In this document: positions 1 through 59,772 of the stretch, one piece after another | How the letters are laid out: every line of letters starts with the position of its first letter | Numbering within the stretch: position 1 is the stretch's first letter | From: an uncultured Eubacteriales bacterium | GTDB lineage: Bacteria; Bacillota; Clostridia; Christensenellales; Aristaeellaceae | Direction of reading: 5' to 3' | Assembly: GCA_902764565.1 (NCBI GenBank) | Contig: CACWWM010000001.1 | Span: 1-59,772 of the forward strand | Length of the DNA stretch: 59,772 nt | Translations under genes and position numbers: made by a program | Notes under the pieces: generated by a model | Databases searched by the model: none | Seen by the model: only the letters and a program-made list of their open reading frames with translations | What the model was told of the DNA's origin: nothing

Positions 1-290
1 GCTGAATTCCTCAAAGTTCTTAGCATGTCCAACAGCGCATTTTTACAATCGCTTACCCAGGAATCACTCACTCATATTATTTTGAGAATCATTGTTGTTC
101 TCCTCCGCATCAGAACTAACCATTTCATTCATCTTTTTTGGGTTTCATTGGCCTATCGCGTGTGTGCGCGCGCGGTTTAATGTAAAGTTTTTTCATACCA
201 AGCTATTTGTCGGCTTCCGGTTCTTCCCTTGAAAATGAAAATAGCGCAGGACGATATTTCATCCCGCGCTTCCGTTTTTCCACCATCCAG

Positions 291-316
291 CATTAAGCAA
301 CGCATTAAGTAATAGC
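291..316 (+). repeat. direct repeat copy 1 (CATTAAGCAACGCATTAAGTAATAGC), candidate integrase arm-type sites
   Basis: Near-identical copy at 566..590. Each copy holds two TTAAGYAA units, and the pair brackets the tRNA-Ser core. Confidence 0.4.
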
Positions 317-464
317 AGAATATTATTGAATTTTGGGGAATATTTTGGCAATAATTGCGATTCATGATCTATGGCTTTTTCGCCGGTAAATTCTGGCATA
401 TATCCCCGTTTTCTGTATATTATGGCAAATAAAATACCCCAAATCATACATGATTCGGGGTATT

Positions 465-529
465 TGGCGGAGAAGGAGAGATTTGAACTCTCGCTACGAT
501 TCACTCGTACTACTCCCTTAGCAGAGGAG
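465..529 (-). other. 3' 65 nt of a tRNA-Ser(GCU) gene (anticodon arm, long variable arm, T arm, acceptor 3' strand, CCA); probable att core
   Basis: Minus strand reads CTCCT-CTGCTAA-GGGAG, TACGA-GTGAA-TCGTA, GAGAG-TTCAAAT-CTCTC, CTTCTCC-G-CCA. No D arm or 5' acceptor strand follows. Confidence 0.7.
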
Positions 530-565
530 CAGGAAACCCCGAAAAATCCTCGCTCTATTCGGCTT

Positions 566-590
566 CATTAAGCAACGGTTAAGCAATAGC
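566..590 (+). repeat. direct repeat copy 2 (CATTAAGCAACGGTTAAGCAATAGC)
   Basis: Matches 291..316 except for one indel and two substitutions. Abuts the integrase stop codon. Confidence 0.4.
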
Positions 591-1681
591 TAAATCATGT
601 TGACGGATTTTATTTTATCGGACAGGGGGATGCGGACATAGTTTTTCAAGGTGGTTAGGTAGCTGGCATGGCCGCCAACTTCGGCAATGATGCCGCCCTG
701 GACGCCCTCTGCCGTCATTCGGGAGAAGAAATAATGGCGGCAGGTATGCGGGGGCAATTCCCGCAGGCCGGTACGGGCGACCACTTCCCAATAGGCGGTA
801 TAGAAATTATCCTCGTTCATTTCCAGCAGCTTGCGCCTGCGCTTCGGGATGATCTTCTCAATCAGGGGCTTTATCTTTTTGTGAATTGGTATTTCACGAT
901 CTATGCCAGCTTCGGACTTGATTCCACCGACCATATAGCTTTCTTTCAGGTGAATATTCTCCAAATAGATGGTGGACAATTCCCCATAACGCAGACCGGC
1001 ATAACACATAATCAGAACGTAAGCCGTGAAGGGGTGCTTTTCATAATCCTTCCACAAGGCGGAGATTTCTTCCGGCGTCCAGCATTCGCGCTTGGCCTTG
1101 GGCGCGTCATAGGGAATATCCACATAATCGGTTTTGTTGTACTGCACGATTTCCCGCTTGATGGCGATTTTGTACAAATGGGAAAGGCAGACACGCATAT
1201 CGCGGGCGGGATAATAGGATTGGGTCTGCTGCTCGATCAAATCTTCCATATCCGCAACGGTGAGGGTGGCAATGCCCTGAAGCTCTATGGATTTCCAGCG
1301 GGCCCAGGCATAGCCCATTTTATCGCGCTGGGATTTCGACAGCGCATCATAATCCTTGCTGGCGGTATATATTTCGTGGAGATCGTGAAGCGTCATATCG
1401 GCTGGCTTGGTATACTGTTTCAAGGATGGCAGGAAGTTGATCGCATCGGTTCGCTTTTCAAACACCTTCGTTTTGATTTTCTTATGCCGCTTGCCTGTTT
1501 CATCGTTATACCAACCGATAACGTGGACGGCGATCCACTTTTTATTTTTCAACTGATACACGGAGCCTTGCCCATTCCCCCGCTTCTTTTTAGAACGGGG
1601 CTTTTTCTGCTGGGGCGCGCCGCAATGATTGCAGAACGCAGAACCATCCTGGATTTCTTTTTTGCAGCGCAAACAAATCAT
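590..1681 (-). CDS. int: tyrosine integrase with N-terminal zinc ribbon
   Basis: 363 aa. N-terminal CxxC...CxxC (MICLRCKKEIQDGSAFCNHCG). Recombinase motifs AGLRYGEL, HTCRHYF and GHASYLTTLKNYVRI. Confidence 0.9.
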   Translation of the reverse strand: MICLRCKKEIQDGSAFCNHCGAPQQKKPRSKKKRGNGQGSVYQLKNKKWIAVHVIGWYNDETGKRHKKIKTKVFEKRTDAINFLPSLKQYTKPADMTLHDLHEIYTASKDYDALSKSQRDKMGYAWARWKSIELQGIATLTVADMEDLIEQQTQSYYPARDMRVCLSHLYKIAIKREIVQYNKTDYVDIPYDAPKAKRECWTPEEISALWKDYEKHPFTAYVLIMCYAGLRYGELSTIYLENIHLKESYMVGGIKSEAGIDREIPIHKKIKPLIEKIIPKRRRKLLEMNEDNFYTAYWEVVARTGLRELPPHTCRHYFFSRMTAEGVQGGIIAEVGGHASYLTTLKNYVRIPLSDKIKSVNMI

Positions 1682-1765
1682 GATTCTACTCCTTTACAAA
1701 ACGCTGATTCCATGATAGAATAAGCGTGATCCTGGCTCGATGTGGTGTTGGCTGGGATCTTCCGC

Positions 1766-1792
1766 CCCCCGCGCAAGCGGGGGTTTTATTTT
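1766..1792 (+). terminator. GC hairpin (CCCCCGC-GCAA-GCGGGGG) followed by TTTTATTTT
   Basis: The stem-loop plus T run is seen only in the + orientation, between int and the SWIM gene. It may block read-in from the left. Confidence 0.4.
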
Positions 1793-2196
1793 GCTTCCAA
1801 ATCAGCAAGACGGGCTTTCAATTCATCGTATTTTTTATCCGGCATGATCGGGCTATCGAAGTGATAATAGAATCCATATGCGGACGCAATCTGCTGGCGC
1901 AGGGCGGCAATATCAGCAAGGCGCTGCTGCTGGGGCGTGTTCCCATTGGCATTGATGATCCCCGCTTCCATGGCAAGGCGAAGGATATGCTTGCAGGGGA
2001 TATAACCCTGTTTGATGGCGAAGTCAGGGCAAGAGCAAGTTTCGAGATCGGTTTGATAGATCGTCCCTTCGCTTCCGATGAAGACGCCCTTGCACTCGTT
2101 TTCATTTATGGACAAAGAATCAACCTTCACCTTTGCAGCGCGCTTTAGACGCCCTTCATCCTTTGGCGCTTCGTTTTCCCATATCCAATTAGACAT
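1786..2196 (-). CDS. SWIM zinc-finger protein
   Basis: 136 aa with a CxC-x14-CxH pattern (CSCPDFAIKQGYIPCKH). Confidence 0.65.
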   Translation of the reverse strand: MSNWIWENEAPKDEGRLKRAAKVKVDSLSINENECKGVFIGSEGTIYQTDLETCSCPDFAIKQGYIPCKHILRLAMEAGIINANGNTPQQQRLADIAALRQQIASAYGFYYHFDSPIMPDKKYDELKARLADLEAK

Positions 2197-2199
2197 AAT

Positions 2200-2718
2200 T
2201 TATTCTCCTTCCGTATTTGCAAATTTTCTAATAATCAGCGCATGAAATAATCTATTTTCGGTATATTCAAAACGTATATTATCTTTTTCGATAATAGACC
2301 CGTCATTTATGACATTATATTGAATTGTATAATATAATTTTTCTGCTTCTCCCTTATCTATTGCCAGTACAGAAGAAATAAATAATGGCATGACTTCATC
2401 TTTTGGACGATAAGAAACAGGCACTTCGAGTAAGAAAATTTCTTTTGATCCATCATAATAATAATCATATAAGAACCAGAAAGAATCCCCGACTTCAAAA
2501 TTGATCCATTCATCTTCTTTGCGGATAGATACACCTATTTCTTTAAGCGGAATATAAATATCCGCTTCTTTTGCGGATTCAAGAAAATTAGAAATTGGAG
2601 ACAAATCTATGGTTGGCCTCCCATACATTGGGCAGCCCCAATCATAGCTTTCAGATTGCGCAAAAGCCATAGAGCAAAAAAGTAAAATGAAAACCATGAG
2701 AATGCACAGCCTTTTCAT
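2200..2718 (-). CDS. secreted/lipoprotein-like protein, AT-rich moron
   Basis: 172 aa with signal peptide MKRLCILMVFILLFCSMAFAQ. Composition is clearly more AT-rich than the flanks. Confidence 0.6.
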   Translation of the reverse strand: MKRLCILMVFILLFCSMAFAQSESYDWGCPMYGRPTIDLSPISNFLESAKEADIYIPLKEIGVSIRKEDEWINFEVGDSFWFLYDYYYDGSKEIFLLEVPVSYRPKDEVMPLFISSVLAIDKGEAEKLYYTIQYNVINDGSIIEKDNIRFEYTENRLFHALIIRKFANTEGE

Positions 2719-2767
2719 CTTTGTACCTCCTTTTTCTGAACGGATGCCGGATTTCAGAATAAGACCT

Positions 2768-3151
2768 TCACGATGTTACCTTCTTTTTTGTCAGCCCGTC
2801 TTGGGTTATAGGGCTATCTGCAAGGGTGTTTATGAACCACAAAACGCGGCTCCTTGAATCCTGGTTCATAGAGCGCAATACAATGATTAGCTCTTTTTCA
2901 TCATCAGACAGAGAAAAAGCATTGTCGTTTTGCGAAACGATGGTAAGCGCGCTGTCATGAAGTCCAAGAAGTTCATCACAGCTGACACCAAGGAGCTTTG
3001 AAAGGGCAATTAGATTTTCTATTGTCGGGTTCGTTTTTCCTTTTTCCCAATCGCTGATCGACGGCGCTTTTACCCCGAGCGACACGGCAACAAATTTCTG
3101 TGAAAAACCTTTCGCCTCTCTGCATTGCCTGAATTTGTACACGGCTCTCAC
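2768..3151 (-). CDS. XRE-family HTH repressor (CI-like)
   Basis: 127 aa with HTH FSQKFVAVSLGVKAPSISDWEKGKTNP. Divergent from the cro-like gene. GTG start; an alternative GTG lies at 3142. Confidence 0.8.
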   Translation of the reverse strand: MRAVYKFRQCREAKGFSQKFVAVSLGVKAPSISDWEKGKTNPTIENLIALSKLLGVSCDELLGLHDSALTIVSQNDNAFSLSDDEKELIIVLRSMNQDSRSRVLWFINTLADSPITQDGLTKKKVTS

Positions 3152-3162
3152 CCCTTTCTTAT

Positions 3163-3191
3163 ATTATATAGGCACGGCCTATTAAATACAA
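3163..3191 (-). promoter_or_regulatory. repressor promoter TTGTAT-17-TATAAT
   Basis: Read on the minus strand. Operator TAGGCACGGCCTA (3169..3181) sits in the spacer. Confidence 0.55.
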
Positions 3192-3256
3192 TGAAAAAAA
3201 GTTAGGCGTTACCTATTGACAAAGGCGATACCTAAGTTTATAATAAGGCATAGCCT
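3169..3256. promoter_or_regulatory. four operator palindromes AGGC-N3-RCCT (3170..3180, 3204..3214, 3223..3233, 3246..3256)
   Basis: AGGCACGGCCT, AGGCGTTACCT, AGGCGATACCT and AGGCATAGCCT lie between the divergent HTH genes. Confidence 0.65.
3216..3244 (+). promoter_or_regulatory. early rightward promoter, consensus TTGACA-17-TATAAT
   Basis: Exact hexamers at 3216..3221 and 3239..3244. Operators lie in the spacer and just downstream of the -10. Confidence 0.75.
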
Positions 3257-3280
3257 AACTTACAAAGCGGGGATTGAGAA

Positions 3281-3493
3281 ATGAGACAATGGCTGATCGA
3301 TTTGAGGGAGGCAAAGGGGTATTCGCAAAAGGCCGTATGTGACTATGCCGGTATCAGCCAGCCAACGTATTGGGAATATGAACGCGGTATTTCGACCCCA
3401 AAGCCTCTGAACGCTAAGAAAATTGGTCATTTCCTGGGATTTGACTGGACACGGTTTTATGAAGATGAAAAGAAAGAGGGTAAGCCAGCATGA
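3281..3493 (+). CDS. XRE-family HTH protein (Cro-like)
   Basis: 70 aa with HTH YSQKAVCDYAGISQPTYWEYERG. RBS GGGGATTGAGAA lies upstream. Confidence 0.8.
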   Translation: MRQWLIDLREAKGYSQKAVCDYAGISQPTYWEYERGISTPKPLNAKKIGHFLGFDWTRFYEDEKKEGKPA

Positions 3494-3744
3494 CGTTTCA
3501 AGAAATCGTGTCGTCGGATAAAGACTTTTTGACCCCGGATGAAGTGAAAGACGTGGTTGGCTGCATGCCATACTCCATCAATATCCAGGCAAAAGATGAT
3601 CCGGCGAAGCTGGGCTTTCCGGTGTGCATCATGGGTACGCGGGTGAAGATTCCCCGGCTGGGTTTCATCCATTGGATGCGGTATGGCAATGCGCCGGTGG
3701 TGGTGCCGGAAGATGGTATATACCGCACCGCGGAGGCGGTATAA
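3490..3744 (+). CDS. excisionase-like HTH DNA-binding protein
   Basis: 84 aa with pattern LTPDEVKDVVG...GTRVKIPRLGFIHWM. ATGA overlap with the cro-like gene. Confidence 0.45.
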   Translation: MTFQEIVSSDKDFLTPDEVKDVVGCMPYSINIQAKDDPAKLGFPVCIMGTRVKIPRLGFIHWMRYGNAPVVVPEDGIYRTAEAV

Positions 3745-3746
3745 GC

Positions 3747-4169
3747 ATGGCCCTGCGAATGACAGAAGAAGAATACGCGGAATTTGTGCGGAGGAACAAA
3801 AGCCCCTTGCACCCAGGCGTTACACCCGGTACTGTGCCGCCGACAACTCCGCCCCCAAAGCGGAACAAGTACGGAAACCGGCGCGTGGAAGTAGACGGGA
3901 TGAAATTTGACAGCCAGCATGAAGCGGACTATTACTTCGGGATTCTGCTCCCGGCATGGAAACGCGGCGCTTTCCAGTTGCTTGCCCGGCAAGTTCCCTT
4001 CGATCTTCCGGGCGGGATCAAGTATATTGCAGATTTCGTTACGGTGAGCGTAGACGGCTATGTTCGCGTGATTGACGCCAAGAGCGAGATCACGCGGAAA
4101 AACCGGGCGTACATCAACAAACGAAAGCAGATGAAAGCCTGCTGGGGGCTTGAAATCCAGGAAGTATAA
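3747..4169 (+). CDS. DUF1064-like protein
   Basis: 140 aa with KYGNRRVEVDGMKFDSQHEADYY ... KYIADFV ... VIDAKS. The internal ATG is chosen because it follows the upstream stop. Confidence 0.65.
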   Translation: MALRMTEEEYAEFVRRNKSPLHPGVTPGTVPPTTPPPKRNKYGNRRVEVDGMKFDSQHEADYYFGILLPAWKRGAFQLLARQVPFDLPGGIKYIADFVTVSVDGYVRVIDAKSEITRKNRAYINKRKQMKACWGLEIQEV

Positions 4170-4185
4170 GCATATGCGGCGGCAG

Positions 4186-4300
4186 GCGGCGGTTGGTGTG
4201 ATGGCAAAGACAGTTCCCCTTCGTTCTTCTCCATGTTTTTTCTTCCTTCGATCCATCTTTGGAGCCAACCGCGCCGGTTCGATTCCGGCCCGCCGCGCCA
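4186..4300 (+). ncRNA. tRNA-like element: canonical T arm + acceptor + CCA, non-canonical 115-nt body
   Basis: GCCGG-TTCGATT-CCGGC followed by CCGCCGC-G-CCA. GCGGCGG at 4186 can pair as the 5' acceptor strand. I could not fold a D arm or anticodon arm. Confidence 0.3.
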
Positions 4301-4410
4301 GACCTCGGGGTGCGAATCAACGCTATAAAGGCATGGAAACCCCCGAAAAAGGCCACAGCCATGTCCTGGCCGCTACTCGGAATTTAGCGGCGCGTACCTG
4401 CGACAAAGGC

Positions 4411-4430
4411 GACAGCCGGGAAAGACCGGC
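4411..4430 (+). promoter_or_regulatory. repeat GACAGCCGGGAAAGACCGGC (boxB-like hairpin), copy 1
   Basis: 5-bp stem GCCGG/CCGGC with a purine loop GAAAGA, 38 nt upstream of tRNA-Phe. Confidence 0.4.
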
Positions 4431-4468
4431 CCGCGTCACCGATGTCACTTGCCGGGGCGCGGTCATAT

Positions 4469-4544
4469 GGACAGGTAGCATAAATGGTGAGTGCGGCGGA
4501 CTGAAAATCCGCAGAGACTTGTTCGATTCAAGCCCTGTCCACCA
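4469..4544 (+). tRNA. tRNA-Phe(GAA)
   Basis: 76-nt cloverleaf folded by hand: GGACAGG/CCTGTCC acceptor, GCGGA-CTGAAAA-TCCGC, TTCGATT T loop, encoded CCA. Confidence 0.85.
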
Positions 4545-4662
4545 AAGCGGGATTTGCTTTCTTCCTTTCCTTCGTGGGCGCTATATCTCTAAATGCGAAA
4601 GGAAGCGCAGCCGGTGGCGTTATCGCCGGGGCGCTTCGGGGGCGGCATACCCCGAAGCCCGT

Positions 4663-4737
4663 GCCGAAATAGCTCAAAGGCAGAGCAGGCTATTTGTAAT
4701 GGTCAGGTTGTGGGTTCGATTCCCGCTTTCGGCTCCA
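4663..4737 (+). tRNA. tRNA-Thr(UGU)
   Basis: 75 nt: GCCGAAA/TTTCGGC acceptor, GCTC-AAAGGCA-GAGC D arm, anticodon loop TTTGTAA, GTGGG-TTCGATT-CCCGC, CCA. Confidence 0.85.
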
Positions 4738-5068
4738 AAGGCTATGCACAAGCCTATTCCAAGGAAGCGCACAGGAAGGGGGTGACGGATAATATGACCG
4801 CCATATACTGGTACATCGTGCGGCTGGAACGGCAGGCCGCATCCTGGCTGTTCCGGCACTATGGAAAAAAGATACCTGGGAAAGTATCATCCTTCTTCAT
4901 CTTCCAACAAAATATGACGTTCAGAAAAGAAAACTGTATGCGCTTTCATAGCGCGGCCACAGGGGATTAGATTTTGGGCGGATGATCCGCCCGCGCAACA
5001 CAATTCATGTGCAAAACGAGTTTCCCTGTGACACGCGGCGGCGAGGAGTGGCCGCGCCGCCGCGATTT

Positions 5069-5142
5069 GCGGATGTGGTGCAAAGGCAGCACAGCAGCCT
5101 TCCAAGCTGCGTATGCGGGTTCAATTCCCGTCATTCGCTCCA
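5069..5142 (+). tRNA. tRNA-Gly(UCC)
   Basis: 74 nt: GCGGATG/CATTCGC acceptor, GCAGC-CTTCCAA-GCTGC, GCGGG-TTCAATT-CCCGT, CCA. Confidence 0.85.
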
Positions 5143-5256
5143 ATTCTCACCGGCCATGTTCCGGAGCATGTATAGCCCGAATGATCTGCCGGTTAGAAAT
5201 TCGGGGACACCCGCCGTTAATGGGCTTACGACCTAATAGCCGGAGCGGGCAATGGT

Positions 5257-5276
5257 GACAGCCGGGAGAGACCGGC
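5257..5276 (+). promoter_or_regulatory. repeat GACAGCCGGGAGAGACCGGC, copy 2
   Basis: Preceded by GGT, as in copy 3. Ends 8 nt before the 82-nt tRNA-like element. Confidence 0.4.
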
Positions 5277-5284
5277 ACTCTTAC

Positions 5285-5366
5285 GCTGGCGTGATTGGCT
5301 GAAAGACTGCCAATGGCAAACGGATGAAAGAAGCCGCTCCCGGTTCAAATCCGGGCGTCAGCACCA
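5285..5366 (+). ncRNA. 82-nt tRNA-like element with atypical core
   Basis: Acceptor GCTGGCG/CGTCAGC, CCCGG-TTCAAAT-CCGGG T arm, A-CCA end. The interior has a 6-bp helix ATTGGC/GCCAAT with a 9-nt loop TGAAAGACT and no standard D or anticodon arms. Confidence 0.4.
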
Positions 5367-5501
5367 ATGGTACATCAGGCCGCGCTACGGCGTGTGTACG
5401 GAGGGGAATGCCTGAATATCTCCTTGCCCAAGCGGTCACGGGCCATAGTGTACGATGATTTTCTGTTCGAGTGTACAAGCAGACCGCAAAGCGCAACAGG
5501 T

Positions 5502-5521
5502 GACAGCCGGGAAAGACCGGC
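5502..5521 (+). promoter_or_regulatory. repeat GACAGCCGGGAAAGACCGGC, copy 3
   Basis: Lies 30 nt upstream of the ATG at 5552. A partial fourth copy, GGTGACAGC plus GCG-AAA-CGC, is at 6044..6059. Confidence 0.4.
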
Positions 5522-5551
5522 TATTTCTTCCGAAGGGAGGAAGACGATAGC

Positions 5552-5821
5552 ATGATCTCCGACGAGTTCAGCAAGGATGAAGTGCGGTTTCTTCCTCCGA
5601 CAAAAAGAACATGCCCGATTTGCGCGGACAAGCACTTCAAGCATGAGCCGCACAACCGGAACAGCCTGTATTATCAAATGATGTTCTTCCGGGAGCACGG
5701 ACGCCTGCCCCGTTGGGCGGACGCGCTGGAAGACACAAGCGAAATGATGCGGGCTTACTGGATGGGCGAAATGAAAAAGAAAGGAGTGCGCCCGGAAGAA
5801 ATTTCAGCGAATGGTAGATAA
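5552..5821 (+). CDS. hypothetical protein
   Basis: 89 aa with RBS GGGAGGAAG. Confidence 0.6.
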   Translation: MISDEFSKDEVRFLPPTKRTCPICADKHFKHEPHNRNSLYYQMMFFREHGRLPRWADALEDTSEMMRAYWMGEMKKKGVRPEEISANGR

Positions 5822-6026
5822 CGAATGGATTGACGCGAACACGCGGAAACCGACGGAAAGGGACGCCGATAAAAAAGCCTGCGTTCTGGCATGGCACAGG
5901 TACAACGGGATCACGGTAACGGGATGGCACCAGTTCCACCATGACGCGAACGGCTTCCTCACCCATTGGAAGCCAGCACCAAACCCACCGCCGGGATTTG
6001 AAGCATGGGAATACGACGACGGATAA
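5811..6026 (+). CDS. DUF551-like protein
   Basis: 71 aa with pattern W..........P.....VL.W......THWKPAPNPP. Confidence 0.5.
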   Translation: MVDNEWIDANTRKPTERDADKKACVLAWHRYNGITVTGWHQFHHDANGFLTHWKPAPNPPPGFEAWEYDDG

Positions 6027-6176
6027 AAATATACCGCGCTCCGGGTGACAGCGAAACGCGGCGGCAGGGAAACCCGTGTGTTCTCGTGATTTCCTATACG
6101 TTATTTTACCATATAAACCAAGAAAAATCAATAGGCAAAGAAAGACAAGAAGTGCGCCAGGAAGGAGAAAACGGAC

Positions 6177-7112
6177 ATGAACGAACCAGCCAACACCGAA
6201 AACCACGCCCTTTCCACCCTGGACATGCTGGGCAAAGAAGCCCGGATGTACAGCGAAGCCATGGTGATGAACCTGTTCCAATTGGGGCGGGTGCTGATCG
6301 AGGCGAAAAAGCTGTGTCCTTTCGGAGAATGGGGCCATTGGCTGCAACAACATACGGACATGAGCGATAGGCACGCACAGCAGATCATGGGCGTTTACCG
6401 CCGGTTCGGGGAAAGGCAGGGCTTTGCCGACATTGACAAAGCCAAACTTTTCAGCATGCTTGCTCTCCCGGAAGGGACAGAAGATAAGTTTATTGCCGAA
6501 CACGAAGTAAACGAAATGAGCAGCCGGGAAGTGGCCGACGCTGTGAAAAAAGCACGGGCAGAAGCGCAAAGAGAGGCGCAGGCGGCCATAGATGAGGCGA
6601 ACCGGGCAAGGGAGGAAGCAGAACGGCGGGCCGAGGAAGCCGAAAAACGCCCGGCAGAGATACCGGAGGACATCGCCGAAACCCTGCGGACGCAGAAACA
6701 GCAAATTGAACAACTCTCCGAAGTAGGAAGGGACGCCCTGGACGAAAACAGACGCCTTTCCGGGGAAAACCAAAGACTTCAAAGAGAACTGGCGGAGCAG
6801 GGGGATTTGCTGGAAGAAATGCAAGGCCAGTATAACCGAGCCCAGGCAGACCTTTTGAACGCCCAAAGCACCCTTGCCAGGGGCGACGCCGAACGCATCC
6901 CATCCGACGAATTGACCCCTGACGCGCTGGCCGCAGCGGTGAACAGCTTTATCGGGGCCGTATGCCGGATGCCTCATATGCACGGCACATTTGCGGCCAT
7001 GGATGGAGATACGCGGCGGGAATATGATGAACTGCTTTCCGCGGTGGAGGATTGGGCCAAGGGAGCCAGGGCGGCACTGAATACCGCGGGGGGCGAAGGG
7101 AGCGTGTATTGA
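6177..7112 (+). CDS. DUF3102-like protein with long coiled coil
   Basis: 311 aa with LGRVLIEAKKLCPFGEWGHWLQQH. The centre is Glu/Arg/Ala-rich. RBS GGAAGGAG. Confidence 0.65.
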   Translation: MNEPANTENHALSTLDMLGKEARMYSEAMVMNLFQLGRVLIEAKKLCPFGEWGHWLQQHTDMSDRHAQQIMGVYRRFGERQGFADIDKAKLFSMLALPEGTEDKFIAEHEVNEMSSREVADAVKKARAEAQREAQAAIDEANRAREEAERRAEEAEKRPAEIPEDIAETLRTQKQQIEQLSEVGRDALDENRRLSGENQRLQRELAEQGDLLEEMQGQYNRAQADLLNAQSTLARGDAERIPSDELTPDALAAAVNSFIGAVCRMPHMHGTFAAMDGDTRREYDELLSAVEDWAKGARAALNTAGGEGSVY

Positions 7113-7408
7113 TGATCCATCGGATTGATATTTCCCCGGAGGTTTTTACTTCAAGCGAAGCAAAGAGCCTGACAAAAGAGGAATGGGCTGAAATTGCTGA
7201 CGGACTATGCGAAGCGGGGCCGTATCTGGTGAAAATATGCCAGGAAATGGCAAAACAAAACCCGGCAATCACGAAGATTGCCCCTTCCCTTTCCTCTGAT
7301 ACCGTGGACGCCTATTTGCAGGCCGCGGTAACCGCCTGCGCCTATGTGAGCCAATTCGCCGCGGATCAGGTTAAATTCATCGTGGTAAAGGATGGTGAAA
7401 AGAATTGA
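7112..7408 (+). CDS. hypothetical protein
   Basis: 98 aa. The start overlaps the upstream stop. Confidence 0.5.
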   Translation: MIHRIDISPEVFTSSEAKSLTKEEWAEIADGLCEAGPYLVKICQEMAKQNPAITKIAPSLSSDTVDAYLQAAVTACAYVSQFAADQVKFIVVKDGEKN

Positions 7409-7887
7409 CACAGGAACATCCAGAGACACAGCTTTCCATCGCCGAGCAAAAGGCGCTTTCTTCCGCCATCACGGAGATCATGCGGCCTGTGATCCAGAGC
7501 ATGGGGAAACTGCTTCAACAGAACGCGGAAGCACTGGAAAGGCTGGCCGCCTCCCAGGCCGTGCAAAATAACCGGCTGGAAGCACTGGAAAAACAAATCC
7601 GCCTGCAAACCCCTATTACCACCAAACAGGCGCAATACCTGAACGACGCCATCCGCAACAGGGCACGGGAACTGCTGGACAAGCGGGAGCTTTCCGGGGA
7701 CAAATGGGCCGTGACCAAGCTGGGGAACGCCATCCGCAAGGACGTGCTGGCCCGGTATGGGGTGGCCGGGCTTCGAGAAATCCCCCGGCATGAATACCAG
7801 GTAGCCATGAACCAGATCGGGATGTGGAGCAATGCGCTGGTGATCCGGGACGTGGTGAAGGAGGCAAGGGAACGTGCAGAGGGATGA
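7405..7887 (+). CDS. hypothetical protein (ORF6C-like C-terminal region)
   Basis: 160 aa. The TTG start overlaps the upstream TGA. Confidence 0.45.
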   Translation: MTQEHPETQLSIAEQKALSSAITEIMRPVIQSMGKLLQQNAEALERLAASQAVQNNRLEALEKQIRLQTPITTKQAQYLNDAIRNRARELLDKRELSGDKWAVTKLGNAIRKDVLARYGVAGLREIPRHEYQVAMNQIGMWSNALVIRDVVKEARERAEG

Positions 7888-8308
7888 TTTGCGGGAAAAG
7901 ACGGCACAGGGCCTTGCCCGCTGTGATGGAGCGGCGGTACAGCTTGGGCATTGCCCGGAAGATTGCCCTTATTTTGCTGAATCCGAACGCGCAGACAAGT
8001 GCGTGCAAAAACTTCACGCCGACGCTCTTTCCGTCATAAAAGGCTATATGGCACATGCTATGTCTGTGGAAGAAGCAGCGAGAAACGCATACAGCTATTA
8101 TCATACGCCTGATTCCGTGAAGCCTGTTTTCGTACAATTCCGGGATGAAACCTATGCAGACGAGGGCCTTACTCCCCCATGGCGCGGGGGCGTGAATCAA
8201 AGGGCCTTGCTCAAAGAGCCGGACAGATATGGAAAGGATTTTGTGTTCTGGACGGATCGCCCTTCCGAAGAGCAGATGAAAGGGGTGGAATGGGATGCGG
8301 CAAATTGA
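7874..8308 (+). CDS. hypothetical protein
   Basis: 144 aa, GTG start preceded by GAAGGAGG. Confidence 0.55.
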   Translation: MQRDDLREKTAQGLARCDGAAVQLGHCPEDCPYFAESERADKCVQKLHADALSVIKGYMAHAMSVEEAARNAYSYYHTPDSVKPVFVQFRDETYADEGLTPPWRGGVNQRALLKEPDRYGKDFVFWTDRPSEEQMKGVEWDAAN

Positions 8309-8687
8309 TGCTGATATTTTGAAGTCGCGGTTTGTTCCTCACCAATACTATTCCGCGGAAGCGATTTTGCAAAAGATTGATTCAGCGCAGAGTATTCAGC
8401 CGATAGGCCCCAGGGTGCTGACGCTTGAAGAAATTAAAGAGGCGCGCATCTGCTGGATTGAGGATCACACGGAAATACGCGATTTGCTTTATCCTGCAAT
8501 TTATCTTGGGAAGGGAAACGGAGAAGCCTATATGGTTTTCCTTGTTGATGAAGATGATGATGCGTTTGACGGCGCGGATTATCCTGATTCTGAACGATGG
8601 CTCGAACCCGGAGATATAAATATAGTTTGGCGTCCCTGGGATTCCAAACCCACGCCGGAACAGATGGAGGCTGCGGAATGGGAATAA
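8295..8687 (+). CDS. hypothetical protein
   Basis: 130 aa with RBS AGGGGTGGA. Confidence 0.55.
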   Translation: MRQIDADILKSRFVPHQYYSAEAILQKIDSAQSIQPIGPRVLTLEEIKEARICWIEDHTEIRDLLYPAIYLGKGNGEAYMVFLVDEDDDAFDGADYPDSERWLEPGDINIVWRPWDSKPTPEQMEAAEWE

Positions 8688-8792
8688 GCAAGCCCCTGAT
8701 TTGGCTGGATCGTCTGCGGGTGTGGATGGTGAAAAGGAGATTTCCGGCCAAGATGATAAACAGAATCAGCCGGATAGTATGCGGAGGACAGG

Positions 8793-9029
8793 ATGAAGTA
8801 TTCAGAACTTGAAGGACAGCTGATAACTATATCAAGAATGATTTCTTCTATTTCGGAGAGCACGGTATTTTCTTTTCAAGACGTGCTATCCGCTGTTCGC
8901 ATTGTTACCGTGGAAATGTTGAGAGCAAAGTCCATTTTCATATCAATGCCGGGATATTCTTTTGAAACATGCGTCCGCAACCTTCTGTTCTCCGCGGGCA
9001 TTGAGAAAGGAGAAATCCATGAAGTATAG
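8793..9029 (+). CDS. hypothetical protein (AT-richer segment)
   Basis: 78 aa with RBS GGAGGACAGG. Confidence 0.4.
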   Translation: MKYSELEGQLITISRMISSISESTVFSFQDVLSAVRIVTVEMLRAKSIFISMPGYSFETCVRNLLFSAGIEKGEIHEV

Positions 9030-9669
9030 ACCAATCCTTTTCAATAACGATATGGTTAAAGCCATACTGCAGGGACGCAAGACACAGACACGGCGGATCG
9101 TTAAGGCAAAAGGATGGATGGTAAACGACATCCCGAAATGGAAAGAAAAAGACGATCCGGAATACTGGTTTACAGTTTCAAACGACAAACAAGCAACGGT
9201 TATTTCTATTCGTCCACCGTGTGATCGTGGGGATATCCTATGGGTGCGGGAAGCATGGTGCAATCTTCCTGTTTCTCCCGGCGGGCATACGCGGCTCATG
9301 CGGGGCAGGTATTACTACAAAGCCGACACGCTGGATATAAGACCGGATGGATGGAAACGCGGGTGGAAGCCCAGCATACACATGCCGAAGGAAGCGGCCA
9401 GGCTATTCCTTCGGGTGACGGATGTACGGGCGGAACGGCTGCAAGAAATTACAAAAGAAGCTGCACTTGCAGAAGGAGCCGACGAAGTGGAATCCTGGGG
9501 AGGACGCGGCGATTTTTTCAAGCTCGCAGACTACACGATTTCCAACTATGCAAAGATATGGGATAAAACCGTCCCAAAGGCTGACCTTCCGCGCTATGGG
9601 TGGGAAGCAAACCCCTGGGTGTGGGTGATTGAGTTTGAGAGGATCGAGAAGCCGGAGGGGTGGATATGA
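9019..9669 (+). CDS. ASCH/PUA-like domain protein
   Basis: 216 aa. N-terminus PILFNNDMVKAILQGRKTQTRR is typical of phage ASCH-like proteins. RBS AAAGGAGAA. Confidence 0.5.
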   Translation: MKYRPILFNNDMVKAILQGRKTQTRRIVKAKGWMVNDIPKWKEKDDPEYWFTVSNDKQATVISIRPPCDRGDILWVREAWCNLPVSPGGHTRLMRGRYYYKADTLDIRPDGWKRGWKPSIHMPKEAARLFLRVTDVRAERLQEITKEAALAEGADEVESWGGRGDFFKLADYTISNYAKIWDKTVPKADLPRYGWEANPWVWVIEFERIEKPEGWI

Positions 9670-9980
9670 CAGAAAATGCCTTGAAAAATGCGCTGGTGGA
9701 ATTGGAAAAACGGCTAATGTCCGCACAGGAACAGGCGGATTATATCTACAACAATTTCGGCGTCGGTTTTACCGCTATTCATCCCAAATGGAATGATGCC
9801 CGGAAACCTGGGCTTCATTTGTACTGCGGTATTTCAGAGGCAGCCGAAGCGCTGGGAAAGGAAATAAAGATCAAGAAGGATTTTTCCCATGAACAGGCGA
9901 CCTTCAAACACAACGGATGCGACTATTTCCAGATACCGGAATACGACGGGCTGCGATACCGCAAGGCATGGGAGAAATAG
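9666..9980 (+). CDS. hypothetical protein
   Basis: 104 aa. ATG preceded by GGAGGGG. The ORF-track GTG start at 9660 is also possible. Confidence 0.55.
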   Translation: MTENALKNALVELEKRLMSAQEQADYIYNNFGVGFTAIHPKWNDARKPGLHLYCGISEAAEALGKEIKIKKDFSHEQATFKHNGCDYFQIPEYDGLRYRKAWEK

Positions 9981-9982
9981 AT

Positions 9983-10219
9983 ATGGCTGGCGCAATGACG
10001 ATTAAGACGGATTGCGGGATTGATATTTATGTTCTCCCTGATTACGCACGGTGCGCGCTGGCAAAGAAAAATCCCATGGAAATGAATGATTGCCCTGAAG
10101 GACGGGATTTCTGCTGTCCTGACAGCTGCGATTATTATTCTGAAAATACCGATTACTTTGAATATACGGAGGGTGGCAATGAATCAGAAGATATGCGACA
10201 GGTGCAAACGGGCGATTAG
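9983..10219 (+). CDS. small Cys-rich protein
   Basis: 78 aa with CPEGRDFCCPDSC. Confidence 0.45.
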   Translation: MAGAMTIKTDCGIDIYVLPDYARCALAKKNPMEMNDCPEGRDFCCPDSCDYYSENTDYFEYTEGGNESEDMRQVQTGD

Positions 10220-10400
10220 CTTTCCGCAAATGGGGATGATTCGCACAAAGGAAATAAGGACGGAAGCTCTTTTCCTGCGCAATACACGGGAACCAATCAC
10301 CATTGAATACGATTTATGCCCCGATTGCAAAGCGCTGTTCCTCGATTTCATGGAAGGGGAGGCAATACCGCCGTGCAGAACGGAAAAAGCGGGATCGTGA
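10179..10400 (+). CDS. small zinc-ribbon protein
   Basis: 73 aa with CDRC...CPDC. RBS GGAGGGTGG. Confidence 0.5.
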   Translation: MNQKICDRCKRAISFPQMGMIRTKEIRTEALFLRNTREPITIEYDLCPDCKALFLDFMEGEAIPPCRTEKAGS

Positions 10401-10555
10401 AATGCTGCTGCGCAACGTGCGAATGGAGATCAGACGAGTTTGTTTCCGTATGCTGCAACGGGGACAGCGACAAAAGGGCGGACTATGTGAACGCAGACGA
10501 TTGCTGCCCGGAATGGGAAGCCAAGAAAGATAAGGAGGAAGAACATGCTGATTAA
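10397..10555 (+). CDS. small Cys-rich protein
   Basis: 52 aa (VKCCCATCEW...VCC...CCPEW). The GTG start overlaps the upstream TGA. Confidence 0.35.
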   Translation: MKCCCATCEWRSDEFVSVCCNGDSDKRADYVNADDCCPEWEAKKDKEEEHAD

Positions 10556-11168
10556 AGAGCTTGTGGCGGAAATCCACCAAAACGCCGTCGCTCATGGATG
10601 GTGGGATAGCGAACGGAGCATTGAGGAAATCGACGCTCTGATTCACAGCGAATGGAGCGAAGCGCTGGAGGAAGCGCGGATGGGCCATCCTTTGGTTTAC
10701 CGCGTATGCCTGGAAGACCCGGAAGAAGAAAGCATTTGCCAACCGAAAGACGCTTCTGACTGCATGATGTACGGCAAGGAAACCAGGTGCAAGTTTTACG
10801 GGAAAAAGCCCGAGGGAATAGCCGTGGAGTTGATCGACGGGTGCATCCGCATCCTGGATTATTTTGGCAAGGTCGGGCTGATTGCCAAGGACGCAGAAAC
10901 CGGCAATGATTTGAACATCGAAGAAGAATACAACGATCCGGCGGTGACGGATTTGCTTCCGCGCGATGCTGTGATCCTGATAGCCAATCTACACACGGCA
11001 ACGTCCTATGCGCTTGACCAGGAAAATTACCGGGAATACTTTTTTCTCACCGCCCTTTCGTTGGCTATGTCCTGGATAAAAGCGAACGGCATTGATCCCT
11101 TGGCGCTCCTGATGGAAAAGCACGAATATAACAAAACCCGCCCATATAAGCACGGGAAACAATTCTAA
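10545..11168 (+). CDS. MazG-like nucleotide pyrophosphohydrolase
   Basis: 207 aa with IHQNAVAHGWWD, LIHSEWSEALEE and GIAVELIDGCIRILDY. RBS AAGGAGGAAG. Confidence 0.65.
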   Translation: MLIKELVAEIHQNAVAHGWWDSERSIEEIDALIHSEWSEALEEARMGHPLVYRVCLEDPEEESICQPKDASDCMMYGKETRCKFYGKKPEGIAVELIDGCIRILDYFGKVGLIAKDAETGNDLNIEEEYNDPAVTDLLPRDAVILIANLHTATSYALDQENYREYFFLTALSLAMSWIKANGIDPLALLMEKHEYNKTRPYKHGKQF

Positions 11169-11190
11169 CAGGGAAAGGCGGCACGCCGAA

Positions 11191-12111
11191 ATGTGCAGCA
11201 TCAATTTCGTGCGCGAATTTGGTTTAATGATGGAGGAAGCAAGAAAAGAATACTTAGGATGCCGGGAACGTATGCTTTGGATTGCGCTGTTCTACATTGC
11301 CAATGACAGAGCGAAGTATAACGCGCAGACGCAAACATATGAATGGCCGAGTGGATTCTTTCAGATTTCACATCAAGAGCTGGATTTGTACTGCAAATTG
11401 AATAAAAAAGCTGTGTTGGAGCTTAGGAACCATTTGAAACAGAAGGGATATATCGACTTTACGAAGGGCGAAAGGAACGCGGAAAAGCCCATGTATAAGC
11501 TGAATTATTTATCCCTGCGGGAGTTTGGGGGCGAAAATGACCCCAAAGATGGGGCCAACATGTACCCCAAAGACACCCCCAAAGAGGGGGCCAACATGTA
11601 CCCCAACACAGACGCCAAAGAAGGGCCCCTATTATATAAATATAAACAAGGGGAAAGTATGGGTATAAGAGCAGGGTATACACACACAGATGATAAGGAG
11701 GACTACCCATACACGCGCACGCGGGAGGGCGGATATATCGACGCCAAGGGCATTGAACGCCCTGCAAGATTTGACGCCGCATGGCTAACAAGCGACAGGG
11801 CACGGGCTGCCGTGGCGCAACGGCTGATAGACGGATTCGGCTTTTCGTGCAATCCAGGATCCTTCCTGCACAATCGCCTTGTGGACATGATGGCCTACGG
11901 CATGCCCCCGGAATTGATAGAGGACTTCGGACAGCAATGCGCCACGCCGGAAAGCGTGCTGGCGCGTCTTGATATGATCGCCATGCAGCGCGGATATACC
12001 GAGGAAGCACGGGAATGGGATAGATGCCTGAAAATAGCCAACGGAAACACGGAATTTGCCAAGAGACTGTACAGGATGCACCTGCAGAACCAAAATGCAC
12101 AAGAGGCATGA
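11191..12111 (+). CDS. replication initiator/organiser-like protein (winged-helix N-terminus, DnaD-like C-terminus)
   Basis: 306 aa. Contains an internal DNA iteron pair and an AT-rich tract. The start is uncertain; an alternative ATG lies at 11227. Confidence 0.5.
   Translation: MCSINFVREFGLMMEEARKEYLGCRERMLWIALFYIANDRAKYNAQTQTYEWPSGFFQISHQELDLYCKLNKKAVLELRNHLKQKGYIDFTKGERNAEKPMYKLNYLSLREFGGENDPKDGANMYPKDTPKEGANMYPNTDAKEGPLLYKYKQGESMGIRAGYTHTDDKEDYPYTRTREGGYIDAKGIERPARFDAAWLTSDRARAAVAQRLIDGFGFSCNPGSFLHNRLVDMMAYGMPPELIEDFGQQCATPESVLARLDMIAMQRGYTEEAREWDRCLKIANGNTEFAKRLYRMHLQNQNAQEA
11541..11629 (+). repeat. direct repeats CCCCAAAGAKGGGGCCAACATGTACCCCAA x2 plus a degenerate third; candidate ori iterons
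   Basis: Copies at 11541..11570 and 11577..11606, with a partial copy at 11611..11629. Followed by an AT-rich stretch, about 11630..11700. Confidence 0.45.
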
Positions 12112-12126
12112 AAGGAAGCCAACACC

Positions 12127-12690
12127 ATGAACAGAGAAATCATATACCAGATCATGATCGAACCAAGGGAAATGACGCGGGCAGAAGCCGAAGAAATGGA
12201 CAGAAAGGAACACTGGCGGAATAAAATCACAAGCTGGCAAATGGAGGATATGAGCGCACTTCGGGCTATGGTGACATGGGCAAAGAACATTTTGGACAAG
12301 CCCCAAATGCAGACCCTATTGCGGCAATCCAAGGCCCTGGGCCTGGGGAAAAGCGGGATCGGCATGCTGCAAAAAGCATTTGAAAATACGGCGCGGAACG
12401 TGAGCGCCGTCCAGCTTCGGACGATAGACGCAAACTGGCAAAACATCACCCTTTCTTCTTCCCGTCAGGTAAAAGGCTTTGTAAACGTGGACGCGGACGT
12501 GCTGGAAGTGTTGATCCAGCAAACGATTGAAGCCTGCCAGGAAAAATTTTGCATGATGGACGAAAAGAACAGCAGAAGGTGCCCCGTGCGCAATGCGCTG
12601 GATCAGTGCATGAACGCCGGGAGGATTCACGATAAGCGGGAAGAATGGGGCGGGGATTTGTGCCCCTACTGCCTGAAGAAAGGGGATTGA
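12127..12690 (+). CDS. hypothetical protein
   Basis: 187 aa with RBS GAAAGGAAG. Confidence 0.6.
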   Translation: MNREIIYQIMIEPREMTRAEAEEMDRKEHWRNKITSWQMEDMSALRAMVTWAKNILDKPQMQTLLRQSKALGLGKSGIGMLQKAFENTARNVSAVQLRTIDANWQNITLSSSRQVKGFVNVDADVLEVLIQQTIEACQEKFCMMDEKNSRRCPVRNALDQCMNAGRIHDKREEWGGDLCPYCLKKGD

Positions 12691-12696
12691 GCCAAT

Positions 12697-13386
12697 ATGA
12701 AACCGATTTATGAACCGAGGGGCAAGGCCAAGGAGTACGGAGATTTTGCTCTGAATATCTACACTGGATGTCCGCATAGGTGCTTCTATTGCTTCGCTCC
12801 TAACGTGCTGCGTCGGGATCGGGAAGAATTTCACAGTCATGTGGAACCTCGCCCGGGCATTGTGAAGGAAACGAGCAACCAACTGGCGCGGGAAAACATA
12901 ACCGGCAAGCTGATTCATCTTTGCTTTACATGCGATCCGTACCCGACGGGATATGACACAAGCACAACCAGAGAGATTATCCAACTGCTGAAACAATTCG
13001 GAAACCACGTTCAGATTTTGACGAAAGGGGACGGCAGAAGGGATTTTGATTTGCTGGATGATGGCGACTGGTACGGGATCACCATGGACTGCGGAAACAA
13101 TTACACCGCGCCGGTTGCGAAATACGGCTGCCTGCAATTGGCGGAGGCGAAAGCGAGGGGCATTAAGACGTGGGTATCATTTGAACCCGTGCTTGACGAA
13201 AAGGCTTTCCGGTTTTTGCTTGGAGAAGTAAGCGGATTGGCGGACAAGGTGAAGATCGGGAAGCTGAACTATTACCCTTCGAGCATCAATTGGGGCGATT
13301 TTGGACGGGAAGCGGAAGCCCTCTGCAAACGCCTGGGGATTGACTATTACATCAAGGACAGCTTACGGGCGGAAATGAGAAAATGA
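12697..13386 (+). CDS. radical SAM protein (SplB/photolyase-like CxxxCxxC)
   Basis: 229 aa with YTGCPHRCFYCFAP. Confidence 0.65.
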   Translation: MKPIYEPRGKAKEYGDFALNIYTGCPHRCFYCFAPNVLRRDREEFHSHVEPRPGIVKETSNQLARENITGKLIHLCFTCDPYPTGYDTSTTREIIQLLKQFGNHVQILTKGDGRRDFDLLDDGDWYGITMDCGNNYTAPVAKYGCLQLAEAKARGIKTWVSFEPVLDEKAFRFLLGEVSGLADKVKIGKLNYYPSSINWGDFGREAEALCKRLGIDYYIKDSLRAEMRK

Positions 13387-13406
13387 ACCAGCAAAGAGGG
13401 TGACGT

Positions 13407-14222
13407 ATGAGGGCTATTTTTAGATACCCAGGGAGTAAATGGGGAATTGCCGACTGGATCATCCAGCATTTTCCCGCGGAATATGAAAAGATGGTGTATC
13501 TGGAACCATTCGCGGGAAGCGGCGCGGTATTCTTCAACAAAATTCCTGGGGCCGTGGAAACCATCAATGACATTGACAGCGATATTGTAAACCTTTTTCG
13601 CGTTCTGCGGGAACAGCCGGAAAACCTTAAGCGCATGTTGGAGTTGACGCCGTACAGCCGGGAGGAATACGACAAATCCTTTGAGGACTGCGACGAACCG
13701 CTTGAAAAGGCGCGAAGGTACATGATACGAACCACGCAGGCCATCGGCGCGAAGCTTGGAAGCAAATGCGGCTGGCGGAACCATAAGCAAATGCGGATCG
13801 GCGGAACTGCCTGCAAGTGGGCGGGAATCACGGAAACCATTGATGCGGCAGCGGTCAGACTGCGGGGCGACACCACCCATTTGGTGCAGATCGAGCATAT
13901 GGACGCGCTGCGGCTGATTCAAAGGTATAACAACAAGGACGTACTGATGTACCTTGATCCTCCCTACCTGCGGGCAACACGAAAAACCGGTAGGCTGTAC
14001 AAGCACGAAATGGATAATACCGGGCAAATTGCCATGCTGGAAGAAATAAGGAAAAGCAAAGCAAAAATACTTCTTTCTGGCTACGATTCAGAAATGTATA
14101 ACCATTTTCTTGCCGGATGGAAAACAGATACGACAATTACCCATACAACATCGGCGGATAAGGCAGAAGAAAAAATCTGGATGAACTATGAACCGCCCGC
14201 GGAACAAATGAGGATGGTATAA
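13407..14222 (+). CDS. dam: DNA N6-adenine methyltransferase (Dam-like, D12 class)
   Basis: 271 aa with FAGSGAVFF and YLDPPY. Confidence 0.85.
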   Translation: MRAIFRYPGSKWGIADWIIQHFPAEYEKMVYLEPFAGSGAVFFNKIPGAVETINDIDSDIVNLFRVLREQPENLKRMLELTPYSREEYDKSFEDCDEPLEKARRYMIRTTQAIGAKLGSKCGWRNHKQMRIGGTACKWAGITETIDAAAVRLRGDTTHLVQIEHMDALRLIQRYNNKDVLMYLDPPYLRATRKTGRLYKHEMDNTGQIAMLEEIRKSKAKILLSGYDSEMYNHFLAGWKTDTTITHTTSADKAEEKIWMNYEPPAEQMRMV

Positions 14223-14223
14223 A

Positions 14224-14430
14224 ATGGCCGAAAAAGCGCGATGGCTTGACGAACCATGCCCGATGTGCGGCGGACGGATGAACAGCTGGGACGTGAAAAT
14301 TGGAAAGGCCCTGGGGTATAAAAACACGATATGCGAAAAGTGCGTATCAAAAGAGTACAACAGGAGCGTTGACGAAATCCGGGAAATCATGGAGGATTTT
14401 TTTGGGATGAGGCCATGCAAGGGTATTTGA
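14224..14430 (+). CDS. small zinc-ribbon protein
   Basis: 68 aa with CPMCGG...CEKC. Confidence 0.5.
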   Translation: MAEKARWLDEPCPMCGGRMNSWDVKIGKALGYKNTICEKCVSKEYNRSVDEIREIMEDFFGMRPCKGI

Positions 14431-15713
14431 AATCAAGAATGTGGCCCACGCAGGGAACGAACGAACTGACGGAATTGCTGATCTCCAAGGGAGCAGACCC
14501 GGAAGATATGAATACATGGCCGGGCGACGTTATCTCCGTGGATAGAAAGCATTTCGTCTATCTGGCGGAAGGAAGAAAGCGGGCGTGGCTGCAATGGGAA
14601 AGCCCCTGCGGATTGCTGGCGCAGGGAACACCTGGGCAATGGTGGGGGGAATTACAAATAGATGGGGTTTTCCATTGCGCTGAAAACTTCAATCCTCTGT
14701 TCGCCTGCCCGTGGCCCGGAAAGAAATGCCCATATAAGAAGAAACTGCCGCCGGGGATCAACTGTGAATTTCATTGGAGCGAAAAGCAGTACGATCCCAA
14801 ATTGGATATAGCCAACATTGAACGGGAGAAAGATACCGCCCTGCATGTCCTGTATGAAAAAGACTTGCAGGATCATCCTGGATATGAAATGCGCTGCATG
14901 AACGCCAAGGAAGTGCTCATGCCGGATGGCAAATGGGGGTTTCGTTTTCGGTGGGATTTACATGAATGTATCAAGTATTGCAGAAATACATGCTGCCCGG
15001 CCAGAGGATGGAAAGAAAGGAACACGGAGCCGGTAAACATCTTCTTTGATGTATATGTCGAAAGAGGGTATGAAGATGAATACTTAGGTATGGTTTATCC
15101 GCGCATAGAAAAAAGTGTGAAAAAAGGGATGAAGGTATTCGATAATCCTGTGGCGAGGACGGACGCCGAATTTGCCCTTAAAATATGGGAAAGAAATCCC
15201 GGATCGCACATCCTTCCGCTTGCCATGGATAGGTTAAACCCAATCGCCGGATTAGGAGAAAGACAGCGTGACGCTGAAAGGGAAGCCTATTTCGTCGAGC
15301 ATCACGGCGTATATAACGGGAAACGGTATACAATATACGCGGAACTGCGCAATATCCGCATTGCAAAATTTGAGCAGCGGGATATTATGCAAGACCTGGA
15401 AGATGTGCGGAATGGAATAGAAGTGATTCACCCGAGCGACCAGACGAAACGGGCAAAGAAAGACAAGGCGGAAAGAAGGAAGCAGGCAGAGATTGATAAA
15501 CGCGCAAAGCAGTACGCTTCGGGAAACAAGGGTTCAAGAAGCATCATCCTTCATCCATATATATCAAATGCCAATGATTCAAAGAACGTTCAGAAAAAGA
15601 AGGACGATATGCTGGATGCCATCAAAGAGAGGGCAAAGCAGATCGAGAAGAAACAACGATTGAAGGAAGAACGAGAACAGGCAAAAGCAGGACAGACAAG
15701 CATGTTTGATTAA
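14415..15713 (+). CDS. large orphan protein, Cys-rich N-terminal half and Lys/Glu-rich tail
   Basis: 432-aa uninterrupted ORF in the operon strand. No family recognised. Confidence 0.6.
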   Translation: MQGYLKSRMWPTQGTNELTELLISKGADPEDMNTWPGDVISVDRKHFVYLAEGRKRAWLQWESPCGLLAQGTPGQWWGELQIDGVFHCAENFNPLFACPWPGKKCPYKKKLPPGINCEFHWSEKQYDPKLDIANIEREKDTALHVLYEKDLQDHPGYEMRCMNAKEVLMPDGKWGFRFRWDLHECIKYCRNTCCPARGWKERNTEPVNIFFDVYVERGYEDEYLGMVYPRIEKSVKKGMKVFDNPVARTDAEFALKIWERNPGSHILPLAMDRLNPIAGLGERQRDAEREAYFVEHHGVYNGKRYTIYAELRNIRIAKFEQRDIMQDLEDVRNGIEVIHPSDQTKRAKKDKAERRKQAEIDKRAKQYASGNKGSRSIILHPYISNANDSKNVQKKKDDMLDAIKERAKQIEKKQRLKEEREQAKAGQTSMFD

Positions 15714-15735
15714 AACCGCAAGCGCTTGCGGGTTT
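15713..15735 (+). terminator. palindrome AAACCGCAAGCGCTTGCGGGTTT
   Basis: Directly after the stop codon. The T run is short. The same core recurs at 34504 and 52205. Confidence 0.45.
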
Positions 15736-15749
15736 GGAGGGCATGAGCC

Positions 15750-16046
15750 ATGATAAAAGCTGACCTTGAAAAACGAGTGTGGGAACTTGAATGCGATAAC
15801 CGGAGGCTGATCAAGGAGGCTTTGGAAGCAAGGCGCGCTTTGGAAGAAAAAAACGCCCCGCCGCTGACCGAGGAAGAAGCGGAGGCGATTCGGCGCATGA
15901 AACACGGAACATATATTGTGAGAAGGGACACGCTGCGATACTGCGCGGAGTGCGGGGCGTGGCAGAAGGGAATGGAAACCCCGAATTACTGCCATAACTG
16001 CGGGCTTCCTTTCCTGGAACACAGAAACAGAGGACAAGAAAAATGA
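15750..16046 (+). CDS. hypothetical protein with C-terminal zinc ribbon
   Basis: 98 aa with CAECG...CHNCG. Confidence 0.55.
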   Translation: MIKADLEKRVWELECDNRRLIKEALEARRALEEKNAPPLTEEEAEAIRRMKHGTYIVRRDTLRYCAECGAWQKGMETPNYCHNCGLPFLEHRNRGQEK

Positions 16047-16495
16047 CGATAAAAGTGTGCAATCAGGATATTCCTCAACTTGCATGCGTTCTACCCATCA
16101 TGCAAGAAGTGGTTGGAACGGAACGAAAAGCGGAATGGATGCGAGAAAGGATGTATGGCATGGGTCAGCATCTAACCGGGATGCCAGGCGGCGGATCATT
16201 GCCGAAGGGGCTTGACGATCCTTTGGCGGAGATTTCGGAGCTCTGCGAAAAATACAAAGAACAGATGGCCCAATGCACGGCGGAATTGAAGGAAGCGGAA
16301 AACATACTGAACGGGATCAAAAGCCGAACCATGAGAACGTTTGTGCTTATGAAATACGTGCTGGACGTGCCCAATACTAAGATCATGAAAACGCTGGGCA
16401 TGAGCAAATGGCGCTTTGAACGCGCCTTGAAAACCATAGAGGATGCGCCGGATATGGCGCATGCGGCATGGCATGAAAGGTATGAGACGATATGA
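16043..16495 (+). CDS. putative late-gene regulator (sigma-70 region-4-like HTH; ArpU/RinA- or Q-like role)
   Basis: 150 aa. C-terminal region RTFVLMKYVLDVPNTKIMKTLGMSKWRFERALK. Sits immediately upstream of the late promoter and packaging genes. Confidence 0.45.
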   Translation: MTIKVCNQDIPQLACVLPIMQEVVGTERKAEWMRERMYGMGQHLTGMPGGGSLPKGLDDPLAEISELCEKYKEQMAQCTAELKEAENILNGIKSRTMRTFVLMKYVLDVPNTKIMKTLGMSKWRFERALKTIEDAPDMAHAAWHERYETI

Positions 16496-16520
16496 AAAAA
16501 TAATTTTTTTCCAAAACCAG

Positions 16521-16549
16521 TTGAAACGGCAAGCCCAATGTGGTAATAT
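16521..16549 (+). promoter_or_regulatory. promoter TTGAAA-17-TAATAT with upstream TG
   Basis: Hexamers at 16521..16526 and 16544..16549, in a 270-bp non-coding gap ahead of the structural operon. Confidence 0.55.
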
Positions 16550-16567
16550 GCTACTATCGGAAGAAGT

Positions 16568-16604
16568 GGAACCGGGCAAGCAAACGCTTTCCCGGTTCTT
16601 TTTA
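16568..16604 (+). terminator. intrinsic terminator GGAACCGGG-N14-CCCGGTTC-TTTTT
   Basis: Lies only about 20 nt downstream of the -10, so the predicted transcript is about 50 nt unless antiterminated. Confidence 0.6.
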
Positions 16605-16769
16605 TGCCAAAAATAAAGATGGGTTCGCCGTGGGCGGCGCTGCGAGTGCAGGCGCGGCGTTACGCGGGATAAATAGGGCGTAGTTTTTTGGGAGTTTTTC
16701 ATGCGCCCTGCCTCCTTACCATTGGCGTGGATGGAAGGAAAACAGCACAAAGAGAAAGGGGGTGGCAGC

Positions 16770-17378
16770 ATGGCATTTCATATTTACGGGAACAATTATC
16801 TGTATGTGGATATGAGCGACCTTAAAACGAAGCTGGAATGGATGAAAAGCGTTCTGAACAAGGATCAGTTTGAAAAGCTGATGTACCGCACCTTCGCAGA
16901 AACAGGCAGGAGAGCAAAAACGCTTGTTGCGAAGGAAGTACAACAAGATTACGTGGTGACGCAGCAATGGGTGAAAAGCCAGATCGGAAGCTTTAAACTG
17001 CAATTCGGCGGCCAATTTCCCGTGACATGCACCATCCCGTTGAAGGGCGTAAAGGGATCAATCGGCGGGCGCTTCCCTCTTTCCAGCCCTGCGCGCTCGC
17101 GTAAGCAGGGCGTTGTACGCAGCTCCATCGTAAAAGGCCAAGTAAGCACAATGCCAAGCCATATGACCAACCAAGGCGGCAATCCTCCTTTCGTGGTGAA
17201 TGGCGTAGCTTTTACCAGGCGGACGGCGGAACGCTATCCCATCGTGCGCGTGGTGGGCTTAGGCGTGCCGCAAATGCCGCTTAACCGATCCCAAGAAAAG
17301 GTAGAGGACAGTATTTTGGATTACACGCAGAAGCGCCTTGACCACCACTTTGCCCGCATGTTAAGCGGGAACTGGTGA
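16770..17378 (+). CDS. virion-associated protein (weak resemblance to lambda gpZ-type proteins); function uncertain
   Basis: 202 aa with RBS GAAAGGGGGTGG. C-terminal pattern PFVVNGVAFTRR...YPIVRVVGLGVPQMP. Confidence 0.45.
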   Translation: MAFHIYGNNYLYVDMSDLKTKLEWMKSVLNKDQFEKLMYRTFAETGRRAKTLVAKEVQQDYVVTQQWVKSQIGSFKLQFGGQFPVTCTIPLKGVKGSIGGRFPLSSPARSRKQGVVRSSIVKGQVSTMPSHMTNQGGNPPFVVNGVAFTRRTAERYPIVRVVGLGVPQMPLNRSQEKVEDSILDYTQKRLDHHFARMLSGNW

Positions 17379-17399
17379 GCGCAGCGGGGGCGTCAAAAC

Positions 17400-17909
17400 A
17401 TGATTCCAGACCTGACCAAGAAGGAACTGGCAGAGATAGCCGGTTATACCTATCGACGGCTATATACCATAGATCGGGATTTGCCGGAGGATAAAAAACT
17501 GTTTGTAGAGGGAAAGGATGGGAAATACAGCCTTTCCTTTTTCGTGCAGCGCTGGGTGGAATATAACGTTGAAACGGAAACCAGCGAGAGCAACGACCTG
17601 GATATAGAAAAGGCTATGCACGAAGCGGTGAAGCGCCGGAAAACGGAAATCCAGGTGGAAATGCTGGAAGGGCAGTTGGTGGAGGTTTCGGCAGTAAGCA
17701 AGCTATGGGCTGATATTGCGGCGACGGTAGCCAGCCGGTTCACGAACCTTGCCCGGAAGGTGGCCCCTTCCCTGGTGATGATGGGAAGCGCTGAAAACAT
17801 AGAGGAAATCATAGACCGGGAAGTGAGGGACGCGCTGGAAATGATCGCCGACACGCCATTGCCTGGGGAAAAAATGGATATGGCCGAAGAAAGGGACGAT
17901 AACGAATGA
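17400..17909 (+). CDS. terS: terminase small subunit (Nu1-like)
   Basis: 169 aa. N-terminal HTH LTKKELAEIAGYTYRRLY. Directly upstream of terL with an ATGA overlap. Confidence 0.7.
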   Translation: MIPDLTKKELAEIAGYTYRRLYTIDRDLPEDKKLFVEGKDGKYSLSFFVQRWVEYNVETETSESNDLDIEKAMHEAVKRRKTEIQVEMLEGQLVEVSAVSKLWADIAATVASRFTNLARKVAPSLVMMGSAENIEEIIDREVRDALEMIADTPLPGEKMDMAEERDDNE

Positions 17910-19768
17910 CCTTGAACGCCTCGCGCACAGACCCGATTCTGGCGCTGGGGCGGCAGACGTTAGAGCTATTCCGCCCGCCGAGCGACGAGAGCGTTTCTCA
18001 ATGGGCGGATAAGTATAGAATCATTGTCGGGAAAGGCGCTCCTGAACCTGGGCCGTGGAGAACGGACAGAGCGCCTTATCAAAGAGAAATCATGGACAGC
18101 TTTTCAGACCGCGAAATCCATGACGTGGCCGTTATGAGCTGCGCCCAGGCGGGAAAAACTGACATGATCCTCAATATGATGTTCCGCATGATCGACCTTG
18201 ATCCCGGCCCGAGCCTGCTTGTAATGCCTGCGGAGGACGACACTGACAATTATTCAAAGGAACGTCTGACCCCAACGCTGGAAGCGACGCCGAAACTGCG
18301 CGACAAAATCTTTTCAGGGAACGGAAGCACCATCCGGCAGAAGAATTTCCCTGGCGGATTTATCAGCATGACCGGCGCAATGAGCCCCGGCGGGCTGAAA
18401 AGCCGCCCCATCCGTTATCTGTTCATGGATGAAGTGGACGGCTATCCGGCTTCCGCAGGCGTAGAGGGCGATCCTGTTTCTTTGGCACAGAAAAGAACGC
18501 AGAACTTCTTTAATGCCAAGCGGGTGTATACGAGCACACCGACCATTAAGCAGACCAGCCGGATTTATAAGCTGTTCATGCGCGGCACCCGTGAAGAATG
18601 GGAAATCCAATGCAAGCATTGCGGAGAGTATTCCCAGGTTCTTTTTGACGATATTCGGTTTGTAAAGAATGTAACAGCCGAAGACGGCATGCAAAAAGAA
18701 TATGAGGTTACGAGCGCCGTTTGGCGCTGTCCGCGCTGCCATGGACTAATGGAAGAACACGAGGTAAAACGCGCTCCGGCCAAATGGGTGGCCTATAACC
18801 CTAAAGCGCGGGAAAGGGGCCTGCGATCCTTCCACCTGAACGTATTCCTTTCCCCGTGGAGCAATTGGAAAGCGGTATGTAAAAAGTTTTTAGACAGTAA
18901 AGACGACCCTGAAATGCTGAAAACTTTTTATAACCTTGAATTGGGCCTTCCTTTTGAATACAAAGAAACGACAACGGTTCCTGAAGTTATGTATATGCGC
19001 CGAGAGCACTACAATGCGGAAGTGCCTAACGGCGTACTGGTCATTACGATTGGGATCGACACCCAGGGAAACCGGCTGGAATACGAAGTGAAAGGCTGGG
19101 GAAGAAATGACGAAAGCTGGGGCATACAATACGGCGTGATACCGGGCAGGGCCGACGAGGACGAAGTTTGGGAGGGCGTGGATGCGCTGCTCAACCGAGA
19201 GTGGAAAATGGAAAACGGGAAAAGCCTGCGGGCCGCCGTGACGTTTATTGACAGCGGCGGCAATTACCCGGACGACGTGAAAGAACAATGCTATAAACGC
19301 CGCAGCCGATACATCTTCCCTATCGCGGGCGCGACCAAAGACGACGTTCCTCTGGTGCATCACAGCAAATCGACCCGCGGGGGCATCAACATGTTCATGC
19401 TCAATGTGAGCGTAGGGAAAGAAGCGATCCTGTATAACGCGAGCATTGAGACGCCAGGGCCGCGCTATATGCACTACCCGGACAACGAGGAAGCGGGCTA
19501 TGACGAGTATTATTTTAAGGGCCTGATTTCCGAACAGCGGAAATTGGTTATGAAACGCGGCAAGTATGTGTACGAGTGGAAAAAAATCTATGAGCGCAAC
19601 GAACCGCTTGACGTATGCAATTATGCCCGATGCGCTTTCAAGGGATTCAAAATTGACCTGGACGCCTGGGAAGAAAGGCTGTACGGAAAGAAAAAAATCA
19701 AGCTGGCAGATCCGCCAGGGAAGCCGCGCCGCCCCAAGGGATTGCTTTCCAAAGGGGTGGAAGTGTAA
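17906..19768 (+). CDS. terL: terminase large subunit (lambda GpA family)
   Basis: 620 aa with WADKYRI...GPWRTDRAPYQREIMD and Walker A CAQAGKT. Confidence 0.9.
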   Translation: MTLNASRTDPILALGRQTLELFRPPSDESVSQWADKYRIIVGKGAPEPGPWRTDRAPYQREIMDSFSDREIHDVAVMSCAQAGKTDMILNMMFRMIDLDPGPSLLVMPAEDDTDNYSKERLTPTLEATPKLRDKIFSGNGSTIRQKNFPGGFISMTGAMSPGGLKSRPIRYLFMDEVDGYPASAGVEGDPVSLAQKRTQNFFNAKRVYTSTPTIKQTSRIYKLFMRGTREEWEIQCKHCGEYSQVLFDDIRFVKNVTAEDGMQKEYEVTSAVWRCPRCHGLMEEHEVKRAPAKWVAYNPKARERGLRSFHLNVFLSPWSNWKAVCKKFLDSKDDPEMLKTFYNLELGLPFEYKETTTVPEVMYMRREHYNAEVPNGVLVITIGIDTQGNRLEYEVKGWGRNDESWGIQYGVIPGRADEDEVWEGVDALLNREWKMENGKSLRAAVTFIDSGGNYPDDVKEQCYKRRSRYIFPIAGATKDDVPLVHHSKSTRGGINMFMLNVSVGKEAILYNASIETPGPRYMHYPDNEEAGYDEYYFKGLISEQRKLVMKRGKYVYEWKKIYERNEPLDVCNYARCAFKGFKIDLDAWEERLYGKKKIKLADPPGKPRRPKGLLSKGVEV

Positions 19769-19782
19769 AGGGAGGAAAGGAC

Positions 19783-20043
19783 ATGCCTTACAAAAACGGC
19801 AAGTATTACAATGCGGCCTATTCCTATGAGGAAGCCAAGGAGTATTTGAGGCTGAACAAGCAAGCGCTCCGGGCACTTGTGGACGGACAGGCCAAGGAAT
19901 ACACCATCGGCAGCAGAAGCGTAACGTTTCTTGACGTGGACGACATAGAAAGACAGGTTGCCAAATTTACCAAAATCGTGGACGGGTACGAAAACAATAC
20001 GCGCCCGACGCGAAACGTGAGCGTGGTTTTCCACGACAATTAA
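19783..20043 (+). CDS. head-tail joining protein, gpW-like
   Basis: 86 aa, positioned between terL and the portal gene as in lambda. Confidence 0.55.
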   Translation: MPYKNGKYYNAAYSYEEAKEYLRLNKQALRALVDGQAKEYTIGSRSVTFLDVDDIERQVAKFTKIVDGYENNTRPTRNVSVVFHDN

Positions 20044-20067
20044 GCGGCCTGATATTGAGGTGAGGAC

Positions 20068-21675
20068 ATGGAAAACACACCGAAAAACAGCCGGAGCATC
20101 CTGAATATGAATTTCCGCGAAAGGGTTGTAACCTTCTTCTCTCCCGAAAAAGGATTGAGCATGTTCCAGGAGAGGAAGAAGCGCGCCATCGCTTCGGGCT
20201 ATGCTTACCATGGCGCGAACAAAACAAAGAACAGCCTGATCGCCTGGCAGACGGGCGGCGGCAGCGCAGAGGACGACATCGACAAGCAGAGCACGACCCT
20301 GCGCGTGAGAAGCCGCGACCTGTATACCGGCGGCGGCCTGGGAAGGGCGGCCCCCGCGACGATGGTAACAAATGTTGTTGGGTGGGGCATATCTCCGAAA
20401 CCGAAGCCCGACCTGGACGTGCTGGGTATGAGCGAGCAGGAGGCGGACGATTGGGGGAAAAACACCCTACGGGAATTTAACATGTGGGCCAAAACGACCA
20501 TGTGCGACGCCAGCCGCCAGCTCAACTTTTGGGAAATGATGGAGCTATCTTTCCGCAGCGAATTGGTAAGCGGTGATGATTTCGTGCTGTTGGAGCACAA
20601 GCCGAACCTTCAAAACCCCTACACGCTGACCCTGCGCCTGCTGGAAGCGGACAGGGTATGCACGCCGGAAACTGACGGAGAAAGCGAAGCCAAAAACCTG
20701 GATAATGGCGGCAGGATCATTGACGGCGTGGAAATCAACAAAGACGGGGAAGTTTGCCGATACCACATTGCCAGCTACCATCCCATGGCGGAGGAAACGC
20801 AGGGAGAAATCACCTGGACAGCGATAGACGCCTATGGGAAAGAAACCGGGATGCCGAATATTCTGCCGATCATGACGGTGGAGAGGCCCGAGCAAAGGAG
20901 AGGAATACCGTTTGTTTCGGCCATGATCGAGCAGATCAAACAGCTTGACCGGTATTTAAGCAGCGAATTGGCGGCCAGCATCGTACACTCGATGCTGACC
21001 GTTTTTATTACCACCAAAGACCCGGACGATGGAGAATATGCTCTGCCCGACGGCGTGCCGGAAGATGAAAAAGTGACCGATGATCCTATGAAGATCGAAA
21101 TGGGCAACGGCAATGTATACGAACTGCCGCCCAATAAGGATGTAAAGAGCATCGGAAACACCCGCGCGCCGACGGCGTTTGACAGCTTTGTTTCCCGAAC
21201 GGTAACGATGATCGCTTCCTCTGTGGAGATTCCGCCGGAAGTGCTGATGCACCAGTACGGGAGCAATTACACGGCCAGCAGGGCGGCGGCGCTGGACTTC
21301 TGGAAAGTGGTGCGCCGGTACAGAAAGCAATTCATCGGGCAATTCTGCCAACCGATTTACGAGCAATGGCTTGCCGAAGCCGTGGCCCTGGGGCGCGTAG
21401 ACGCTCCGGGGTTTTTTGATGATCCGGCCATTCGGGAAGCCTGGTGCGCGTGCCAATGGATCGGAACCAGCCAAGGGCATGTTCAGCCTGTGCAGGAAGC
21501 GCAGGCCGCTATCAGCCGCATGGAGGCTGGCATATCCACGGGCGAACAGGAAGCCATGGAATTTAACGGCAGCAATTACCTGGAAAACCTTTCGCAGCGA
21601 GCAAAAGAGATTAAGGCGCGCAATAAAGCGATGCCTGGGGAAAAGGAGGATAAACAGGATGCCAAGCATAAATAA
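20068..21675 (+). CDS. portal protein (lambda gpB family)
   Basis: 535 aa. Size, position and the motif LRVRSRDLYTGGG...MVTNVVGWGI fit the family. Confidence 0.85.
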   Translation: MENTPKNSRSILNMNFRERVVTFFSPEKGLSMFQERKKRAIASGYAYHGANKTKNSLIAWQTGGGSAEDDIDKQSTTLRVRSRDLYTGGGLGRAAPATMVTNVVGWGISPKPKPDLDVLGMSEQEADDWGKNTLREFNMWAKTTMCDASRQLNFWEMMELSFRSELVSGDDFVLLEHKPNLQNPYTLTLRLLEADRVCTPETDGESEAKNLDNGGRIIDGVEINKDGEVCRYHIASYHPMAEETQGEITWTAIDAYGKETGMPNILPIMTVERPEQRRGIPFVSAMIEQIKQLDRYLSSELAASIVHSMLTVFITTKDPDDGEYALPDGVPEDEKVTDDPMKIEMGNGNVYELPPNKDVKSIGNTRAPTAFDSFVSRTVTMIASSVEIPPEVLMHQYGSNYTASRAAALDFWKVVRRYRKQFIGQFCQPIYEQWLAEAVALGRVDAPGFFDDPAIREAWCACQWIGTSQGHVQPVQEAQAAISRMEAGISTGEQEAMEFNGSNYLENLSQRAKEIKARNKAMPGEKEDKQDAKHK

Positions 21676-22834
21676 GCGGTTTTCCCTGCGCTTTGAGATC
21701 AAAAGAGCACTGGGGGGCAAAAAGGGGATCATCAAGATTTACTCCGCCATTGATACGATGAAATGGTGGGGCGAAGACCCCACCGTGACGAGCAACGACT
21801 TTGACAAGGAATTGACCGCCCTGGGAGAAGTGGACGAATTGAACATCCGAATCAACTCCCCCGGCGGCGTGGTAAGTGAGGCAATCGCTATTCGCTCCAC
21901 CCTGATGCGTCACCCGGCCATAAAAACCATTGATATTGAAGGGTGCTGCGACAGCGCGGCGACACTGATCGCCTGCCTGCCGGGCGCGCACGTGCGCATG
22001 ACAAAGGGCAGCGAATACATGATCCACCGCGCCCGCAGAGGCGCGCGCGGAACCGCTGACGATATGATGTCCGCCTACAATGACCTGAAAAAAACAGACA
22101 GCGATATGGCGGATATATATGCCCAGCGCACAGGCAAAAAGCCGGAAGAATGCTTTGAACTGATGCGGGCGGAAACCTGGTTCAATGCCGAGGACGCGAA
22201 AAACAACGGATTCGTGGACGAAGTGCTGACCGGAGAGGACGAACAAGAGCCGATTGTAGCCTGCGCCGTGGACGAAGAAACCATGGAATTGATGCGCGCC
22301 TGCTACGCCCACGTGCCGGACAGGGCCATCAAGCAGACAGCCGCAGAGGAAAACGAGCAAATGAAAGTCAGTAACGAGAAATCGGCAGTTGCCGCCGAAA
22401 ACTCGACTGAAATAAAAAACGGAGAGGTGGAAAAAATGGCTGAACTCAAAGACGCAACTGCCGAAATGCTGAACACGGAGAACCCCGAACTGGCCCGCAG
22501 CATTGCCGAGCAGGCCGTGAACGCTGAACGCGAAAGGATTCAGCAGATCGAGGACATGACGCCGCCTGGCGCGGACTACGCGCAAATGAAAGCCGAGGCT
22601 ATGCGGAGCGGCACCGGCGCAGGCGAATACCTGAAAATGGTGGTAGCCAAGCAGAAGGAAAAGGCTGGCGGCTATATGACCGCCCGCGCCAAGGAAACCG
22701 CAAGCGCCAAGGAAGTGACCGGCGGCGGGGCCGCGGATCAGGACGAAACCCCTGAAGCCAAGGAAAACAAATGGGCCAAAGAAGTGGCAGATTTGGCCTG
22801 CGGCATTGACGCCGAAACCCGAGAAATGATGTAA
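21659..22834 (+). CDS. ClpP-like head maturation protease fused to scaffold-like acidic C-terminus
   Basis: 391 aa with RINSPGGVVSEAIAI. The internal ATG at 21659 is chosen because it overlaps the portal gene end. Confidence 0.8.
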   Translation: MPSINKRFSLRFEIKRALGGKKGIIKIYSAIDTMKWWGEDPTVTSNDFDKELTALGEVDELNIRINSPGGVVSEAIAIRSTLMRHPAIKTIDIEGCCDSAATLIACLPGAHVRMTKGSEYMIHRARRGARGTADDMMSAYNDLKKTDSDMADIYAQRTGKKPEECFELMRAETWFNAEDAKNNGFVDEVLTGEDEQEPIVACAVDEETMELMRACYAHVPDRAIKQTAAEENEQMKVSNEKSAVAAENSTEIKNGEVEKMAELKDATAEMLNTENPELARSIAEQAVNAERERIQQIEDMTPPGADYAQMKAEAMRSGTGAGEYLKMVVAKQKEKAGGYMTARAKETASAKEVTGGGAADQDETPEAKENKWAKEVADLACGIDAETREMM

Positions 22835-22848
22835 AGGAGGACGGCAAG

Positions 22849-23475
22849 ATGGAGCTTTATAACAATTTGGGCGCGCTTGATCCCACGTATCTGCTGGCAA
22901 GCGGAACGGGAAAGCGCATCGCCATTTCCCTGGAACCTGGCAACGGGCAGGTGAAACGCGGAACGCTCATGTACCGCAAAGCCAGCTCCGTGCTCTACGC
23001 GCCCGCCGCCGCTGCAAACGTGATTGCGACCAATTACGTTGTGGTGCTGGGCGAAGACGTGGACACTGACGAATCCGCGACCGTGGCGGCTTCCGCTATG
23101 GCGTACAGCGCGGGCGAGTTCCTGACCGGCTATGTAAAGCACGGCGATGATAGCGCTATTTCCGCCGCGGAAGAAGTGGTGCTTCGGGCCATGGGCATTA
23201 CCTTCAAGCCTCTGGACAATCCCACTTCCGCCGCCCAGGAAGCCGACAATACGGCGGAAGTAAGCGTGACCGTGCAAAACGATGGCAACGGAACCGGATC
23301 GGCCAGCCCCGCCAGCGGCACGATTGGAACGGAAGTGACCCTTTCCGCTACCCCGAGCAGCGATTACCATTTCAAAGAGTGGCAGGTTATTTCCGGCGGC
23401 GTGACCATTGTGGATAATAAATTCACAATCGGGAATAAAGCCGTCACGGTGAAAGCCATCTTTGAAGCAGACTAA
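22849..23475 (+). CDS. head decoration protein (gpD-like) with C-terminal InlB B-repeat-type domain
   Basis: 208 aa. The tail GTGSASPASGTIGTEVTLSATPSSDYHFKEWQV matches the Listeria-Bacteroides repeat pattern. Confidence 0.6.
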   Translation: MELYNNLGALDPTYLLASGTGKRIAISLEPGNGQVKRGTLMYRKASSVLYAPAAAANVIATNYVVVLGEDVDTDESATVAASAMAYSAGEFLTGYVKHGDDSAISAAEEVVLRAMGITFKPLDNPTSAAQEADNTAEVSVTVQNDGNGTGSASPASGTIGTEVTLSATPSSDYHFKEWQVISGGVTIVDNKFTIGNKAVTVKAIFEAD

Positions 23476-23492
23476 GAAAGGAGGTAACAACA

Positions 23493-24551
23493 ATGTCTGT
23501 ATTGTTCGATATGTTCAAAACTACGGTGATGCTAAAAGCCGTTGAGCTTATGCCGCGGGTTTACACCTTCCTGTCTGACACCTTCGGAGAAGAAGGAGAT
23601 ACCTTCGCGGACGACACCGCCACCTATGATTACCGCAAAGGCGCGTCCACCGGCCTGGCCCCCATCGTCGTTCCCGGAACAGGCGGCATTCCCACGTCCC
23701 GCGAGGGGTACGAAATGCGGCAGATCAAATTCTGCGAAATGGCCCCTGAACGCATTGTTACCCTGGAAGATATTTCCGTGCGTATGTTCGGCGAAAAAGT
23801 GCTGGGTGCTATGACGCCGGAACAGCGGGCCAAAAAGATCATGGCGCGGGATCTGACGTACCTGCGCCAGCTTAACCAGAACCGGCGCAATTGGCTGGTG
23901 CGCGAAGTGCTGCTGAAAGGCAAGACCGCCATCCGCCGCTACACCAGGGAAGGACGCGAAAAGGAACCCACCCTTTTTGCCGACTTCGGTTTCACCAACA
24001 ACTACATTCCGGCCATCAAATGGAATCAGGCGGGCGCGAAAATCGACTATGACATGGAAGCCGCTTTCGATCTGGCCTATGAAGGGCTGTGCAATCCCGA
24101 CGTGATGGTGATGGGCCGCGGCGTGTTCGAGTGCATGATGGAAAACAGCAAATTCACCCAAAAGCTGGATATGCGGAACGTTGACCTGGGAGAGATCAAC
24201 AGCAAGTACAAGGGCCAGGGTATCCGCTTCCGCGGCTACAACAGCGACGGCGTGGCGATGTATTCCGATCATGGCAAATTCATCAACGATGATCGCCAGA
24301 TCGAAAAGGAAGTGCCCGACGGATGGATCATCCTGGGCAGCACCAAGGATAAGGCCGTGAAGGTGCATCATGGCATTATCAACAAGGTGAAGGGCCAGGG
24401 CGAAAATTCCGAATGGCACAGCTACGTCAAGAAGGAAGTGCCCTTCCGCTTCGGCAGCGAGGACAACGACGTGGTGGGCACCCGCATGGTGAGCCGCCCG
24501 ACCGTCGTTCCCAACAATGTGGACGGCTGGGTGGTTATGAAGGTGCTGTAA
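23493..24551 (+). CDS. major capsid protein (lambda gpE family)
   Basis: 352 aa, positioned after the decoration gene. Strong RBS AAAGGAGG. Confidence 0.8.
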   Translation: MSVLFDMFKTTVMLKAVELMPRVYTFLSDTFGEEGDTFADDTATYDYRKGASTGLAPIVVPGTGGIPTSREGYEMRQIKFCEMAPERIVTLEDISVRMFGEKVLGAMTPEQRAKKIMARDLTYLRQLNQNRRNWLVREVLLKGKTAIRRYTREGREKEPTLFADFGFTNNYIPAIKWNQAGAKIDYDMEAAFDLAYEGLCNPDVMVMGRGVFECMMENSKFTQKLDMRNVDLGEINSKYKGQGIRFRGYNSDGVAMYSDHGKFINDDRQIEKEVPDGWIILGSTKDKAVKVHHGIINKVKGQGENSEWHSYVKKEVPFRFGSEDNDVVGTRMVSRPTVVPNNVDGWVVMKVL

Positions 24552-24564
24552 GGAGGGCGCGGCA

Positions 24565-24954
24565 ATGTCCTATTTTGCAAAAGTCAATATCGGGATTCCT
24601 CCTTTCGGGATCGTGACCTTTGGCGAAATGCTGAAAGGCGAACATATCGAAGCCCTGGGAAGCGAACGAGTGGCGGAACTGGTGAAGGAAAAGGCGCTGG
24701 GCGTGCAGAATGACGCCTGCCCTGCGCCCGCCCCCATACCCGCAGAGGAACATCCCGAGGAAACCATGACCGCCGATGAAGCGGAACAAACCGACGACGC
24801 GGAGGAACCGGCGGAAGAAGCGGACGAAACCGACGAAGAAGGGGACGAACTGAACCTTCCGATGGATGAACTGGTGAACGACGCGCCGGAAGATACCGGG
24901 GAAACCCCGAAAAAGAAAGGCAGGAAAAAGAAGAATGAAGATCAAGATGCTTAA
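24565..24954 (+). CDS. hypothetical protein with acidic C-terminus
   Basis: 129 aa with RBS AAGGAGGG. Confidence 0.55.
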   Translation: MSYFAKVNIGIPPFGIVTFGEMLKGEHIEALGSERVAELVKEKALGVQNDACPAPAPIPAEEHPEETMTADEAEQTDDAEEPAEEADETDEEGDELNLPMDELVNDAPEDTGETPKKKGRKKKNEDQDA

Positions 24955-25084
24955 AACCGGCGAAATCGTGGAACGCGATTCCGGCTACGCTGCGCGCCTG
25001 ATCGAACAGGGAAAGGCCATTCCCACAGATCCTGAACCGGCCATTGAAAAGCCTGCCAAGGGAAAACCCGCAAAGAATAAATAA
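24935..25084 (+). CDS. possible 49-aa ORF (below the ORF-track cutoff)
   Basis: Translated by hand: MKIKMLKTGEIVERDSGYAARLIEQGKAIPTDPEPAIEKPAKGKPAKNK. Fills an otherwise non-coding gap. Confidence 0.3.
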   Translation: MKIKMLKTGEIVERDSGYAARLIEQGKAIPTDPEPAIEKPAKGKPAKNK

Positions 25085-25096
25085 GCAGGATGTGCA

Positions 25097-25444
25097 TTGG
25101 CTATGGCATTAAAAGACAGAATCCCGCTGGATAACCACAGAATCTTCATGAACCAGGATCATTTCGCAACGGAACACACCTGGAACGGCATTTCCTTTGT
25201 GTGCGTTTCCGACGATTTGGAGGCGCTTAAACGGAAAAACAATAATGTGAATGATATTTCCTGGGATGGGAATACGCTGGATATTGTTGTTTTCGTTCCG
25301 ACGGACAGCCTGCCCGCGCGCGCACAGCCCAATGAAGCGGTGATTGTGGACGATGTGCAAATGCGGGTGCTGGATGTGATAGACGCCGTTGGCATGAAGG
25401 AAATTCACCTGACGCTGCATTACACAAAGGCGGTGCGCTTATGA
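25097..25444 (+). CDS. head-tail connector region protein
   Basis: 115 aa. Start is TTG at 25097 or ATG at 25103. Confidence 0.5.
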   Translation: MAMALKDRIPLDNHRIFMNQDHFATEHTWNGISFVCVSDDLEALKRKNNNVNDISWDGNTLDIVVFVPTDSLPARAQPNEAVIVDDVQMRVLDVIDAVGMKEIHLTLHYTKAVRL

Positions 25445-26145
25445 GGACAACGGAAAGGCTGAGGAAAGCAAAGGCATGGTTTTATCGGGAGCTGTGCGAA
25501 GGACGTAAATTGAAGGTGCCTATTTCGGGAAACAGCATCTTAAATACGGAAACGACGGAGCCCCGCGTATTCCTTGCCTATCAACCGTTAAGGCCGGACA
25601 TAAACGGGAATCCTACCGCGCTTTCCCCCATCCAGGTATTCGAGGACGATCCTTACAGCACATGCCCCAGCATTACGATTATGCCAAATGCCAGCTACAT
25701 CCAGTTTGTTCAGGATAAGCGGTTCGACAACTACAAAAACATCCACAGACCCCATAAAATGGGGCAACAGCTGTCCATGACGGTACTGTTCAGCGTATAC
25801 GAGCCCGGCATCCGCATGCCGGGCTTTGTTGACGGCATGGAGAATGGAAAGCCGGATATGTCCCTGCTGAAAGACGGGACAGAAGAAGGATTGTTCACAC
25901 TGCTGGACTGGATGGACGACGCTAAGGAGTTGATTCTGCGGGAGCAGACAATCCCTGAAACGGATATGATTCTGGATAAAGACAGCGCCATGACCTCTCT
26001 TTTCACGGATCAGAACTACGTTGTGGACAGACGCCCCATTTACTACGGCTTAATGCTGATCACCTGGAATTGTCATGCAGATGTTGGCAACGACAAAGGA
26101 AAACCCACGAAAGCCGACAGGCTTTTAGAAGGACTGGACGATTAG
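25441..26145 (+). CDS. structural protein of unknown role (between head and sheath genes)
   Basis: 234 aa with an ATGA overlap. Confidence 0.55.
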   Translation: MRTTERLRKAKAWFYRELCEGRKLKVPISGNSILNTETTEPRVFLAYQPLRPDINGNPTALSPIQVFEDDPYSTCPSITIMPNASYIQFVQDKRFDNYKNIHRPHKMGQQLSMTVLFSVYEPGIRMPGFVDGMENGKPDMSLLKDGTEEGLFTLLDWMDDAKELILREQTIPETDMILDKDSAMTSLFTDQNYVVDRRPIYYGLMLITWNCHADVGNDKGKPTKADRLLEGLDD

Positions 26146-26164
26146 GACAAGGAGGAAAACGGAT

Positions 26165-27889
26165 ATGGCTGAATATCCCAATTTCAAGCATGGTGCGTAT
26201 GGGGAAATCAACGCAGACGGCATTCCCTTTACGGACAAAAACAGCATACGGCAAGCCATTGTTTACATCGGCACCGCCCCCGTTCATCTGGTGGAGGGCG
26301 GAAGCGCCAATGTGAACGTGCCCATGCTGATTAACAATATCGGCGAAGCAAGAAGGTACATGGGGTACAGCGACAATTGGGATGATTATACCCTGTGCGA
26401 ACCGGCGAAGGTGCATTTCATGGATATTGGCGTCGGGCCGCTGGTATTCATCAATGTGCTTGATCCGAAAGTGAACCTGAAAAGCACCGACGCAAGCGAG
26501 AGCAAAACCCCGACCGATGGTTCTTTCACGATCTCCGACGCCGATTTGGTGCTTCTGGACACCATTCAGGTGGGCGACAAAGTGAAGGGCACGGATTACA
26601 CCGTTTCGGTGAACAGCGGGAACAACACTGTGGTGATCTCCGAGAAAACCGCGGGCGCGTTGGGGAGTGCTGCCCTAACCGTAACCTACAAGAAGAAGAC
26701 CGTCGGCACCGCAACACTGACGCCCAACAATGGGCGCGTAACCATCGTGAACGCCGAAGATGTGGTGCTGGACAGCCTGAAGGTAGCGTCCGGGGCAACG
26801 GAAAAGACCAATGGCACCCATTACACCGCCGCATACGATTACGCGAAGAACGCCATCAACATCGTGGAAGTGACAGACGGATCATTGGGCACCGATGCGC
26901 TGACCATCACGTGGAGCAAGATTGATCCTTCCACCGTGACCCAAGAACAGGTGATTGGCTCCACTGACCGTTACGGCCTGAACACTGGCCTTTACGCCAT
27001 CAAGAACGTGTACAACCTGACCGGCTACGTGCCCGCGTTCATCTGCGCCCCCGGCTTCTCTTCCATTCCGGACATCCACAATGCGATGTACCTCAACAGC
27101 CTTTCCATCGGCAAGCACTGGAACGCCTGGATGTTTGTTGATATGCCCGTCGTGGACAGCCTGGGAACCCCCATTACGCTGGAAAGCGCGGCAGATTGGA
27201 AAAACACCAGAGGTTATAACAAAGACAACGAAAGCGTGTTCTTCCCGCTGGCGAAAGGCACCGACGGAAAGCACTATCACCTTTCCGTGCTCAACACGGC
27301 CAATTTCCAGGCGCTTCTGATTCAGAACGGCGGCGTGCCGTACATGACGGGAAGCAATACCGCGTGCCCCATCATCGAAGACCTCTATTTCATGGAAAAC
27401 GTGAAAGGCAGGGTGTACGATGATGAAGTGATTAACCGCTGCCTGAACGCCAACGGCATCAATTCCGCCGCGTATGTAAGCGGACGCTGGGCCATTTGGG
27501 GAGCACAGGCCGCAAGCTATAACCAGACGGACGGAACGAGCGTGAACGTGCTCGATACTTCCAGGATGATGCTTTTCTATCTGACCAACGACTTCCAGCA
27601 TAGGCGGAATATCGACATCGACAAGCCCATGACCGGCAATAAGCTGAAAACGATCCGCGCGGAGGAACAGGAACGGCTTGACCGGCTGCTTGGATCCGGC
27701 GCGCTGCTCTATGGCAAGGCGATGCTGGATGGTTCAAAGGAAGCAAAGAGCGATATTTACTCCGGCGATTTCCGCGTTCGCTTTGAAGTAACCACCACCC
27801 CTCTGACAAAATCCCTGACGGCGACGGCAGTATGGACGGATGATGGGTACGAGGTTTTCTTTGAAGTTATGGAAGAAGCTGTCGGATAA
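26165..27889 (+). CDS. contractile tail sheath protein
   Basis: 574 aa. N-terminal pattern AIVYIGTAPV...NVPMLINNIGEARRYMGY and position before the tube gene. Confidence 0.75.
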   Translation: MAEYPNFKHGAYGEINADGIPFTDKNSIRQAIVYIGTAPVHLVEGGSANVNVPMLINNIGEARRYMGYSDNWDDYTLCEPAKVHFMDIGVGPLVFINVLDPKVNLKSTDASESKTPTDGSFTISDADLVLLDTIQVGDKVKGTDYTVSVNSGNNTVVISEKTAGALGSAALTVTYKKKTVGTATLTPNNGRVTIVNAEDVVLDSLKVASGATEKTNGTHYTAAYDYAKNAINIVEVTDGSLGTDALTITWSKIDPSTVTQEQVIGSTDRYGLNTGLYAIKNVYNLTGYVPAFICAPGFSSIPDIHNAMYLNSLSIGKHWNAWMFVDMPVVDSLGTPITLESAADWKNTRGYNKDNESVFFPLAKGTDGKHYHLSVLNTANFQALLIQNGGVPYMTGSNTACPIIEDLYFMENVKGRVYDDEVINRCLNANGINSAAYVSGRWAIWGAQAASYNQTDGTSVNVLDTSRMMLFYLTNDFQHRRNIDIDKPMTGNKLKTIRAEEQERLDRLLGSGALLYGKAMLDGSKEAKSDIYSGDFRVRFEVTTTPLTKSLTATAVWTDDGYEVFFEVMEEAVG

Positions 27890-27916
27890 GCGACACAGAA
27901 AGAGAGGTGAACATCA

Positions 27917-28432
27917 ATGCTGGAAAATGTACGCTGCAATGTAGAAGATCATCGGCTATTCCATGACGGAACCCGCGTGGAGGACATTACCAAAGTTGAC
28001 CTGCCCAAGATTGAGCATCCCACAACGGCGGTGAAATCCGCGGGCATGCTGATGGATGTTGACATGCCGAATATCTATCACTACAATTCCATGGAAATCA
28101 AGGTGAGCCACAACAACGGCAACGGCTGCAACCTTCTTCCCATTCCCGGCCCTCATGACATTGAAATGCGGGCCGCCCGGCAGGATTACAGCGTAGCCAA
28201 AGGCGAGATCGACATGGAACTGGTGAAAGTACGCGCCCGCGTGGTGCATAAAAGTTCCGAGAAAGGGAGCATCGAAACCGATAACCCCTACGGAAGCACC
28301 GAATCCTTTTCCGTGCTGCGCTATGAAGAAGAAATCAACGGTGAAATCTGGATGCTGATCGATTCCACGGCCAGCCGCCTGATTATCGCCGGAGTGGATT
28401 ACTCCGACAGATTGAGCAGCATTTTGGATTAA
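27917..28432 (+). CDS. tail tube protein (P2 FII-like)
   Basis: 171 aa with VDLPKIEHPTTAVKSAGM...MEIKV. Confidence 0.7.
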   Translation: MLENVRCNVEDHRLFHDGTRVEDITKVDLPKIEHPTTAVKSAGMLMDVDMPNIYHYNSMEIKVSHNNGNGCNLLPIPGPHDIEMRAARQDYSVAKGEIDMELVKVRARVVHKSSEKGSIETDNPYGSTESFSVLRYEEEINGEIWMLIDSTASRLIIAGVDYSDRLSSILD

Positions 28433-28443
28433 CGTCAGGCAGG

Positions 28444-28480
28444 GGGCCCGCCCATGCGGGCCCTCTGCGTTTCATACGTT
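28444..28480 (+). terminator. GC hairpin GGGCCCGC-CCAT-GCGGGCCC followed by a T-rich tract
   Basis: Lies after the tube gene stop. Probably attenuates rather than ends the operon. Confidence 0.45.
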
Positions 28481-28495
28481 TTTTAGGAGGAAACG

Positions 28496-28909
28496 ATGGA
28501 AGAAGAAAAAAAGGCCACCGAGGCGGAAAAACAAAACGTAGTGGACGATCCCTTTGAGCAGCTTCGGCAGCTTACGAAGGGCACGCTGAAGCTGATGAAA
28601 CCCATCCGGGCCAGGAGCGAAGATGTGAAGGAACTGCATTATGACTTCTGCGCCCTGACCGGCGAAGAAATGATGAACGCGCTGGACAGCGACACCATCG
28701 GGAACATGTTCGCCATCTCCAACAAACAGGCTCTTGCCCTGTTTGCGGCTACGGCGGGAAACTGCACCGACCTGGTGGACGACAAGGATATTTTGAAAAG
28801 GATTTCCGGGCCTGACAGCGTAAAGGCCATCCAGTTAGCCAAACTTTTTTATGCCGCGTCCAGCCGGGCGGGAAACAACAATATATTGCAAGTTATCTCG
28901 AAAGGTTAG
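28496..28909 (+). CDS. tail assembly chaperone (short form)
   Basis: 137 aa, between the tube gene and the hub/tape-measure genes. Confidence 0.65.
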   Translation: MEEEKKATEAEKQNVVDDPFEQLRQLTKGTLKLMKPIRARSEDVKELHYDFCALTGEEMMNALDSDTIGNMFAISNKQALALFAATAGNCTDLVDDKDILKRISGPDSVKAIQLAKLFYAASSRAGNNNILQVISKG

Positions 28910-29070
28910 TGGACGCGAGCATCAACAGCAATACGCCGGTAACGGATTATTTGCGTATGCCGATTTACCGCTTTCATGAAATCTGGCAAGCAATTTGTTC
29001 GGTGAATCAACGACGAGCCAGGCAAATGCGGGAGCAAACGCAGCAAAGACGCCGTTCGAGGCGGCATTAA
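28496..29070 (+). CDS. tail assembly chaperone, -1 frameshift fusion (28496..28876 joined to 28876..29070)
   Basis: Extension reads GKQQYIASYLERLVDASINSNTPVTDYLRMPIYRFHEIWQAICSVNQRRARQMREQTQQRRRSRRH. It fills an otherwise non-coding 190 nt. Confidence 0.55.
28870..28876 (+). promoter_or_regulatory. -1 programmed frameshift slippery heptamer G GGA AAC
   Basis: In the X XXY YYZ phase of the chaperone frame. The -1 frame is open from 28816 to the TAA at 29068..29070. Confidence 0.6.
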
Positions 29071-29100
29071 GGCCGGGAAGGGGACAAGGGAGGCGCACGC

Positions 29101-30033
29101 ATGGACAACCAGCCGAAGGTGAGACTGATTTATCAGGGAACCGATGTGACGGACGACGTGGATATTATCGAATGTGTCCACAACGACGTATGCGGCGGGG
29201 AAAGCGATTGCCTGAATATCAGGGTAGACCATGCGGATAAGTGGTTTCGCTGGGGGCCGCAAAAAAACGACACCTTGCAGGTGAAAAGAAGCGGGTATGA
29301 CAGCGGCACGCTTTACCTGAACACGATCATTCCCGAGGATGGAACGTATAGAATCCTGGCAACCAGCGCCAAAAGCGTCCCCTTCCCTGTCCGCTGGCAA
29401 TCATTCAAAAAGAAAACGCTGTCCGCCATCATGACGATGTGCGCGGGCGAGTGCGGCATGGGCGCAAAACAATACGGGATCAGCGGCGGGATGCTGTATC
29501 AGTATTTATTGCGCGATAATACAAGCGTGCCCATGTTCCTGGAAACGCTGGCAAACCGGGAAGGGGCCGTGCTGAAAACGCTGTCGGGCGATTATGTAGC
29601 CATTGGAATTGACTACGCGCAAGGCCTTTCCCCCATGCACGAAATGGAACTGGACGATAAGCAAATGGATTCCAAATACATAGACCGGCGGGATTTGCGC
29701 TGGAAAAGCCTGCAAATCGTGACGCCATATGGCAACGGAACATCCGTTGACAGCGCCGCCAACGGCCCCAGCCGCACGATCAGCGATATCCCCGTTGACG
29801 ATGCGGCCCAGGCGAAAAGATGGGCGCGGGGAATCCTGCTGCTGCATAACTGGCAGGCGGAAAGCCTGGAAATTGAAATGGACTTCAATCCTGGCTATAC
29901 AGCCATGGCAAGAATCAATGTAGCAAGCCGTACAGATGCAAATGGAAACTGGATCATTCGCAAGGTGAAGCAAGACCTACTGAACGGAAGAACAAAAGCG
30001 GTTATGCACCGATGCTTAACAACGGTAACATAA
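29101..30033 (+). CDS. baseplate hub protein (P2 gpD / XkdQ-like)
   Basis: 310 aa with VRLIYQGTDVTDDV...DCLNIRVDH...GTLYLNTIIPEDGTYRILATS. Confidence 0.5.
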   Translation: MDNQPKVRLIYQGTDVTDDVDIIECVHNDVCGGESDCLNIRVDHADKWFRWGPQKNDTLQVKRSGYDSGTLYLNTIIPEDGTYRILATSAKSVPFPVRWQSFKKKTLSAIMTMCAGECGMGAKQYGISGGMLYQYLLRDNTSVPMFLETLANREGAVLKTLSGDYVAIGIDYAQGLSPMHEMELDDKQMDSKYIDRRDLRWKSLQIVTPYGNGTSVDSAANGPSRTISDIPVDDAAQAKRWARGILLLHNWQAESLEIEMDFNPGYTAMARINVASRTDANGNWIIRKVKQDLLNGRTKAVMHRCLTTVT

Positions 30034-30045
30034 GGCGGTGTTCCC

Positions 30046-30306
30046 ATGGACAAGATCGAAATGACGGGATTTGTCTGCATACAGCGCGGACAAATAGACC
30101 GCATAGAGGACGGCGGCTTTGTAGTGAAAAGCCTAACGCGCAGGGACGTGGAATCGCGGCCCATCAAGTGCGCGAACGCTTATGTGAAGGAATTTACGGG
30201 CGAACCGCCCGCAGAAGATAAGTACCAGTATAGACCCGGCGACAGGGTTTATTTTTTTATGTTCCCGGACGGGCGCGGCATGATTTTGGGCAAGATGGAG
30301 GATTGA
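30046..30306 (+). CDS. small OB-fold spike/gpV N-terminal-like protein
   Basis: 86 aa with PGDRVYFFMFPDGRGMILGKM. Confidence 0.4.
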   Translation: MDKIEMTGFVCIQRGQIDRIEDGGFVVKSLTRRDVESRPIKCANAYVKEFTGEPPAEDKYQYRPGDRVYFFMFPDGRGMILGKMED

Positions 30307-30310
30307 CACC

Positions 30311-33300
30311 ATGGCGCAGAAACAGATTTCCATGCAAATTGTGCTGGGTGGAAAGGTAGAAAATACCGTCGGTGAAATCGGGCAAGCGCTCGTCAACATG
30401 GGCTACCAAATCGACGATATAAGCCGGAAGCTGATCGACTTTGGGAAAGAGAGCGTAAACGTATATCGAAGCTATCAAGATAGCATGCTCGAAGCCGAAG
30501 GGGCTTTATCCACACGATACGGGAAAGATACGGAAAAACTTGCCAGCGTTATGCGGACGCTGAATACTGCGGCAACGGATTGGGCGGCCAATTCGATCTT
30601 CCATACAAACGACGTTGCAGACGCCATTGCAAAGGCAGCTCATGCAGGATGGGATTTAGACGAAATCCTGCAAGGCATACCAGCAGCCATGAATCTGGCA
30701 CGAGCAGGCGGATTGACGCTGGGGCAAGCGCTGGACTATATCGGAAAAACGGCGAAAGCAACGGGAATGCCTTTTAGCGAACTGACAGAATGGGTAGACC
30801 TTTGGAGCTATGCGGCCAACAGGAGCATGGGCGATATTCAGAAATTCGGCGAATCCATGGTAAAGATGGGGCCGACAATGAAACTTGCAGACAGCAAAGA
30901 GGAATTGTTGACCATGATCGGCGTGCTGCATGACGCCGGTACTGTTGGAACAGACGCCGGAACCCTTCTTCGCAACAGCATGATTCGCTTGGTAGCACCG
31001 ACAAAAAAAGCGGATTCCGCAATGAAATTCTTAGAGGTGACGCAAGAAGAACTAAGCGAAGCCATAGCGGAAACCGATGGTAACTTAGAAGAAGCGGGGG
31101 CAACGCTGGAAAGATACGGATTCTCCGCATATGACAGTAAAGGCAACCTGAAAAGTTTTATCTCAATATTTCAAGACCTGGAAAACGCAACCAGAAGAAT
31201 GACGGAGCAGGAAAGGAACCAGGTTTTAGCAGCTATCTTTCCGACGCGAACAATCACGGGCGGCCTTGCCTTGCTTGATGCGGCGAAAAACGGATGGAAT
31301 GGCCTCTATGATGCTATGGCGGGCGGAGAAGCAAAGGGCTACGGCGATTACCTTTCCGGCTTAATGATGAGTGGCCTGACGGGCGACATCGAAACGCTAA
31401 ACAGTAAGTGGGAAAGACTTGAACAAAAAACAGGCCAAAGCCTTTCCGGCCAAATACACAACATTACAGAAGACCTGGGGATCGTACTGGATAGACTATC
31501 CCAATTCGGCGAAAAAGAAGGATTCTCCGCGGGCTTGGATATGGCCGAAAGGCTGACCGGATGGCTGGCCGACCTTGCCACAAAATGGGAAGGGTTGGAC
31601 GATAAGAGCGCGGCGGGCTTGATGGGCGCGCTGGGGAGCCTGGCAACAACCGGCCCCGGCCTGCTGGCAGCGGGCGGCGCATTAACCTTCATCGGCTGGG
31701 CCGCAGGAACACACGCGGGGCGCATTGCCCTGGCGGCAACGGCTGTTTTGGCGCTCACCGAAGCCCTGAACGCCATGGAGAAGGTGGATTATGAAAGCAA
31801 ATTCGGCGATTTGGGGCTGGACGTTCCCGCGCTGAACGCATATATTAAAACCCTTGGCACTGATTTTAACGACGCCTACAAGAACGTGGCAGCTTTCCGG
31901 GATGCGCTGGGTGAAGCCATTACGAAATACGAACAGGCCAGCCAGACCTTTTCCAGCAACTTAATCACCGACCTTGTAACCAATAAGACCTGGACGGAAA
32001 AAGACCTGGAAAGCTACAAGACCCTGGGCGCGGATATGGTGGCAAACGTGCTTGCCGGAGTGAAAACATCTTCCGACCTGGCAAATGAGTATTGGAAAGT
32101 GTTTCTGACGGGCGACGGAAAAATGAGCGAAACAGCCGCCGATCCCATATACCAAAGCGTTATGACGGTGCTGCAAAGCGAATACGCGGAAACCGCCGCC
32201 CAATTGGAAGGGATCGGGCAAGGACTGACGGATGCGCTTATGACAGCCTTTAACGAAGGGCTTACGCCTGAAAATGTGGCGGCCATTCAGGCATACTTCG
32301 ACGAACTAAACGAAGTAATGGCACGCGAGGAAAAGGCAGCGCAGAGCAGGCAGCAGGAAATCCAGCGGCAGGTGATGTTCCACAAGGCCCAAACACTGGA
32401 TTACAGCGAAGTGATGGACTACGTGGAAAAGACCATCCTTCCGCAGCGGCAGACGCAGCTTGATACGGCCCATGACGAATTTTGGAGCAATTACTATTAT
32501 GCGCTGTCCGCTTACGACAGGCAGATTGAAAAGGCAGGGACGCCGGAGGAAAAGCAGCGGCTTCAGACGGAACGCGATGCGTTTGCAGCCCGAGGAGAAG
32601 CGGATTATCAGAAAGAACAGGCCCGGATATATGCGGAATACGATAACCCGATCCTGCAATTGATGCAGCAGACCATCGGCCCCAGCGAATACGGTGACGT
32701 TGTAAGCTATGTAACGCGCCTGGGGAGCCTGGTTCAATCCGGTTTTATGGATTCCGGCACAGCTGCTTATCTGCTTGAAAACAGCGAATATCAACAGTAT
32801 GCAGGCAACGGAAACACCCGATTGGCAAAATTCTACGCAGATTTTATCAATAAGCTGGGCGGAGAAGAAGAAATTGCAAGGCGCATAGGCGTCTACGAAC
32901 AATCGGGCAACGAGGCAATGGCCGCACAGCTTGAATCTCTCATAACGACTTATAGACTACTCTCCACCGGTTCGTTCGGGCTGAAAGGAGAAGAACAGGC
33001 AACCGAAGGAAACGTGACTGCAAACAGGGCGGCCAACACTGTGGCGGCCCTTGAATTGATGGACGTGCGCGGTATATCGGAGTTTTACGCGGCCTTGGAA
33101 AGCGGCGCAACTGAACAAGAGGTATCGCGGGCGTACAACCAAATCCCAGGAGAAATCCGGGCACAGCTGAACCGGATGAATGAAGCGCTTGCCGCAACTT
33201 ACGACCTGGAGGCGGCAGCGTCAGGCTCTGATCTCCCGCAATCCAACCCATACGCATCATACTTTTCCCACTTCGCGGCATGGCAGCTTATGAACATGAC

Positions 33301-34270
33301 GGAAGCCCAAGCCAATACATACAGGTGGGATAAGCAGGAAGGAATCGAACGGAGCATAGACGACACCCTGGCGCAACTGGCGGCGGCAAAGATTCGGCTG
33401 GCAGAAGGGCAGCGCAAGGTTGAACAGTTTGAACAACTGAACGCCTATCGCTTGAATCCTGGCACGTGGGACAGGCTGACCGGCGATTATAAGCTGCAAA
33501 TGTACAAATGGGAAGAATTGAACGCAGAAATGCCGGGAGTAAAGCTGGACATGGAGGATGCCCAAAGGCAAATCGACGAGCTTCAGGCAAGACTGAACGA
33601 GATCATGCCAGAAGCGGAAGTGAATATTACAGACGTTGACAGCGCCGCGGAGGAAGCGGCGGGGCAAATCGGCGGCATCCTTTCACCGCAGGAAGTGGAA
33701 GCCATTTTCCCGGACACGGAAGCCAATGCACGGGCGGCGAGGAATATCATGGAATCCTTTTTCGACACGCCCATTGTGCAACGCATCGTGACGCAATTTG
33801 GCAACTTGTTCGGGCTCGAAGGGAAAGCGGAGGGCGGACGGGCAGACAAGCCCGTGGTGTTCGCCGAAGCAGGGGCCGAGTGGTTCATCCCGGAAAGACA
33901 TACGCCGCAGACGGCCCAACTGATCCTGCAAACAGCGCACGCAAGCGGCTTTACCCTGGCGGATTTGGCGGAAATCGCAGGCGCTACCATGTTTGCCGAG
34001 GGCGGAACGACGAGCGATAACGCAGGCGGCAGCCTTTCTTCCGCTTCCATTTGGGGCGACACATCTTCCAGCGCTTCCTATGCCAGCAGCGACAGCGGCG
34101 GCGGAGGGGACAGCGGCGGAATCGTGGTGCAGTACAGCCCCGTCATTCACGCCGACAATGCGCAGGGCGTGGACAGGGTATTGCAGAACGATAAAGAAAG
34201 GCTTCGGCGGATGATGGAGGATCTTTTGGAGGAACGCGAACTGTACGGAAGCGTGGTGAAATACCAATGA
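30311..34270 (+). CDS. tail tape measure protein
   Basis: 1319 aa. TP901-type core (NDVADAIAKAAHAGWDL...NLARAGGLTLGQALDYIG), long helical and Gly-rich segments. Confidence 0.85.
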   Translation: MAQKQISMQIVLGGKVENTVGEIGQALVNMGYQIDDISRKLIDFGKESVNVYRSYQDSMLEAEGALSTRYGKDTEKLASVMRTLNTAATDWAANSIFHTNDVADAIAKAAHAGWDLDEILQGIPAAMNLARAGGLTLGQALDYIGKTAKATGMPFSELTEWVDLWSYAANRSMGDIQKFGESMVKMGPTMKLADSKEELLTMIGVLHDAGTVGTDAGTLLRNSMIRLVAPTKKADSAMKFLEVTQEELSEAIAETDGNLEEAGATLERYGFSAYDSKGNLKSFISIFQDLENATRRMTEQERNQVLAAIFPTRTITGGLALLDAAKNGWNGLYDAMAGGEAKGYGDYLSGLMMSGLTGDIETLNSKWERLEQKTGQSLSGQIHNITEDLGIVLDRLSQFGEKEGFSAGLDMAERLTGWLADLATKWEGLDDKSAAGLMGALGSLATTGPGLLAAGGALTFIGWAAGTHAGRIALAATAVLALTEALNAMEKVDYESKFGDLGLDVPALNAYIKTLGTDFNDAYKNVAAFRDALGEAITKYEQASQTFSSNLITDLVTNKTWTEKDLESYKTLGADMVANVLAGVKTSSDLANEYWKVFLTGDGKMSETAADPIYQSVMTVLQSEYAETAAQLEGIGQGLTDALMTAFNEGLTPENVAAIQAYFDELNEVMAREEKAAQSRQQEIQRQVMFHKAQTLDYSEVMDYVEKTILPQRQTQLDTAHDEFWSNYYYALSAYDRQIEKAGTPEEKQRLQTERDAFAARGEADYQKEQARIYAEYDNPILQLMQQTIGPSEYGDVVSYVTRLGSLVQSGFMDSGTAAYLLENSEYQQYAGNGNTRLAKFYADFINKLGGEEEIARRIGVYEQSGNEAMAAQLESLITTYRLLSTGSFGLKGEEQATEGNVTANRAANTVAALELMDVRGISEFYAALESGATEQEVSRAYNQIPGEIRAQLNRMNEALAATYDLEAAASGSDLPQSNPYASYFSHFAAWQLMNMTEAQANTYRWDKQEGIERSIDDTLAQLAAAKIRLAEGQRKVEQFEQLNAYRLNPGTWDRLTGDYKLQMYKWEELNAEMPGVKLDMEDAQRQIDELQARLNEIMPEAEVNITDVDSAAEEAAGQIGGILSPQEVEAIFPDTEANARAARNIMESFFDTPIVQRIVTQFGNLFGLEGKAEGGRADKPVVFAEAGAEWFIPERHTPQTAQLILQTAHASGFTLADLAEIAGATMFAEGGTTSDNAGGSLSSASIWGDTSSSASYASSDSGGGGDSGGIVVQYSPVIHADNAQGVDRVLQNDKERLRRMMEDLLEERELYGSVVKYQ

Positions 34271-34500
34271 CACTAAGCGGATATATTTACCATTGCGCGG
34301 CCAATGAAAGTTTTGACAGCGTGGCGCAGTACGTTTACGGGGACGAAAAATACTCCGCCGATATTATGAACGCAAACCCGGAATACTGCGGGATCGCTGT
34401 ATTTGATGGCGGCGAAGAATTGCAGCTTCCCGTGCTGGATATACAAAAAATCAGCAGAGAAAGCGCCATGGCAAACACTGTTGCGCCGTGGAAAACATAA
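34267..34500 (+). CDS. LysM-like tail protein X
   Basis: 77 aa with SFDSVAQYVYGDEKYSADIMNANP...LQLPVLD. Confidence 0.55.
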   Translation: MTLSGYIYHCAANESFDSVAQYVYGDEKYSADIMNANPEYCGIAVFDGGEELQLPVLDIQKISRESAMANTVAPWKT

Positions 34501-34522
34501 AAGCGCACGCGCTTGCGGTTTT
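34501..34522 (+). terminator. imperfect palindrome AAGCGCACGCGCTTGCGG followed by TTTT
   Basis: Variant of the 15716 and 52205 motif, directly after the stop codon. Confidence 0.4.
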
Positions 34523-34536
34523 AGGAGGTGGTTTCT

Positions 34537-35313
34537 TTGCCGCAAATCGGAAGCTGGAATAAGCACACATTTGAAATCAGCGAAAACCTGATCCGCGGAT
34601 TTACGGATATGACCATCAAGGGCGGATGCGAAGTCACAGAAAAGAACTCCAAACAGCAGAAATACGTGGAACGGAAATACGGCGAAATCCCGTCCATCAC
34701 CATCACCGTGGAACTAAATGCGATGGTGGGCGTCACCGACGTAATGGGCGAATCGCTGGCTTTCGTCCAGGAGGCCACAGACGGAGCAACAGATTATTTC
34801 TACCTGGGGAGCCGGAAACTTCTCCCCTGCAAGGTGCGGCTGACGGAAGCGGAGATCGTGGAAATATCCCATATGCCGGGCAAGGGCGACGTATGGATCA
34901 GCAGCAAGGTAAAGCTGACCATGAAGCAGGGAACGGAAACAGACGGCGGAGGGGGCAGCGGAAGCAGTTCAGGAAGCCAAAAGCCGAGCACGAAAAAAAC
35001 AACGCCCACCGCCGCGGAAACGGCGGCAAAGATCATAAGCACTGTTGGAGATGCCGCCAAAACGGTGATAACGACGGGGATCAATGCGGTTAAGACGCTG
35101 ATTGATAAAGCAAAAGCAGCATCGGCCCAGGCAAAGAACAATCAGGTTGACGCGATAACATCCGCCGCCCCGGTTTTGGCAGACCGCGTTTCCCAAATCA
35201 ACAAGGATTCCGCCAACAAGGTAACGGCCACGACGGGCCGGGCCGCCGCCATTGCCACCGCCAAAAAACTGGCGCAAAAAGCCGCGAACAATAAAGCCAA
35301 CCTTGCAAAGTGA
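34537..35313 (+). CDS. tail/baseplate protein (gpU / Mu gp43 N-terminal-like) with Ala/Lys-rich low-complexity tail
   Basis: About 258 aa. The TTG start 8 nt after AGGAGG is preferred; the ORF-track start at 34528 is also possible. Confidence 0.45.
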   Translation: MPQIGSWNKHTFEISENLIRGFTDMTIKGGCEVTEKNSKQQKYVERKYGEIPSITITVELNAMVGVTDVMGESLAFVQEATDGATDYFYLGSRKLLPCKVRLTEAEIVEISHMPGKGDVWISSKVKLTMKQGTETDGGGGSGSSSGSQKPSTKKTTPTAAETAAKIISTVGDAAKTVITTGINAVKTLIDKAKAASAQAKNNQVDAITSAAPVLADRVSQINKDSANKVTATTGRAAAIATAKKLAQKAANNKANLAK

Positions 35314-35323
35314 GGATGCGCGT

Positions 35324-35635
35324 ATGGCAAAATATCAGATAGACAATCAGCCGGAGCCGCTGAACTTTGAAATCGAAGATGATCCTGTGGCGCGAACCAT
35401 TCAGAACTGCAAGAACCTGCTCATGACGAAAATGGGCGAAGTGCCATACGACAGGTACAGAGGATTCGACTATTCGCTGCACCATTTGCCCATTGACAAA
35501 ATGCGCAGCGCGCTTCTTCCGGAACTTGACCGGGTGATGGCATGGGAACCCGATGCCGAAGTGGTGAGCGCTTCGACATCCACCAATGCCGCAGGTGAAA
35601 CGATCATAACGGTGATCCTGGAAATCAATTTATAA
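35324..35635 (+). CDS. baseplate wedge protein (gp25/GPW-like)
   Basis: 103 aa with IQNCKNLLMTKMGEVPYDRYRGFDYS...EPDAEVV. Confidence 0.6.
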   Translation: MAKYQIDNQPEPLNFEIEDDPVARTIQNCKNLLMTKMGEVPYDRYRGFDYSLHHLPIDKMRSALLPELDRVMAWEPDAEVVSASTSTNAAGETIITVILEINL

Positions 35636-35650
35636 GGGGGAGGTAATTGT

Positions 35651-36850
35651 GTGGACAGCACGGAACTGCATTATGTGAACTACGACCCGGAAAAAACGTG
35701 GGACGAAATGATGCGCGCTTATATCGCGGCGGGCGGGGATATTCTTTGGCCTGGCGACGAAAAGGAAATCCTGCTCCGAAGTGTTCTTGCCTGCACAACG
35801 GCAACGATGGCGAAGGTTGATAACGCCATTCGCATGGCGACCTGGCGCTATGCAACGGGAGAATATCTGAAAGTCTATGGCGAGAACAAGGAATGCAAAT
35901 ACATGGAGGCCGTAGAGGCCACCGCGCCGGTAACAATCACCTTCCGGGCGGGCGGAACGCCTAAAACCATCCCCGCAGGTCGGATGCTGACGGCGGACGG
36001 GAGCGTGATTTACCTGCTGACCGAGGATATTCAGCAAACAGGGACGGCGCAAACTGTCAACACAACCGTACAATGCCAGATTGCCGGGACGATTGGAAAC
36101 GGGCTTAACGCCGGTTCACAGCTGCAATTCGTCGAAAGCGTGGACGGATTTATCAGCGCGATTGTATCAGAGGATGCTTCGGGCGGCATGGACGCGGAGG
36201 ATATGGAGGCATACCGCGAAAGGATTCGCACAAGCGGCCCCGGAATTGCGGGATCGTACAGGATGTATGAAAGCCTTGCGCTTTCCGTTTCTCCACAGGT
36301 GACGGACGCCAAAGCCGTAAACGAAGGGGCGGGCAATGTAGGCGTATACATTATTACCGCAAGCGGCGCAAATTCTGATAATCTCATTTCTTCCGTGGTC
36401 GGCGTTTTAAGCCCGGAAACCGCCCGCCCTCTCAATGACCATGTAACCGTAGCACTGGCCGACACTGTGCCGTATGCGCTGTATGTGCGGGCTACATTCA
36501 GCACGGGAAACAATGGGCAGAACGGCGTTTCCGACGCAGTGGCCGCCTATCAGGCATGGCAGGAACAGAAGATCGGGCGCGCCTTTGACCCCTTCAACCT
36601 GATTGCCAGATTGTACAGTTTAGGGGCTGAACGGGTGGAAATCCTGGAGGGAAGCGGCATAATCACAGAAACCGAGGAAGAACCTGCCGCCGAGGAAGAA
36701 ACCGAGGAAGAACCTGCCGCCGAGGAAGAACAGGAAGAATCCGAGGAAGAAGCCGAGGAAGAAACGGTCGCCCCCCAGGCTGTGTATACGTCCATTTCTG
36801 AAAACGCCCATTGCGTGGGTACGGTGGAAGTAACGGTGGTGAGCGTATGA
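35651..36850 (+). CDS. baseplate J-like protein with acidic repeat tail
   Basis: 399 aa. GTG start after AGGGGGAGG. Size and position fit the family. Confidence 0.65.
   Translation: MDSTELHYVNYDPEKTWDEMMRAYIAAGGDILWPGDEKEILLRSVLACTTATMAKVDNAIRMATWRYATGEYLKVYGENKECKYMEAVEATAPVTITFRAGGTPKTIPAGRMLTADGSVIYLLTEDIQQTGTAQTVNTTVQCQIAGTIGNGLNAGSQLQFVESVDGFISAIVSEDASGGMDAEDMEAYRERIRTSGPGIAGSYRMYESLALSVSPQVTDAKAVNEGAGNVGVYIITASGANSDNLISSVVGVLSPETARPLNDHVTVALADTVPYALYVRATFSTGNNGQNGVSDAVAAYQAWQEQKIGRAFDPFNLIARLYSLGAERVEILEGSGIITETEEEPAAEEETEEEPAAEEEQEESEEEAEEETVAPQAVYTSISENAHCVGTVEVTVVSV
36671..36730 (+). repeat. perfect 30-bp tandem duplication (ACCGAGGAAGAACCTGCCGCCGAGGAAGAA x2)
   Basis: Encodes TEEEPAAEEE twice inside the baseplate J gene. 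Confidence 0.9.
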
Positions 36851-37518
36851 GCAGCATATTAGATTTGATGCTCCCCGTACAAACCAATATAGCGCGGCTG
36901 GTGCCGCGCTTTTTGTATGCGGACAAAAACGGACATGCGATATGCAAGGCTATCGAAAAGGCTATGCAGATCATGGCGAAAGCGGCGCAGGAGGGCCTTG
37001 AAATCCTGCTGGACGTGGACAAAATGCCAGAGTGGAGATTGGACGAACTGGCCCATGATTATAACTGCCTGTATGATTACACCGCAGACGTAGAAGCGAA
37101 ACGGATATGGATCAAGAACGCCAGCCGGATGAATCAGATTTTGGGCACGCCGGAGGGCGTGATCCAATATCTGCAAGGGTATTTCGACGACGTGGAAATG
37201 CTGGAATCCTGGGAGTATGACGGATTGCCTTTTCATTTCCGGGTGCTGGCAAACGGAACATGGTCGCAAAAAAAACAGGATTGGGCGCTGAAAGCTGTAT
37301 TGGGAAGCAAAAATGTCCGAAGCGTGCTTGATAATATCACAATTCACTTGCCAGAATTGAAGGGCCGAGAGATGAAATACGTCGGCATTGCGATTTACGG
37401 CGCATGCACACACACTTTTGGCCCTATTGCTATGCCTAATCTTGAAGCAGAAAACTACCTGGTGGATGAACAGGGCAACTACATCATGGACGAAAACTCC
37501 GTAGTCATAACGGATTAA
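36847..37518 (+). CDS. tail protein I-like (baseplate/fibre attachment)
   Basis: 223 aa with an ATGA overlap. Contains LDELAHDYNCLYDY...KRIWIKNA...GTPEGV. Confidence 0.5.
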   Translation: MSSILDLMLPVQTNIARLVPRFLYADKNGHAICKAIEKAMQIMAKAAQEGLEILLDVDKMPEWRLDELAHDYNCLYDYTADVEAKRIWIKNASRMNQILGTPEGVIQYLQGYFDDVEMLESWEYDGLPFHFRVLANGTWSQKKQDWALKAVLGSKNVRSVLDNITIHLPELKGREMKYVGIAIYGACTHTFGPIAMPNLEAENYLVDEQGNYIMDENSVVITD

Positions 37519-37534
37519 GAAGGGAGATCGTTTT

Positions 37535-38494
37535 ATGTTTTCGAGCGCACCCATCATAACAAACGTTGGGAAAACTCTGCTTTTGAGGGCGGCAGGCGGC
37601 GAAAAGATCACATTTACAAAATTCCAGGTTGGAAGCGGACTTCTTGGAGAGAATGAATCACCCGAAACGAGGACGGCTCTTGTAAATGCTGTACTCACCA
37701 ATATTGGAATCAACCAGTCTCAAAGCACAGGGCAAGACGGATATATCCAGTTGACAGGGATATTTGACAATCAGACGGACATCCAAACAAATTTTCTTTG
37801 GACGGAATTGGGATTGTTCGCAAAAGATGAAGATGATGTGGAATATCTCTATGCTTATGGATATGATAACAAGAACGCAGAAACCCTTATTTCCGGCGGA
37901 ACAGCTGTAATAACAGAACAAACCGTTTCCATGATTATTGCAATCGGAGATTCGCAAAATATTACCGCATATGTATTGCCAAATGCAACCTATGCCACAA
38001 AAGCAGAATTTAATAATCATGTGGCCGCAAAGAACCCGCATGGAACGGGGCCGGACGATATTGGCGCTGCGCATGCGAAGCATGACCATAGCACCAACGA
38101 TATTACATCCGGCGTATTGCCCGTTGCGAGAGGCGGAACCGGAAAAAGCACGACAGAAGAAATGCGTTCCCTGTTCGCACCAGTGTCCGGCATGTATGAG
38201 GGAAACGGAGCTACACAGAGAGATATTAACCTTGGCTTCCATCCGAACGTTGTAATTTATACCGATGAGGGCGGAACATTCTCCGACGACGTGAAAGGAT
38301 CGACGGGCGGCATCATCCTGCGCGATTATCCGCATTACACTTGGGATGTTGGCTATGGTTCCTCGCGCAGCGACGGACAAAAAGTAGCCGAAATAACGTC
38401 CACAGGTTTTCGTGTCTATTCCAATGGAGGCAACGGGCATAATGGCAGGAGGCCGAACCAAAACGGGATCCGATATTTCTATATCGCATGGTAA
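37535..38494 (+). CDS. tail fibre protein (tail-collar fibre N-terminal domain)
   Basis: 319 aa with ITNVGKTLLLRAAGGEKITFTKFQVGSG. Confidence 0.6.
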   Translation: MFSSAPIITNVGKTLLLRAAGGEKITFTKFQVGSGLLGENESPETRTALVNAVLTNIGINQSQSTGQDGYIQLTGIFDNQTDIQTNFLWTELGLFAKDEDDVEYLYAYGYDNKNAETLISGGTAVITEQTVSMIIAIGDSQNITAYVLPNATYATKAEFNNHVAAKNPHGTGPDDIGAAHAKHDHSTNDITSGVLPVARGGTGKSTTEEMRSLFAPVSGMYEGNGATQRDINLGFHPNVVIYTDEGGTFSDDVKGSTGGIILRDYPHYTWDVGYGSSRSDGQKVAEITSTGFRVYSNGGNGHNGRRPNQNGIRYFYIAW

Positions 38495-38512
38495 AGCATA
38501 GGGAGGTACATC

Positions 38513-41500
38513 ATGGCATTCAATAAGATCACAGAGAAAACCATAGCTGAAAGCCTGAGAGATGATACCTACGTTCTGGTCACGCAGACGGAGGAAATCA
38601 ACGGCACGGAGGTTCATTCCCTGCGCCGAATCCCGATTCAGAAATTCGGGGCGCTGTTCGGCGCTGACCTGGATTGGGACGAAAAATCGGAAACCCTGTT
38701 CCTGGTCAACCCGGAGGGCAACCGCATTGGCGACGGCACCCCCGTTGTCGCCGGTATCTCCGGCCTGCGGATGTACACCGAAACCGACGAAACCGGGACG
38801 CAGTACCTCATTCTGGCGGACAACGACGGCAACGAACTGACCAGAACAGAATTCACCGTACAGGGTACGGGCGGCAGCACGTCCTACGTCAACCGCCTAA
38901 TCAACGGCATGAACAGCACGAAGCTGTCCTTCCCTTCCGGGCAGGCCTGCGTACTGCAATACGAATTCTATGAGTATTACGGGGCGGAACAGACCGCCGT
39001 TGGGGCAACCGCCGAAGTGTACGTCAAGACCGGCACGGGCGATTATGAATTGAAACGCTCACAGGTCATCCAGCAGGGCGCGAACAGCGTCGCCATCACC
39101 CAATACCTGCAAACCGGCACCAACTACGTCAAATTGCAGGTAACGTCCGGCGAAAGCCAGACGGTCAAGGTTCTGGTGTACACGATCAACGTGGTGGATA
39201 TTTCCCTGACTTCCAGCTTCGACGCGACGAAAGCCTATACATCCTCCATTTCCTTCCCCTATCGCGTCACGGGCCGCAATATAGGGAAAACGATGTATTT
39301 CTATATCGACGGAAGCCTGTACGCGCAGGTTGACATTGGCACCAGCCACAACGTCCAACTGACGCAGACCATCAACCTTGCGTCTGCCGGTCACGGCGAC
39401 CATGTGCTGACCTGCTATTTCGTCACCAGCGACGGCGCACGTTCCCCGTCCCTCACCTACGATATTATCTACGACACCGGCCTGTCCACCCCCATCATCA
39501 GCAGCACGTTCGACACCGACGAAGTGGCCTACGGCGAATTGATTCAGGTTCAGTATGTGGTATTCACGCATGGCAGCGACTACACCGACGAAGTTGATCT
39601 GGACATCTACACCCTGGACGATAACGAAAACAAGGTATATTACCAGCGGAGTGCCCTCGCCAACGTGGTCAACGAGGCGATGCAGTCCTGGAATATCACC
39701 GAATATCCGTCCAGCGGCACGGTATATCTGGAAATCACGGCGGGAGTGGCGAAGAAAACCTTCGCCATCAGCGTACAGGAAAACACGGGCAACCGCGACC
39801 TGTCCGGCGTAAGCACCCGCCTGATCGCCGCTTATTCCGCTTCTGGCCGTTCCAATTCCGACGCGAACAAGACCTCCATGAACGCGGCCTATACCAGCAT
39901 CGACGAAGTGACCACCACCATCCAGGGGGCGCTGACCGGCTTTAACTGGCGCTCGAACGGCTGGCTTTCGGATAGCGACGGCTTCCCCGTCCTGCGCGTT
40001 TCTGGCGGCGCGGAAGTAAACCTGAACCTGCCCTTCTTCGCCGCGTCCTGGGTAGACAGCCTGGGCCACACGATCAACCTTGCCGGTACGCCTACCGCCG
40101 TTGGCCGCACTTTCGAGGTGGCTTTCAAAACGTCCGGCGTGACGGATGAATCCGACGAGATCATCACCATCTGGGACGATATTTCCGGCATCGGCGTGAA
40201 AATCTTCCCCAGCCGCGCCTATCTGCTGTCCAGCACCATGAGCGTGACCGCCGACGCGGACGGCAATATCCTGAACAAAAACGCCATCCCGTATGTGCCG
40301 TATTCCTCTCAATCCGGCAAAGTGCGCCTGACCTTCGTGGTGGAGGAAGTGGGCCATTACGTCGAAACCGAGGACAACAACACCAACAAGCAACTTATCC
40401 GCATCTACGTCAACGGCCAGCTTGCCAAGGCCCTGGCATACACTTCCGACACCTTCACGACCAGCGCCGCCAAGCCGAAGCTGACCGCGAAATCCTGCAT
40501 CCTGGACGTGTACTCCATGCGCTTCTACGATTACGCCCTCACCGACGCGGACGTGCTGAAAAACTACATCGCCGACCTGCCCAGCCTCGCGGAACGCATC
40601 GCCCTGTTCGATAAGAACGACATCTGCGACGACAACGGAAATATTTCCTGGGCTGCCGCCGCGCTCCAATACCCCTGCATGATCCTGACTGGCACTCTCT
40701 CCGCCTACAAGGGCAACAAGGTCAAGATCGGCTGCCAGCTCTTGAAGCCGGATGGAACCCTGGAAGATGGGTACTATGTGGATTGGGACTTCATGGAACA
40801 GATCGACGGGGCTTACGGCAATGTGAACAACGTGCAGGGTACTTCTTCGCAGTATTACATCAAGAAGAACTATAAGATCACGTTCTACAAAATCGTGGAC
40901 GGCGCATTCAAGAAAACGAAGGTGCAAATCTTCCCCGACTGCATCCCTGTAAATACCATCTGCGTGAAAGCCGACTACATGAGCCCGGACAGCGCCAACA
41001 CGGGCAACGCCAATTTCTGGCAAACCTGCAACACGGAACCTACCCCACCCCAGGCGCAGGACAGCCGCGTGCAAACCGCCGTCAAGGGCTACCCGATCTT
41101 AATGTTCCAGCGGGACACCGCAAACGCCGCGCCCGTGTTCATTGGCCGCTATAACCTGAACAACGATAAGAGCAACAACGCCGCGTTCGGCCTGGAAAGC
41201 GACGGGGACAGCGGAAACGCTACCAAGTGTCAGAAATGGGAATACCTCGACAACTCCGAGGACATTTGCAATTTCCTCACTGACCAGCTTCGCGCACCCC
41301 GCACCGCCAGCGGCGGCGGCACCTATGAGGCGTGGGAGGACGCGCTCGAAAGCTGCTATCCCGATCAAGGCGACCTGGAGGATGAAGGACTGCGCCCGAA
41401 CCTCAATTACCTGCAAACGATGTATACCTGGCTTTGCCAGCGGGCGAACTTCCTTTCCGCTTCCACCAGCACGGGCGGCGGCACCTACAACGGCGAAACC

Positions 41501-44500
41501 TACGATAACGATTACGACCTCAAGCTGGCGATCTTCAAGAGGGAATTCCCCTGGCACTTCAATCTGGCCCACACGCTGCAATACTTCATTGCGAACGAAG
41601 TGGCCCTGCTTGTGGACAACTTCGCAAAGAACCTGTTCATGACCAGTTACGATGTAACGGTGGAAAACGTGGTGGACGCGGGCGGAAGCCCCGTCAACAT
41701 CGAGGATGTCACGGTGGGCGGCGTGGTCAACGCTTCCGGCATTGATTGGGAGAATAGCACCTTCGCCATCTGGTATCCGACGCTGTACGACCTGGATAGC
41801 TGCCTGGGCGCTGATAATAACGGCTACGACCAATTCCCTTACTACAAGGAAATGTGGGATCAGTACAACAGCGGCTATGTGGTCAACGGCCATTCCTCCA
41901 CGTTCTGGCGCATGGTGTACGCCGCTTTCTTCCCGGAGCTGAAAGCCCTGTACTGCGCCATGCGGGACACCCACGAAACCCTGACCCCGGCAAAGTACAT
42001 GGCCGCGCTGATCGACAACCTGACGCAAACCCTCCCCATCGTGTCGGTCAACGCCGACGAGCGCTTCAAGTACATTGAGGCATACGAGGGCGGCTACTAC
42101 GACAACAGCGCGAACAACGGGCAAGGCGGCTGGGTGTATACGCTGTCCTTCCTGTATCTGGCGAAGTCCACCATGGAAAGCTATCACCGGGATTTCATTT
42201 CCAAGCGCTTTGCCATGCTGGACAGCAAATACATGAGCGACGCCTATGTGCAGGATTATATGACCCTGCGCATCAACCGTTCCGGCACATCCTCGCCGAA
42301 TGATCTGGCTTTCAGCCTGTCCCCCTGTCAGGCCATGTACTGCTATACCGAATGGGGCAACAGCGGCACCTACATCGGCGGAAAGTGTCTGGAAGGAAGC
42401 ACAATCGAAATGAAACCCGCTTCCTCCGGCAATTGGTTCGACATCGTGCTGTCCGTGTTCGGGGCAAGCCATTTGAAGTCCCTGGGCGACCTGTCCCCCC
42501 TGTACCCGTCGAAGCTCATAAATCTTGCCCGCTGCGCCAACCTCACAGAGTTGATTTTGGGAAGCAGCGCGGAAGGGTACGAGAATAGCGCGCTGGACAG
42601 CGTGGCCGACGTTTCCTATCTCGCCATGCTGCAAAAACTAAACATCTGCAATTGTACGGCCCTTTCCGGCACGGTTGACCTCTCCAACTGCGACCTGATC
42701 GAAGAAGTCTACGCCACCGGCAGCAGTATTTCGGCCATCGTGCTTCCGCAGGGCGGCTACCTCAAAAAGCTGTACCTGCCCGCCAGTGTCACGGCCCTGA
42801 ACGTGCTGGGCCATACCAACCTGACGAACTTCTCCATGGCTTCCTACTCCAACCTGACACGGCTGCACGTTGAGAACACGCCGAACATTCCCACCGATAC
42901 CATCCTTGCGGCCAGAGGAACCAACCTGACCCGCATCCGTCTGGTGGGCGTGAACTGGACACTTGCCAACGAAAATGCGCTGAAAATCCTGGTCAACAAC
43001 GCTATGAAGAGCAAGGCCATCGACGCGAACGGCAACGCCGTGGATGATTCCAACACTTGGCCCACCGTCAGCGGCACGGTCACGATCAGCCGCATCCAGG
43101 GGAGCTTGCTCGCGTCCCTGAACAGTCATTACCCGAATCTGACCATCAACTACACTACGAAATACCATGTAGTCAAATTCTACAACGGGGACACACTGGT
43201 TTCCACCCAGGAAGTGAACGACGGCGGCGCGGCAGAAACTCCCGCCACGCCCGCAAAAGCGGCTACGGCGCAATATGTGTACTCGTTCAGCGGATGGAGC
43301 GCGGCCTATTCCAACGTGACCGCAGACATGACGATCTCCGCGAATTTCGCAAGCTCTGTACAGCAGTACAACGTAAAATTCTACTCGGACGATACTTGCG
43401 AAACGGAGCTTGCATCGGTCAGCAATGTGTCCTATGGCGGAAGCTACACCTACCCCGAAGCGCTGCCCACGCTTTCCGGCTATGTATTCTGCGGATGGCA
43501 GGATGCAGACGGGAACGAATACAAGTATGTGACGCAGATGCCCGACACGTCCGCGACCGTTGACGAAAACGGCGCGCCGCAGACCATCAAGCTATATCCC
43601 ATCTGGTCGGCAATTGCTTTCCCCGAAACCACAAAGGACTTCGTTTCCCTGACCCCCGGCGAAATGCTGTTCGCGGCTATCGCCATCCAGAATTGCCCGA
43701 ATGGCGGAACCTATACCGTGGGCGGCGTAAGCTACGACGTGAACAAGTACAGCGAAACGTCCTCCTTCATCATCTTTAACCAGGGCCATACGGTGAGTGT
43801 GACAATCGCCATCGGTGACACCAAGCAATGGACGCTGTACAACGGCGAAACCCTGACCCAGCAGGTGGCAGACTTCAACCACGATTACAGCGACGCCGCA
43901 GAAACGGCCAAGCTGGGCATTACCTATGTGATGAAGAATCTGCTTACCGCTGGACGCGCCATGAACGGCAGCTATAAGCATATGTTCAACTTCCAGATCG
44001 GCGAAGATGCGGCGTCGGTAAGCGACACGGCGAACCATTCCAGCGGAAGCGACGCAGCCCTTACCGTGACGCACGAGGCAACCGCAGATGAAGTGGCAGC
44101 CGGATTCGTGGACATCTCCTTCCTGGGGCAGAGCTATCTTTCCAGCATCACCGTAACACATTCGGACGGCACGAAGGAACTGTGGCGGCTTTCTTCTTCC
44201 GGCTACTACGCAGGCGCGGACGCGGCATCGGATGCGAAATGCTCCTTCTATTCCTCCGACCTTACCCCTCCGGCGGGTTATAACCACGCCTACAAGATCG
44301 GAAAAATGTTCCAGGCGGCAGGCTACGCGCCGAGCGCTGGATGGGGTGCCGGCCAAACCCAACAGGGAAGGATGCAGGATGCGTCCTACACCTTTGCGGA
44401 CTTCGGCGGCATCATCTTTGACGCTACCGGCACGGACACCCTGAACACCGCAGAAATCAACCCGGTCAACGGCAACGGGAAAGCCCGTGTTGCTTTCCAT

Positions 44501-45046
44501 ACGGACTACACCAATAACTGGAACTGCTTCACGGAGGTAAGCGAGGGCGTGACGATCTCCGTCCCCGTGGTCGAGGGTGATACCGTAACCGTCACCGCTT
44601 TCGGCCTCTCTCGTAACGCGGGCGGATGGGACGAAAGCGCAATGTGTACCTGGGCAAACAATACCTTCCCCGCGCAGCTCCCCATTGGGCTGTTCAACAT
44701 CATTGTGGCAGCGTGCAAGAAATCCAGCATCGGCAATCGCAGCTATGCCATCCGAAAGGGTCTGTACAAGCTCTGGCTCCTGAGCAATGCGGAAATCAAC
44801 GGCCAGACCGGCACTCACCCCTACATGGACGAAGGAAAACGCTATCCGATCTTCACCAATGACGCAAGCCGCGTAAAGAGGCTGAAGGATGGCGAGGGCT
44901 CTGTCGACTACTGGTGGGGGCGCAGCCCGTTTGTCACCAGTTCCAGCGGCTTCCTCTATTGCCTTACCAGCGGCTACCCGCACGGCAGCGGCCACGCGTA
45001 CTACGCGCTTGGCGTGTGCCTCGGCTTCTGCTCCGGCGAAGAATGA
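38513..45046 (+). CDS. giant multidomain tail fibre / receptor-binding protein; DGR target
   Basis: 2177 aa. Recognisable LamG-like, CotH-like (WYPTLYDLDSCLGADNNG), leucine-rich-repeat and InlB B-repeat segments. The C-terminal 46 codons form the VR. Confidence 0.85.
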   Translation: MAFNKITEKTIAESLRDDTYVLVTQTEEINGTEVHSLRRIPIQKFGALFGADLDWDEKSETLFLVNPEGNRIGDGTPVVAGISGLRMYTETDETGTQYLILADNDGNELTRTEFTVQGTGGSTSYVNRLINGMNSTKLSFPSGQACVLQYEFYEYYGAEQTAVGATAEVYVKTGTGDYELKRSQVIQQGANSVAITQYLQTGTNYVKLQVTSGESQTVKVLVYTINVVDISLTSSFDATKAYTSSISFPYRVTGRNIGKTMYFYIDGSLYAQVDIGTSHNVQLTQTINLASAGHGDHVLTCYFVTSDGARSPSLTYDIIYDTGLSTPIISSTFDTDEVAYGELIQVQYVVFTHGSDYTDEVDLDIYTLDDNENKVYYQRSALANVVNEAMQSWNITEYPSSGTVYLEITAGVAKKTFAISVQENTGNRDLSGVSTRLIAAYSASGRSNSDANKTSMNAAYTSIDEVTTTIQGALTGFNWRSNGWLSDSDGFPVLRVSGGAEVNLNLPFFAASWVDSLGHTINLAGTPTAVGRTFEVAFKTSGVTDESDEIITIWDDISGIGVKIFPSRAYLLSSTMSVTADADGNILNKNAIPYVPYSSQSGKVRLTFVVEEVGHYVETEDNNTNKQLIRIYVNGQLAKALAYTSDTFTTSAAKPKLTAKSCILDVYSMRFYDYALTDADVLKNYIADLPSLAERIALFDKNDICDDNGNISWAAAALQYPCMILTGTLSAYKGNKVKIGCQLLKPDGTLEDGYYVDWDFMEQIDGAYGNVNNVQGTSSQYYIKKNYKITFYKIVDGAFKKTKVQIFPDCIPVNTICVKADYMSPDSANTGNANFWQTCNTEPTPPQAQDSRVQTAVKGYPILMFQRDTANAAPVFIGRYNLNNDKSNNAAFGLESDGDSGNATKCQKWEYLDNSEDICNFLTDQLRAPRTASGGGTYEAWEDALESCYPDQGDLEDEGLRPNLNYLQTMYTWLCQRANFLSASTSTGGGTYNGETYDNDYDLKLAIFKREFPWHFNLAHTLQYFIANEVALLVDNFAKNLFMTSYDVTVENVVDAGGSPVNIEDVTVGGVVNASGIDWENSTFAIWYPTLYDLDSCLGADNNGYDQFPYYKEMWDQYNSGYVVNGHSSTFWRMVYAAFFPELKALYCAMRDTHETLTPAKYMAALIDNLTQTLPIVSVNADERFKYIEAYEGGYYDNSANNGQGGWVYTLSFLYLAKSTMESYHRDFISKRFAMLDSKYMSDAYVQDYMTLRINRSGTSSPNDLAFSLSPCQAMYCYTEWGNSGTYIGGKCLEGSTIEMKPASSGNWFDIVLSVFGASHLKSLGDLSPLYPSKLINLARCANLTELILGSSAEGYENSALDSVADVSYLAMLQKLNICNCTALSGTVDLSNCDLIEEVYATGSSISAIVLPQGGYLKKLYLPASVTALNVLGHTNLTNFSMASYSNLTRLHVENTPNIPTDTILAARGTNLTRIRLVGVNWTLANENALKILVNNAMKSKAIDANGNAVDDSNTWPTVSGTVTISRIQGSLLASLNSHYPNLTINYTTKYHVVKFYNGDTLVSTQEVNDGGAAETPATPAKAATAQYVYSFSGWSAAYSNVTADMTISANFASSVQQYNVKFYSDDTCETELASVSNVSYGGSYTYPEALPTLSGYVFCGWQDADGNEYKYVTQMPDTSATVDENGAPQTIKLYPIWSAIAFPETTKDFVSLTPGEMLFAAIAIQNCPNGGTYTVGGVSYDVNKYSETSSFIIFNQGHTVSVTIAIGDTKQWTLYNGETLTQQVADFNHDYSDAAETAKLGITYVMKNLLTAGRAMNGSYKHMFNFQIGEDAASVSDTANHSSGSDAALTVTHEATADEVAAGFVDISFLGQSYLSSITVTHSDGTKELWRLSSSGYYAGADAASDAKCSFYSSDLTPPAGYNHAYKIGKMFQAAGYAPSAGWGAGQTQQGRMQDASYTFADFGGIIFDATGTDTLNTAEINPVNGNGKARVAFHTDYTNNWNCFTEVSEGVTISVPVVEGDTVTVTAFGLSRNAGGWDESAMCTWANNTFPAQLPIGLFNIIVAACKKSSIGNRSYAIRKGLYKLWLLSNAEINGQTGTHPYMDEGKRYPIFTNDASRVKRLKDGEGSVDYWWGRSPFVTSSSGFLYCLTSGYPHGSGHAYYALGVCLGFCSGEE
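44892..45030 (+). repeat. DGR variable region (VR)
   Basis: 139-bp gap-free alignment to 45605..45743 with 26 mismatches, all opposite TR adenines. Confidence 0.9.
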
Positions 45047-45062
45047 GCCGATCAAGAACATC

Positions 45063-45086
45063 TGTGGGGGCCTTATGGCCCCCATA
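45063..45086 (+). promoter_or_regulatory. GC-rich hairpin TGTGGGGGCC-TTAT-GGCCCCCATA downstream of VR
   Basis: 10-bp stem with a 4-nt loop and no T run. Position is analogous to the target-site hairpin of the BPP-1 DGR. Confidence 0.5.
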
Positions 45087-45116
45087 ACCATTCCACCGTA
45101 AAGAGAGGGTTAGAAA

Positions 45117-45578
45117 ATGTCCGTTCCACCTGGTAATAGGGGCAAATCGCCCATGCAATTCATCGAAACCGGCGACAGGATAGAACAGAGGGCGATGGAA
45201 GTATGCAGGCGATGGCCCAAATCATTCTTTTTCATCATCACGCAGAAAACGATTCAGTTAGCATCCGAAATCTACGAACACGCATTGAAAGCCAATGCGA
45301 TTCTGCCGAAAACGGAGGAAGAACGAACTCTGCGGATTCTGGAATTGGAAAAGGCCCTGGGCGCGAATTACGCCTTTGCCCGGAAGATCGAAAGGGCCTA
45401 TTCCATGTTCCCCCTCTGCGGTGAAAAGAAGGACGTTTCCCCTGCTGCCATGCAGGAAAAGAGCAACCGCGTTTTGCAGGAGTTTATGACCTATTGCCTG
45501 GAGGAAGAAGATTCCTTGAAAGGCAATATCCATTACGCCCGCAGCCTTGACCTGACCTGCAAGCAGAAAAGCACCTGA
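45117..45578 (+). CDS. avd: DGR accessory variability determinant (Avd-like helical bundle protein)
   Basis: 153 aa, helical and basic, located between VR and TR as in BPP-1. RBS AAGAGAGGG. Confidence 0.6.
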   Translation: MSVPPGNRGKSPMQFIETGDRIEQRAMEVCRRWPKSFFFIITQKTIQLASEIYEHALKANAILPKTEEERTLRILELEKALGANYAFARKIERAYSMFPLCGEKKDVSPAAMQEKSNRVLQEFMTYCLEEEDSLKGNIHYARSLDLTCKQKST

Positions 45579-45604
45579 TTCCAATTTGGTTTATCTCTAC
45601 CCCT

Positions 45605-45743
45605 GCGAGGGCTCTGTCAACAACTGGTGGGAGCGCAGCCCGAATGTCACCAATTCCAACAACTTCCTCAATTGCAATACCAGCGGCAACCCGAACAACA
45701 ACAACAACGCGAACAACGCGAATGGCGTGTGCCTCGGATTCTA
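45605..45743 (+). repeat. DGR template region (TR)
   Basis: Non-coding copy of the VR carrying 17 AAY codons in the target frame. Ends with IMH-like GGCGTGTGCCTCGG. Confidence 0.9.
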
Positions 45744-45994
45744 TAAAGGATAATTCCTGGCCTGACCGAGTAAGCGAAAGCTGAAAGCCGTGCCTTTTTA
45801 TAGAAGGAGAGATAAACCATCCCGAAAGGGTAAATTTACATAGTCTTGATTCAAAGACGAACCCGATATGCGCGGGCGGACGCTTCTTGCATGGGCCATG
45901 GGTGGGCGTATTCCCAGGCTTTCATGCCTGACGCATTTAGCAGCCAGATTCACGCCAGACATTAGGCTGTACGGGGTGTTTTGGAGAGGATTCC

Positions 45995-47203
45995 ATGACG
46001 AGTAAAGAGAGGCATGAAGCCCGCTATCAACGGCGGCGGGCGGCACGAATGGCAAAGCGGGACGCGCGGGCACATGACGCGCTTTCCTTTGACGCCGTTT
46101 TCACTTATGCCAGATTATACCGTTCGGCCCTGGCCTGCTTCCGGGGCGTGAAATGGAAAGCGAGCGTACAGATATTCAAGTCCCATTGCGGCATCAACGT
46201 GGCGCGGCGGCTGCGGGAATTGGAGAACGGTATCTTCCGGCTGAAAAACTCGCCGGAGTTCAAAATCCGGGAACGCGGACGAGAGCGACGAATCAACAGC
46301 GTGCATATCGTTGACCGCGTACCGCAGAAATGCAATTCCAAATATGCTTTGAAGCCGGTTCTTCACCGTTCCCTGATCTATGATAACTACGCATCACAGG
46401 AAGGGAAAGGAACCGACAAGGCGCGGCGCAGGCTGAAAAGTATGTTGGAACGCCATATCCGCAAATACGGCATGACGGGCGGAATGATTATCTTCGACTT
46501 CCGCAAATACTTCGACAGCATCCCGCACGGGCTTATACGCTGGGTGCTGGGGCGCAATTTCGAGGATCGACGGATTATCGGCATGAACATGCGCATCATC
46601 CGGCAGGCGCGGGAGAAAGTGGGATTAGTCCTGGGAAGCGAAAATTCCCAGGACTTTGCTATTTCTGCTCCGAGCCTGCTTGATCACCGCATCAAAGAAG
46701 CGCTTCGCGTGGAGGGGTACGGAAGATACATGGATGACGGATGGATCATTCATCCCGATATTGAATACCTGAAAGCCGTGTTCCGGGAATTAAAGGATCT
46801 GTCAGCATGGCTTGGTTTCACACTGAACGAAAAGAAAAGCCGGATCATCCGGTTCGGTCAGCCCTTTTCCATGCTGAAACGCAAATACAGCTTCACGGAA
46901 ACAGGCGGGATCATCGTGCGGCCCGCGCGAGAAAGCGTTATCCGGGAGAGAAGGAAGCTGAAACGTCTGTACAGGCGTTACGTGGGCGGCTCAATAAGCT
47001 GGGAAACCGCCCTGAACTCTGTAAATGCCTGGAAATCCAGCCTGCACGGGTGCAAATGCTGGAAAATCATCCAATCAATCGAGGCACTATATAATCGCCT
47101 GTTCATCACGAACTGGCTTGAAGGAAAGGAGGAAGGTAAGCCTTGTTTTACAAGATCATATCCCAAGGCCAGATTATCGACGCTGCCCCAGGTGATCAAC
47201 TGA
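45995..47203 (+). CDS. DGR reverse transcriptase
   Basis: 402 aa with LGSENSQDF (DGR-type xGxxxSQ motif) and YMDDG. Adjacent to the TR. Confidence 0.85.
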   Translation: MTSKERHEARYQRRRAARMAKRDARAHDALSFDAVFTYARLYRSALACFRGVKWKASVQIFKSHCGINVARRLRELENGIFRLKNSPEFKIRERGRERRINSVHIVDRVPQKCNSKYALKPVLHRSLIYDNYASQEGKGTDKARRRLKSMLERHIRKYGMTGGMIIFDFRKYFDSIPHGLIRWVLGRNFEDRRIIGMNMRIIRQAREKVGLVLGSENSQDFAISAPSLLDHRIKEALRVEGYGRYMDDGWIIHPDIEYLKAVFRELKDLSAWLGFTLNEKKSRIIRFGQPFSMLKRKYSFTETGGIIVRPARESVIRERRKLKRLYRRYVGGSISWETALNSVNAWKSSLHGCKCWKIIQSIEALYNRLFITNWLEGKEEGKPCFTRSYPKARLSTLPQVIN

Positions 47204-47664
47204 ACTACGTCCGCTGGCAGGAAAAGAACGGGATGTTTCTCTCCTGCGCCCCGGAACTGGCGGACGGCATTGTATCGACAGATGGAGGCAGCATCTATCT
47301 GCTGGAGGATTCCACCGCTGGGGAAGCTATTCCGGGTGCGCCGGTCATCACCATGGCGGAGATCACCGAGGAAGAATACCAGGAAATCCGGGACGAGCTG
47401 GACGCCGGACAGGCCATCGTCAACCCGGACGACGAACAGCAGGAAGATTCCCAGGCCAAGACCCGCCTCAGACAGCTTGAAGAAATGGTTGCAAGCCTGC
47501 AAAGCATGAAGGCAAAGGACAATTACCCGCAGGGCAGCTATTTCGTGCTGCATGACGAGGTATACCGGGCGACTGACCCGATCTCGAAAGGTTCTGAAAT
47601 CAGGCCCGGTTATAACTGCGAGAAGAAATCGCTGGACGAATTTCTGAATCAGGAAGGAGAATGA
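47143..47664 (+). CDS. hypothetical protein
   Basis: 173 aa. TTG start after GAAAGGAGGAAGG. Overlaps the RT 3' end by 61 nt. Confidence 0.5.
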   Translation: MFYKIISQGQIIDAAPGDQLNYVRWQEKNGMFLSCAPELADGIVSTDGGSIYLLEDSTAGEAIPGAPVITMAEITEEEYQEIRDELDAGQAIVNPDDEQQEDSQAKTRLRQLEEMVASLQSMKAKDNYPQGSYFVLHDEVYRATDPISKGSEIRPGYNCEKKSLDEFLNQEGE

Positions 47665-47666
47665 AC

Positions 47667-47891
47667 ATGAAAACCCATTTCGTATGCTGGGCCGCACAGC
47701 GGCAGGACGGCAGCGTGGTCGCGCCGGTTGAATCCTTCGAGAACGAACGGAGCGCCATTGCGAACTTTCATATCCGCGCTGGACAGGCTGCGAACGGCAC
47801 CAACCTGAAAGATACGGTTGTGCTGTTTACCGCTGACGGCTTCCAGATGATGAAAGCCACGTTTGAGCATGAACCCGTCGCCGCCCAATAA
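47667..47891 (+). CDS. hypothetical protein
   Basis: 74 aa. The second ATG is chosen for its spacing from AGGAAGGAGA. Confidence 0.5.
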   Translation: MKTHFVCWAAQRQDGSVVAPVESFENERSAIANFHIRAGQAANGTNLKDTVVLFTADGFQMMKATFEHEPVAAQ

Positions 47892-47907
47892 GGCGGAGGA
47901 CAATAAC

Positions 47908-48138
47908 ATGACGATGCACCAACCGCGCGACCGGCCCAGGCAATTCTATCGAATCGTGCCGCAGGCGGATGGAAGCGCGGATGTGTATCTGTTCCCGGAA
48001 GCTGCCGATGGCAACCGGGCATTGCGCGTGGTTCGCGGCGTGAACCCGCAGGATGCTTTGTTCGGCGGCGACCTGGAAGGGCACATCCGCGCTTTCTTTT
48101 CCTGCTGGCTTGATTCCGGCGAAACAATCCCAATATAA
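47908..48138 (+). CDS. hypothetical protein
   Basis: 76 aa with RBS GGCGGAGGA. Confidence 0.5.
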   Translation: MTMHQPRDRPRQFYRIVPQADGSADVYLFPEAADGNRALRVVRGVNPQDALFGGDLEGHIRAFFSCWLDSGETIPI

Positions 48139-48153
48139 AAAGGAGTGAGTGAC

Positions 48154-48681
48154 ATGAAAATCCGCACCAAGATTTCCCCTCCGTGGATCATCCACATGCG
48201 CAAGCTGGAGGCCATGTTCGAGCATGACGAGCAGGTTTCCATCACCTACGATAACGACACATACACCATTAAGCTGCTGGTGGACGACGCCGCGAAGGCC
48301 GCCGCCTTGGCCCGCATCCTGCCTGAAGAAGTGGCTTTTGGCAATGTGACCCTGAAAATCTCCGTCATTCCCGCGAATGGCGCGGAACTCGACCTCGATA
48401 CGCCCATGGCCGTTTCCGAAGCCTTTGACGCGGCGTTCGCTGGCAATCCCGTGTATGCTTTCTCACATAAGGTGGAAACCATGTACGGCTTCGCCATGAC
48501 CTACATCGTGTTCAAGAATCGCGTCGTGCAATTCTTCGCCGACAATCTGCGGGATTTGCACGGCAATATCAGCACGCTGTATCAGGATATTGCCGAAGAC
48601 ATTTTCCGTGGCGGCATCTCCGTGGCCTACTGCACCGACATCGAAGAAAAGGTTGGCGCACCGCTGGGCGAATGGCCGTAA
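48154..48681 (+). CDS. hypothetical protein
   Basis: 175 aa with RBS AAAGGAG. Confidence 0.55.
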   Translation: MKIRTKISPPWIIHMRKLEAMFEHDEQVSITYDNDTYTIKLLVDDAAKAAALARILPEEVAFGNVTLKISVIPANGAELDLDTPMAVSEAFDAAFAGNPVYAFSHKVETMYGFAMTYIVFKNRVVQFFADNLRDLHGNISTLYQDIAEDIFRGGISVAYCTDIEEKVGAPLGEWP

Positions 48682-48691
48682 GGAGGGCGCA

Positions 48692-49714
48692 ATGGAACAC
48701 CTGACGATCTACCGCCGCCTGTTCTATAATTCCAAATGCTACAAGGAGGCCCCGCGCCAGCAGGCGCGGGGTGTTCAGGTTCATTCCACGGGGGCCAATA
48801 ACCCCTGGCTGCGGCGGTATGTGGCCCCGGACGATGGCAGAATTGGCAAGAACGCCTATAACAACCACCACAACCAGGACGGCAACGTGTGCGCCAGCGC
48901 CTACATCGGCAAGCAATCGGACGGGACGGTGGCTGTATACCAGACCTTGCCCTGGGACACACGCTGCTGGCTTTCCGGAAGCGGATCGAAAGGCAACGCA
49001 AACCGGCTGGGCTACATCGGCTTTGAAATCTGCGAGGACGCAAAGACCGATGAAGCTTATTACCGGGCCGCCATGCGCGCCGCCGCGCTGCTGACCGCGT
49101 ATCTCTGCCAGGAATACGGAATCGACCCGGAAACGAGCGTACACGACCACCGGGAGCTGCACGAAATGGGGCTTGCCTCCGACCACGGGGACATCTTGCT
49201 TTGGCAGCGGAATTACGGCGAAACCATGGACAATTTTCGCGGCATGGTGATGGGCTTCCTGGCCATGGGCGTGGAAGCAGAATACATCGACTGCGACGAG
49301 GTGAAGATCATGTACAAGGCGATTGCAGCCTGCACCGGATCGTATCTCAATCTCCGCGCAGGCAAAAGCACGTCCACCGTTTCCCTTAAAAAGATCACGA
49401 AGGGCGACACCGTGGGCGTTATCAATGACAGCGACCCGGAATGGTGGTATGTGTGGTACGAGGGCGCGACAGGCTACGCCATGCGCAAGTACCTTGTCCC
49501 CGATAACGAACTGCCGGAAGGGCCTGCCCTTTCCCCTGCCGACCTGGACGAACCGGCCCCGCAGGAACAGGAACCGAATGAACCGGAACCGGCGGTAAGC
49601 TATACGCAGATCGAAACCATCAATCTAAAGGAAATCGAGGCGTGCCTTGCCGACGCTTTGAGCATCGTCCGGGCAGCGCTGGGGAAGGAGGGGAAAACCA
49701 ATGGAGCCGATTGA
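48692..49714 (+). CDS. endolysin: N-acetylmuramoyl-L-alanine amidase (Amidase_2/PGRP-like) + C-terminal SH3-like domain
   Basis: 340 aa with VQVHSTGANNP, GYIGFEICED and HRELH. C-terminal region GSYLNLRAGKS...WWYVWYEGATGYAMRKYL. Confidence 0.8.
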   Translation: MEHLTIYRRLFYNSKCYKEAPRQQARGVQVHSTGANNPWLRRYVAPDDGRIGKNAYNNHHNQDGNVCASAYIGKQSDGTVAVYQTLPWDTRCWLSGSGSKGNANRLGYIGFEICEDAKTDEAYYRAAMRAAALLTAYLCQEYGIDPETSVHDHRELHEMGLASDHGDILLWQRNYGETMDNFRGMVMGFLAMGVEAEYIDCDEVKIMYKAIAACTGSYLNLRAGKSTSTVSLKKITKGDTVGVINDSDPEWWYVWYEGATGYAMRKYLVPDNELPEGPALSPADLDEPAPQEQEPNEPEPAVSYTQIETINLKEIEACLADALSIVRAALGKEGKTNGAD

Positions 49715-50153
49715 AGGAATCACCCCGGACATGTTATGGAATTTCGCAAAAGTGTGCGTAGGGCTGGCCGCGCTGGTGATTCTGGTGTACAAGGTGATTG
49801 ACATTGCACGCAAGGAGCATGACCGCAAACAGCTAAAGGAACGCGGCCCGCAAAACGTCCTGGCGGACGAGATCAGCAAAAAGATCATGGCAGCACTGGA
49901 ACCGCGTTTCCAGGAGATTGACAGAAAGCTATCAACCGACAAGCTGCGGCTGGACGAACACGCCCAAAAGATGGCCATGTTGGGAGCGAAGCAAGACATG
50001 ATAGAGACGGGGCAGAAAGCAATATGCAAGGGCATGATGGCGATGCTCGACCATGAGATCAGCGGCGACAGTATTGACACGCTGCGGCAGGCACGGAAGG
50101 ACATCAACAACTACCTGATTGATAAAATAACGGGAAAGGAGATCACAGCATGA
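49701..50153 (+). CDS. single-TM coiled-coil protein (lysis accessory / holin-like)
   Basis: 150 aa. One N-terminal TM segment (FAKVCVGLAALVILVY), then a charged helical region. Confidence 0.4.
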   Translation: MEPIEGITPDMLWNFAKVCVGLAALVILVYKVIDIARKEHDRKQLKERGPQNVLADEISKKIMAALEPRFQEIDRKLSTDKLRLDEHAQKMAMLGAKQDMIETGQKAICKGMMAMLDHEISGDSIDTLRQARKDINNYLIDKITGKEITA

Positions 50154-50554
50154 AGAAATTGAAAAGCATCCAGGCCCTACTGCTTGCCCTGATTCTGTGC
50201 GTTTCCCTTGCTGGAGGCGTCCGGGCGGAGAATGGCGATGATGCGGCTATCTATGAGCCGCATTTCGTTCACGTCCATTACACGGAAGAAACCTTGCACG
50301 GCATCGTGGATGCACCGAGCGACGGCCCGTATTTTGTCCGTGTAACCTTCATTCTGCCGACGAACACGTTTTTTGTTATCGTTACGCCCGTTAAGGATTG
50401 GGAATTTTGCATCCGTATCGCCTGCGTTGCCGAATACGTTGCAATGGAGCTGGTGGACAGGCAGGATGCTTTTTGTCCAGGAACCTATACGGCGTATGAT
50501 GCCATTGGGATTCATGGCCTGCGTGAACTTGACCATCCTCCCAACAGGTGGTGA
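50150..50554 (+). CDS. secreted protein
   Basis: 134 aa with signal peptide MKKLKSIQALLLALILCVSLAGGVRA. Confidence 0.5.
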   Translation: MKKLKSIQALLLALILCVSLAGGVRAENGDDAAIYEPHFVHVHYTEETLHGIVDAPSDGPYFVRVTFILPTNTFFVIVTPVKDWEFCIRIACVAEYVAMELVDRQDAFCPGTYTAYDAIGIHGLRELDHPPNRW

Positions 50555-50559
50555 CAACG

Positions 50560-50955
50560 ATGGGTGAAAACCATTGCGTCATATGCTGGGAGATCATCCC
50601 GGAAGGGCGCCAGGTCTGCCCTATCTGCTGGGCGGCAACAATGAAAGACGCCACCACGGAAACACCAAAACAGACGAAGGATGTGAAAAGAACTATGATT
50701 AACTGGAAAGTACGCTTGGTGAATAAGAACTTCTGGCTTCAAGCCATTCCTGCCCTACTGCTGCTGATTCAGGTTGTGCTGAATGTGTTCGGCGTGACAC
50801 TCGATTTCGGCGACATCGGAAACAAACTGCTGGCCGTTGTCAATGCCGTTTTCGCTTTCCTGACAATCCTTGGCGTGGTCAACGACCCCACCACGGACGG
50901 CCTCGGCGACAGCAAACGTGCATTAACCTATCAGGAGCCCTATAAAGACGCATAA
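50560..50955 (+). CDS. holin (phi-LC3/LL-H family) with N-terminal zinc-ribbon extension; alternative internal start at 50695
   Basis: MINWKVRLVNKNFWLQAIPALLLLIQ...GVVNDPTTDGLGDS matches the LL-H holin pattern. The 45 aa upstream carry CVIC...CPIC. Confidence 0.65.
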   Translation: MGENHCVICWEIIPEGRQVCPICWAATMKDATTETPKQTKDVKRTMINWKVRLVNKNFWLQAIPALLLLIQVVLNVFGVTLDFGDIGNKLLAVVNAVFAFLTILGVVNDPTTDGLGDSKRALTYQEPYKDA

Positions 50956-50962
50956 TCAACCC

Positions 50963-51009
50963 GCCCGCCGCGCCTGGATGCAGGAAATGCGCGGCGGGCT
51001 TTTCTTTTT
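50963..51009 (+). terminator. intrinsic terminator GCCCGCCGCGC-N15-GCGCGGCGGGC followed by TTTTCTTTTT
   Basis: 11-bp GC stem plus T run after the holin gene. Confidence 0.8.
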
Positions 51010-51044
51010 CACCTGTATAATTGTCATATTTTCGGGGGTGTAAA

Positions 51045-51650
51045 ATGAAAACCGTACAGCCCATTCGAGATTTGGACACGCTGCAAAAATGTTATGAAAT
51101 CGCCCGAGAACACGATCAAAAAAAGCTGAAAGGAGAAGTAAGCTGGGAATTGATTCTTCTGGTGGGCTTTAATACGTCCCTGCGGGTGAGCGATTTCCGG
51201 CGCTTCCGGGTATCGGATTTGCGCGGGAAGGACTATGCACAGATTCAGGCAAAGAAAACCGGGAAGGAAGCGCGCATCCTGATCAATCCTTGGGCGCGGC
51301 GGGAGATAAACCGTCTGCTTGCCGGGCGAAAGGGAGAAGAATATATCTTCCAATCCCGCCAGGAGGACAGGGCCAACCACAAAGCCCGCCCTGTCACAAG
51401 GCAAAGGGTATATCAGATCATGAATACCATTGCAAAGCGCGCCGGGATCGAGGAAAGGATCGGGTGCCATACGCTGCGGAAAACCTTCGGCTATCACTAT
51501 TACAAAATGACCGGGGACGTGGTGAGCCTGCAAAGGATTCTCTGCCACAGCTACCAACGGGAAACACTGGTATACATCGGCGTCGTGCAGGAGAATATCG
51601 ACGAAAGCCTGATGAAGCTGAACATGTTGACCGGGAGGAAAAGGGCATGA
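51045..51650 (+). CDS. small tyrosine recombinase (catalytic domain only)
   Basis: 201 aa with NTSLRVSDF, HTLRKTFG and LCHSYQRETLVYI. No N-terminal core-binding domain. Confidence 0.75.
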   Translation: MKTVQPIRDLDTLQKCYEIAREHDQKKLKGEVSWELILLVGFNTSLRVSDFRRFRVSDLRGKDYAQIQAKKTGKEARILINPWARREINRLLAGRKGEEYIFQSRQEDRANHKARPVTRQRVYQIMNTIAKRAGIEERIGCHTLRKTFGYHYYKMTGDVVSLQRILCHSYQRETLVYIGVVQENIDESLMKLNMLTGRKRA

Positions 51651-52201
51651 ACCAATACAAAACCATCTATGCAGACCCGCCCTGGATGGAGCATGGAGGC
51701 GGGAAAATACAAAGGGGCGCAGATCGACACTATCCGCTTATGAAAACGCGGGATATTATGGCCCTTCCTGTGCGCGACCTGATCCACCCGGAAGGATGCC
51801 ATTTATACCTATGGACAACAAATAATTTCCTTCCCGATGCGCTGAAAGTGCTGGAAGCCTGGGGCTTTGAATACGTCACTCTGATAACCTGGATGAAGGA
51901 TCGGCAAGGGCTGGGGCAGTATTACCGGGGCCTGACAGAGCATTGCATATTCGCCAGGACGAAAAAGAAACTGCCCTACCGGCTGGAGGACGGAAAACGG
52001 ATGCAGGGCGTTACCGGATTTTTCGAGAAAAAACAGCAGCACAGCATGAAGCCCGAGGAAATGCGCCGCATGATCGAGCGCGTAAGTTATGGCCCACGCA
52101 TAGAATTGTTTGCCCGCGATCATCATCCTGGATGGGACGTATGGGGAAATGAAGTGGACGGCATATCATTCGGGGGGGGGGGGTATTGTGATCCTGGATA
52201 A
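51647..52201 (+). CDS. MT-A70 family DNA N6-adenine methyltransferase
   Basis: 184 aa with IYADPPW. ATGA overlap with the recombinase gene. Confidence 0.8.
   Translation: MNQYKTIYADPPWMEHGGGKIQRGADRHYPLMKTRDIMALPVRDLIHPEGCHLYLWTTNNFLPDALKVLEAWGFEYVTLITWMKDRQGLGQYYRGLTEHCIFARTKKKLPYRLEDGKRMQGVTGFFEKKQQHSMKPEEMRRMIERVSYGPRIELFARDHHPGWDVWGNEVDGISFGGGGYCDPG
52172..52183 (+). repeat. G12 homopolymer in the last codons of the methyltransferase
   Basis: Encodes GGGG five codons before the stop. Confidence 0.9.
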
Positions 52202-52223
52202 AAACGCAAGCGCTTGCGGATTT

Positions 52224-52251
52224 GGGCGGCATGAGCCGCCCTTCTTTTTTT
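52224..52251 (+). terminator. intrinsic terminator GGGCGGC-ATGA-GCCGCCC followed by TTCTTTTTTT
   Basis: End of the rightward transcription unit. Preceded by palindrome CGCAAGCGCTTGCG (52205..52218). Confidence 0.75.
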
Positions 52252-52574
52252 GTACGCCCCGCGCTTTGTCCTTCGGAAAGCGCGGGTTTCGGGCGGCGAT
52301 TACTAATCGCTTCGCCCTTAGCCTCGTTTCACTCGGCGCTATTTGCGCGCGCGAATATTCTACCGACGGAAAGGGGGCAGTTTTCAGAGGGCGGGGCGGC
52401 TTAGTTGTCATATTATGGCGCGGTAAAACACAGCCCCAAATACGAGCCCAAAAACAGGTGCATAAAGTGGAAGCGATTTTTCGGAAACCCATTTTACACA
52501 ACTCCCCATTATGTCAAGTACAGAGACGGCGCGGTTATCCCCAAACCATCAACACGGCGCGCGAATAAACCGCG

Positions 52575-52612
52575 AAAAAGAAAGCAACCTGCAAGGATTC
52601 CTTACAAGTTGC
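52575..52612 (-). terminator. imperfect 14-bp hairpin plus T run (minus strand)
   Basis: Minus strand reads GCAACTTGTAAGGAATCCTTGCAGGTTGC then TTTCTTTTT, just downstream of the RHH gene. Confidence 0.55.
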
Positions 52613-52634
52613 CCGATGGAATGATCCTGTTGCG

Positions 52635-52835
52635 TTATGGCGCATCCTCTTTTTTCTGCGGATCGTTGCGGCTGATATACTCCCGAACAAGCTGCTTGAT
52701 GAAGCCCTGGAAGCTGGGCTGATCGTCCAGCACGGCGATAATATCCGCGTCGGTTTTCATGTTCAGCTTCATGCCGTAGTGCTTGGACTTCTCCTTATCA
52801 TAGCGCATTTGGGTTATGGATCGCTGCGTTGGCAT
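52635..52835 (-). CDS. ribbon-helix-helix (CopG/Arc-like) DNA-binding protein
   Basis: 66 aa: MPTQRSITQMRYDKEKSKHYGMKLNMKTDADIIAVLDDQPSFQGFIKQLVREYI. RBS AAAGGGGG. Confidence 0.55.
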   Translation of the reverse strand: MPTQRSITQMRYDKEKSKHYGMKLNMKTDADIIAVLDDQPSFQGFIKQLVREYISRNDPQKKEDAP

Positions 52836-52860
52836 GGTGTTGGCCCCCTTTCTGCGCCCA

Positions 52861-52889
52861 TTATACATGAGGTTCAACCGTTCTGTCAA
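52861..52889 (-). promoter_or_regulatory. promoter variant TTGACA-17-GTATAA with one GGTTGAACC operator in the spacer
   Basis: Same -35/operator arrangement as the three large cassettes. Lies at the 3' end of the upstream gene, ahead of the RHH gene. Confidence 0.4.
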
Positions 52890-53436
52890 ACTTCTCTCCC
52901 CCTTCCGGTTCTGCCGCGCATGAATGTTCCTGGTCATAATAGCAATGTTCCAGCCAGAATGAATAAACGGGCCTGTACACTTTCCCATCCATGATTACAG
53001 GCTGACAAAAGGCATGATCATTTTCCCCCTTGAAAAGCACATAGAGGAAAAACATCCCTTCCACGCCGGACGCTTCTTCATAATTCAGCGTACTGTTCAA
53101 TTCATCCACGCGGTAGTGTATTTCCATGCTGTCCTTGTCCACGCGGCGAAGGGCAACGGGGGAACCAACGGCGATTTGTTCCGCCCATTTCATTTTTTGC
53201 ACGGCCTCCGAAAGCGCTCCGTCCAGCTTTTCCGCATCTTCTTCGGTGGCATATTCCAGGAATCCGCCGCCAAATATTGCATCCGTGCAATACTGATTCT
53301 GTGCTTTTAGAATGACATTCAAGAACGTGCATCCCGGAAATGATTTGCTGGATTCCGTTTTCACTTCAATAAGCCCGTATTCCTTATACGGCATAGCGCC
53401 CTTGTTGGCGCGCTCCATGATCTGCTGCAATGTCAT
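52861..53436 (-). CDS. hypothetical protein
   Basis: 191 aa with RBS GGAAAGGGG. Confidence 0.55.
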   Translation of the reverse strand: MTLQQIMERANKGAMPYKEYGLIEVKTESSKSFPGCTFLNVILKAQNQYCTDAIFGGGFLEYATEEDAEKLDGALSEAVQKMKWAEQIAVGSPVALRRVDKDSMEIHYRVDELNSTLNYEEASGVEGMFFLYVLFKGENDHAFCQPVIMDGKVYRPVYSFWLEHCYYDQEHSCAAEPEGGEKFDRTVEPHV

Positions 53437-53451
53437 TTCTTGCCCCTTTCC

Positions 53452-53474
53452 GCCCGCGTATGAAGCCCGCGGGC
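53452..53474 (-). repeat. class I intercistronic hairpin GCCCGCG-N9-CGCGGGC
   Basis: Abuts the RBS of the gene starting at 53436. Copies at 54216..54238 and 57675..57697. Confidence 0.6.
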
Positions 53475-53487
53475 TGGCTCTTTTCTA

Positions 53488-53925
53488 TTATCGCGCGAGG
53501 AAGTAACTGCACCATGAATCCATAAGGGCGTCGTAATAGGTGTATTGGCTTTCGACGGATTTTCCCAGGTGAACGATGATGCTGTTGCAATGGCAGGCCA
53601 GCTTATCATCCGACAGCGCTTTCTTCAGGCAGGCCCACAGCTTATAGTACAGCGCTTGGCCGCGCTGCTTTTCTTCGCTGTCAACCACGACAACGGAATA
53701 ATCTCCGCCATCCTTCCCGGCACAATTCAGAAAATCATCCTGAATGTTGTTCCGCTTGATGTGGCGGTACAGGTTTATCAGCATGACCATATCCCCGGCG
53801 GGGATTTCCGCCGGGGATCCGTCTGGCTGATTCGTGCTTTTGATCTGCACGGGGCCGTCATGCTCTGACTGGTAAAGGCTCAAAGTACCCTGATTATTCA
53901 CAGAGAACGAAAAGAAATGATTCAT
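53488..53925 (-). CDS. hypothetical protein
   Basis: 145 aa with RBS AAAGGAGA. Confidence 0.55.
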   Translation of the reverse strand: MNHFFSFSVNNQGTLSLYQSEHDGPVQIKSTNQPDGSPAEIPAGDMVMLINLYRHIKRNNIQDDFLNCAGKDGGDYSVVVVDSEEKQRGQALYYKLWACLKKALSDDKLACHCNSIIVHLGKSVESQYTYYDALMDSWCSYFLAR

Positions 53926-53939
53926 GCCCGTATCTCCTT

Positions 53940-54203
53940 TCAGCGCGCGAGGATGGCAAACTGGTATTCATCCGTGTAATCGGTTGCGATGATCTCCAAT
54001 TCGGTATAATAGCCGTGTTCCTTGTACCATTCAACGGTTTCTAAGGTACGATCCAGAGAACCGCAGAAAGGGCAGTTGATTAACGTATGATCGAGAATGA
54101 CATCATCCCCGCGCCGGTAGCCGTGCCCGGTAGGCTTTGCCAGTTCTTCCTTGGGGATTCCGAAGTATTCACTGGCTGCCGGGATCTTCGCGCCATTGTA
54201 CAT
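53940..54203 (-). CDS. hypothetical protein
   Basis: 87 aa with RBS AAGGAGG. Confidence 0.55.
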   Translation of the reverse strand: MYNGAKIPAASEYFGIPKEELAKPTGHGYRRGDDVILDHTLINCPFCGSLDRTLETVEWYKEHGYYTELEIIATDYTDEYQFAILAR

Positions 54204-54215
54204 TGTTACCTCCTT

Positions 54216-54238
54216 GCCCGCGTATGAGGCCCGCGGGC
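54216..54238 (-). repeat. class I intercistronic hairpin
   Basis: GCCCGCG-TATGAGGCC-CGCGGGC, directly upstream of the RBS for 54203. Confidence 0.6.
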
Positions 54239-54252
54239 GGGCGCTGTGCGGT

Positions 54253-54489
54253 CTATCCGAAGTAGCAATAGAGAATCAGCGGGGCCGTGATAAGCCCCAG
54301 GACGGCCCCACAGAGGGCCATAGCGCCGCCGCTCATGGGCTGATCCGATTTCCATGCAATCCACCGGGCGGCGGCTTGTGCGCGGCCCAGGAGGCGCAGG
54401 AAAACGCCGGGCGCAGCGTGGCGCGGCTCATAGGGCTGGGCAGCGTGGCGCGGCATGTAGTGGGTGGTGTTGGCTGGGATGGTAAACAT
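54253..54489 (-). CDS. small membrane protein
   Basis: 78 aa with C-terminal TM segment GGAMALCGAVLGLITAPLILYCYF. Confidence 0.5.
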   Translation of the reverse strand: MFTIPANTTHYMPRHAAQPYEPRHAAPGVFLRLLGRAQAAARWIAWKSDQPMSGGAMALCGAVLGLITAPLILYCYFG

Positions 54490-54568
54490 GTTTCTTGCTC
54501 CTTTCTTGTCCTGCCATCATCAGGCCGGGTAGGACAATTCCCGGCGACGGCCCGCAGGCCGTTTCGGC

Positions 54569-54772
54569 TCATAATTCAAAATCAATCGTGATGGTATCTA
54601 TCCCGTTATTGGCCTGGATCGTTTCGCCTGGGCTGTACTGGTTCATGCTTTCTATGTACATCCAGGTGTTTTCTTTCGTGTTCGCGTGGTGGTAATAGGC
54701 CGCATAAGTGTGCAATCTTTTTGTTTCCCTGCACGGTATCTTGCTTTCGTCGATGTAGCTACTGGCTGTCAT
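54569..54772 (-). CDS. hypothetical protein
   Basis: 67 aa with RBS GAAAGGA. Confidence 0.45.
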   Translation of the reverse strand: MTASSYIDESKIPCRETKRLHTYAAYYHHANTKENTWMYIESMNQYSPGETIQANNGIDTITIDFEL

Positions 54773-54817
54773 GGCTGGCGTCCTTTCTGCCCTCGTGACC
54801 TCCGGGGCGGGGTCGTT

Positions 54818-55408
54818 TCACATCATGCCGATCTGCTTGGCGTAGGTGTCCAGCTTTTCGCGGGCCGCTTCCCATGCTTTCTTGCTTTCATCGGTGGGAT
54901 CGTCGGAATAGGCGTGGAATGTTTCGCACTCTTTATCCTGGAGCGCTGAAAGCGTTTCCTGCTGATTGAAGGGCTGGCAGGGATCGAAGCCCTGGGCCTG
55001 GATGTTCTTTGTCCAGTTGTTCAAAAAGCTGTCCAGGTCATGCAGCATATAAGAATTATACCGGAGGCGTCCGTTTACTTGGTGGAATACCTCTTGATAC
55101 ATGGTGCCGTGCGGCCCGATCCCGTCCTGCTGGAATGTCAGGGGGCAAATGCTCCCGTCGGCGTCGTTGACGGAAAAGGTCATATCCGGGTCGCGCATCA
55201 GGTCGCCGCATTGGGTGTAATAGTGCATCATGGAATAAACCGGGTGGCCTTGGGCGTCACAATACCCCAGGTATTCAATGGATAGGGGCATATAATCGCC
55301 GCCGTCAACCGTGAAGCGGAAGTGCTTTTCTTCCTGCTGATCCACGGCCAGGAGATAGGGCTTGATCCGCTTGTAATTGGCTTTCCCGAATCTGATCTTG
55401 ATGTTCAT
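54818..55408 (-). CDS. hypothetical protein
   Basis: 196 aa. Start moved to MNIKIRF because the ORF-track start lies inside the promoter cassette. RBS GGGAGGAAAG. Confidence 0.55.
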   Translation of the reverse strand: MNIKIRFGKANYKRIKPYLLAVDQQEEKHFRFTVDGGDYMPLSIEYLGYCDAQGHPVYSMMHYYTQCGDLMRDPDMTFSVNDADGSICPLTFQQDGIGPHGTMYQEVFHQVNGRLRYNSYMLHDLDSFLNNWTKNIQAQGFDPCQPFNQQETLSALQDKECETFHAYSDDPTDESKKAWEAAREKLDTYAKQIGMM

Positions 55409-55434
55409 GTTCTTTCCTCCCTGTTTATAAAATA

Positions 55435-55481
55435 GGTTCAACCGACAATAATATTATATTCCCGTCGGTTGAACCTGTCAA
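55435..55481 (-). promoter_or_regulatory. promoter-operator cassette A: TTGACA-17-TATAAT flanked by inverted GGTTCAACCGAC / GTCGGTTGAACC
   Basis: Exact consensus hexamers on the minus strand. One operator fills the spacer and one lies 6 nt downstream of the -10. An A/T-rich UP-like tract lies upstream. Confidence 0.7.
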
Positions 55482-55500
55482 GCACTTTTGAAAAATTTTT

Positions 55501-55860
55501 TTACATGGCGGCGTAAAGGTCAGCGGCCCGCATGGTAAAATGGGCGTCCGGCTTTCGGTGTATCTGTTCCCCGGCTTCGTCCAGTTCCCCGGCGTAAATG
55601 TCGATGATGGCGGCGCTGTCCAGATAATGATGATCCAGATAGTACCGCAAAACAGGATAGTGATTCAGCAGATAGGCGGTGCCGGGCGTGAAGCCGTCAA
55701 GGCTGATCGTGTCGCGGTATGATCCGAAGGAATAGAAGCCGTTCCCTTCCGCATGGCTGGACGCGGCCAGGATGAAGGAACGCGGGCGGCTTTCCTGGGC
55801 CGCCCTGTTCTGGTCAAGGTAGGAAAGAAGCTCGTCGAAGGTCATTTGAATATGTTCCAT
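55501..55860 (-). CDS. hypothetical protein
   Basis: 119 aa with RBS GGAAGGAGG. Confidence 0.55.
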   Translation of the reverse strand: MEHIQMTFDELLSYLDQNRAAQESRPRSFILAASSHAEGNGFYSFGSYRDTISLDGFTPGTAYLLNHYPVLRYYLDHHYLDSAAIIDIYAGELDEAGEQIHRKPDAHFTMRAADLYAAM

Positions 55861-55884
55861 GGTGCAATCCTCCTTCCTGCCGCT

Positions 55885-56394
55885 TCACAGGCGGCAGATA
55901 TGTTCCGCGCGGTAGTCCTTGCAGTTGATTAACAGGGAATAGAGGGGGCCGTATATGGTGGCGGCGTAATTCATCAGGTTATTCCATTGGGCAGCGTTTT
56001 CCCGGAAGCTCTGCATGGCCGTCTGATACTCTGCTATCTCTTTTTCCAGCGCTTCGATCTGGCCGTTTATCCTGGTCAGGCTGGCGCGCCGGTTATCCAG
56101 GGACGCTATTTCAACGTCGATCCAGTCCTGCCCCTTCACACAGAAATGCACGGAAATGGTGGTGGAGTATGTGCCAGTTTTTCCAACGAAAACATGGCTG
56201 TATTCCGGGAACATGGCTTGCAGTTCATCGTCCAGCCGCTTGGTGATATAGCGGCCATTCAGGGCGGTCAGACGGCGCAAGAGATTGATTTTTTCGCGGT
56301 ATCGGCTGATCCTCCGCAGGGCCGCGCTTTCGGCCTGATCCATGGTTTCCGGGTCTATGGTGAGATAGTCCACATATAGCTGCTTCTGGTGCAT
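55885..56394 (-). CDS. hypothetical protein
   Basis: 169 aa with RBS GAAAGGGG. Confidence 0.55.
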   Translation of the reverse strand: MHQKQLYVDYLTIDPETMDQAESAALRRISRYREKINLLRRLTALNGRYITKRLDDELQAMFPEYSHVFVGKTGTYSTTISVHFCVKGQDWIDVEIASLDNRRASLTRINGQIEALEKEIAEYQTAMQSFRENAAQWNNLMNYAATIYGPLYSLLINCKDYRAEHICRL

Positions 56395-56417
56395 GGTTTA
56401 ATCCCCTTTCTGTGGTG

Positions 56418-56490
56418 TTGGCGGTTTTCCGCGACGGCCCCGCGGGGGCCGTTTCGAGCCGTGACCGGCGGCCCATCGTCAGGCGGATTT
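56418..56490 (-). repeat. class II 73-nt intercistronic repeat (two GC hairpins)
   Basis: About 5 mismatches versus 57287..57359. Minus strand contains ACGGCCCC-CGC-GGGGCCGT and GCGG-AAAA-CCGC. Confidence 0.6.
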
Positions 56491-56718
56491 TTTAGCGGCC
56501 TGGGCCGCGTGCTTTTCCTGGGCGGCGCGTATTCTGGCCGCTTCCTGGGCTTCCCGGCGGTAGCTGTCCATTCTGTGCTTTTCCGCTATCCTGGCGTCGT
56601 TCTCTTTCCGGCAGCGCGCCCGGCGGCGGGCCTTGTTCGCGGCCTGGATTATTGGAATCAGCACACAAGCGGCGATAATGCCAGACAGGAAAAGGATCAA
56701 TGCTGTGGTGACGTTCAT
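56479..56718 (-). CDS. small TM protein with basic tail
   Basis: 79 aa with TM segment ALILFLSGIIAACVLIPII. Confidence 0.5.
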   Translation of the reverse strand: MNVTTALILFLSGIIAACVLIPIIQAANKARRRARCRKENDARIAEKHRMDSYRREAQEAARIRAAQEKHAAQAAKKSA

Positions 56719-56741
56719 TTTCCCGCTTCCCTTCTTTGATA

Positions 56742-56788
56742 GGTTTAACCGACGGCTTTATTATAGCGCCGTCGGTTGAACCTGTCAA
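56742..56788 (-). promoter_or_regulatory. promoter-operator cassette B (TTGACA-17-TATAAT)
   Basis: Same architecture as cassette A. The downstream operator has one change (GGTTTAACCGAC). Confidence 0.7.
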
Positions 56789-56817
56789 GCCTTTCAACAA
56801 ATTTTTTCATGCGATTA

Positions 56818-57015
56818 TCAGAATACGGCGATCTTGTATTCTGTCCCGTCCAGTTCAATGATGGCCCATCCTGTCCATCCGGCATCATAATCCAGCCATG
56901 CGTCGCAATCGTTCATGACGTGGGCAATCCCGTCAGAGAATCCGGCGCGGTGGCCGATGATGTAGGACGCCGCCGCAATCAGCAGCGCGGCGAAGATTGC
57001 AAGAGCTTTTTTCAT
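56818..57015 (-). CDS. small secreted/membrane protein
   Basis: 65 aa starting MKKALAIFAALLIAAASYIIG. RBS GAAAGGGG. Confidence 0.5.
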   Translation of the reverse strand: MKKALAIFAALLIAAASYIIGHRAGFSDGIAHVMNDCDAWLDYDAGWTGWAIIELDGTEYKIAVF

Positions 57016-57029
57016 GGTGTTTTCCCCTT

Positions 57030-57263
57030 TCAAATGTCCAGCGTTTCCAGGTCGAAAGCGGGGGCGGCCCATGCTGTCATTTCCCCTGCTTCCCATGCCC
57101 GGCGATCCTCCCGGATCATGGCGTTGTAAGTCTGATAATCCACAAGGCCCAGATTCCAAAGAACAGTCACAGCCTCCCATAGCTTGTTATAGCTGCCCTG
57201 GCTGTCTGCCGTTCCTTCCTTGGCAAGGTTCCGCATGGTTTCAATTAGCTTTTTCTTGGTCAT
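57030..57263 (-). CDS. hypothetical protein
   Basis: 77 aa with RBS ACGGAGGAAAA. Confidence 0.5.
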   Translation of the reverse strand: MTKKKLIETMRNLAKEGTADSQGSYNKLWEAVTVLWNLGLVDYQTYNAMIREDRRAWEAGEMTAWAAPAFDLETLDI

Positions 57264-57286
57264 GGTGTTTTCCTCCGTTCTCTGTA

Positions 57287-57359
57287 TTGGCGGTTTTCCG
57301 CGACGGCCCCGCGGGGGCCGTTTCGATTCGTGACCGGCGAATCATCGTCAGGCGGATTT
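57287..57359 (-). repeat. class II 73-nt intercistronic repeat
   Basis: See 56418..56490. A diverged third copy lies at about 58768..58845. Confidence 0.6.
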
Positions 57360-57661
57360 CAAGGATGAATGTACCTTTCTAAGTGCTTCATAACAGGATC
57401 GAAGATTGTAACGATAGCAAGTTGATCGCCGTGCGTCGTGCGTTTCGGGGTGCTGATAATGTGGCAAATGCCGCCCGGCTGGCGCTCCACCCATTTTTTG
57501 AGGCGTTCACATTCTGCAAATAGCGTTTCGGCGTATGTGTACGGTGTGGCCTTTTTGATGGCAACGGTATATCCAGCCGCGCATCTTTCGTCCTTTCCAT
57601 CAAAACAATAGTAAAAGCTGGAGCGCTCCATCATCTCTTTGACGTATTTCGGAATAACCAT
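57359..57661 (-). CDS. hypothetical protein
   Basis: 100 aa with RBS GAAAGGGG. Confidence 0.5.
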   Translation of the reverse strand: MVIPKYVKEMMERSSFYYCFDGKDERCAAGYTVAIKKATPYTYAETLFAECERLKKWVERQPGGICHIISTPKRTTHGDQLAIVTIFDPVMKHLERYIHP

Positions 57662-57674
57662 AAATCCCCTTTCT

Positions 57675-57697
57675 GCCCGCGTACAATGCCCGCGGGC
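57675..57697 (-). repeat. class I intercistronic hairpin
   Basis: GCCCGCG-TACAATGCC-CGCGGGC, upstream of the RBS for 57661. Confidence 0.6.
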
Positions 57698-57724
57698 GTG
57701 GCGGTTGAAATGGTTTCCGGGCGT

Positions 57725-58741
57725 TTACGCGGCCCGGCGGCGTTTCGGCTGGCAGGGGCTTTCCTTCGCCCTGGCGAATGTTTCCTGCACTTTCAGCGCG
57801 GCGCGGTAGGCTTTCCAGTTCAGGCCCTTCACCCAGGCCCCCAGGGACGGCGCATAGTAGAATCCGGCTTCCTTCACGATGGCACGCGCGGCGTCCGTCG
57901 GGATACTGTCAAAAATAATCATCGTGCGGTCATAGGTGGCGGAAAATTCGATGGAATAGCCCAGGCCCGTGATTTTCGTCCCGATCCAGGTTTTTTCCGG
58001 GACGGGGCCATGCGCCTGTTTATCAGGATCAGCAGCGCGAAGGGCTCTCCGTTCTTCCCGGCGGCGTTCCTTTTCCGCGGCGGCTTCCGCCTGGGCGATC
58101 CGTTCCGCTTCCTGGGCGGCGCACAGCGCCGGGATGAAATGGGGGTTTTCCTGGTCGATGGTGATGCTGGCGGTTTTTCCGTCCGGCAGGGTGATTTCTG
58201 CAATCATGCTCCCGGCGTACTGGTGCCAGGTGCAAGCGAAGGTTTCACCGGCGGGGGTGGTCATGCTGTGCGGGGTGAATACGGGGGCGGCGTCCTGGGT
58301 GGGGGTTTCCTGTGTTTCGGGGGATGAAATGTTTTCGGGGCGTGCGTCCTTTTCCGGCGGCGTGGTTTCCGGCTGAAACTTCATCATGGCGTCGGCCAGC
58401 TGATCCAGGTGGGCCATGTGGATTCTGTTCGTGTAAACGTCGGCCTTTTCCGCGGCGGCTTCGTCCAGCGCGTTTTCGATGCTGGCGGCCCAGGTGGCAG
58501 CCCGGCGGCCGATCCTTCCGTCCCAGGCGTGACGGTTTACCAGGGAAGCGACGGCCACGACGGCGGCTTCATATCCCACGGCGTCAACCAGCTTTTTGAT
58601 GGTGTCGGTGGGCGTGCTTTCTCTGGTTTCGCCGTAGATGGTTTCCAGGGTTTTCACGTCGGCGCGGATCGTGTTCCGCAGGGTAAACCAGGCTTCCCGG
58701 TTTTCAGCAATCAGGGCGGTGATGGTTTCGATGGTTTTCAT
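57725..58741 (-). CDS. DUF3849-like protein
   Basis: 338 aa. VASLVNRHAWDGRIGRRAATWA resembles the DWDGRIS..N..WA signature of DUF3849 seen in conjugative-element polyvalent proteins. Confidence 0.5.
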   Translation of the reverse strand: MKTIETITALIAENREAWFTLRNTIRADVKTLETIYGETRESTPTDTIKKLVDAVGYEAAVVAVASLVNRHAWDGRIGRRAATWAASIENALDEAAAEKADVYTNRIHMAHLDQLADAMMKFQPETTPPEKDARPENISSPETQETPTQDAAPVFTPHSMTTPAGETFACTWHQYAGSMIAEITLPDGKTASITIDQENPHFIPALCAAQEAERIAQAEAAAEKERRREERRALRAADPDKQAHGPVPEKTWIGTKITGLGYSIEFSATYDRTMIIFDSIPTDAARAIVKEAGFYYAPSLGAWVKGLNWKAYRAALKVQETFARAKESPCQPKRRRAA

Positions 58742-58841
58742 GTTCTTTTCCTCCGTTCGTTTTTGTGGTGTTGGCGGCTATCCGCGACGCTTTCAGCGTT
58801 TCGCCCAGGGGGCCACCCTGGGCATCATCAGGCGGAAGGGG

Positions 58842-59351
58842 TTACACCGCGGCGGGAAGTTCTTCCCGGTCTGCCATGGTCACGCGCTGGCTTCCATACA
58901 TCCCGCGGATTTCGTCAAGGGAAAACTTCTTTTTGCCCATCTTCCTATACCCTTCTTCGTGCCAGTACCACGCTTGCTTGTTGCCGGAAAACTTATAACC
59001 GGCGGCTTTCAGGGCTTCCTTGTGCTGGCGGGTTTCGCCGGTGATCCACAACCATTCCCCGCACAGCTCGATCATGATCCCTTGCAGGGTGACAACGGCC
59101 ATGACGGCGGCACGGAAAGCGGCGGGGCATTCGCGTTCCCTGGGCTGGTAGGTTTCGCCCTGGGCGTTTACCTTGGGAAGCCAGGCGGAAAGGGCGTCAT
59201 AGTCGTTATTGACCTGGATCATGGTCTTTTCGTCGCCGCCCAGGTCGGGGTGATACTTCTTCGCCAGCCGCTTATATTCGGCTTTCAGCTGATCCATGGT
59301 CTGGCAATCCTGGAAGAATACGGTCACGGGGCGCTTGCTGGTGTTCATCAT
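58842..59351 (-). CDS. J-domain (DnaJ-like) protein
   Basis: 169 aa with QLKAEYKRLAKKYHPDLGGD (HPD motif). RBS GGGAGG. First gene after cassette C. Confidence 0.7.
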   Translation of the reverse strand: MMNTSKRPVTVFFQDCQTMDQLKAEYKRLAKKYHPDLGGDEKTMIQVNNDYDALSAWLPKVNAQGETYQPRERECPAAFRAAVMAVVTLQGIMIELCGEWLWITGETRQHKEALKAAGYKFSGNKQAWYWHEEGYRKMGKKKFSLDEIRGMYGSQRVTMADREELPAAV

Positions 59352-59403
59352 GGTTTTTACCTCCCTGTTTTCGTTATTTGGTGTTGGCTGGTGTTGGTGT
59401 GTC

Positions 59404-59450
59404 GGTTCAACCGACGCCCATAGTATAACGCCGTCGGTTGAACCTGTCAA
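59404..59450 (-). promoter_or_regulatory. promoter-operator cassette C (TTGACA-17-TATACT)
   Basis: Same inverted GGTTCAACCGAC / GTCGGTTGAACC pair as cassettes A and B. Confidence 0.65.
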
Positions 59451-59772
59451 CCCCATTTTTCACTTTTTTTCAAAAAAATTTTTCGTCTGCCGTCGCTGAT
59501 CCCCTGGAAGCCTTGCGCCGCCTTGCTTTGCAGCCCTTCCCCCTTGCCCCATATCGCGCGCAATAGGGGGAAAACCGCCGCCCTGGCCGCCGGGCAGAGG
59601 AAGCCCAGCAGCACCGCCGCCACGATCCACCCCGCCGCGGCGGCCATCCTCCGCCGGGAAGCTGGCCCAGGTGATCCCCCTGCCTGGACGCCGTCACCCT
59701 GGCCGCCCGGGCAGAGGAAGCCCGGCAGCACCGCCGCCACGATCCACCCCGCCAGGGCCGCCCGGCGGAGGA
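59447..59772 (-). CDS. partial membrane protein with internal tandem duplication (start may lie outside the window)
   Basis: GWIVAAVL.GFLCP occurs twice. DNA repeat units at about 59580..59635 and 59697..59753. Confidence 0.4.
   Translation of the reverse strand, partial: LRRAALAGWIVAAVLPGFLCPGGQGDGVQAGGSPGPASRRRMAAAAGWIVAAVLLGFLCPAARAAVFPLLRAIWGKGEGLQSKAAQGFQGISDGRRKIFLKKSEKWG

Follow-up and report, generated by a model that had tools for sequence, protein, structure and literature searches.

The diversity-generating retroelement (DGR) of Bordetella phage BPP-1 has the gene order mtd-avd-TR-brt, with the VR at the 3' end of the gene for a receptor-binding tail protein. Its TR is rich in AAY codons and is mismatched to the VR at adenines only. 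The two repeats have a GC-rich 14-mer in common, followed by diverging IMH and IMH* tails, a GC-rich hairpin with an 8-bp stem and a 4-nt loop is found downstream of the VR, and the accessory protein is a four-helix bundle. The BPP-1 spacer is 140 nt long, and the target protein, Mtd, has 381 aa. Previous studies showed that BPP-1 homing requires the hairpin; the loop consensus of phage DGR hairpins is 5'-GRNA and they lie 4-34 bp from the VR end (PMC3240598). The BPP-1 spacer has the layout Sp47-56, Sp57-58, Sp59-70, with a template:primer duplex, a 2-nt linker beginning with G and a stop duplex of ~12 bp formed with sequence upstream of the TR, and duplexes of such kind were already predicted for 207 DGRs in general by Handa et al. 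(bioRxiv 10.1101/2023.10.23.563531). In the original description of the RT motifs only RT-10, the spacer family of BPP-1, was tied to a DGR, and for the other RT motifs such a tie was speculation (Weinberg et al. 2017, PMC5737381).

Two further groups of described systems are close to the present locus. Among deposited phages, Roseburia phage Shimadzu (LR596903.1) has the closest RT (40% identity), and its module order is the same, i.e., baseplate J, Tail_P2_I, tail fibre, Avd, TR, RT-2 RNA, RT, endolysin and integrase, although DNA similarity between Shimadzu and the window was undetectable and its target is a fibre of 431 aa. The Faecalibacterium prophages and the gut phages nd4 and nd12, likewise phages of gut Bacillota, also carry the VR in a DUF6273 (C-lectin-like) domain; their RTs are 31-36% identical to the RT studied here and some of their terminases ~40%. 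However, in several of these cassettes there are two targets or the VR is N-terminal (tentaclins), whereas a single C-terminal VR is present here (PMC11792537, PMC10743442).

The window, i.e., the whole stretch of 59,772 nt that was analysed, very probably contains a complete DGR of the BPP-1 type, belonging to an uncultured myovirus-type phage and acting through the steps proposed below. As a system it belongs to a well-known kind, not a new one, of which it is a well-built example. The sequence-only reading had proposed a complete DGR acting on a tail-fibre C-terminus, and all of the elements that it named are present, each having passed an independent test; the order target-avd-TR-RT matches both BPP-1 and Shimadzu. 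The features are as follows.

38513..45046, + strand: DGR target gene (ORF), 2177-aa tail-fibre or receptor-binding protein, C-terminal DUF6273 (aa 2035-2153) containing the VR
44892..45030, + strand: VR; body under mutagenesis 44892-45010, GC-rich IMH 14-mer 45011-45024, IMH tail 45025-45030 and beyond
45065..45084, + strand: inverted repeat TGGGGGCC-TTAT-GGCCCCCA, candidate target-site hairpin/cruciform
45117..45578, + strand: avd, divergent accessory variability determinant, 153 aa
45587..45598, + strand: stop-helix 5' strand TGGTTTATCTCT, predicted to pair with 45808-45819; analogue of the BPP-1 'cPRT Stop' duplex
45605..45743, + strand: TR; 42 A in total, 40 of them in the mutable body 45605-45723; GC 14-mer 45724-45737
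45739..45747, + strand: TR-side strand TTCTATAAA of the predicted template:primer duplex
45756..45997, + strand: TR-RT spacer RNA, Rfam RF03077 (RT-2 RNA); first stem-loop 45759-45794 with a GAAA loop
45797..45819, + strand: spacer segment TTTATAGAA-GG-AGAGATAAACCA, i.e., primer strand, 2-nt GG linker and stop-helix 3' strand
45995..47203, + strand: DGR reverse transcriptase, 402 aa; LGSENSQ from residue 213, YMDD from residue 245

The position of the VR, the adenine-only mismatches and AAY-rich TR, the common 14-mer with diverging tails, the 8-bp hairpin with its 4-nt loop, the four-helix accessory protein and the succession of template:primer duplex, linker and stop duplex are all as in BPP-1. 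On the other hand, the spacer is longer (~250 nt) and belongs to RT-2 rather than RT-10, the target is far larger and has a DUF6273 tip, and the 5' strand of the stop helix lies just past the avd stop codon instead of within avd.

The domain in the target was matched in Pfam at 3.5e-9, exceeding the gathering score, and 2180-aa orthologues in relatives have DUF6273 at the equivalent position. The AlphaFold2 model of the tip has a pLDDT of only 29, and the C-type-lectin fold is putative. Upstream lie genes for baseplate J (35651-36850), Tail_P2_I (36811-37518) and a 319-aa tail fibre; the carrier is an uncultured myovirus-type phage of the gut or rumen, and its host is likely a member of the Oscillospiraceae or another Clostridia bacterium of the animal gut or rumen.

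VR and TR form the longest direct repeat of the window and were gap-free over 139 positions, both in the ungapped comparison at offset 713 and in the MAFFT alignment. They differ at 26 positions (A>G 12, A>T 9 and A>C 5, TR to VR), and the TR copy is A in 26/26, for which the chance probability is (42/139)^26, or ~3e-14. In the first column past the repeat, C (45031) stands against T (45744), a non-A mismatch that closes the repeat. No second VR was found in the window when both strands were scanned with TR adenines as wildcards. In the frame of the target ORF, whose stop codon lies 16 nt past the VR end, the TR has 17 AAY codons, all of which are altered in the VR, and no A-substitution in the TR can produce a stop codon. 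The GC-rich 14-mer GGCGTGTGCCTCGG is identical in the two copies. At the two 3'-most mismatches (45025 C and 45030 G, each against TR A), a comparison of five lineages gave C and G for all VRs and two adenines for all TRs, so that these positions are fixed IMH/IMH* differences rather than products of mutagenesis; the other 24 of the 26 substitutions can be ascribed to adenine mutagenesis. The sequence-only reading had given the same repeat coordinates, codon count and common GC-rich end, together with the example changes AAC AAC to GAC TAC and AACx5 to CAC GGC AGC GGC CAC, and all of these proved correct, as did the two RT motifs; realignment, named there as a check, gave no non-A mismatch within the repeat. 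Its count of 26 mismatches, all at TR adenines, also stood, with the difference that 45025 and 45030 do not reflect mutagenesis.

The 153-aa product of the ORF before the TR had no match in Pfam or NCBIfam and none in the PDB profile search. It matched phrog_3206, 'Avd protein of DGR' (E 2.9e-4), and the annotated 136-aa Avd of Shimadzu (24% identity, E 2e-10). AlphaFold2 predicted a four-helix bundle (pLDDT 80), for which Foldseek returned Avd-like proteins in BFVD at ranks 2-4, 7, 8 and 11, while in PDB, where E-values were all weak, 2gsc came first, 2rld at rank 14 and BPP-1 Avd (4dwl) at rank 48. These weak sequence matches, the modelled fold and the position support its assignment as a divergent Avd.

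The spacer between TR and RT belongs to the RT-2 family, as a full-length match with a high score (105.8 bits, gathering score 40). RT-2 was found between TR and RT in 9/9 relatives checked, Shimadzu among them (144.9 bits). A TR/VR pair was present in 64 of 68 RT-2 loci that were taken from IMG/VR or already part of the comparison and that extend far enough upstream; of the mismatches in these pairs, 975 are at TR adenines and 26 at other positions. A stretch that the Rfam model draws without pairing has its partners outside that model: 45587-45598 and 45808-45819 are complementary at 12/12 positions (helix 1, stop) and 45739-45747 and 45797-45805 at 9/9 (helix 2, template:primer), so arranged that 45797-45819 matches the BPP-1 layout. 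Over 46 distinct loci, helix 1 was 92.6% paired, with double changes at 10/12 pairs, and helix 2 83.3%, with double changes at 8/9; for both together 88.6% of cells pair, against 46-56% with slid partners, and 18/21 pairs show double changes, all these pairing percentages being inflated because partner strands were chosen as the best complement within the search window. In the best-match helix search at least 11/12 pairs were found in 41/60 loci but in 2.7% of shuffles, and the template:primer site starts -7 to +1 nt around the end of TR/VR homology in 40/46 distinct loci. This positional consistency and the shuffles argue that the covariation signal is real. In Shimadzu both helices were also found, with compensatory sequence changes.

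The 402-aa RT matched RVT_1 (5e-9) and phrog_1423 (6.5e-53) and has 307 homologues at E <= 1e-20. The idea that it is a retron, group II intron or defence-type RT, next to an ordinary duplication with a chance A-bias, could draw on the lone NCBIfam match, TIGR04416 (group II intron RT/maturase), and on generic RT and DRT matches in PADLOC of up to 55 bits. However, TIGR04416 reached 50 bits against a cutoff of 300, and the BPP-1 RT (8ub7), although matched at no better than E 1e-10, was the sole PDB match below E 0.01, eight orders of magnitude ahead of a group II intron RT (E 0.025). A grouping with retron or group II intron RTs, which the sequence-only reading had named as a possible refutation, was not seen. 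No group II intron or retron RNA family reached its gathering score anywhere in the window, and the A-only mismatches and the co-occurrence of RT-2 with A-biased repeats also speak against this idea. The RT scores, the RNA scan, the A-only pattern and this co-occurrence refute such an identity, which is hardly conceivable. The inverted repeat at 45065-45084 could also be read in another way, as a transcription terminator of the fibre gene only, with no part in retrohoming. It sits 18 nt past the stop codon, between a very long gene and the next one, and GC-rich hairpins so placed are often terminators. Yet the sequence after it (CCCCCATAACCATTCC) lacks a T-run, it was not among the calls of the terminator scan, and BPP-1 homing needs a hairpin at the equivalent position (PMC3240598). 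Furthermore, 39/55 distinct related loci have a perfect stem of 7 bp or more at a distance of 22-48 nt past the VR (mean best stem in shuffles, 4.3 bp). The stem has compensatory changes in relatives, the DNA fold has z = -2.8, and the hairpin is identical in the closest relative, L149, despite a different VR. Its TTAT loop departs from 5'-GRNA and its distance of 35 nt from the end of TR/VR homology is greater than the 4-34 bp reported (PMC3240598). A role in termination only is considered unlikely; the two roles are compatible with each other.

With the cassette read as a DGR, its activity is to be considered. In a sister lineage, L005 and L006-L008 have no differences in 2624 flanking nt and 27 in the VR, all at TR adenines, and by this comparison the DGR clade is active; the A-restricted polymorphism that the sequence-only reading had asked for was thus found between samples of that lineage. 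The TRs of the window and L149 differ at 16 positions, at 15 of which each VR agrees with its own TR; the remaining one, position 90, reads A in the window TR and C in the window VR, as adenine mutagenesis would leave it. This pattern indicates concerted evolution of the TR-VR pairs. On the other hand, the cassette could be a recently silenced relic, its parts still recognisable and its VR the frozen product of past activity. In two other assemblies of the same phage, L009 (identical) and L010 (a single SNP, which is outside the DGR), the VR is that of the window; the three come from different ENA accessions, and temporary inactivity of intact phage DGRs has been discussed for Faecalibacterium prophages (PMC11792537). 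However, the three assemblies may come from related samples, the RT and avd frames are intact with the catalytic YMDD kept, the two copies of the 14-mer are the same, the strands of the two RNA helices are complementary throughout, and the sister lineage is demonstrably active. The last homing event must also be recent, as TR and VR have no non-A mismatch. A silenced relic is thus quite improbable.

For the DGR so described, the analysis establishes the anatomy, the A-only mismatches, what RT and Avd are, the RNA family with its covarying helices, and activity within the clade; cis-priming at A45805, the roles of the stop helix, hairpin and IMH, and receptor binding are taken over from BPP-1 by analogy. 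An RNA from the end of avd through TR and RT-2 spacer would fold so that two helices bracket the TR: the stop helix just upstream of it, and the template:primer helix at its 3' tail. The Avd bundle would hold the RT, which would prime in cis, probably at adenosine 45805, the candidate priming nucleotide, and copy the TR from about position 133/134 toward its 5' end, with random incorporation at the 40 adenines of the mutable body, until cDNA synthesis halts at the stop helix. The cDNA would then replace the VR, directed by the GC-rich 14-mer and the hairpin 35 nt downstream. In this way 17 Asn-templated codons and 6 other A-containing codons of the C-terminal DUF6273 (C-type-lectin-like) tip would be re-randomised, with a potential output of ~10^24 DNA variants without stop codons, so that the receptor specificity of the phage may be changed at the tip of its 2177-aa fibre.

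The element in the window is a complete diversity-generating retroelement (DGR). The sequence-only reading had proposed a complete DGR, ordered VR, avd, TR and RT and acting on the C-terminus of a tail fibre, and this proposal stands, since every structural part examined (RT, TR/VR pair, target, Avd, IMH, hairpin and RNA) was found. The parts lie as follows.

38513-45046 (+), target ORF
44892-45030 (+), VR
45065-45084, hairpin beyond VR
45117-45578 (+), avd
45587-45598, upstream strand of helix 1 (stop)
45605-45743 (+), TR
45739-45747, TR-side strand of helix 2 (template:primer)
45756-45997, RT-2 RNA in the TR-RT spacer
45797-45805, primer strand of helix 2
45808-45819, spacer strand of helix 1
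45995-47203 (+), RT

The gap-free match of 139 nt between VR and TR that had been read from the sequence was reproduced with MAFFT and in an ungapped comparison at offset 713, and on realignment the TR base was A at all 26 of the 26 mismatches, with no non-A mismatch among them. Read from TR to VR, these are A>G at 12 positions, A>T at nine and A>C at five. Because 42 of the 139 TR bases are A, the probability that all the mismatches would fall on adenines by chance is about 3e-14. The first column past the repeat is a non-A mismatch, which sets the repeat end, and no direct repeat in the 59.8-kb window is longer than this pair. The count of 17 AAY codons in TR was likewise obtained in the frame of the target ORF; all 17 are changed in VR, and in the same frame adenine substitution in TR can create no stop codon. 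The mutable body, with 40 adenines, was computed to allow about 10^24 DNA variants and 10^23.6 protein variants. No further VR was found in the window when both strands were scanned with the TR adenines as wildcards; a 33-nt match at 42096 was considered as a second VR and rejected as an Asn-codon-rich chance match. A 55-aa ORF across TR (45586-45753, +; MVYLYPCEGSVNNWWERSPNV...) in the mechanical ORF list is TR in the fibre frame and not a gene.

The GC-rich ending common to both copies, earlier described as IMH-like, is represented by the 14-mer GGCGTGTGCCTCGG, present in VR and TR, after which the tails diverge (CTTCTGCTCC in VR, ATTCTATAAA in TR), as in predicted IMH and IMH* elements. The two 3'-most mismatches, 45025 (C in VR, A in TR) and 45030 (G in VR, A in TR), both lie beyond this 14-mer. 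Across five lineages, i.e., the window and four relatives (L149, the closest; L001-L003, a second lineage; L005; and L006-L008), C and G occur at these sites in every VR and A and A in every TR. The two differences are fixed IMH/IMH* differences and not products of mutagenesis, and the substitutions due to adenine mutagenesis therefore number 24, not 26; this reassignment is new here. Such fixation would follow if cDNA synthesis began at about TR position 133/134, as the IMH* tail would then be left uncopied.

The tail-fibre C-terminus had been named as the target, in agreement with the position of VR at the 3' end of a coding ORF (DUF6273), its end being 16 nt 5' of the stop codon, while TR lies outside this ORF, between avd and RT. 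The target has 2177 aa, and its final ~140 residues match DUF6273, which has been described as C-type-lectin-like in phage DGR targets (PMC10743442, PMC11792537). The AlphaFold2 model of the target tip, from a 5-sequence alignment, has a pLDDT of 29, and a word-indexed protein search gave four homologues of the tip. In the related metagenomic locus L006 (2484-9025) the target is called as two ORFs (192 and 1988 aa), and in L005 (2483-9025) as a single 2180-aa ORF; the split call may come from an assembly error or from an interruption (frameshift or stop) of the N-terminal part of the fibre.

Downstream of VR, TGGGGGCC-TTAT-GGCCCCCA forms a GC-rich hairpin with an 8-bp stem and a 4-nt loop, 35 nt beyond the homology end. 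The hairpin is kept at the same place in relatives, with different stems; in 39 of 55 distinct loci 7 bp or more pair perfectly in a stem 22-48 nt past VR, and the best stems of shuffled sequences average 4.3 bp. In BPP-1, the Bordetella phage with the reference DGR, homing requires a hairpin/cruciform downstream of VR, and the published loop consensus is GRNA (PMC3240598). The hairpin of the window resembles that of BPP-1 in kind and place but differs by its TTAT loop, which is off the GRNA consensus, and by a slightly greater distance. The non-GRNA loop of the clade could be the mark of a variant mode of target recognition. The hairpin may also be a terminator; no T-run follows it, and a promoter/terminator scan around the cassette gave nothing over shuffle expectation.

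The avd of the proposed gene order is supported by several lines of evidence. The 153-aa ORF between VR and TR matched PHROG phrog_3206, "Avd protein of DGR" (E 2.9e-4), and the annotated Avd of Roseburia phage Shimadzu (LR596903.1; 24% identity, E 2e-10). AlphaFold2 models it as a four-helix bundle (pLDDT 80), and Avd-like proteins were six of the best 11 viral structural matches (BFVD ranks 2-4, 7, 8 and 11). No match was found in Pfam or NCBIfam, an Avd profile matched none of the PDB sequences, and Foldseek of the model against PDB gave weak generic four-helix-bundle matches only, with 2gsc at the top, 2rld at rank 14 and the BPP-1 Avd at rank 48. We accept this short protein, with its four-helix-bundle model and its place between target and TR, as a divergent Avd.

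DGR-clade RTs are marked by motif 4 [LIV]GxxxSQ together with YxDD, and the LGSENSQ and YMDD reported for the 402-aa ORF were located from aa 213 and aa 245, respectively. By profile the ORF is an RT (RVT_1, 5e-9; phrog_1423, 6.5e-53), and its tblastn matches include RTs from Bordetella, Faecalibacterium and Roseburia phages. When all PDB sequences were searched, the sole match with E < 0.01 was the BPP-1 RT (8ub7, E 1e-10), the next classes being group II intron RTs (best 0.025) and chains named 'retron-type' (0.55 or worse). The RT is thus nearer to that of BPP-1 than to group II or retron RTs, and the outcome named earlier as one that would overturn the DGR assignment, an RT siding with the latter classes, did not occur. 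The 3' end of the RT ORF (47143-47203) overlaps the next ORF (47143-47664, 173 aa, without family match) by 61 nt, and the same overlap is called in L009 and L010, two other assemblies of the phage in the window, and in L149.

Other classes of RT element were also weighed. A group II intron, an RT/maturase flanked by ribozyme domains, would be in line with the match to the RT/maturase model TIGR04416, but this reached 50.4 bits against a cutoff of 300; no group II intron RNA family reached its gathering score in the window, and this reading was rejected. A retron, in which an msr/msd RNA would lie beside the RT, was rejected: RT-2 takes that place here, an RNA that occurs together with TR/VR pairs, and the window had no match to a retron RNA family or to a retron-specific PADLOC model. 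A defence RT is suggested by PADLOC matches, but these were to generic RT and DRT models only, at no more than 55 bits, and this alternative was likewise rejected in favour of a DGR.

The 250-nt spacer between TR and RT matches Rfam RF03077 RT-2 over the full length of the model (1-222 of 222), at 105.8 bits with a gathering score of 40. Weinberg et al. 2017, whose RT-associated motifs include RT-2, tied only RT-10 to a DGR (PMC5737381). RT-2 was found at the same place in 9/9 relatives tested, and a scan of IMG/VR with the RT-2 core gave 120 loci. Among the 68 RT-2 loci scored (from IMG/VR and the earlier relatives, with at least 1250 nt upstream of TR), 64 had a TR/VR pair 80 nt or longer in a local-segment scan; the mismatches numbered 975 at TR adenines and 26 elsewhere under a scoring that penalised non-A.

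Two long-range helices join this RNA to the flanks of TR. For helix 1, TGGTTTATCTCT just upstream of TR is the exact complement (12/12) of AGAGATAAACCA, which falls in a stretch drawn unpaired by the Rfam RT-2 model. For helix 2, TTCTATAAA in the 3' tail of TR is the complement (9/9) of TTTATAGAA, and GG separates this primer strand from the spacer strand of helix 1. The template:primer and stop duplexes of a DGR RNA are represented here by this complementarity together with covariation.

Pairing of the two helices in 46 distinct loci (each partner taken as the most complementary strand in a searched interval)
Helix 1, stop helix, 12 bp: 92.6% of cells paired; double changes in 10/12 pairs
Helix 2, template:primer, 9 bp: 83.3% of cells paired; double changes in 8/9 pairs
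Controls, partners slid: 46-56% of cells paired; pairs with double changes lower

With partners chosen in the same way, at least 11 of 12 pairs were formed in 41 of 60 loci against 2.7% of shuffles, and in 40 of the 46 loci the TR-side site of helix 2 starts at -7 to +1 nt relative to the point where TR/VR homology ends. In BPP-1, Sp47-56 pairs with TR117-129 and priming is from Sp A56, a 2-nt linker with an essential first G follows, and Sp59-70 and an avd segment form the "cPRT Stop" (bioRxiv 10.1101/2023.10.23.563531). The RNA of the window has the same layout of primer duplex, 2-nt linker and stop duplex as the BPP-1 ribonucleoprotein. Since such duplexes were already predicted for 207 DGRs (bioRxiv 10.1101/2023.10.23.563531), the principle is known. 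The RT-2 family is probably the spacer RNA of a large DGR clade of gut and rumen Bacillota phages, its "unpaired" stretch forming two covarying helices with the TR flanks that would fix the cis-priming adenosine (A45805) and the stop site. Two modest additions are made here: RT-2 is explicitly named as the spacer RNA of DGRs, in which two long-range helices covary, and the predicted sites of priming and stopping are mapped to the nucleotide.

Comparison among relatives provides information on activity. An identical RT (P0003, 78% identity to the RT of the window) occurs in four contigs from different ENA assemblies, L005-L008. Between L005 and L006-L008 there were 0 differences in 2624 nt of flanks (390 nt upstream of VR, 595 nt VR-TR, the 139-nt TR and 1500 nt downstream) and 27 differences in VR, 27/27 at TR adenines. 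The expectation that variation would be confined to A-templated positions thus holds in this sister lineage, in a comparison between contigs. L149 has an RT 93% and an Avd 95% identical to those of the window. The TRs of the two differ at 16 positions, and each VR agrees with its own TR at 15 of these; the 16th (position 90), A in TR and C in VR of the window, is an adenine-mutagenised site. Concerted change of this kind is what repeated transfer from TR to VR after the split would leave behind. The VR of the window's own phage is the same in the two other assemblies found, L009 and L010, no VR variant being seen for this phage; diversifying activity of its own copy is likely. In the second relative lineage (RT 64% identical; different IMG/VR samples), L001 and L002/L003 differ at one VR position, 19 (A vs G, at a TR adenine), and L001 has one non-A (C>T) TR/VR mismatch within the VR body.

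A phage or prophage of myovirus type makes up the window.

Phage gene order in the window
First block: large terminase, portal, major head protein, sheath, tape measure
Next: baseplate J, Tail_P2_I, 319-aa fibre, then the 2177-aa target and the DGR
After the DGR: endolysin, holin, integrase-family ORF, methyltransferase ORF

The 209-aa integrase-family ORF (51021-51650, +) overlaps the 303-aa MT-A70 methyltransferase ORF (51290-52201, +) in another frame, the integrase being either truncated or genuinely overlapping the methyltransferase gene. The best RT among deposited phages is that of Shimadzu, with 40% identity, no INPHARED phage RT being above 40%, and terminase identities to deposited phages are ~40%. 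When deposited phages were searched for near or distant DNA matches to the cassette, the only one found was of 130 nt, to the TR region of a faecal phage contig without annotation. Metagenomic relatives of the RT numbered 307 at E <= 1e-20, and the named ones are from MAGs of Oscillospiraceae, Clostridia or Clostridiales of animal guts. A member of the Oscillospiraceae is a candidate host.

Several other elements were observed in the window. A Type II hammerhead ribozyme (RF02276; 54505-54569, -; 39.8 bits, gathering 37), with CUGAUGA and GAAA core motifs intact, sits in the early/lysogeny region that the phage encodes on the minus strand, and three phage tRNA genes, Phe(GAA), Thr(TGT) and Gly(TCC), are clustered at 4469-5142 (+). 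A 69-nt repeat family (55432-55500, 56739-56807 and 59401-59469; 74-77% identity to the reference copy) is placed between minus-strand ORFs; each copy has a 12-bp inverted repeat GGTTCAACCGAC...GTCGGTTGAACC about an AT-rich core, after which come TGTCAAGC and a T-run, and these may be operator or promoter sites. A 114-nt repeat occurs at 56377-56490 and 57246-57359. The hairpin motif TAAAA(A/C)CGCAAGCGCTTGCGG(G/A)TTTGG, repeated at module boundaries (15711-15749, 34498-34536 and 52199-52237), looks like a shared terminator, and a second hairpin family lies at 53443, 54207 and 57666.

No natural machinery other than DGRs is known to hypermutate proteins in a targeted way in prokaryotes or their viruses, and DGRs are being engineered for directed evolution. 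The gene order, tail-protein targets with DUF6273 tips in gut Bacillota phages and the RNA architecture are already described, and in principle the cassette brings nothing new. It does offer a clean, complete example in a phage lineage without close deposited relative, with an unusually large target of 2177 aa. If the reading of RT-2 is true, the cis-priming and stop architecture of BPP-1 would be kept despite a different Rfam RNA family and a distant RT. The map of priming and stop sites for RT-2-class DGR RNAs could help in reconstituting or engineering a DGR from a Gram-positive phage as a second system beside that of BPP-1.

Follow-up and report, generated by a model that had tools for sequence, protein, structure and literature searches.

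Operator-bearing promoters and a small terminal protein suggest an autorepressor regulon in the accessory arm of a Clostridia phage

What brings about 15 accessory genes, transcribed leftward in a single arm, under common control? In the 59,772-nucleotide stretch of DNA analysed here as a whole (the window), from a temperate phage of rumen Clostridia, these genes are predicted to be driven by three near-identical strong promoters with two operator copies each. We consider it likely that they form a phage autorepressor regulon, in which operator-bearing promoters would command an early accessory arm and the 66-aa product of the terminal gene would act as the repressor. The arm and its neighbour comprise the following genes and closing signal:

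58842..59351, minus strand: gene 1, 169 aa, DnaJ-like J domain below the Pfam cut-off (phrog_15863)
56818..58741, minus strand: genes 2-5 (338, 100, 77 and 65 aa)
55501..56718, minus strand: genes 6-8 (79, 169 and 119 aa), predicted to be driven by cassette B
52861..55408, minus strand: genes 9-14 (196, 67, 78, 87, 145 and 191 aa), predicted to be driven by cassette A
52635..52835, minus strand: 66-aa candidate repressor with a ribbon-helix-helix (RHH)-like pattern, member of a large unnamed family
52582..52614, minus strand: terminator-like hairpin with a T-run, closing the arm
51021-51650: small tyrosine-recombinase-like protein, encoded convergently and adjoining the arm

The arm is located at the prophage end. 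An earlier note on this DNA had described its content as about 15 orphan genes. No family matches were found for genes 10-14, but not every gene is an orphan: gene 1 has its DnaJ-like domain, gene 2 matches DUF3849 weakly and ends in a primase-C-like part, and gene 9 is a DUF6908 protein. Gene 5 is a predicted membrane protein or lipoprotein and gene 6 has a transmembrane segment followed by a charged tail. Since no anti-defence gene is recognised in the arm of the window, an anti-defence function is presumed from weak domain matches and from the related phages, whose arms encode ArdC (ArdcN + MPTase-PolyVal, in the relative L128), DUF3849, DUF3560 and DUF2786 with DUF7168.

Four promoter elements precede or interrupt this series of genes:

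59401..59480, minus strand: cassette C, first promoter of the arm, from A/T tract to site 2; A/T tract 59480-59451, -35 TTGACA 59450-59445, site 1 GGTTCAACCGAC 59444-59433, -10 TATACT 59427-59422, site 2 GTCGGTTGAACCGAC 59415-59401 (a perfect 15-bp palindrome)
56742..56818, minus strand: cassette B; -35 56788-56783, site 1 56782-56771, -10 TATAAT 56765-56760, site 2 GTCGGTTAAACC 56753-56742 (one base away from the core)
55435..55511, minus strand: cassette A; -35 55481-55476, site 1 55475-55464, -10 TATAAT 55458-55453, site 2 GTCGGTTGAACC 55446-55435
52860..52889, minus strand: promoter D, upstream of the 66-aa regulator gene; TTGACA, 18-nt spacer, TATAAT

All four were found where the earlier note had placed them, and their occurrence exceeds chance expectation. 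For the motif GGTTSAACC, 0.50 occurrences were expected in the 59.8-kb window and 6 were observed, a count reached by none of 100 shuffled sequences; all six fall inside the four elements. The 18-mer TTGACAGGTTCAACCGAC is present exactly three times, and the 15-bp palindrome GTCGGTTSAACCGAC, searched with up to three mismatches, gave 6 matches for 1.19 expected, all within cassettes A-C. In a sigma-70 scan of positions 50000-59772, the four elements were the sole matches scoring 11 or 12 out of 12 (12/12, 12/12, 11/12 and 12/12), with spacers of 17 nt in cassettes A-C and 18 nt in promoter D. Hexamers and spacing are both kept in the relatives. The four elements are most likely promoters of one regulon, recognised by the host RNA polymerase (sigma-70/sigma-A type).

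Cassettes A-C share one layout, composed of an A/T tract, TTGACA, GGTTCAACCGAC, the -10 hexamer, 6 nt and GTCGGTT(G/A)AACC. In cassette B, however, the downstream arm is GTCGGTTAAACC and lacks the expected GAACC ending; the close relative L124 has a G at this deviant position. All three are predicted to be strong promoters: the -35 matches the consensus and the -10 is close to it, 17 nt separate the two, and an A/T tract lies upstream. Each bears one operator copy in the spacer beside the -35 and another over the predicted start site. The full operator is the 15-bp palindrome GTCGGTT-S-AACCGAC, perfect solely at the downstream site of cassette C; at the upstream site, the -35 hexamer takes the place of the outer half. 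In all three cassettes the site centres are 32 bp apart, about three helical turns, which would place both sites on the same face of the DNA. Promoter D overlaps the 3' end of the upstream gene, whose stop codon (52861-52863) is part of the -10, and its spacer holds one GGTTGAACC core only (52879-52871).

Comparison with related phages separates what is maintained in these elements from what is free to change. In at least six related lineages no change is seen in the -35 or in either operator site, but the sequence next to the -10 differs, as does the entire cargo. Among nine cassettes from four lineages, the -35 with site 1 (18 nt) and site 2 never change, and the stretches of 5 nt and 6 nt on the two sides of the -10 are free to vary. 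Within the arm, nucleotide similarity to L136 and L128 is confined to the cassettes and to the regulator gene with its promoter, plus stretches shared with L128 only, namely the hammerhead ribozymes described below and one 60-nt segment (56975-57034).

A homolog of the terminal protein, 63-93% identical, is encoded in every cassette-bearing lineage for which the DNA retrieved extends to the arm's end, its gene being the last one or followed by only one or two small ORFs (L167, L169, L170). In the lineages compared, its own promoter always has a partial or weaker copy of the arm's operator in the spacer: GGTTGAACC in the window, GGTTAAACC in L136, GTCGGTT in L128 and GTT(G/C)AACCGAC in L167 and L169. 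Where the operator changes, so does the protein. In L168, cassettes of identical design carry another repeat (GTAGGTTTGTACCTGC / GCAGGTGCAAACCTAC), the regulator's promoter holds GTAGGTTGTACCTC, and the terminal protein, 63% identical overall as are those of L128 and L169, reads TRRYGF instead of SKHYGM in its predicted strand. In L137 the protein is 55% identical, with the strand TRPIKLKF, and the repeat is TTCGGTGTGTCCCGTG; Butyrivibrio phage Ceridwen has two copies of TAAGTATATACTTA. The predicted strand residues of the terminal protein therefore co-vary with the operator. Together with the operator copy in its own promoter, this co-variation supports the suggestion that the small terminal protein is a candidate autoregulator.

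The 66-aa product is the most likely operator-binding repressor among the proteins considered. The palindrome GGTT-S-AACC is, as previously stated, unlike the CI/Cro operators of the window, which are four TAGGC-N3-RCCTA-type sites at 3169-3257. CI was excluded as the binder because the CI of L128, only 25% identical and associated with another operator (TTGGCG-N3-CGCCAA), coexists with an identical GGTTSAACC cassette; a second repressor circuit, apart from CI/Cro, is accordingly what the comparison among related phages would support. The small recombinase was rejected as well, its L168 version being 74% identical to that of the window although the operator differs, and its L128, L167 and L169 versions only 35-41% identical although the operator is the same.

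The fold of the terminal protein is less clear than its association with the operator. The sequence pattern consists of an N-terminal helix, an extended segment SKHYGMKLNM and two helices, and the AlphaFold2 monomer (pLDDT 80) has helix 4-16, extended segment 17-29, helix 30-38 and helix 42-56, a modelled layout compatible with an RHH domain preceded by an additional N-terminal helix. The RHH assignment of the earlier note agrees with this helix and strand pattern but found no counterpart in database searches: the protein has no Pfam match, a deep 81-sequence profile matched no RHH structure in the PDB, and Foldseek searches with two AlphaFold2 monomer models (pLDDT 66 and 80) gave no PDB match. 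A shallow 15-sequence profile matched only the CopG-family structures 6iya and 7etr in the PDB, weakly (E = 0.43 and 1), and hhalign comparisons to the Arc and CopG sequences found nothing.

This unconfirmed fold gives some room to a host-encoded regulator that would bind the palindromes and wire the arm into host physiology, all the more since many bacterial operator sites resemble the motif in being short and symmetric. We nevertheless judge it unlikely: phages from similar samples keep the cassette design with entirely different repeats, and each new repeat accompanies an altered strand in the phage protein and a copy in that protein's promoter, a co-variation that a conserved host factor would not predict. 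Still less probable are constitutive moron or lysogenic-conversion promoters, next to which the terminal protein would be unrelated, for example antitoxin-like or partition-type. Prophage ends, where this arm lies, are common places for morons and the cargo of the window has no proven anti-defence gene, but such promoters would leave unexplained why two unchanging palindromes sit precisely where the polymerase binds, as well as the operator copy in the terminal gene's promoter and the co-variation.

The mosaic gene content of the arm, with homology breakpoints at cassettes and hammerheads, and the 197-233-aa recombinase-like gene found beside it in every relative examined could also designate the repeats as recombination sites for this small protein, exchanging cassettes as in integron attC or shufflon systems. 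We regard this as very improbable, given the discordance between recombinase and repeat already described (74% identity where the repeat differs, 35-41% where it is the same) and the exact coincidence of the repeats with consensus promoter hexamers. The arms are moreover separated by a 17-nt gap, and known tyrosine-recombinase cores are far shorter. The mosaicism would be explained equally well by homologous recombination between conserved regulatory elements, the mechanism proposed for PeSLs (PMC2839356). The least probable reading, a DNA hairpin or cruciform acting as a single-strand promoter of the F-plasmid Frpo type or a structural promoter signal, draws on the predicted folding of each cassette, which in single-stranded form can build a stem of 12 bp that encloses the -10 in its loop (-15 to -18 kcal/mol, z-scores -4.9 to -6.7, imperfect arms of 21-26 nt in cassettes A and B), but the 12 stem pairs never vary and are thus uninformative about structure, the 8 inner pairs are not kept and show no compensatory change (covariation below shuffled controls), each arm is itself palindromic as needed for a dimer site and not for a hairpin, the regulator's own promoter has a single site unable to form one, and a tailed dsDNA phage has no obvious single-stranded entry stage. 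The Frpo-type promoter was specifically rejected: in that type the stem of a long, conserved hairpin creates the -35 and -10 boxes, whereas here only the 12-bp operator arms pair, leaving the -35 beyond the stem and the -10 within the loop.

For the autorepressor regulon, we propose the following course for operator binding, stoichiometry, timing and cargo function. On entry into a repressor-free cell all promoters would fire and the variable early accessory cargo, probably anti-defence or establishment genes, would be expressed. Read-through transcripts and its own promoter would supply the 66-aa repressor, which may bind as dimers or tetramers as RHH proteins do and, on accumulating, would shut the three strong promoters in a burst-then-shutoff manner; in a lysogen it would hold them silent. 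With a single partial site, the regulator's promoter should be repressed less tightly, and autoregulation could even be weak or absent since this operator is only a 9-bp core or a half-site.

Such a circuit would be a phage version of one already known from plasmids and anti-CRISPR operons. In Reg576/EGeRS2 of the Bacillus pumilus plasmid p576, several strong promoters share an operator, some being flanked by it on both sides, and one operator-bearing promoter, less tightly repressed, precedes the gene of a small RHH repressor whose crystal structure is reported; the regulon contains variable establishment genes including ardC, transiently expressed after DNA entry (PMC6294495, PMC8708921). 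The window and its relatives have the same combination of strong promoters with a common operator, here three two-site cassettes, and a weaker single-core promoter before the regulator gene. They differ in belonging to a phage and not to a conjugative plasmid, in having the regulator as the terminal gene of the arm, in the presence of hammerheads, and in palindromic operators located in the spacer and over the start site, whereas the Reg576 operator, a dual direct heptamer (TTATCCC-N2-TTATCCC), is positioned before the -35 and beyond the start site. PDB profile searches with the 66-aa family returned no Reg576 chain, which together with the different operator makes the phage system an analogue and not a member.

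Aca14, an RHH autorepressor of anti-CRISPR operons, also has 66 aa and a predicted helical extension beyond the RHH core (PMC13551039), which by this description resembles the predicted N-terminal helix of the phage protein. Aca14 is a small repressor encoded with anti-defence genes, as the phage protein is predicted to be, and in both systems an inverted repeat lies over promoters; one regulator serves, or in the phage would serve, its own operon and a neighbouring one. The Aca14 repeat differs from the phage palindrome in being AT-rich and overlapping the -10, and the phage circuit would cover four promoters and about 15 genes, with no known acr gene identified in the arm. Among phage RHH repressors, Arc and Mnt of the P22 immI region bind as dimers of dimers to palindromic operators overlapping strong promoters, and Arc is made from a promoter that it shuts off. 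The immI region controls an antirepressor from a single divergent promoter pair, in place of which a multi-promoter cargo arm is found here; hhalign with the Arc sequence detected no similarity to the 66-aa protein. The PeSLs of T4-type phages, which join an early promoter to a terminator stem-loop and have no dedicated repressor known (PMC2839356, PMC4122927), are likewise repeated conserved regulatory cassettes of 50-70 bp that flank variable orphan genes and coincide with genome breakpoints. Unlike them, the phage repeat is a predicted pair of operators, and the RNA elements found with it are ribozymes.

Grouped at 50% identity, the family of the terminal protein comprises at least 2,092 clusters, and grouped at 90% identity at least 5,309, none of which, among the clusters listed, has a Pfam domain covering the regulator or an informative name. 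We tentatively suggest, as a possibility short of even odds, that the 66-aa protein is the founding, still unnamed representative of a very large phage regulator family, whose members would mark and control early anti-defence arms of variable content in phages of Firmicutes. In that case the family, the operator-bearing consensus promoters and the hammerheads would form a three-part signpost to new anti-defence genes, and the specificity of the regulator could be reprogrammed through a few strand residues.

Four hammerheads lie between the genes of the arm, one above the Rfam threshold and three backed by covariation:

58770..58837, minus strand: candidate of type I topology, between genes 1 and 2
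57286..57357, minus strand: candidate of type I topology, between genes 3 and 4
56417..56488, minus strand: candidate of type I topology, between genes 6 and 7
54505..54569, minus strand: type II hammerhead, between genes 10 and 11 (Rfam RF02276)

The type II element scores 39.8 bits, above the gathering score (37). The three type I copies, whose stem I is short (5 bp) and whose CUGANGA core is followed by an additional U, fall below the Rfam thresholds; their core does not vary, 97.5% of cells are paired, both partners change in 7 pairs, and none of 500 shuffles reached the observed covariation score. The CUGANGA core, GAAA, UH cleavage site and three stems of these intergenic elements are those of hammerheads, and self-cleavage is predicted; they would cut the polycistronic RNAs of the arm into shorter mRNAs. 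Prophage hammerheads of mixed types have been described in clusters around single genes or short blocks near an integrase, one of them flanking the anti-restriction gene ardA (PMC3088659). The arm likewise has several copies of mixed type and differs from these clusters in nothing essential.

The leftward arm occupies the last 7 kb of the window and comprises 14 genes and a terminal regulator gene encoding a 66-aa protein (52635-52835, minus strand). Its predicted promoters and the genes they serve are the following:

59401-59480, minus strand: promoter-operator cassette C, genes 1-5
56742-56818, minus strand: promoter-operator cassette B, genes 6-8
55435-55511, minus strand: promoter-operator cassette A, genes 9-14
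52860-52889, minus strand: promoter D, 66-aa regulator gene

Cassettes A to C follow one identical design on the minus strand, composed of an A/T tract, TTGACA, GGTTCAACCGAC, 5 nt, TATAAT or TATACT, 6 nt and GTCGGTT(G/A)AACC. Two operator copies are present in each of them: site 1 occupies the spacer beside the -35 and site 2 spans the predicted start site, with a distance of 32 bp between their centres in all three window cassettes. Promoter D reads TTGACA-gaacGGTTGAACCtcatg-TATAAT and lies 24 nt 5' of the last gene. The earlier note had described three near-identical cassettes and a fourth TTGACA variant preceding the terminal gene, and both descriptions are borne out: an 18-mer including the -35 is found in exactly three exact copies, the core GGTTSAACC (S = G/C) occurs six times in the window for 0.5 expected, and cassettes A to C together with promoter D are the sole 11-12/12 promoter matches in a sigma-70-type scan of the last 10 kb. 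The 15-bp palindrome GTCGGTTSAACCGAC has six near-matches, all of them within the three cassettes. The downstream motif ascribed to all cassettes is common to them as a design, except that the downstream arm of cassette B instead reads GTCGGTTAAACC. The palindrome is also, as had been claimed, unlike the CI/Cro operators, which are four TAGGC-N3-RCCTA-type sites (3169-3257). The promoter/operator feature is genuine and clearly delimited. No match was obtained for the arm by megablast against GenBank phages, and the 15-nt pattern TTGACAGGTTSAACC retrieved mainly single chance matches from IMG/VR.

On the arm strand, the sole terminator-like hairpin with a T-run comes after the 66-aa gene. Read-through transcription into the regulator gene is plausible, because no terminators were found on this strand between the gene blocks of the arm.

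Pattern and protein searches traced the cassette design to six or more other lineages of related phages (L124-127, L001/L136, L128-130, L165/L166, L167 and L169/170). When nine cassettes from four of these lineages are aligned, the -35 with site 1 shows no variation and neither does site 2. The upstream A/T tract is kept and the -10 retains T1, A2, T3 and T6, whereas the stretches that separate the -10 from either site vary freely. In comparison with L136 and L128, nucleotide similarity across the arm is confined to the cassettes and to the regulator gene and its promoter, plus, for L128 only, the hammerhead ribozymes and a 60-nt segment at 56975-57034; the protein-coding cargo is nearly all different. 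With the close relative L124, homology breaks at the cassettes and hammerheads. In these alignments, the regulatory chassis is conserved and the cargo exchangeable. The arms of L001 and L128 additionally carry a junction motif, AACGCC(G/C)CCCGA(T/A)CATTTCA, after the stop codons of unrelated genes (for example near 3790, 1935 and 570 on the minus strand of L001), which may be another boundary sequence in module exchange.

Among the proteins that could bind the operator, three observations fit the 66-aa terminal protein: its co-occurrence with the cassettes, the operator copy in its own promoter and the co-variation of its predicted strand with the operator. Homologs 63-93% identical are encoded at the arm end in every cassette-bearing lineage for which the fetched DNA reaches that end, either as the last gene or followed by only one or two small ORFs. 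In the relatives compared, the regulator's own consensus promoter always holds a partial operator copy in its spacer. The predicted strand S(K/R)HYGMKLN is paired with the operator GGTTSAACCGAC. The L168 regulator, with the same overall divergence (63%), has the strand TRRYGFKLN, an operator reading GTAGGTTTGTACCTGC / GCAGGTGCAAACCTAC within the same cassette architecture, and GTAGGTTGTACCTC in its own promoter. In L137, the strand TRPIKLKFN goes with TTCGGTGTGTCCCGTG / CACGGGACACACCGAA, and the regulator's own promoter contains a half-site with one base deleted. In shorthand, these natural pairs associate TRRYGF with GTAGGTTTGYACCTGC and TRPIKL with CGGTGTGTCCCG, and such pairs of strand residues and operators form a ready set for studying changes of DNA specificity in this regulator family. 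More distant members are also operon-terminal and have consensus promoters with other palindromes, such as the two copies of TAAGTATATACTTA in the cultured Butyrivibrio phage Ceridwen.

Two other proteins were considered as binders and rejected. The small recombinase-like protein encoded beside the arm has 74% identity in L168, whose repeat differs, and 35-41% in L128, L167 and L169, whose repeat is the same. The CI of L128 is 25% identical to that of the window and its operator is TTGGCG-N3-CGCCAA, yet L128 has an identical cassette. In the comparison with related phages, the operator thus co-varies with the regulator strand and not with CI or the recombinase. Co-occurrence, promoter copy and strand co-variation bring comparative support to the proposal that a second circuit operates apart from CI/Cro with the terminal protein as autoregulator. 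A reading of the cassettes as hairpin or single-strand promoters was rejected: each folds well as single-stranded DNA, but this is a trivial outcome of two inverted site copies that are each palindromic, the 12 stem pairs are invariant while the inner pairs are not retained, the stem covariation is lower than in shuffled controls, and the regulator's own promoter D has a single site only.

The regulator family is large, with 2,092 clusters at 50% identity (E <= 1e-3) and 5,309 at 90% identity (E <= 1e-5). Among the 120 best-scoring clusters listed, none bears an informative name and 119 are without a Pfam domain, the exception being PF22147.2 on a longer protein of 112 aa. A shallow profile matched only two CopG-family chains in the PDB (E = 0.43-1), through a sensible alignment spanning both helices, and these matches were lost with a deeper profile. 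In the AlphaFold2 monomer (pLDDT 80), an N-terminal helix precedes an extended segment that coincides exactly with the co-varying residues, and two helices follow; this modelled order corresponds to that of ribbon-helix-helix (RHH) proteins with an extra helix. Comparison by hhalign with Arc and CopG sequences was negative, and a Foldseek search of two AlphaFold2 monomer models against the PDB gave no matches. The RHH assignment of the terminal protein is plausible and left unproven by the profile, hhalign and Foldseek comparisons; we therefore infer an RHH-like regulator. In four bacterial contigs (L132-L135), a homolog about 80% identical stands alone between fucose isomerase and GGDEF genes. 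Neither phage genes nor a recognisable cassette accompany it, and it may be the remnant of a prophage or have been domesticated.

The logic of the circuit matches that of the Reg576 regulon of plasmid p576, in which four strong promoters have operators on one or both sides, the RHH repressor gene lies behind the most weakly repressed promoter, and the cargo, including ardC, is transiently expressed after DNA entry (PMC6294495, PMC8708921). The arm system nevertheless falls outside the Reg576 family, because its operator type differs and no similarity of its regulator to any solved RHH was detected. A further match in logic is the Aca control of anti-CRISPR operons, among whose regulators the RHH protein Aca14 acts as repressor of two operons (PMC13551039). 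In having repeated cassettes where mosaic homology breaks, the arm recalls the PeSLs of T4-type phages (PMC2839356, PMC4122927). The circuit is of a known kind, set here in a phage and with an uncharacterised regulator family. Burst-then-shutoff of anti-defence or establishment genes is already known from p576 and the Aca14 operons; if the circuit works as proposed, it would bring this control by a small RHH-type repressor to a whole multi-promoter arm, in a temperate phage from uncultured Clostridia of the rumen. A sequence rule for such arms would combine a paired-palindrome consensus promoter, a small terminal regulator with a weaker copy of the palindrome in its promoter, and intergenic hammerheads.

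Four hammerhead ribozymes were found, each between arm genes:

54505-54569, minus strand: type II hammerhead, above the Rfam gathering score
56417-56488, minus strand: hammerhead of type I topology, from our own pattern search and covariation
57286-57357, minus strand: hammerhead of type I topology, from the same search and covariation
58770-58837, minus strand: hammerhead of type I topology, third related intergenic element, from the same search and covariation

Both copies of a 114-nt intergenic repeat, and the third related element, are hammerheads of type I topology, with the layout UCCGC-CUGANGA-U-stem II-GAAAC-stem III-GUC-GCGGA. The three type I copies went undetected by Rfam, which gave only a partial type II match (E = 4.6). 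When aligned with further copies present in L124, L128 and L137, they show an invariant core, pairing in 97.5% of cells, seven pairs changed on both sides, covariation matched by no shuffle and a mostly retained loop II-tail pseudoknot. Perreault et al. described clusters of hammerheads that flank genes, ardA among them, close to prophage integrases (PMC3088659), and those of the arm are therefore of a known kind; they would add to the picture of how the arm transcripts are processed. A GC hairpin, GCCCGCGGGC-N7-GCGGGC, was also observed directly 5' of the ribosome-binding site of three genes (53443-53474, 54207-54238 and 57666-57697, minus strand), with one copy retaining its stem through a G-U wobble. 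It is kept at 88-91% in phage L001 (about 155-192 and 511-558), where the flanking genes differ, and matches no Rfam family.

In the window, the clues from the cargo are weak: a J-domain-like protein, DUF6908 and a weak DUF3849 match. The L128 arm encodes ArdC (ArdcN + MPTase-PolyVal) and DUF3849, and that of L136 encodes DUF3560, a BRCT-like protein, and DUF2786 with DUF7168. Descriptions of polyvalent conflict proteins from phages and from conjugative elements include the ArdC-N and MPTase domains (PMC5512222). The genes of the relatives, the place beside the integrase and the ribozymes suggest an early anti-defence or establishment arm, a reading for which the chances are about even in the window itself. 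If the circuit works as proposed, the roughly 15 arm genes and the different genes of the relatives become counter-defence candidates.

Family scans identified the window as a temperate siphophage genome of 59.8 kb, with the following features:

590-1681, minus strand: integrase
2768-3151, minus strand: CI-like HTH protein
3281-3493, plus strand: Cro-like HTH protein
51021-51650, plus strand: small tyrosine-recombinase-like protein, 209 aa, catalytic domain only
within 51021-52201, plus strand: MT-A70 methylase
elsewhere in the window: lambda-type large terminase, portal and tape-measure protein; amidase and holin

The recombinase-like and methylase genes are convergent with the arm, and the former is beside it in all relatives examined. 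In L001, L124 and L128, where the region is contiguous, the integrase is followed by an attachment region with a tRNA-like 3' fragment, a GC-rich tandem-repeat tract and then directly the arm. Positions 454-524 of the window match the tRNA-like fragment, and the end of the window falls inside a GC-rich repeat of this kind. Most likely, therefore, the window represents a circular or excised genome that was split within the repeats during assembly. Among named sources, the closest is a Clostridia MAG obtained from sheep rumen. A tRNA- or tmRNA-like 3' fragment adjoins the integrase in the window (454-524), L001 (6101-6171; 86% identity with the window) and L168 (3446-4216), and is probably the attachment core. 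The arm in L168 sits on a bacterial contig directly next to smpB, suggesting that integration took place at the tmRNA locus. In every lineage, GC-rich tandem repeats with units of about 40-117 bp separate the attachment region from the first cassette (window 59590-59762, L001 about 5150-5800, L128 about 3640-4720); they have no ORF support. Assembly is prone to fail in them, as the window ends there and L128 has Ns, and they might serve as an origin, as a centromere-like array or as a different binding array. Just 3' of the Cro-like gene are three tRNA genes (Phe-GAA, Thr-TGT and Gly-TCC; 4469-5142, plus strand). In the region 38513-47203 (plus strand), a 2,177-aa tail protein with a C-terminal DUF6273 is followed by a reverse transcriptase (45995-47203); the same pair is found in L167, L169 and L170 and looks like a diversity-generating retroelement targeting the tail fibre.
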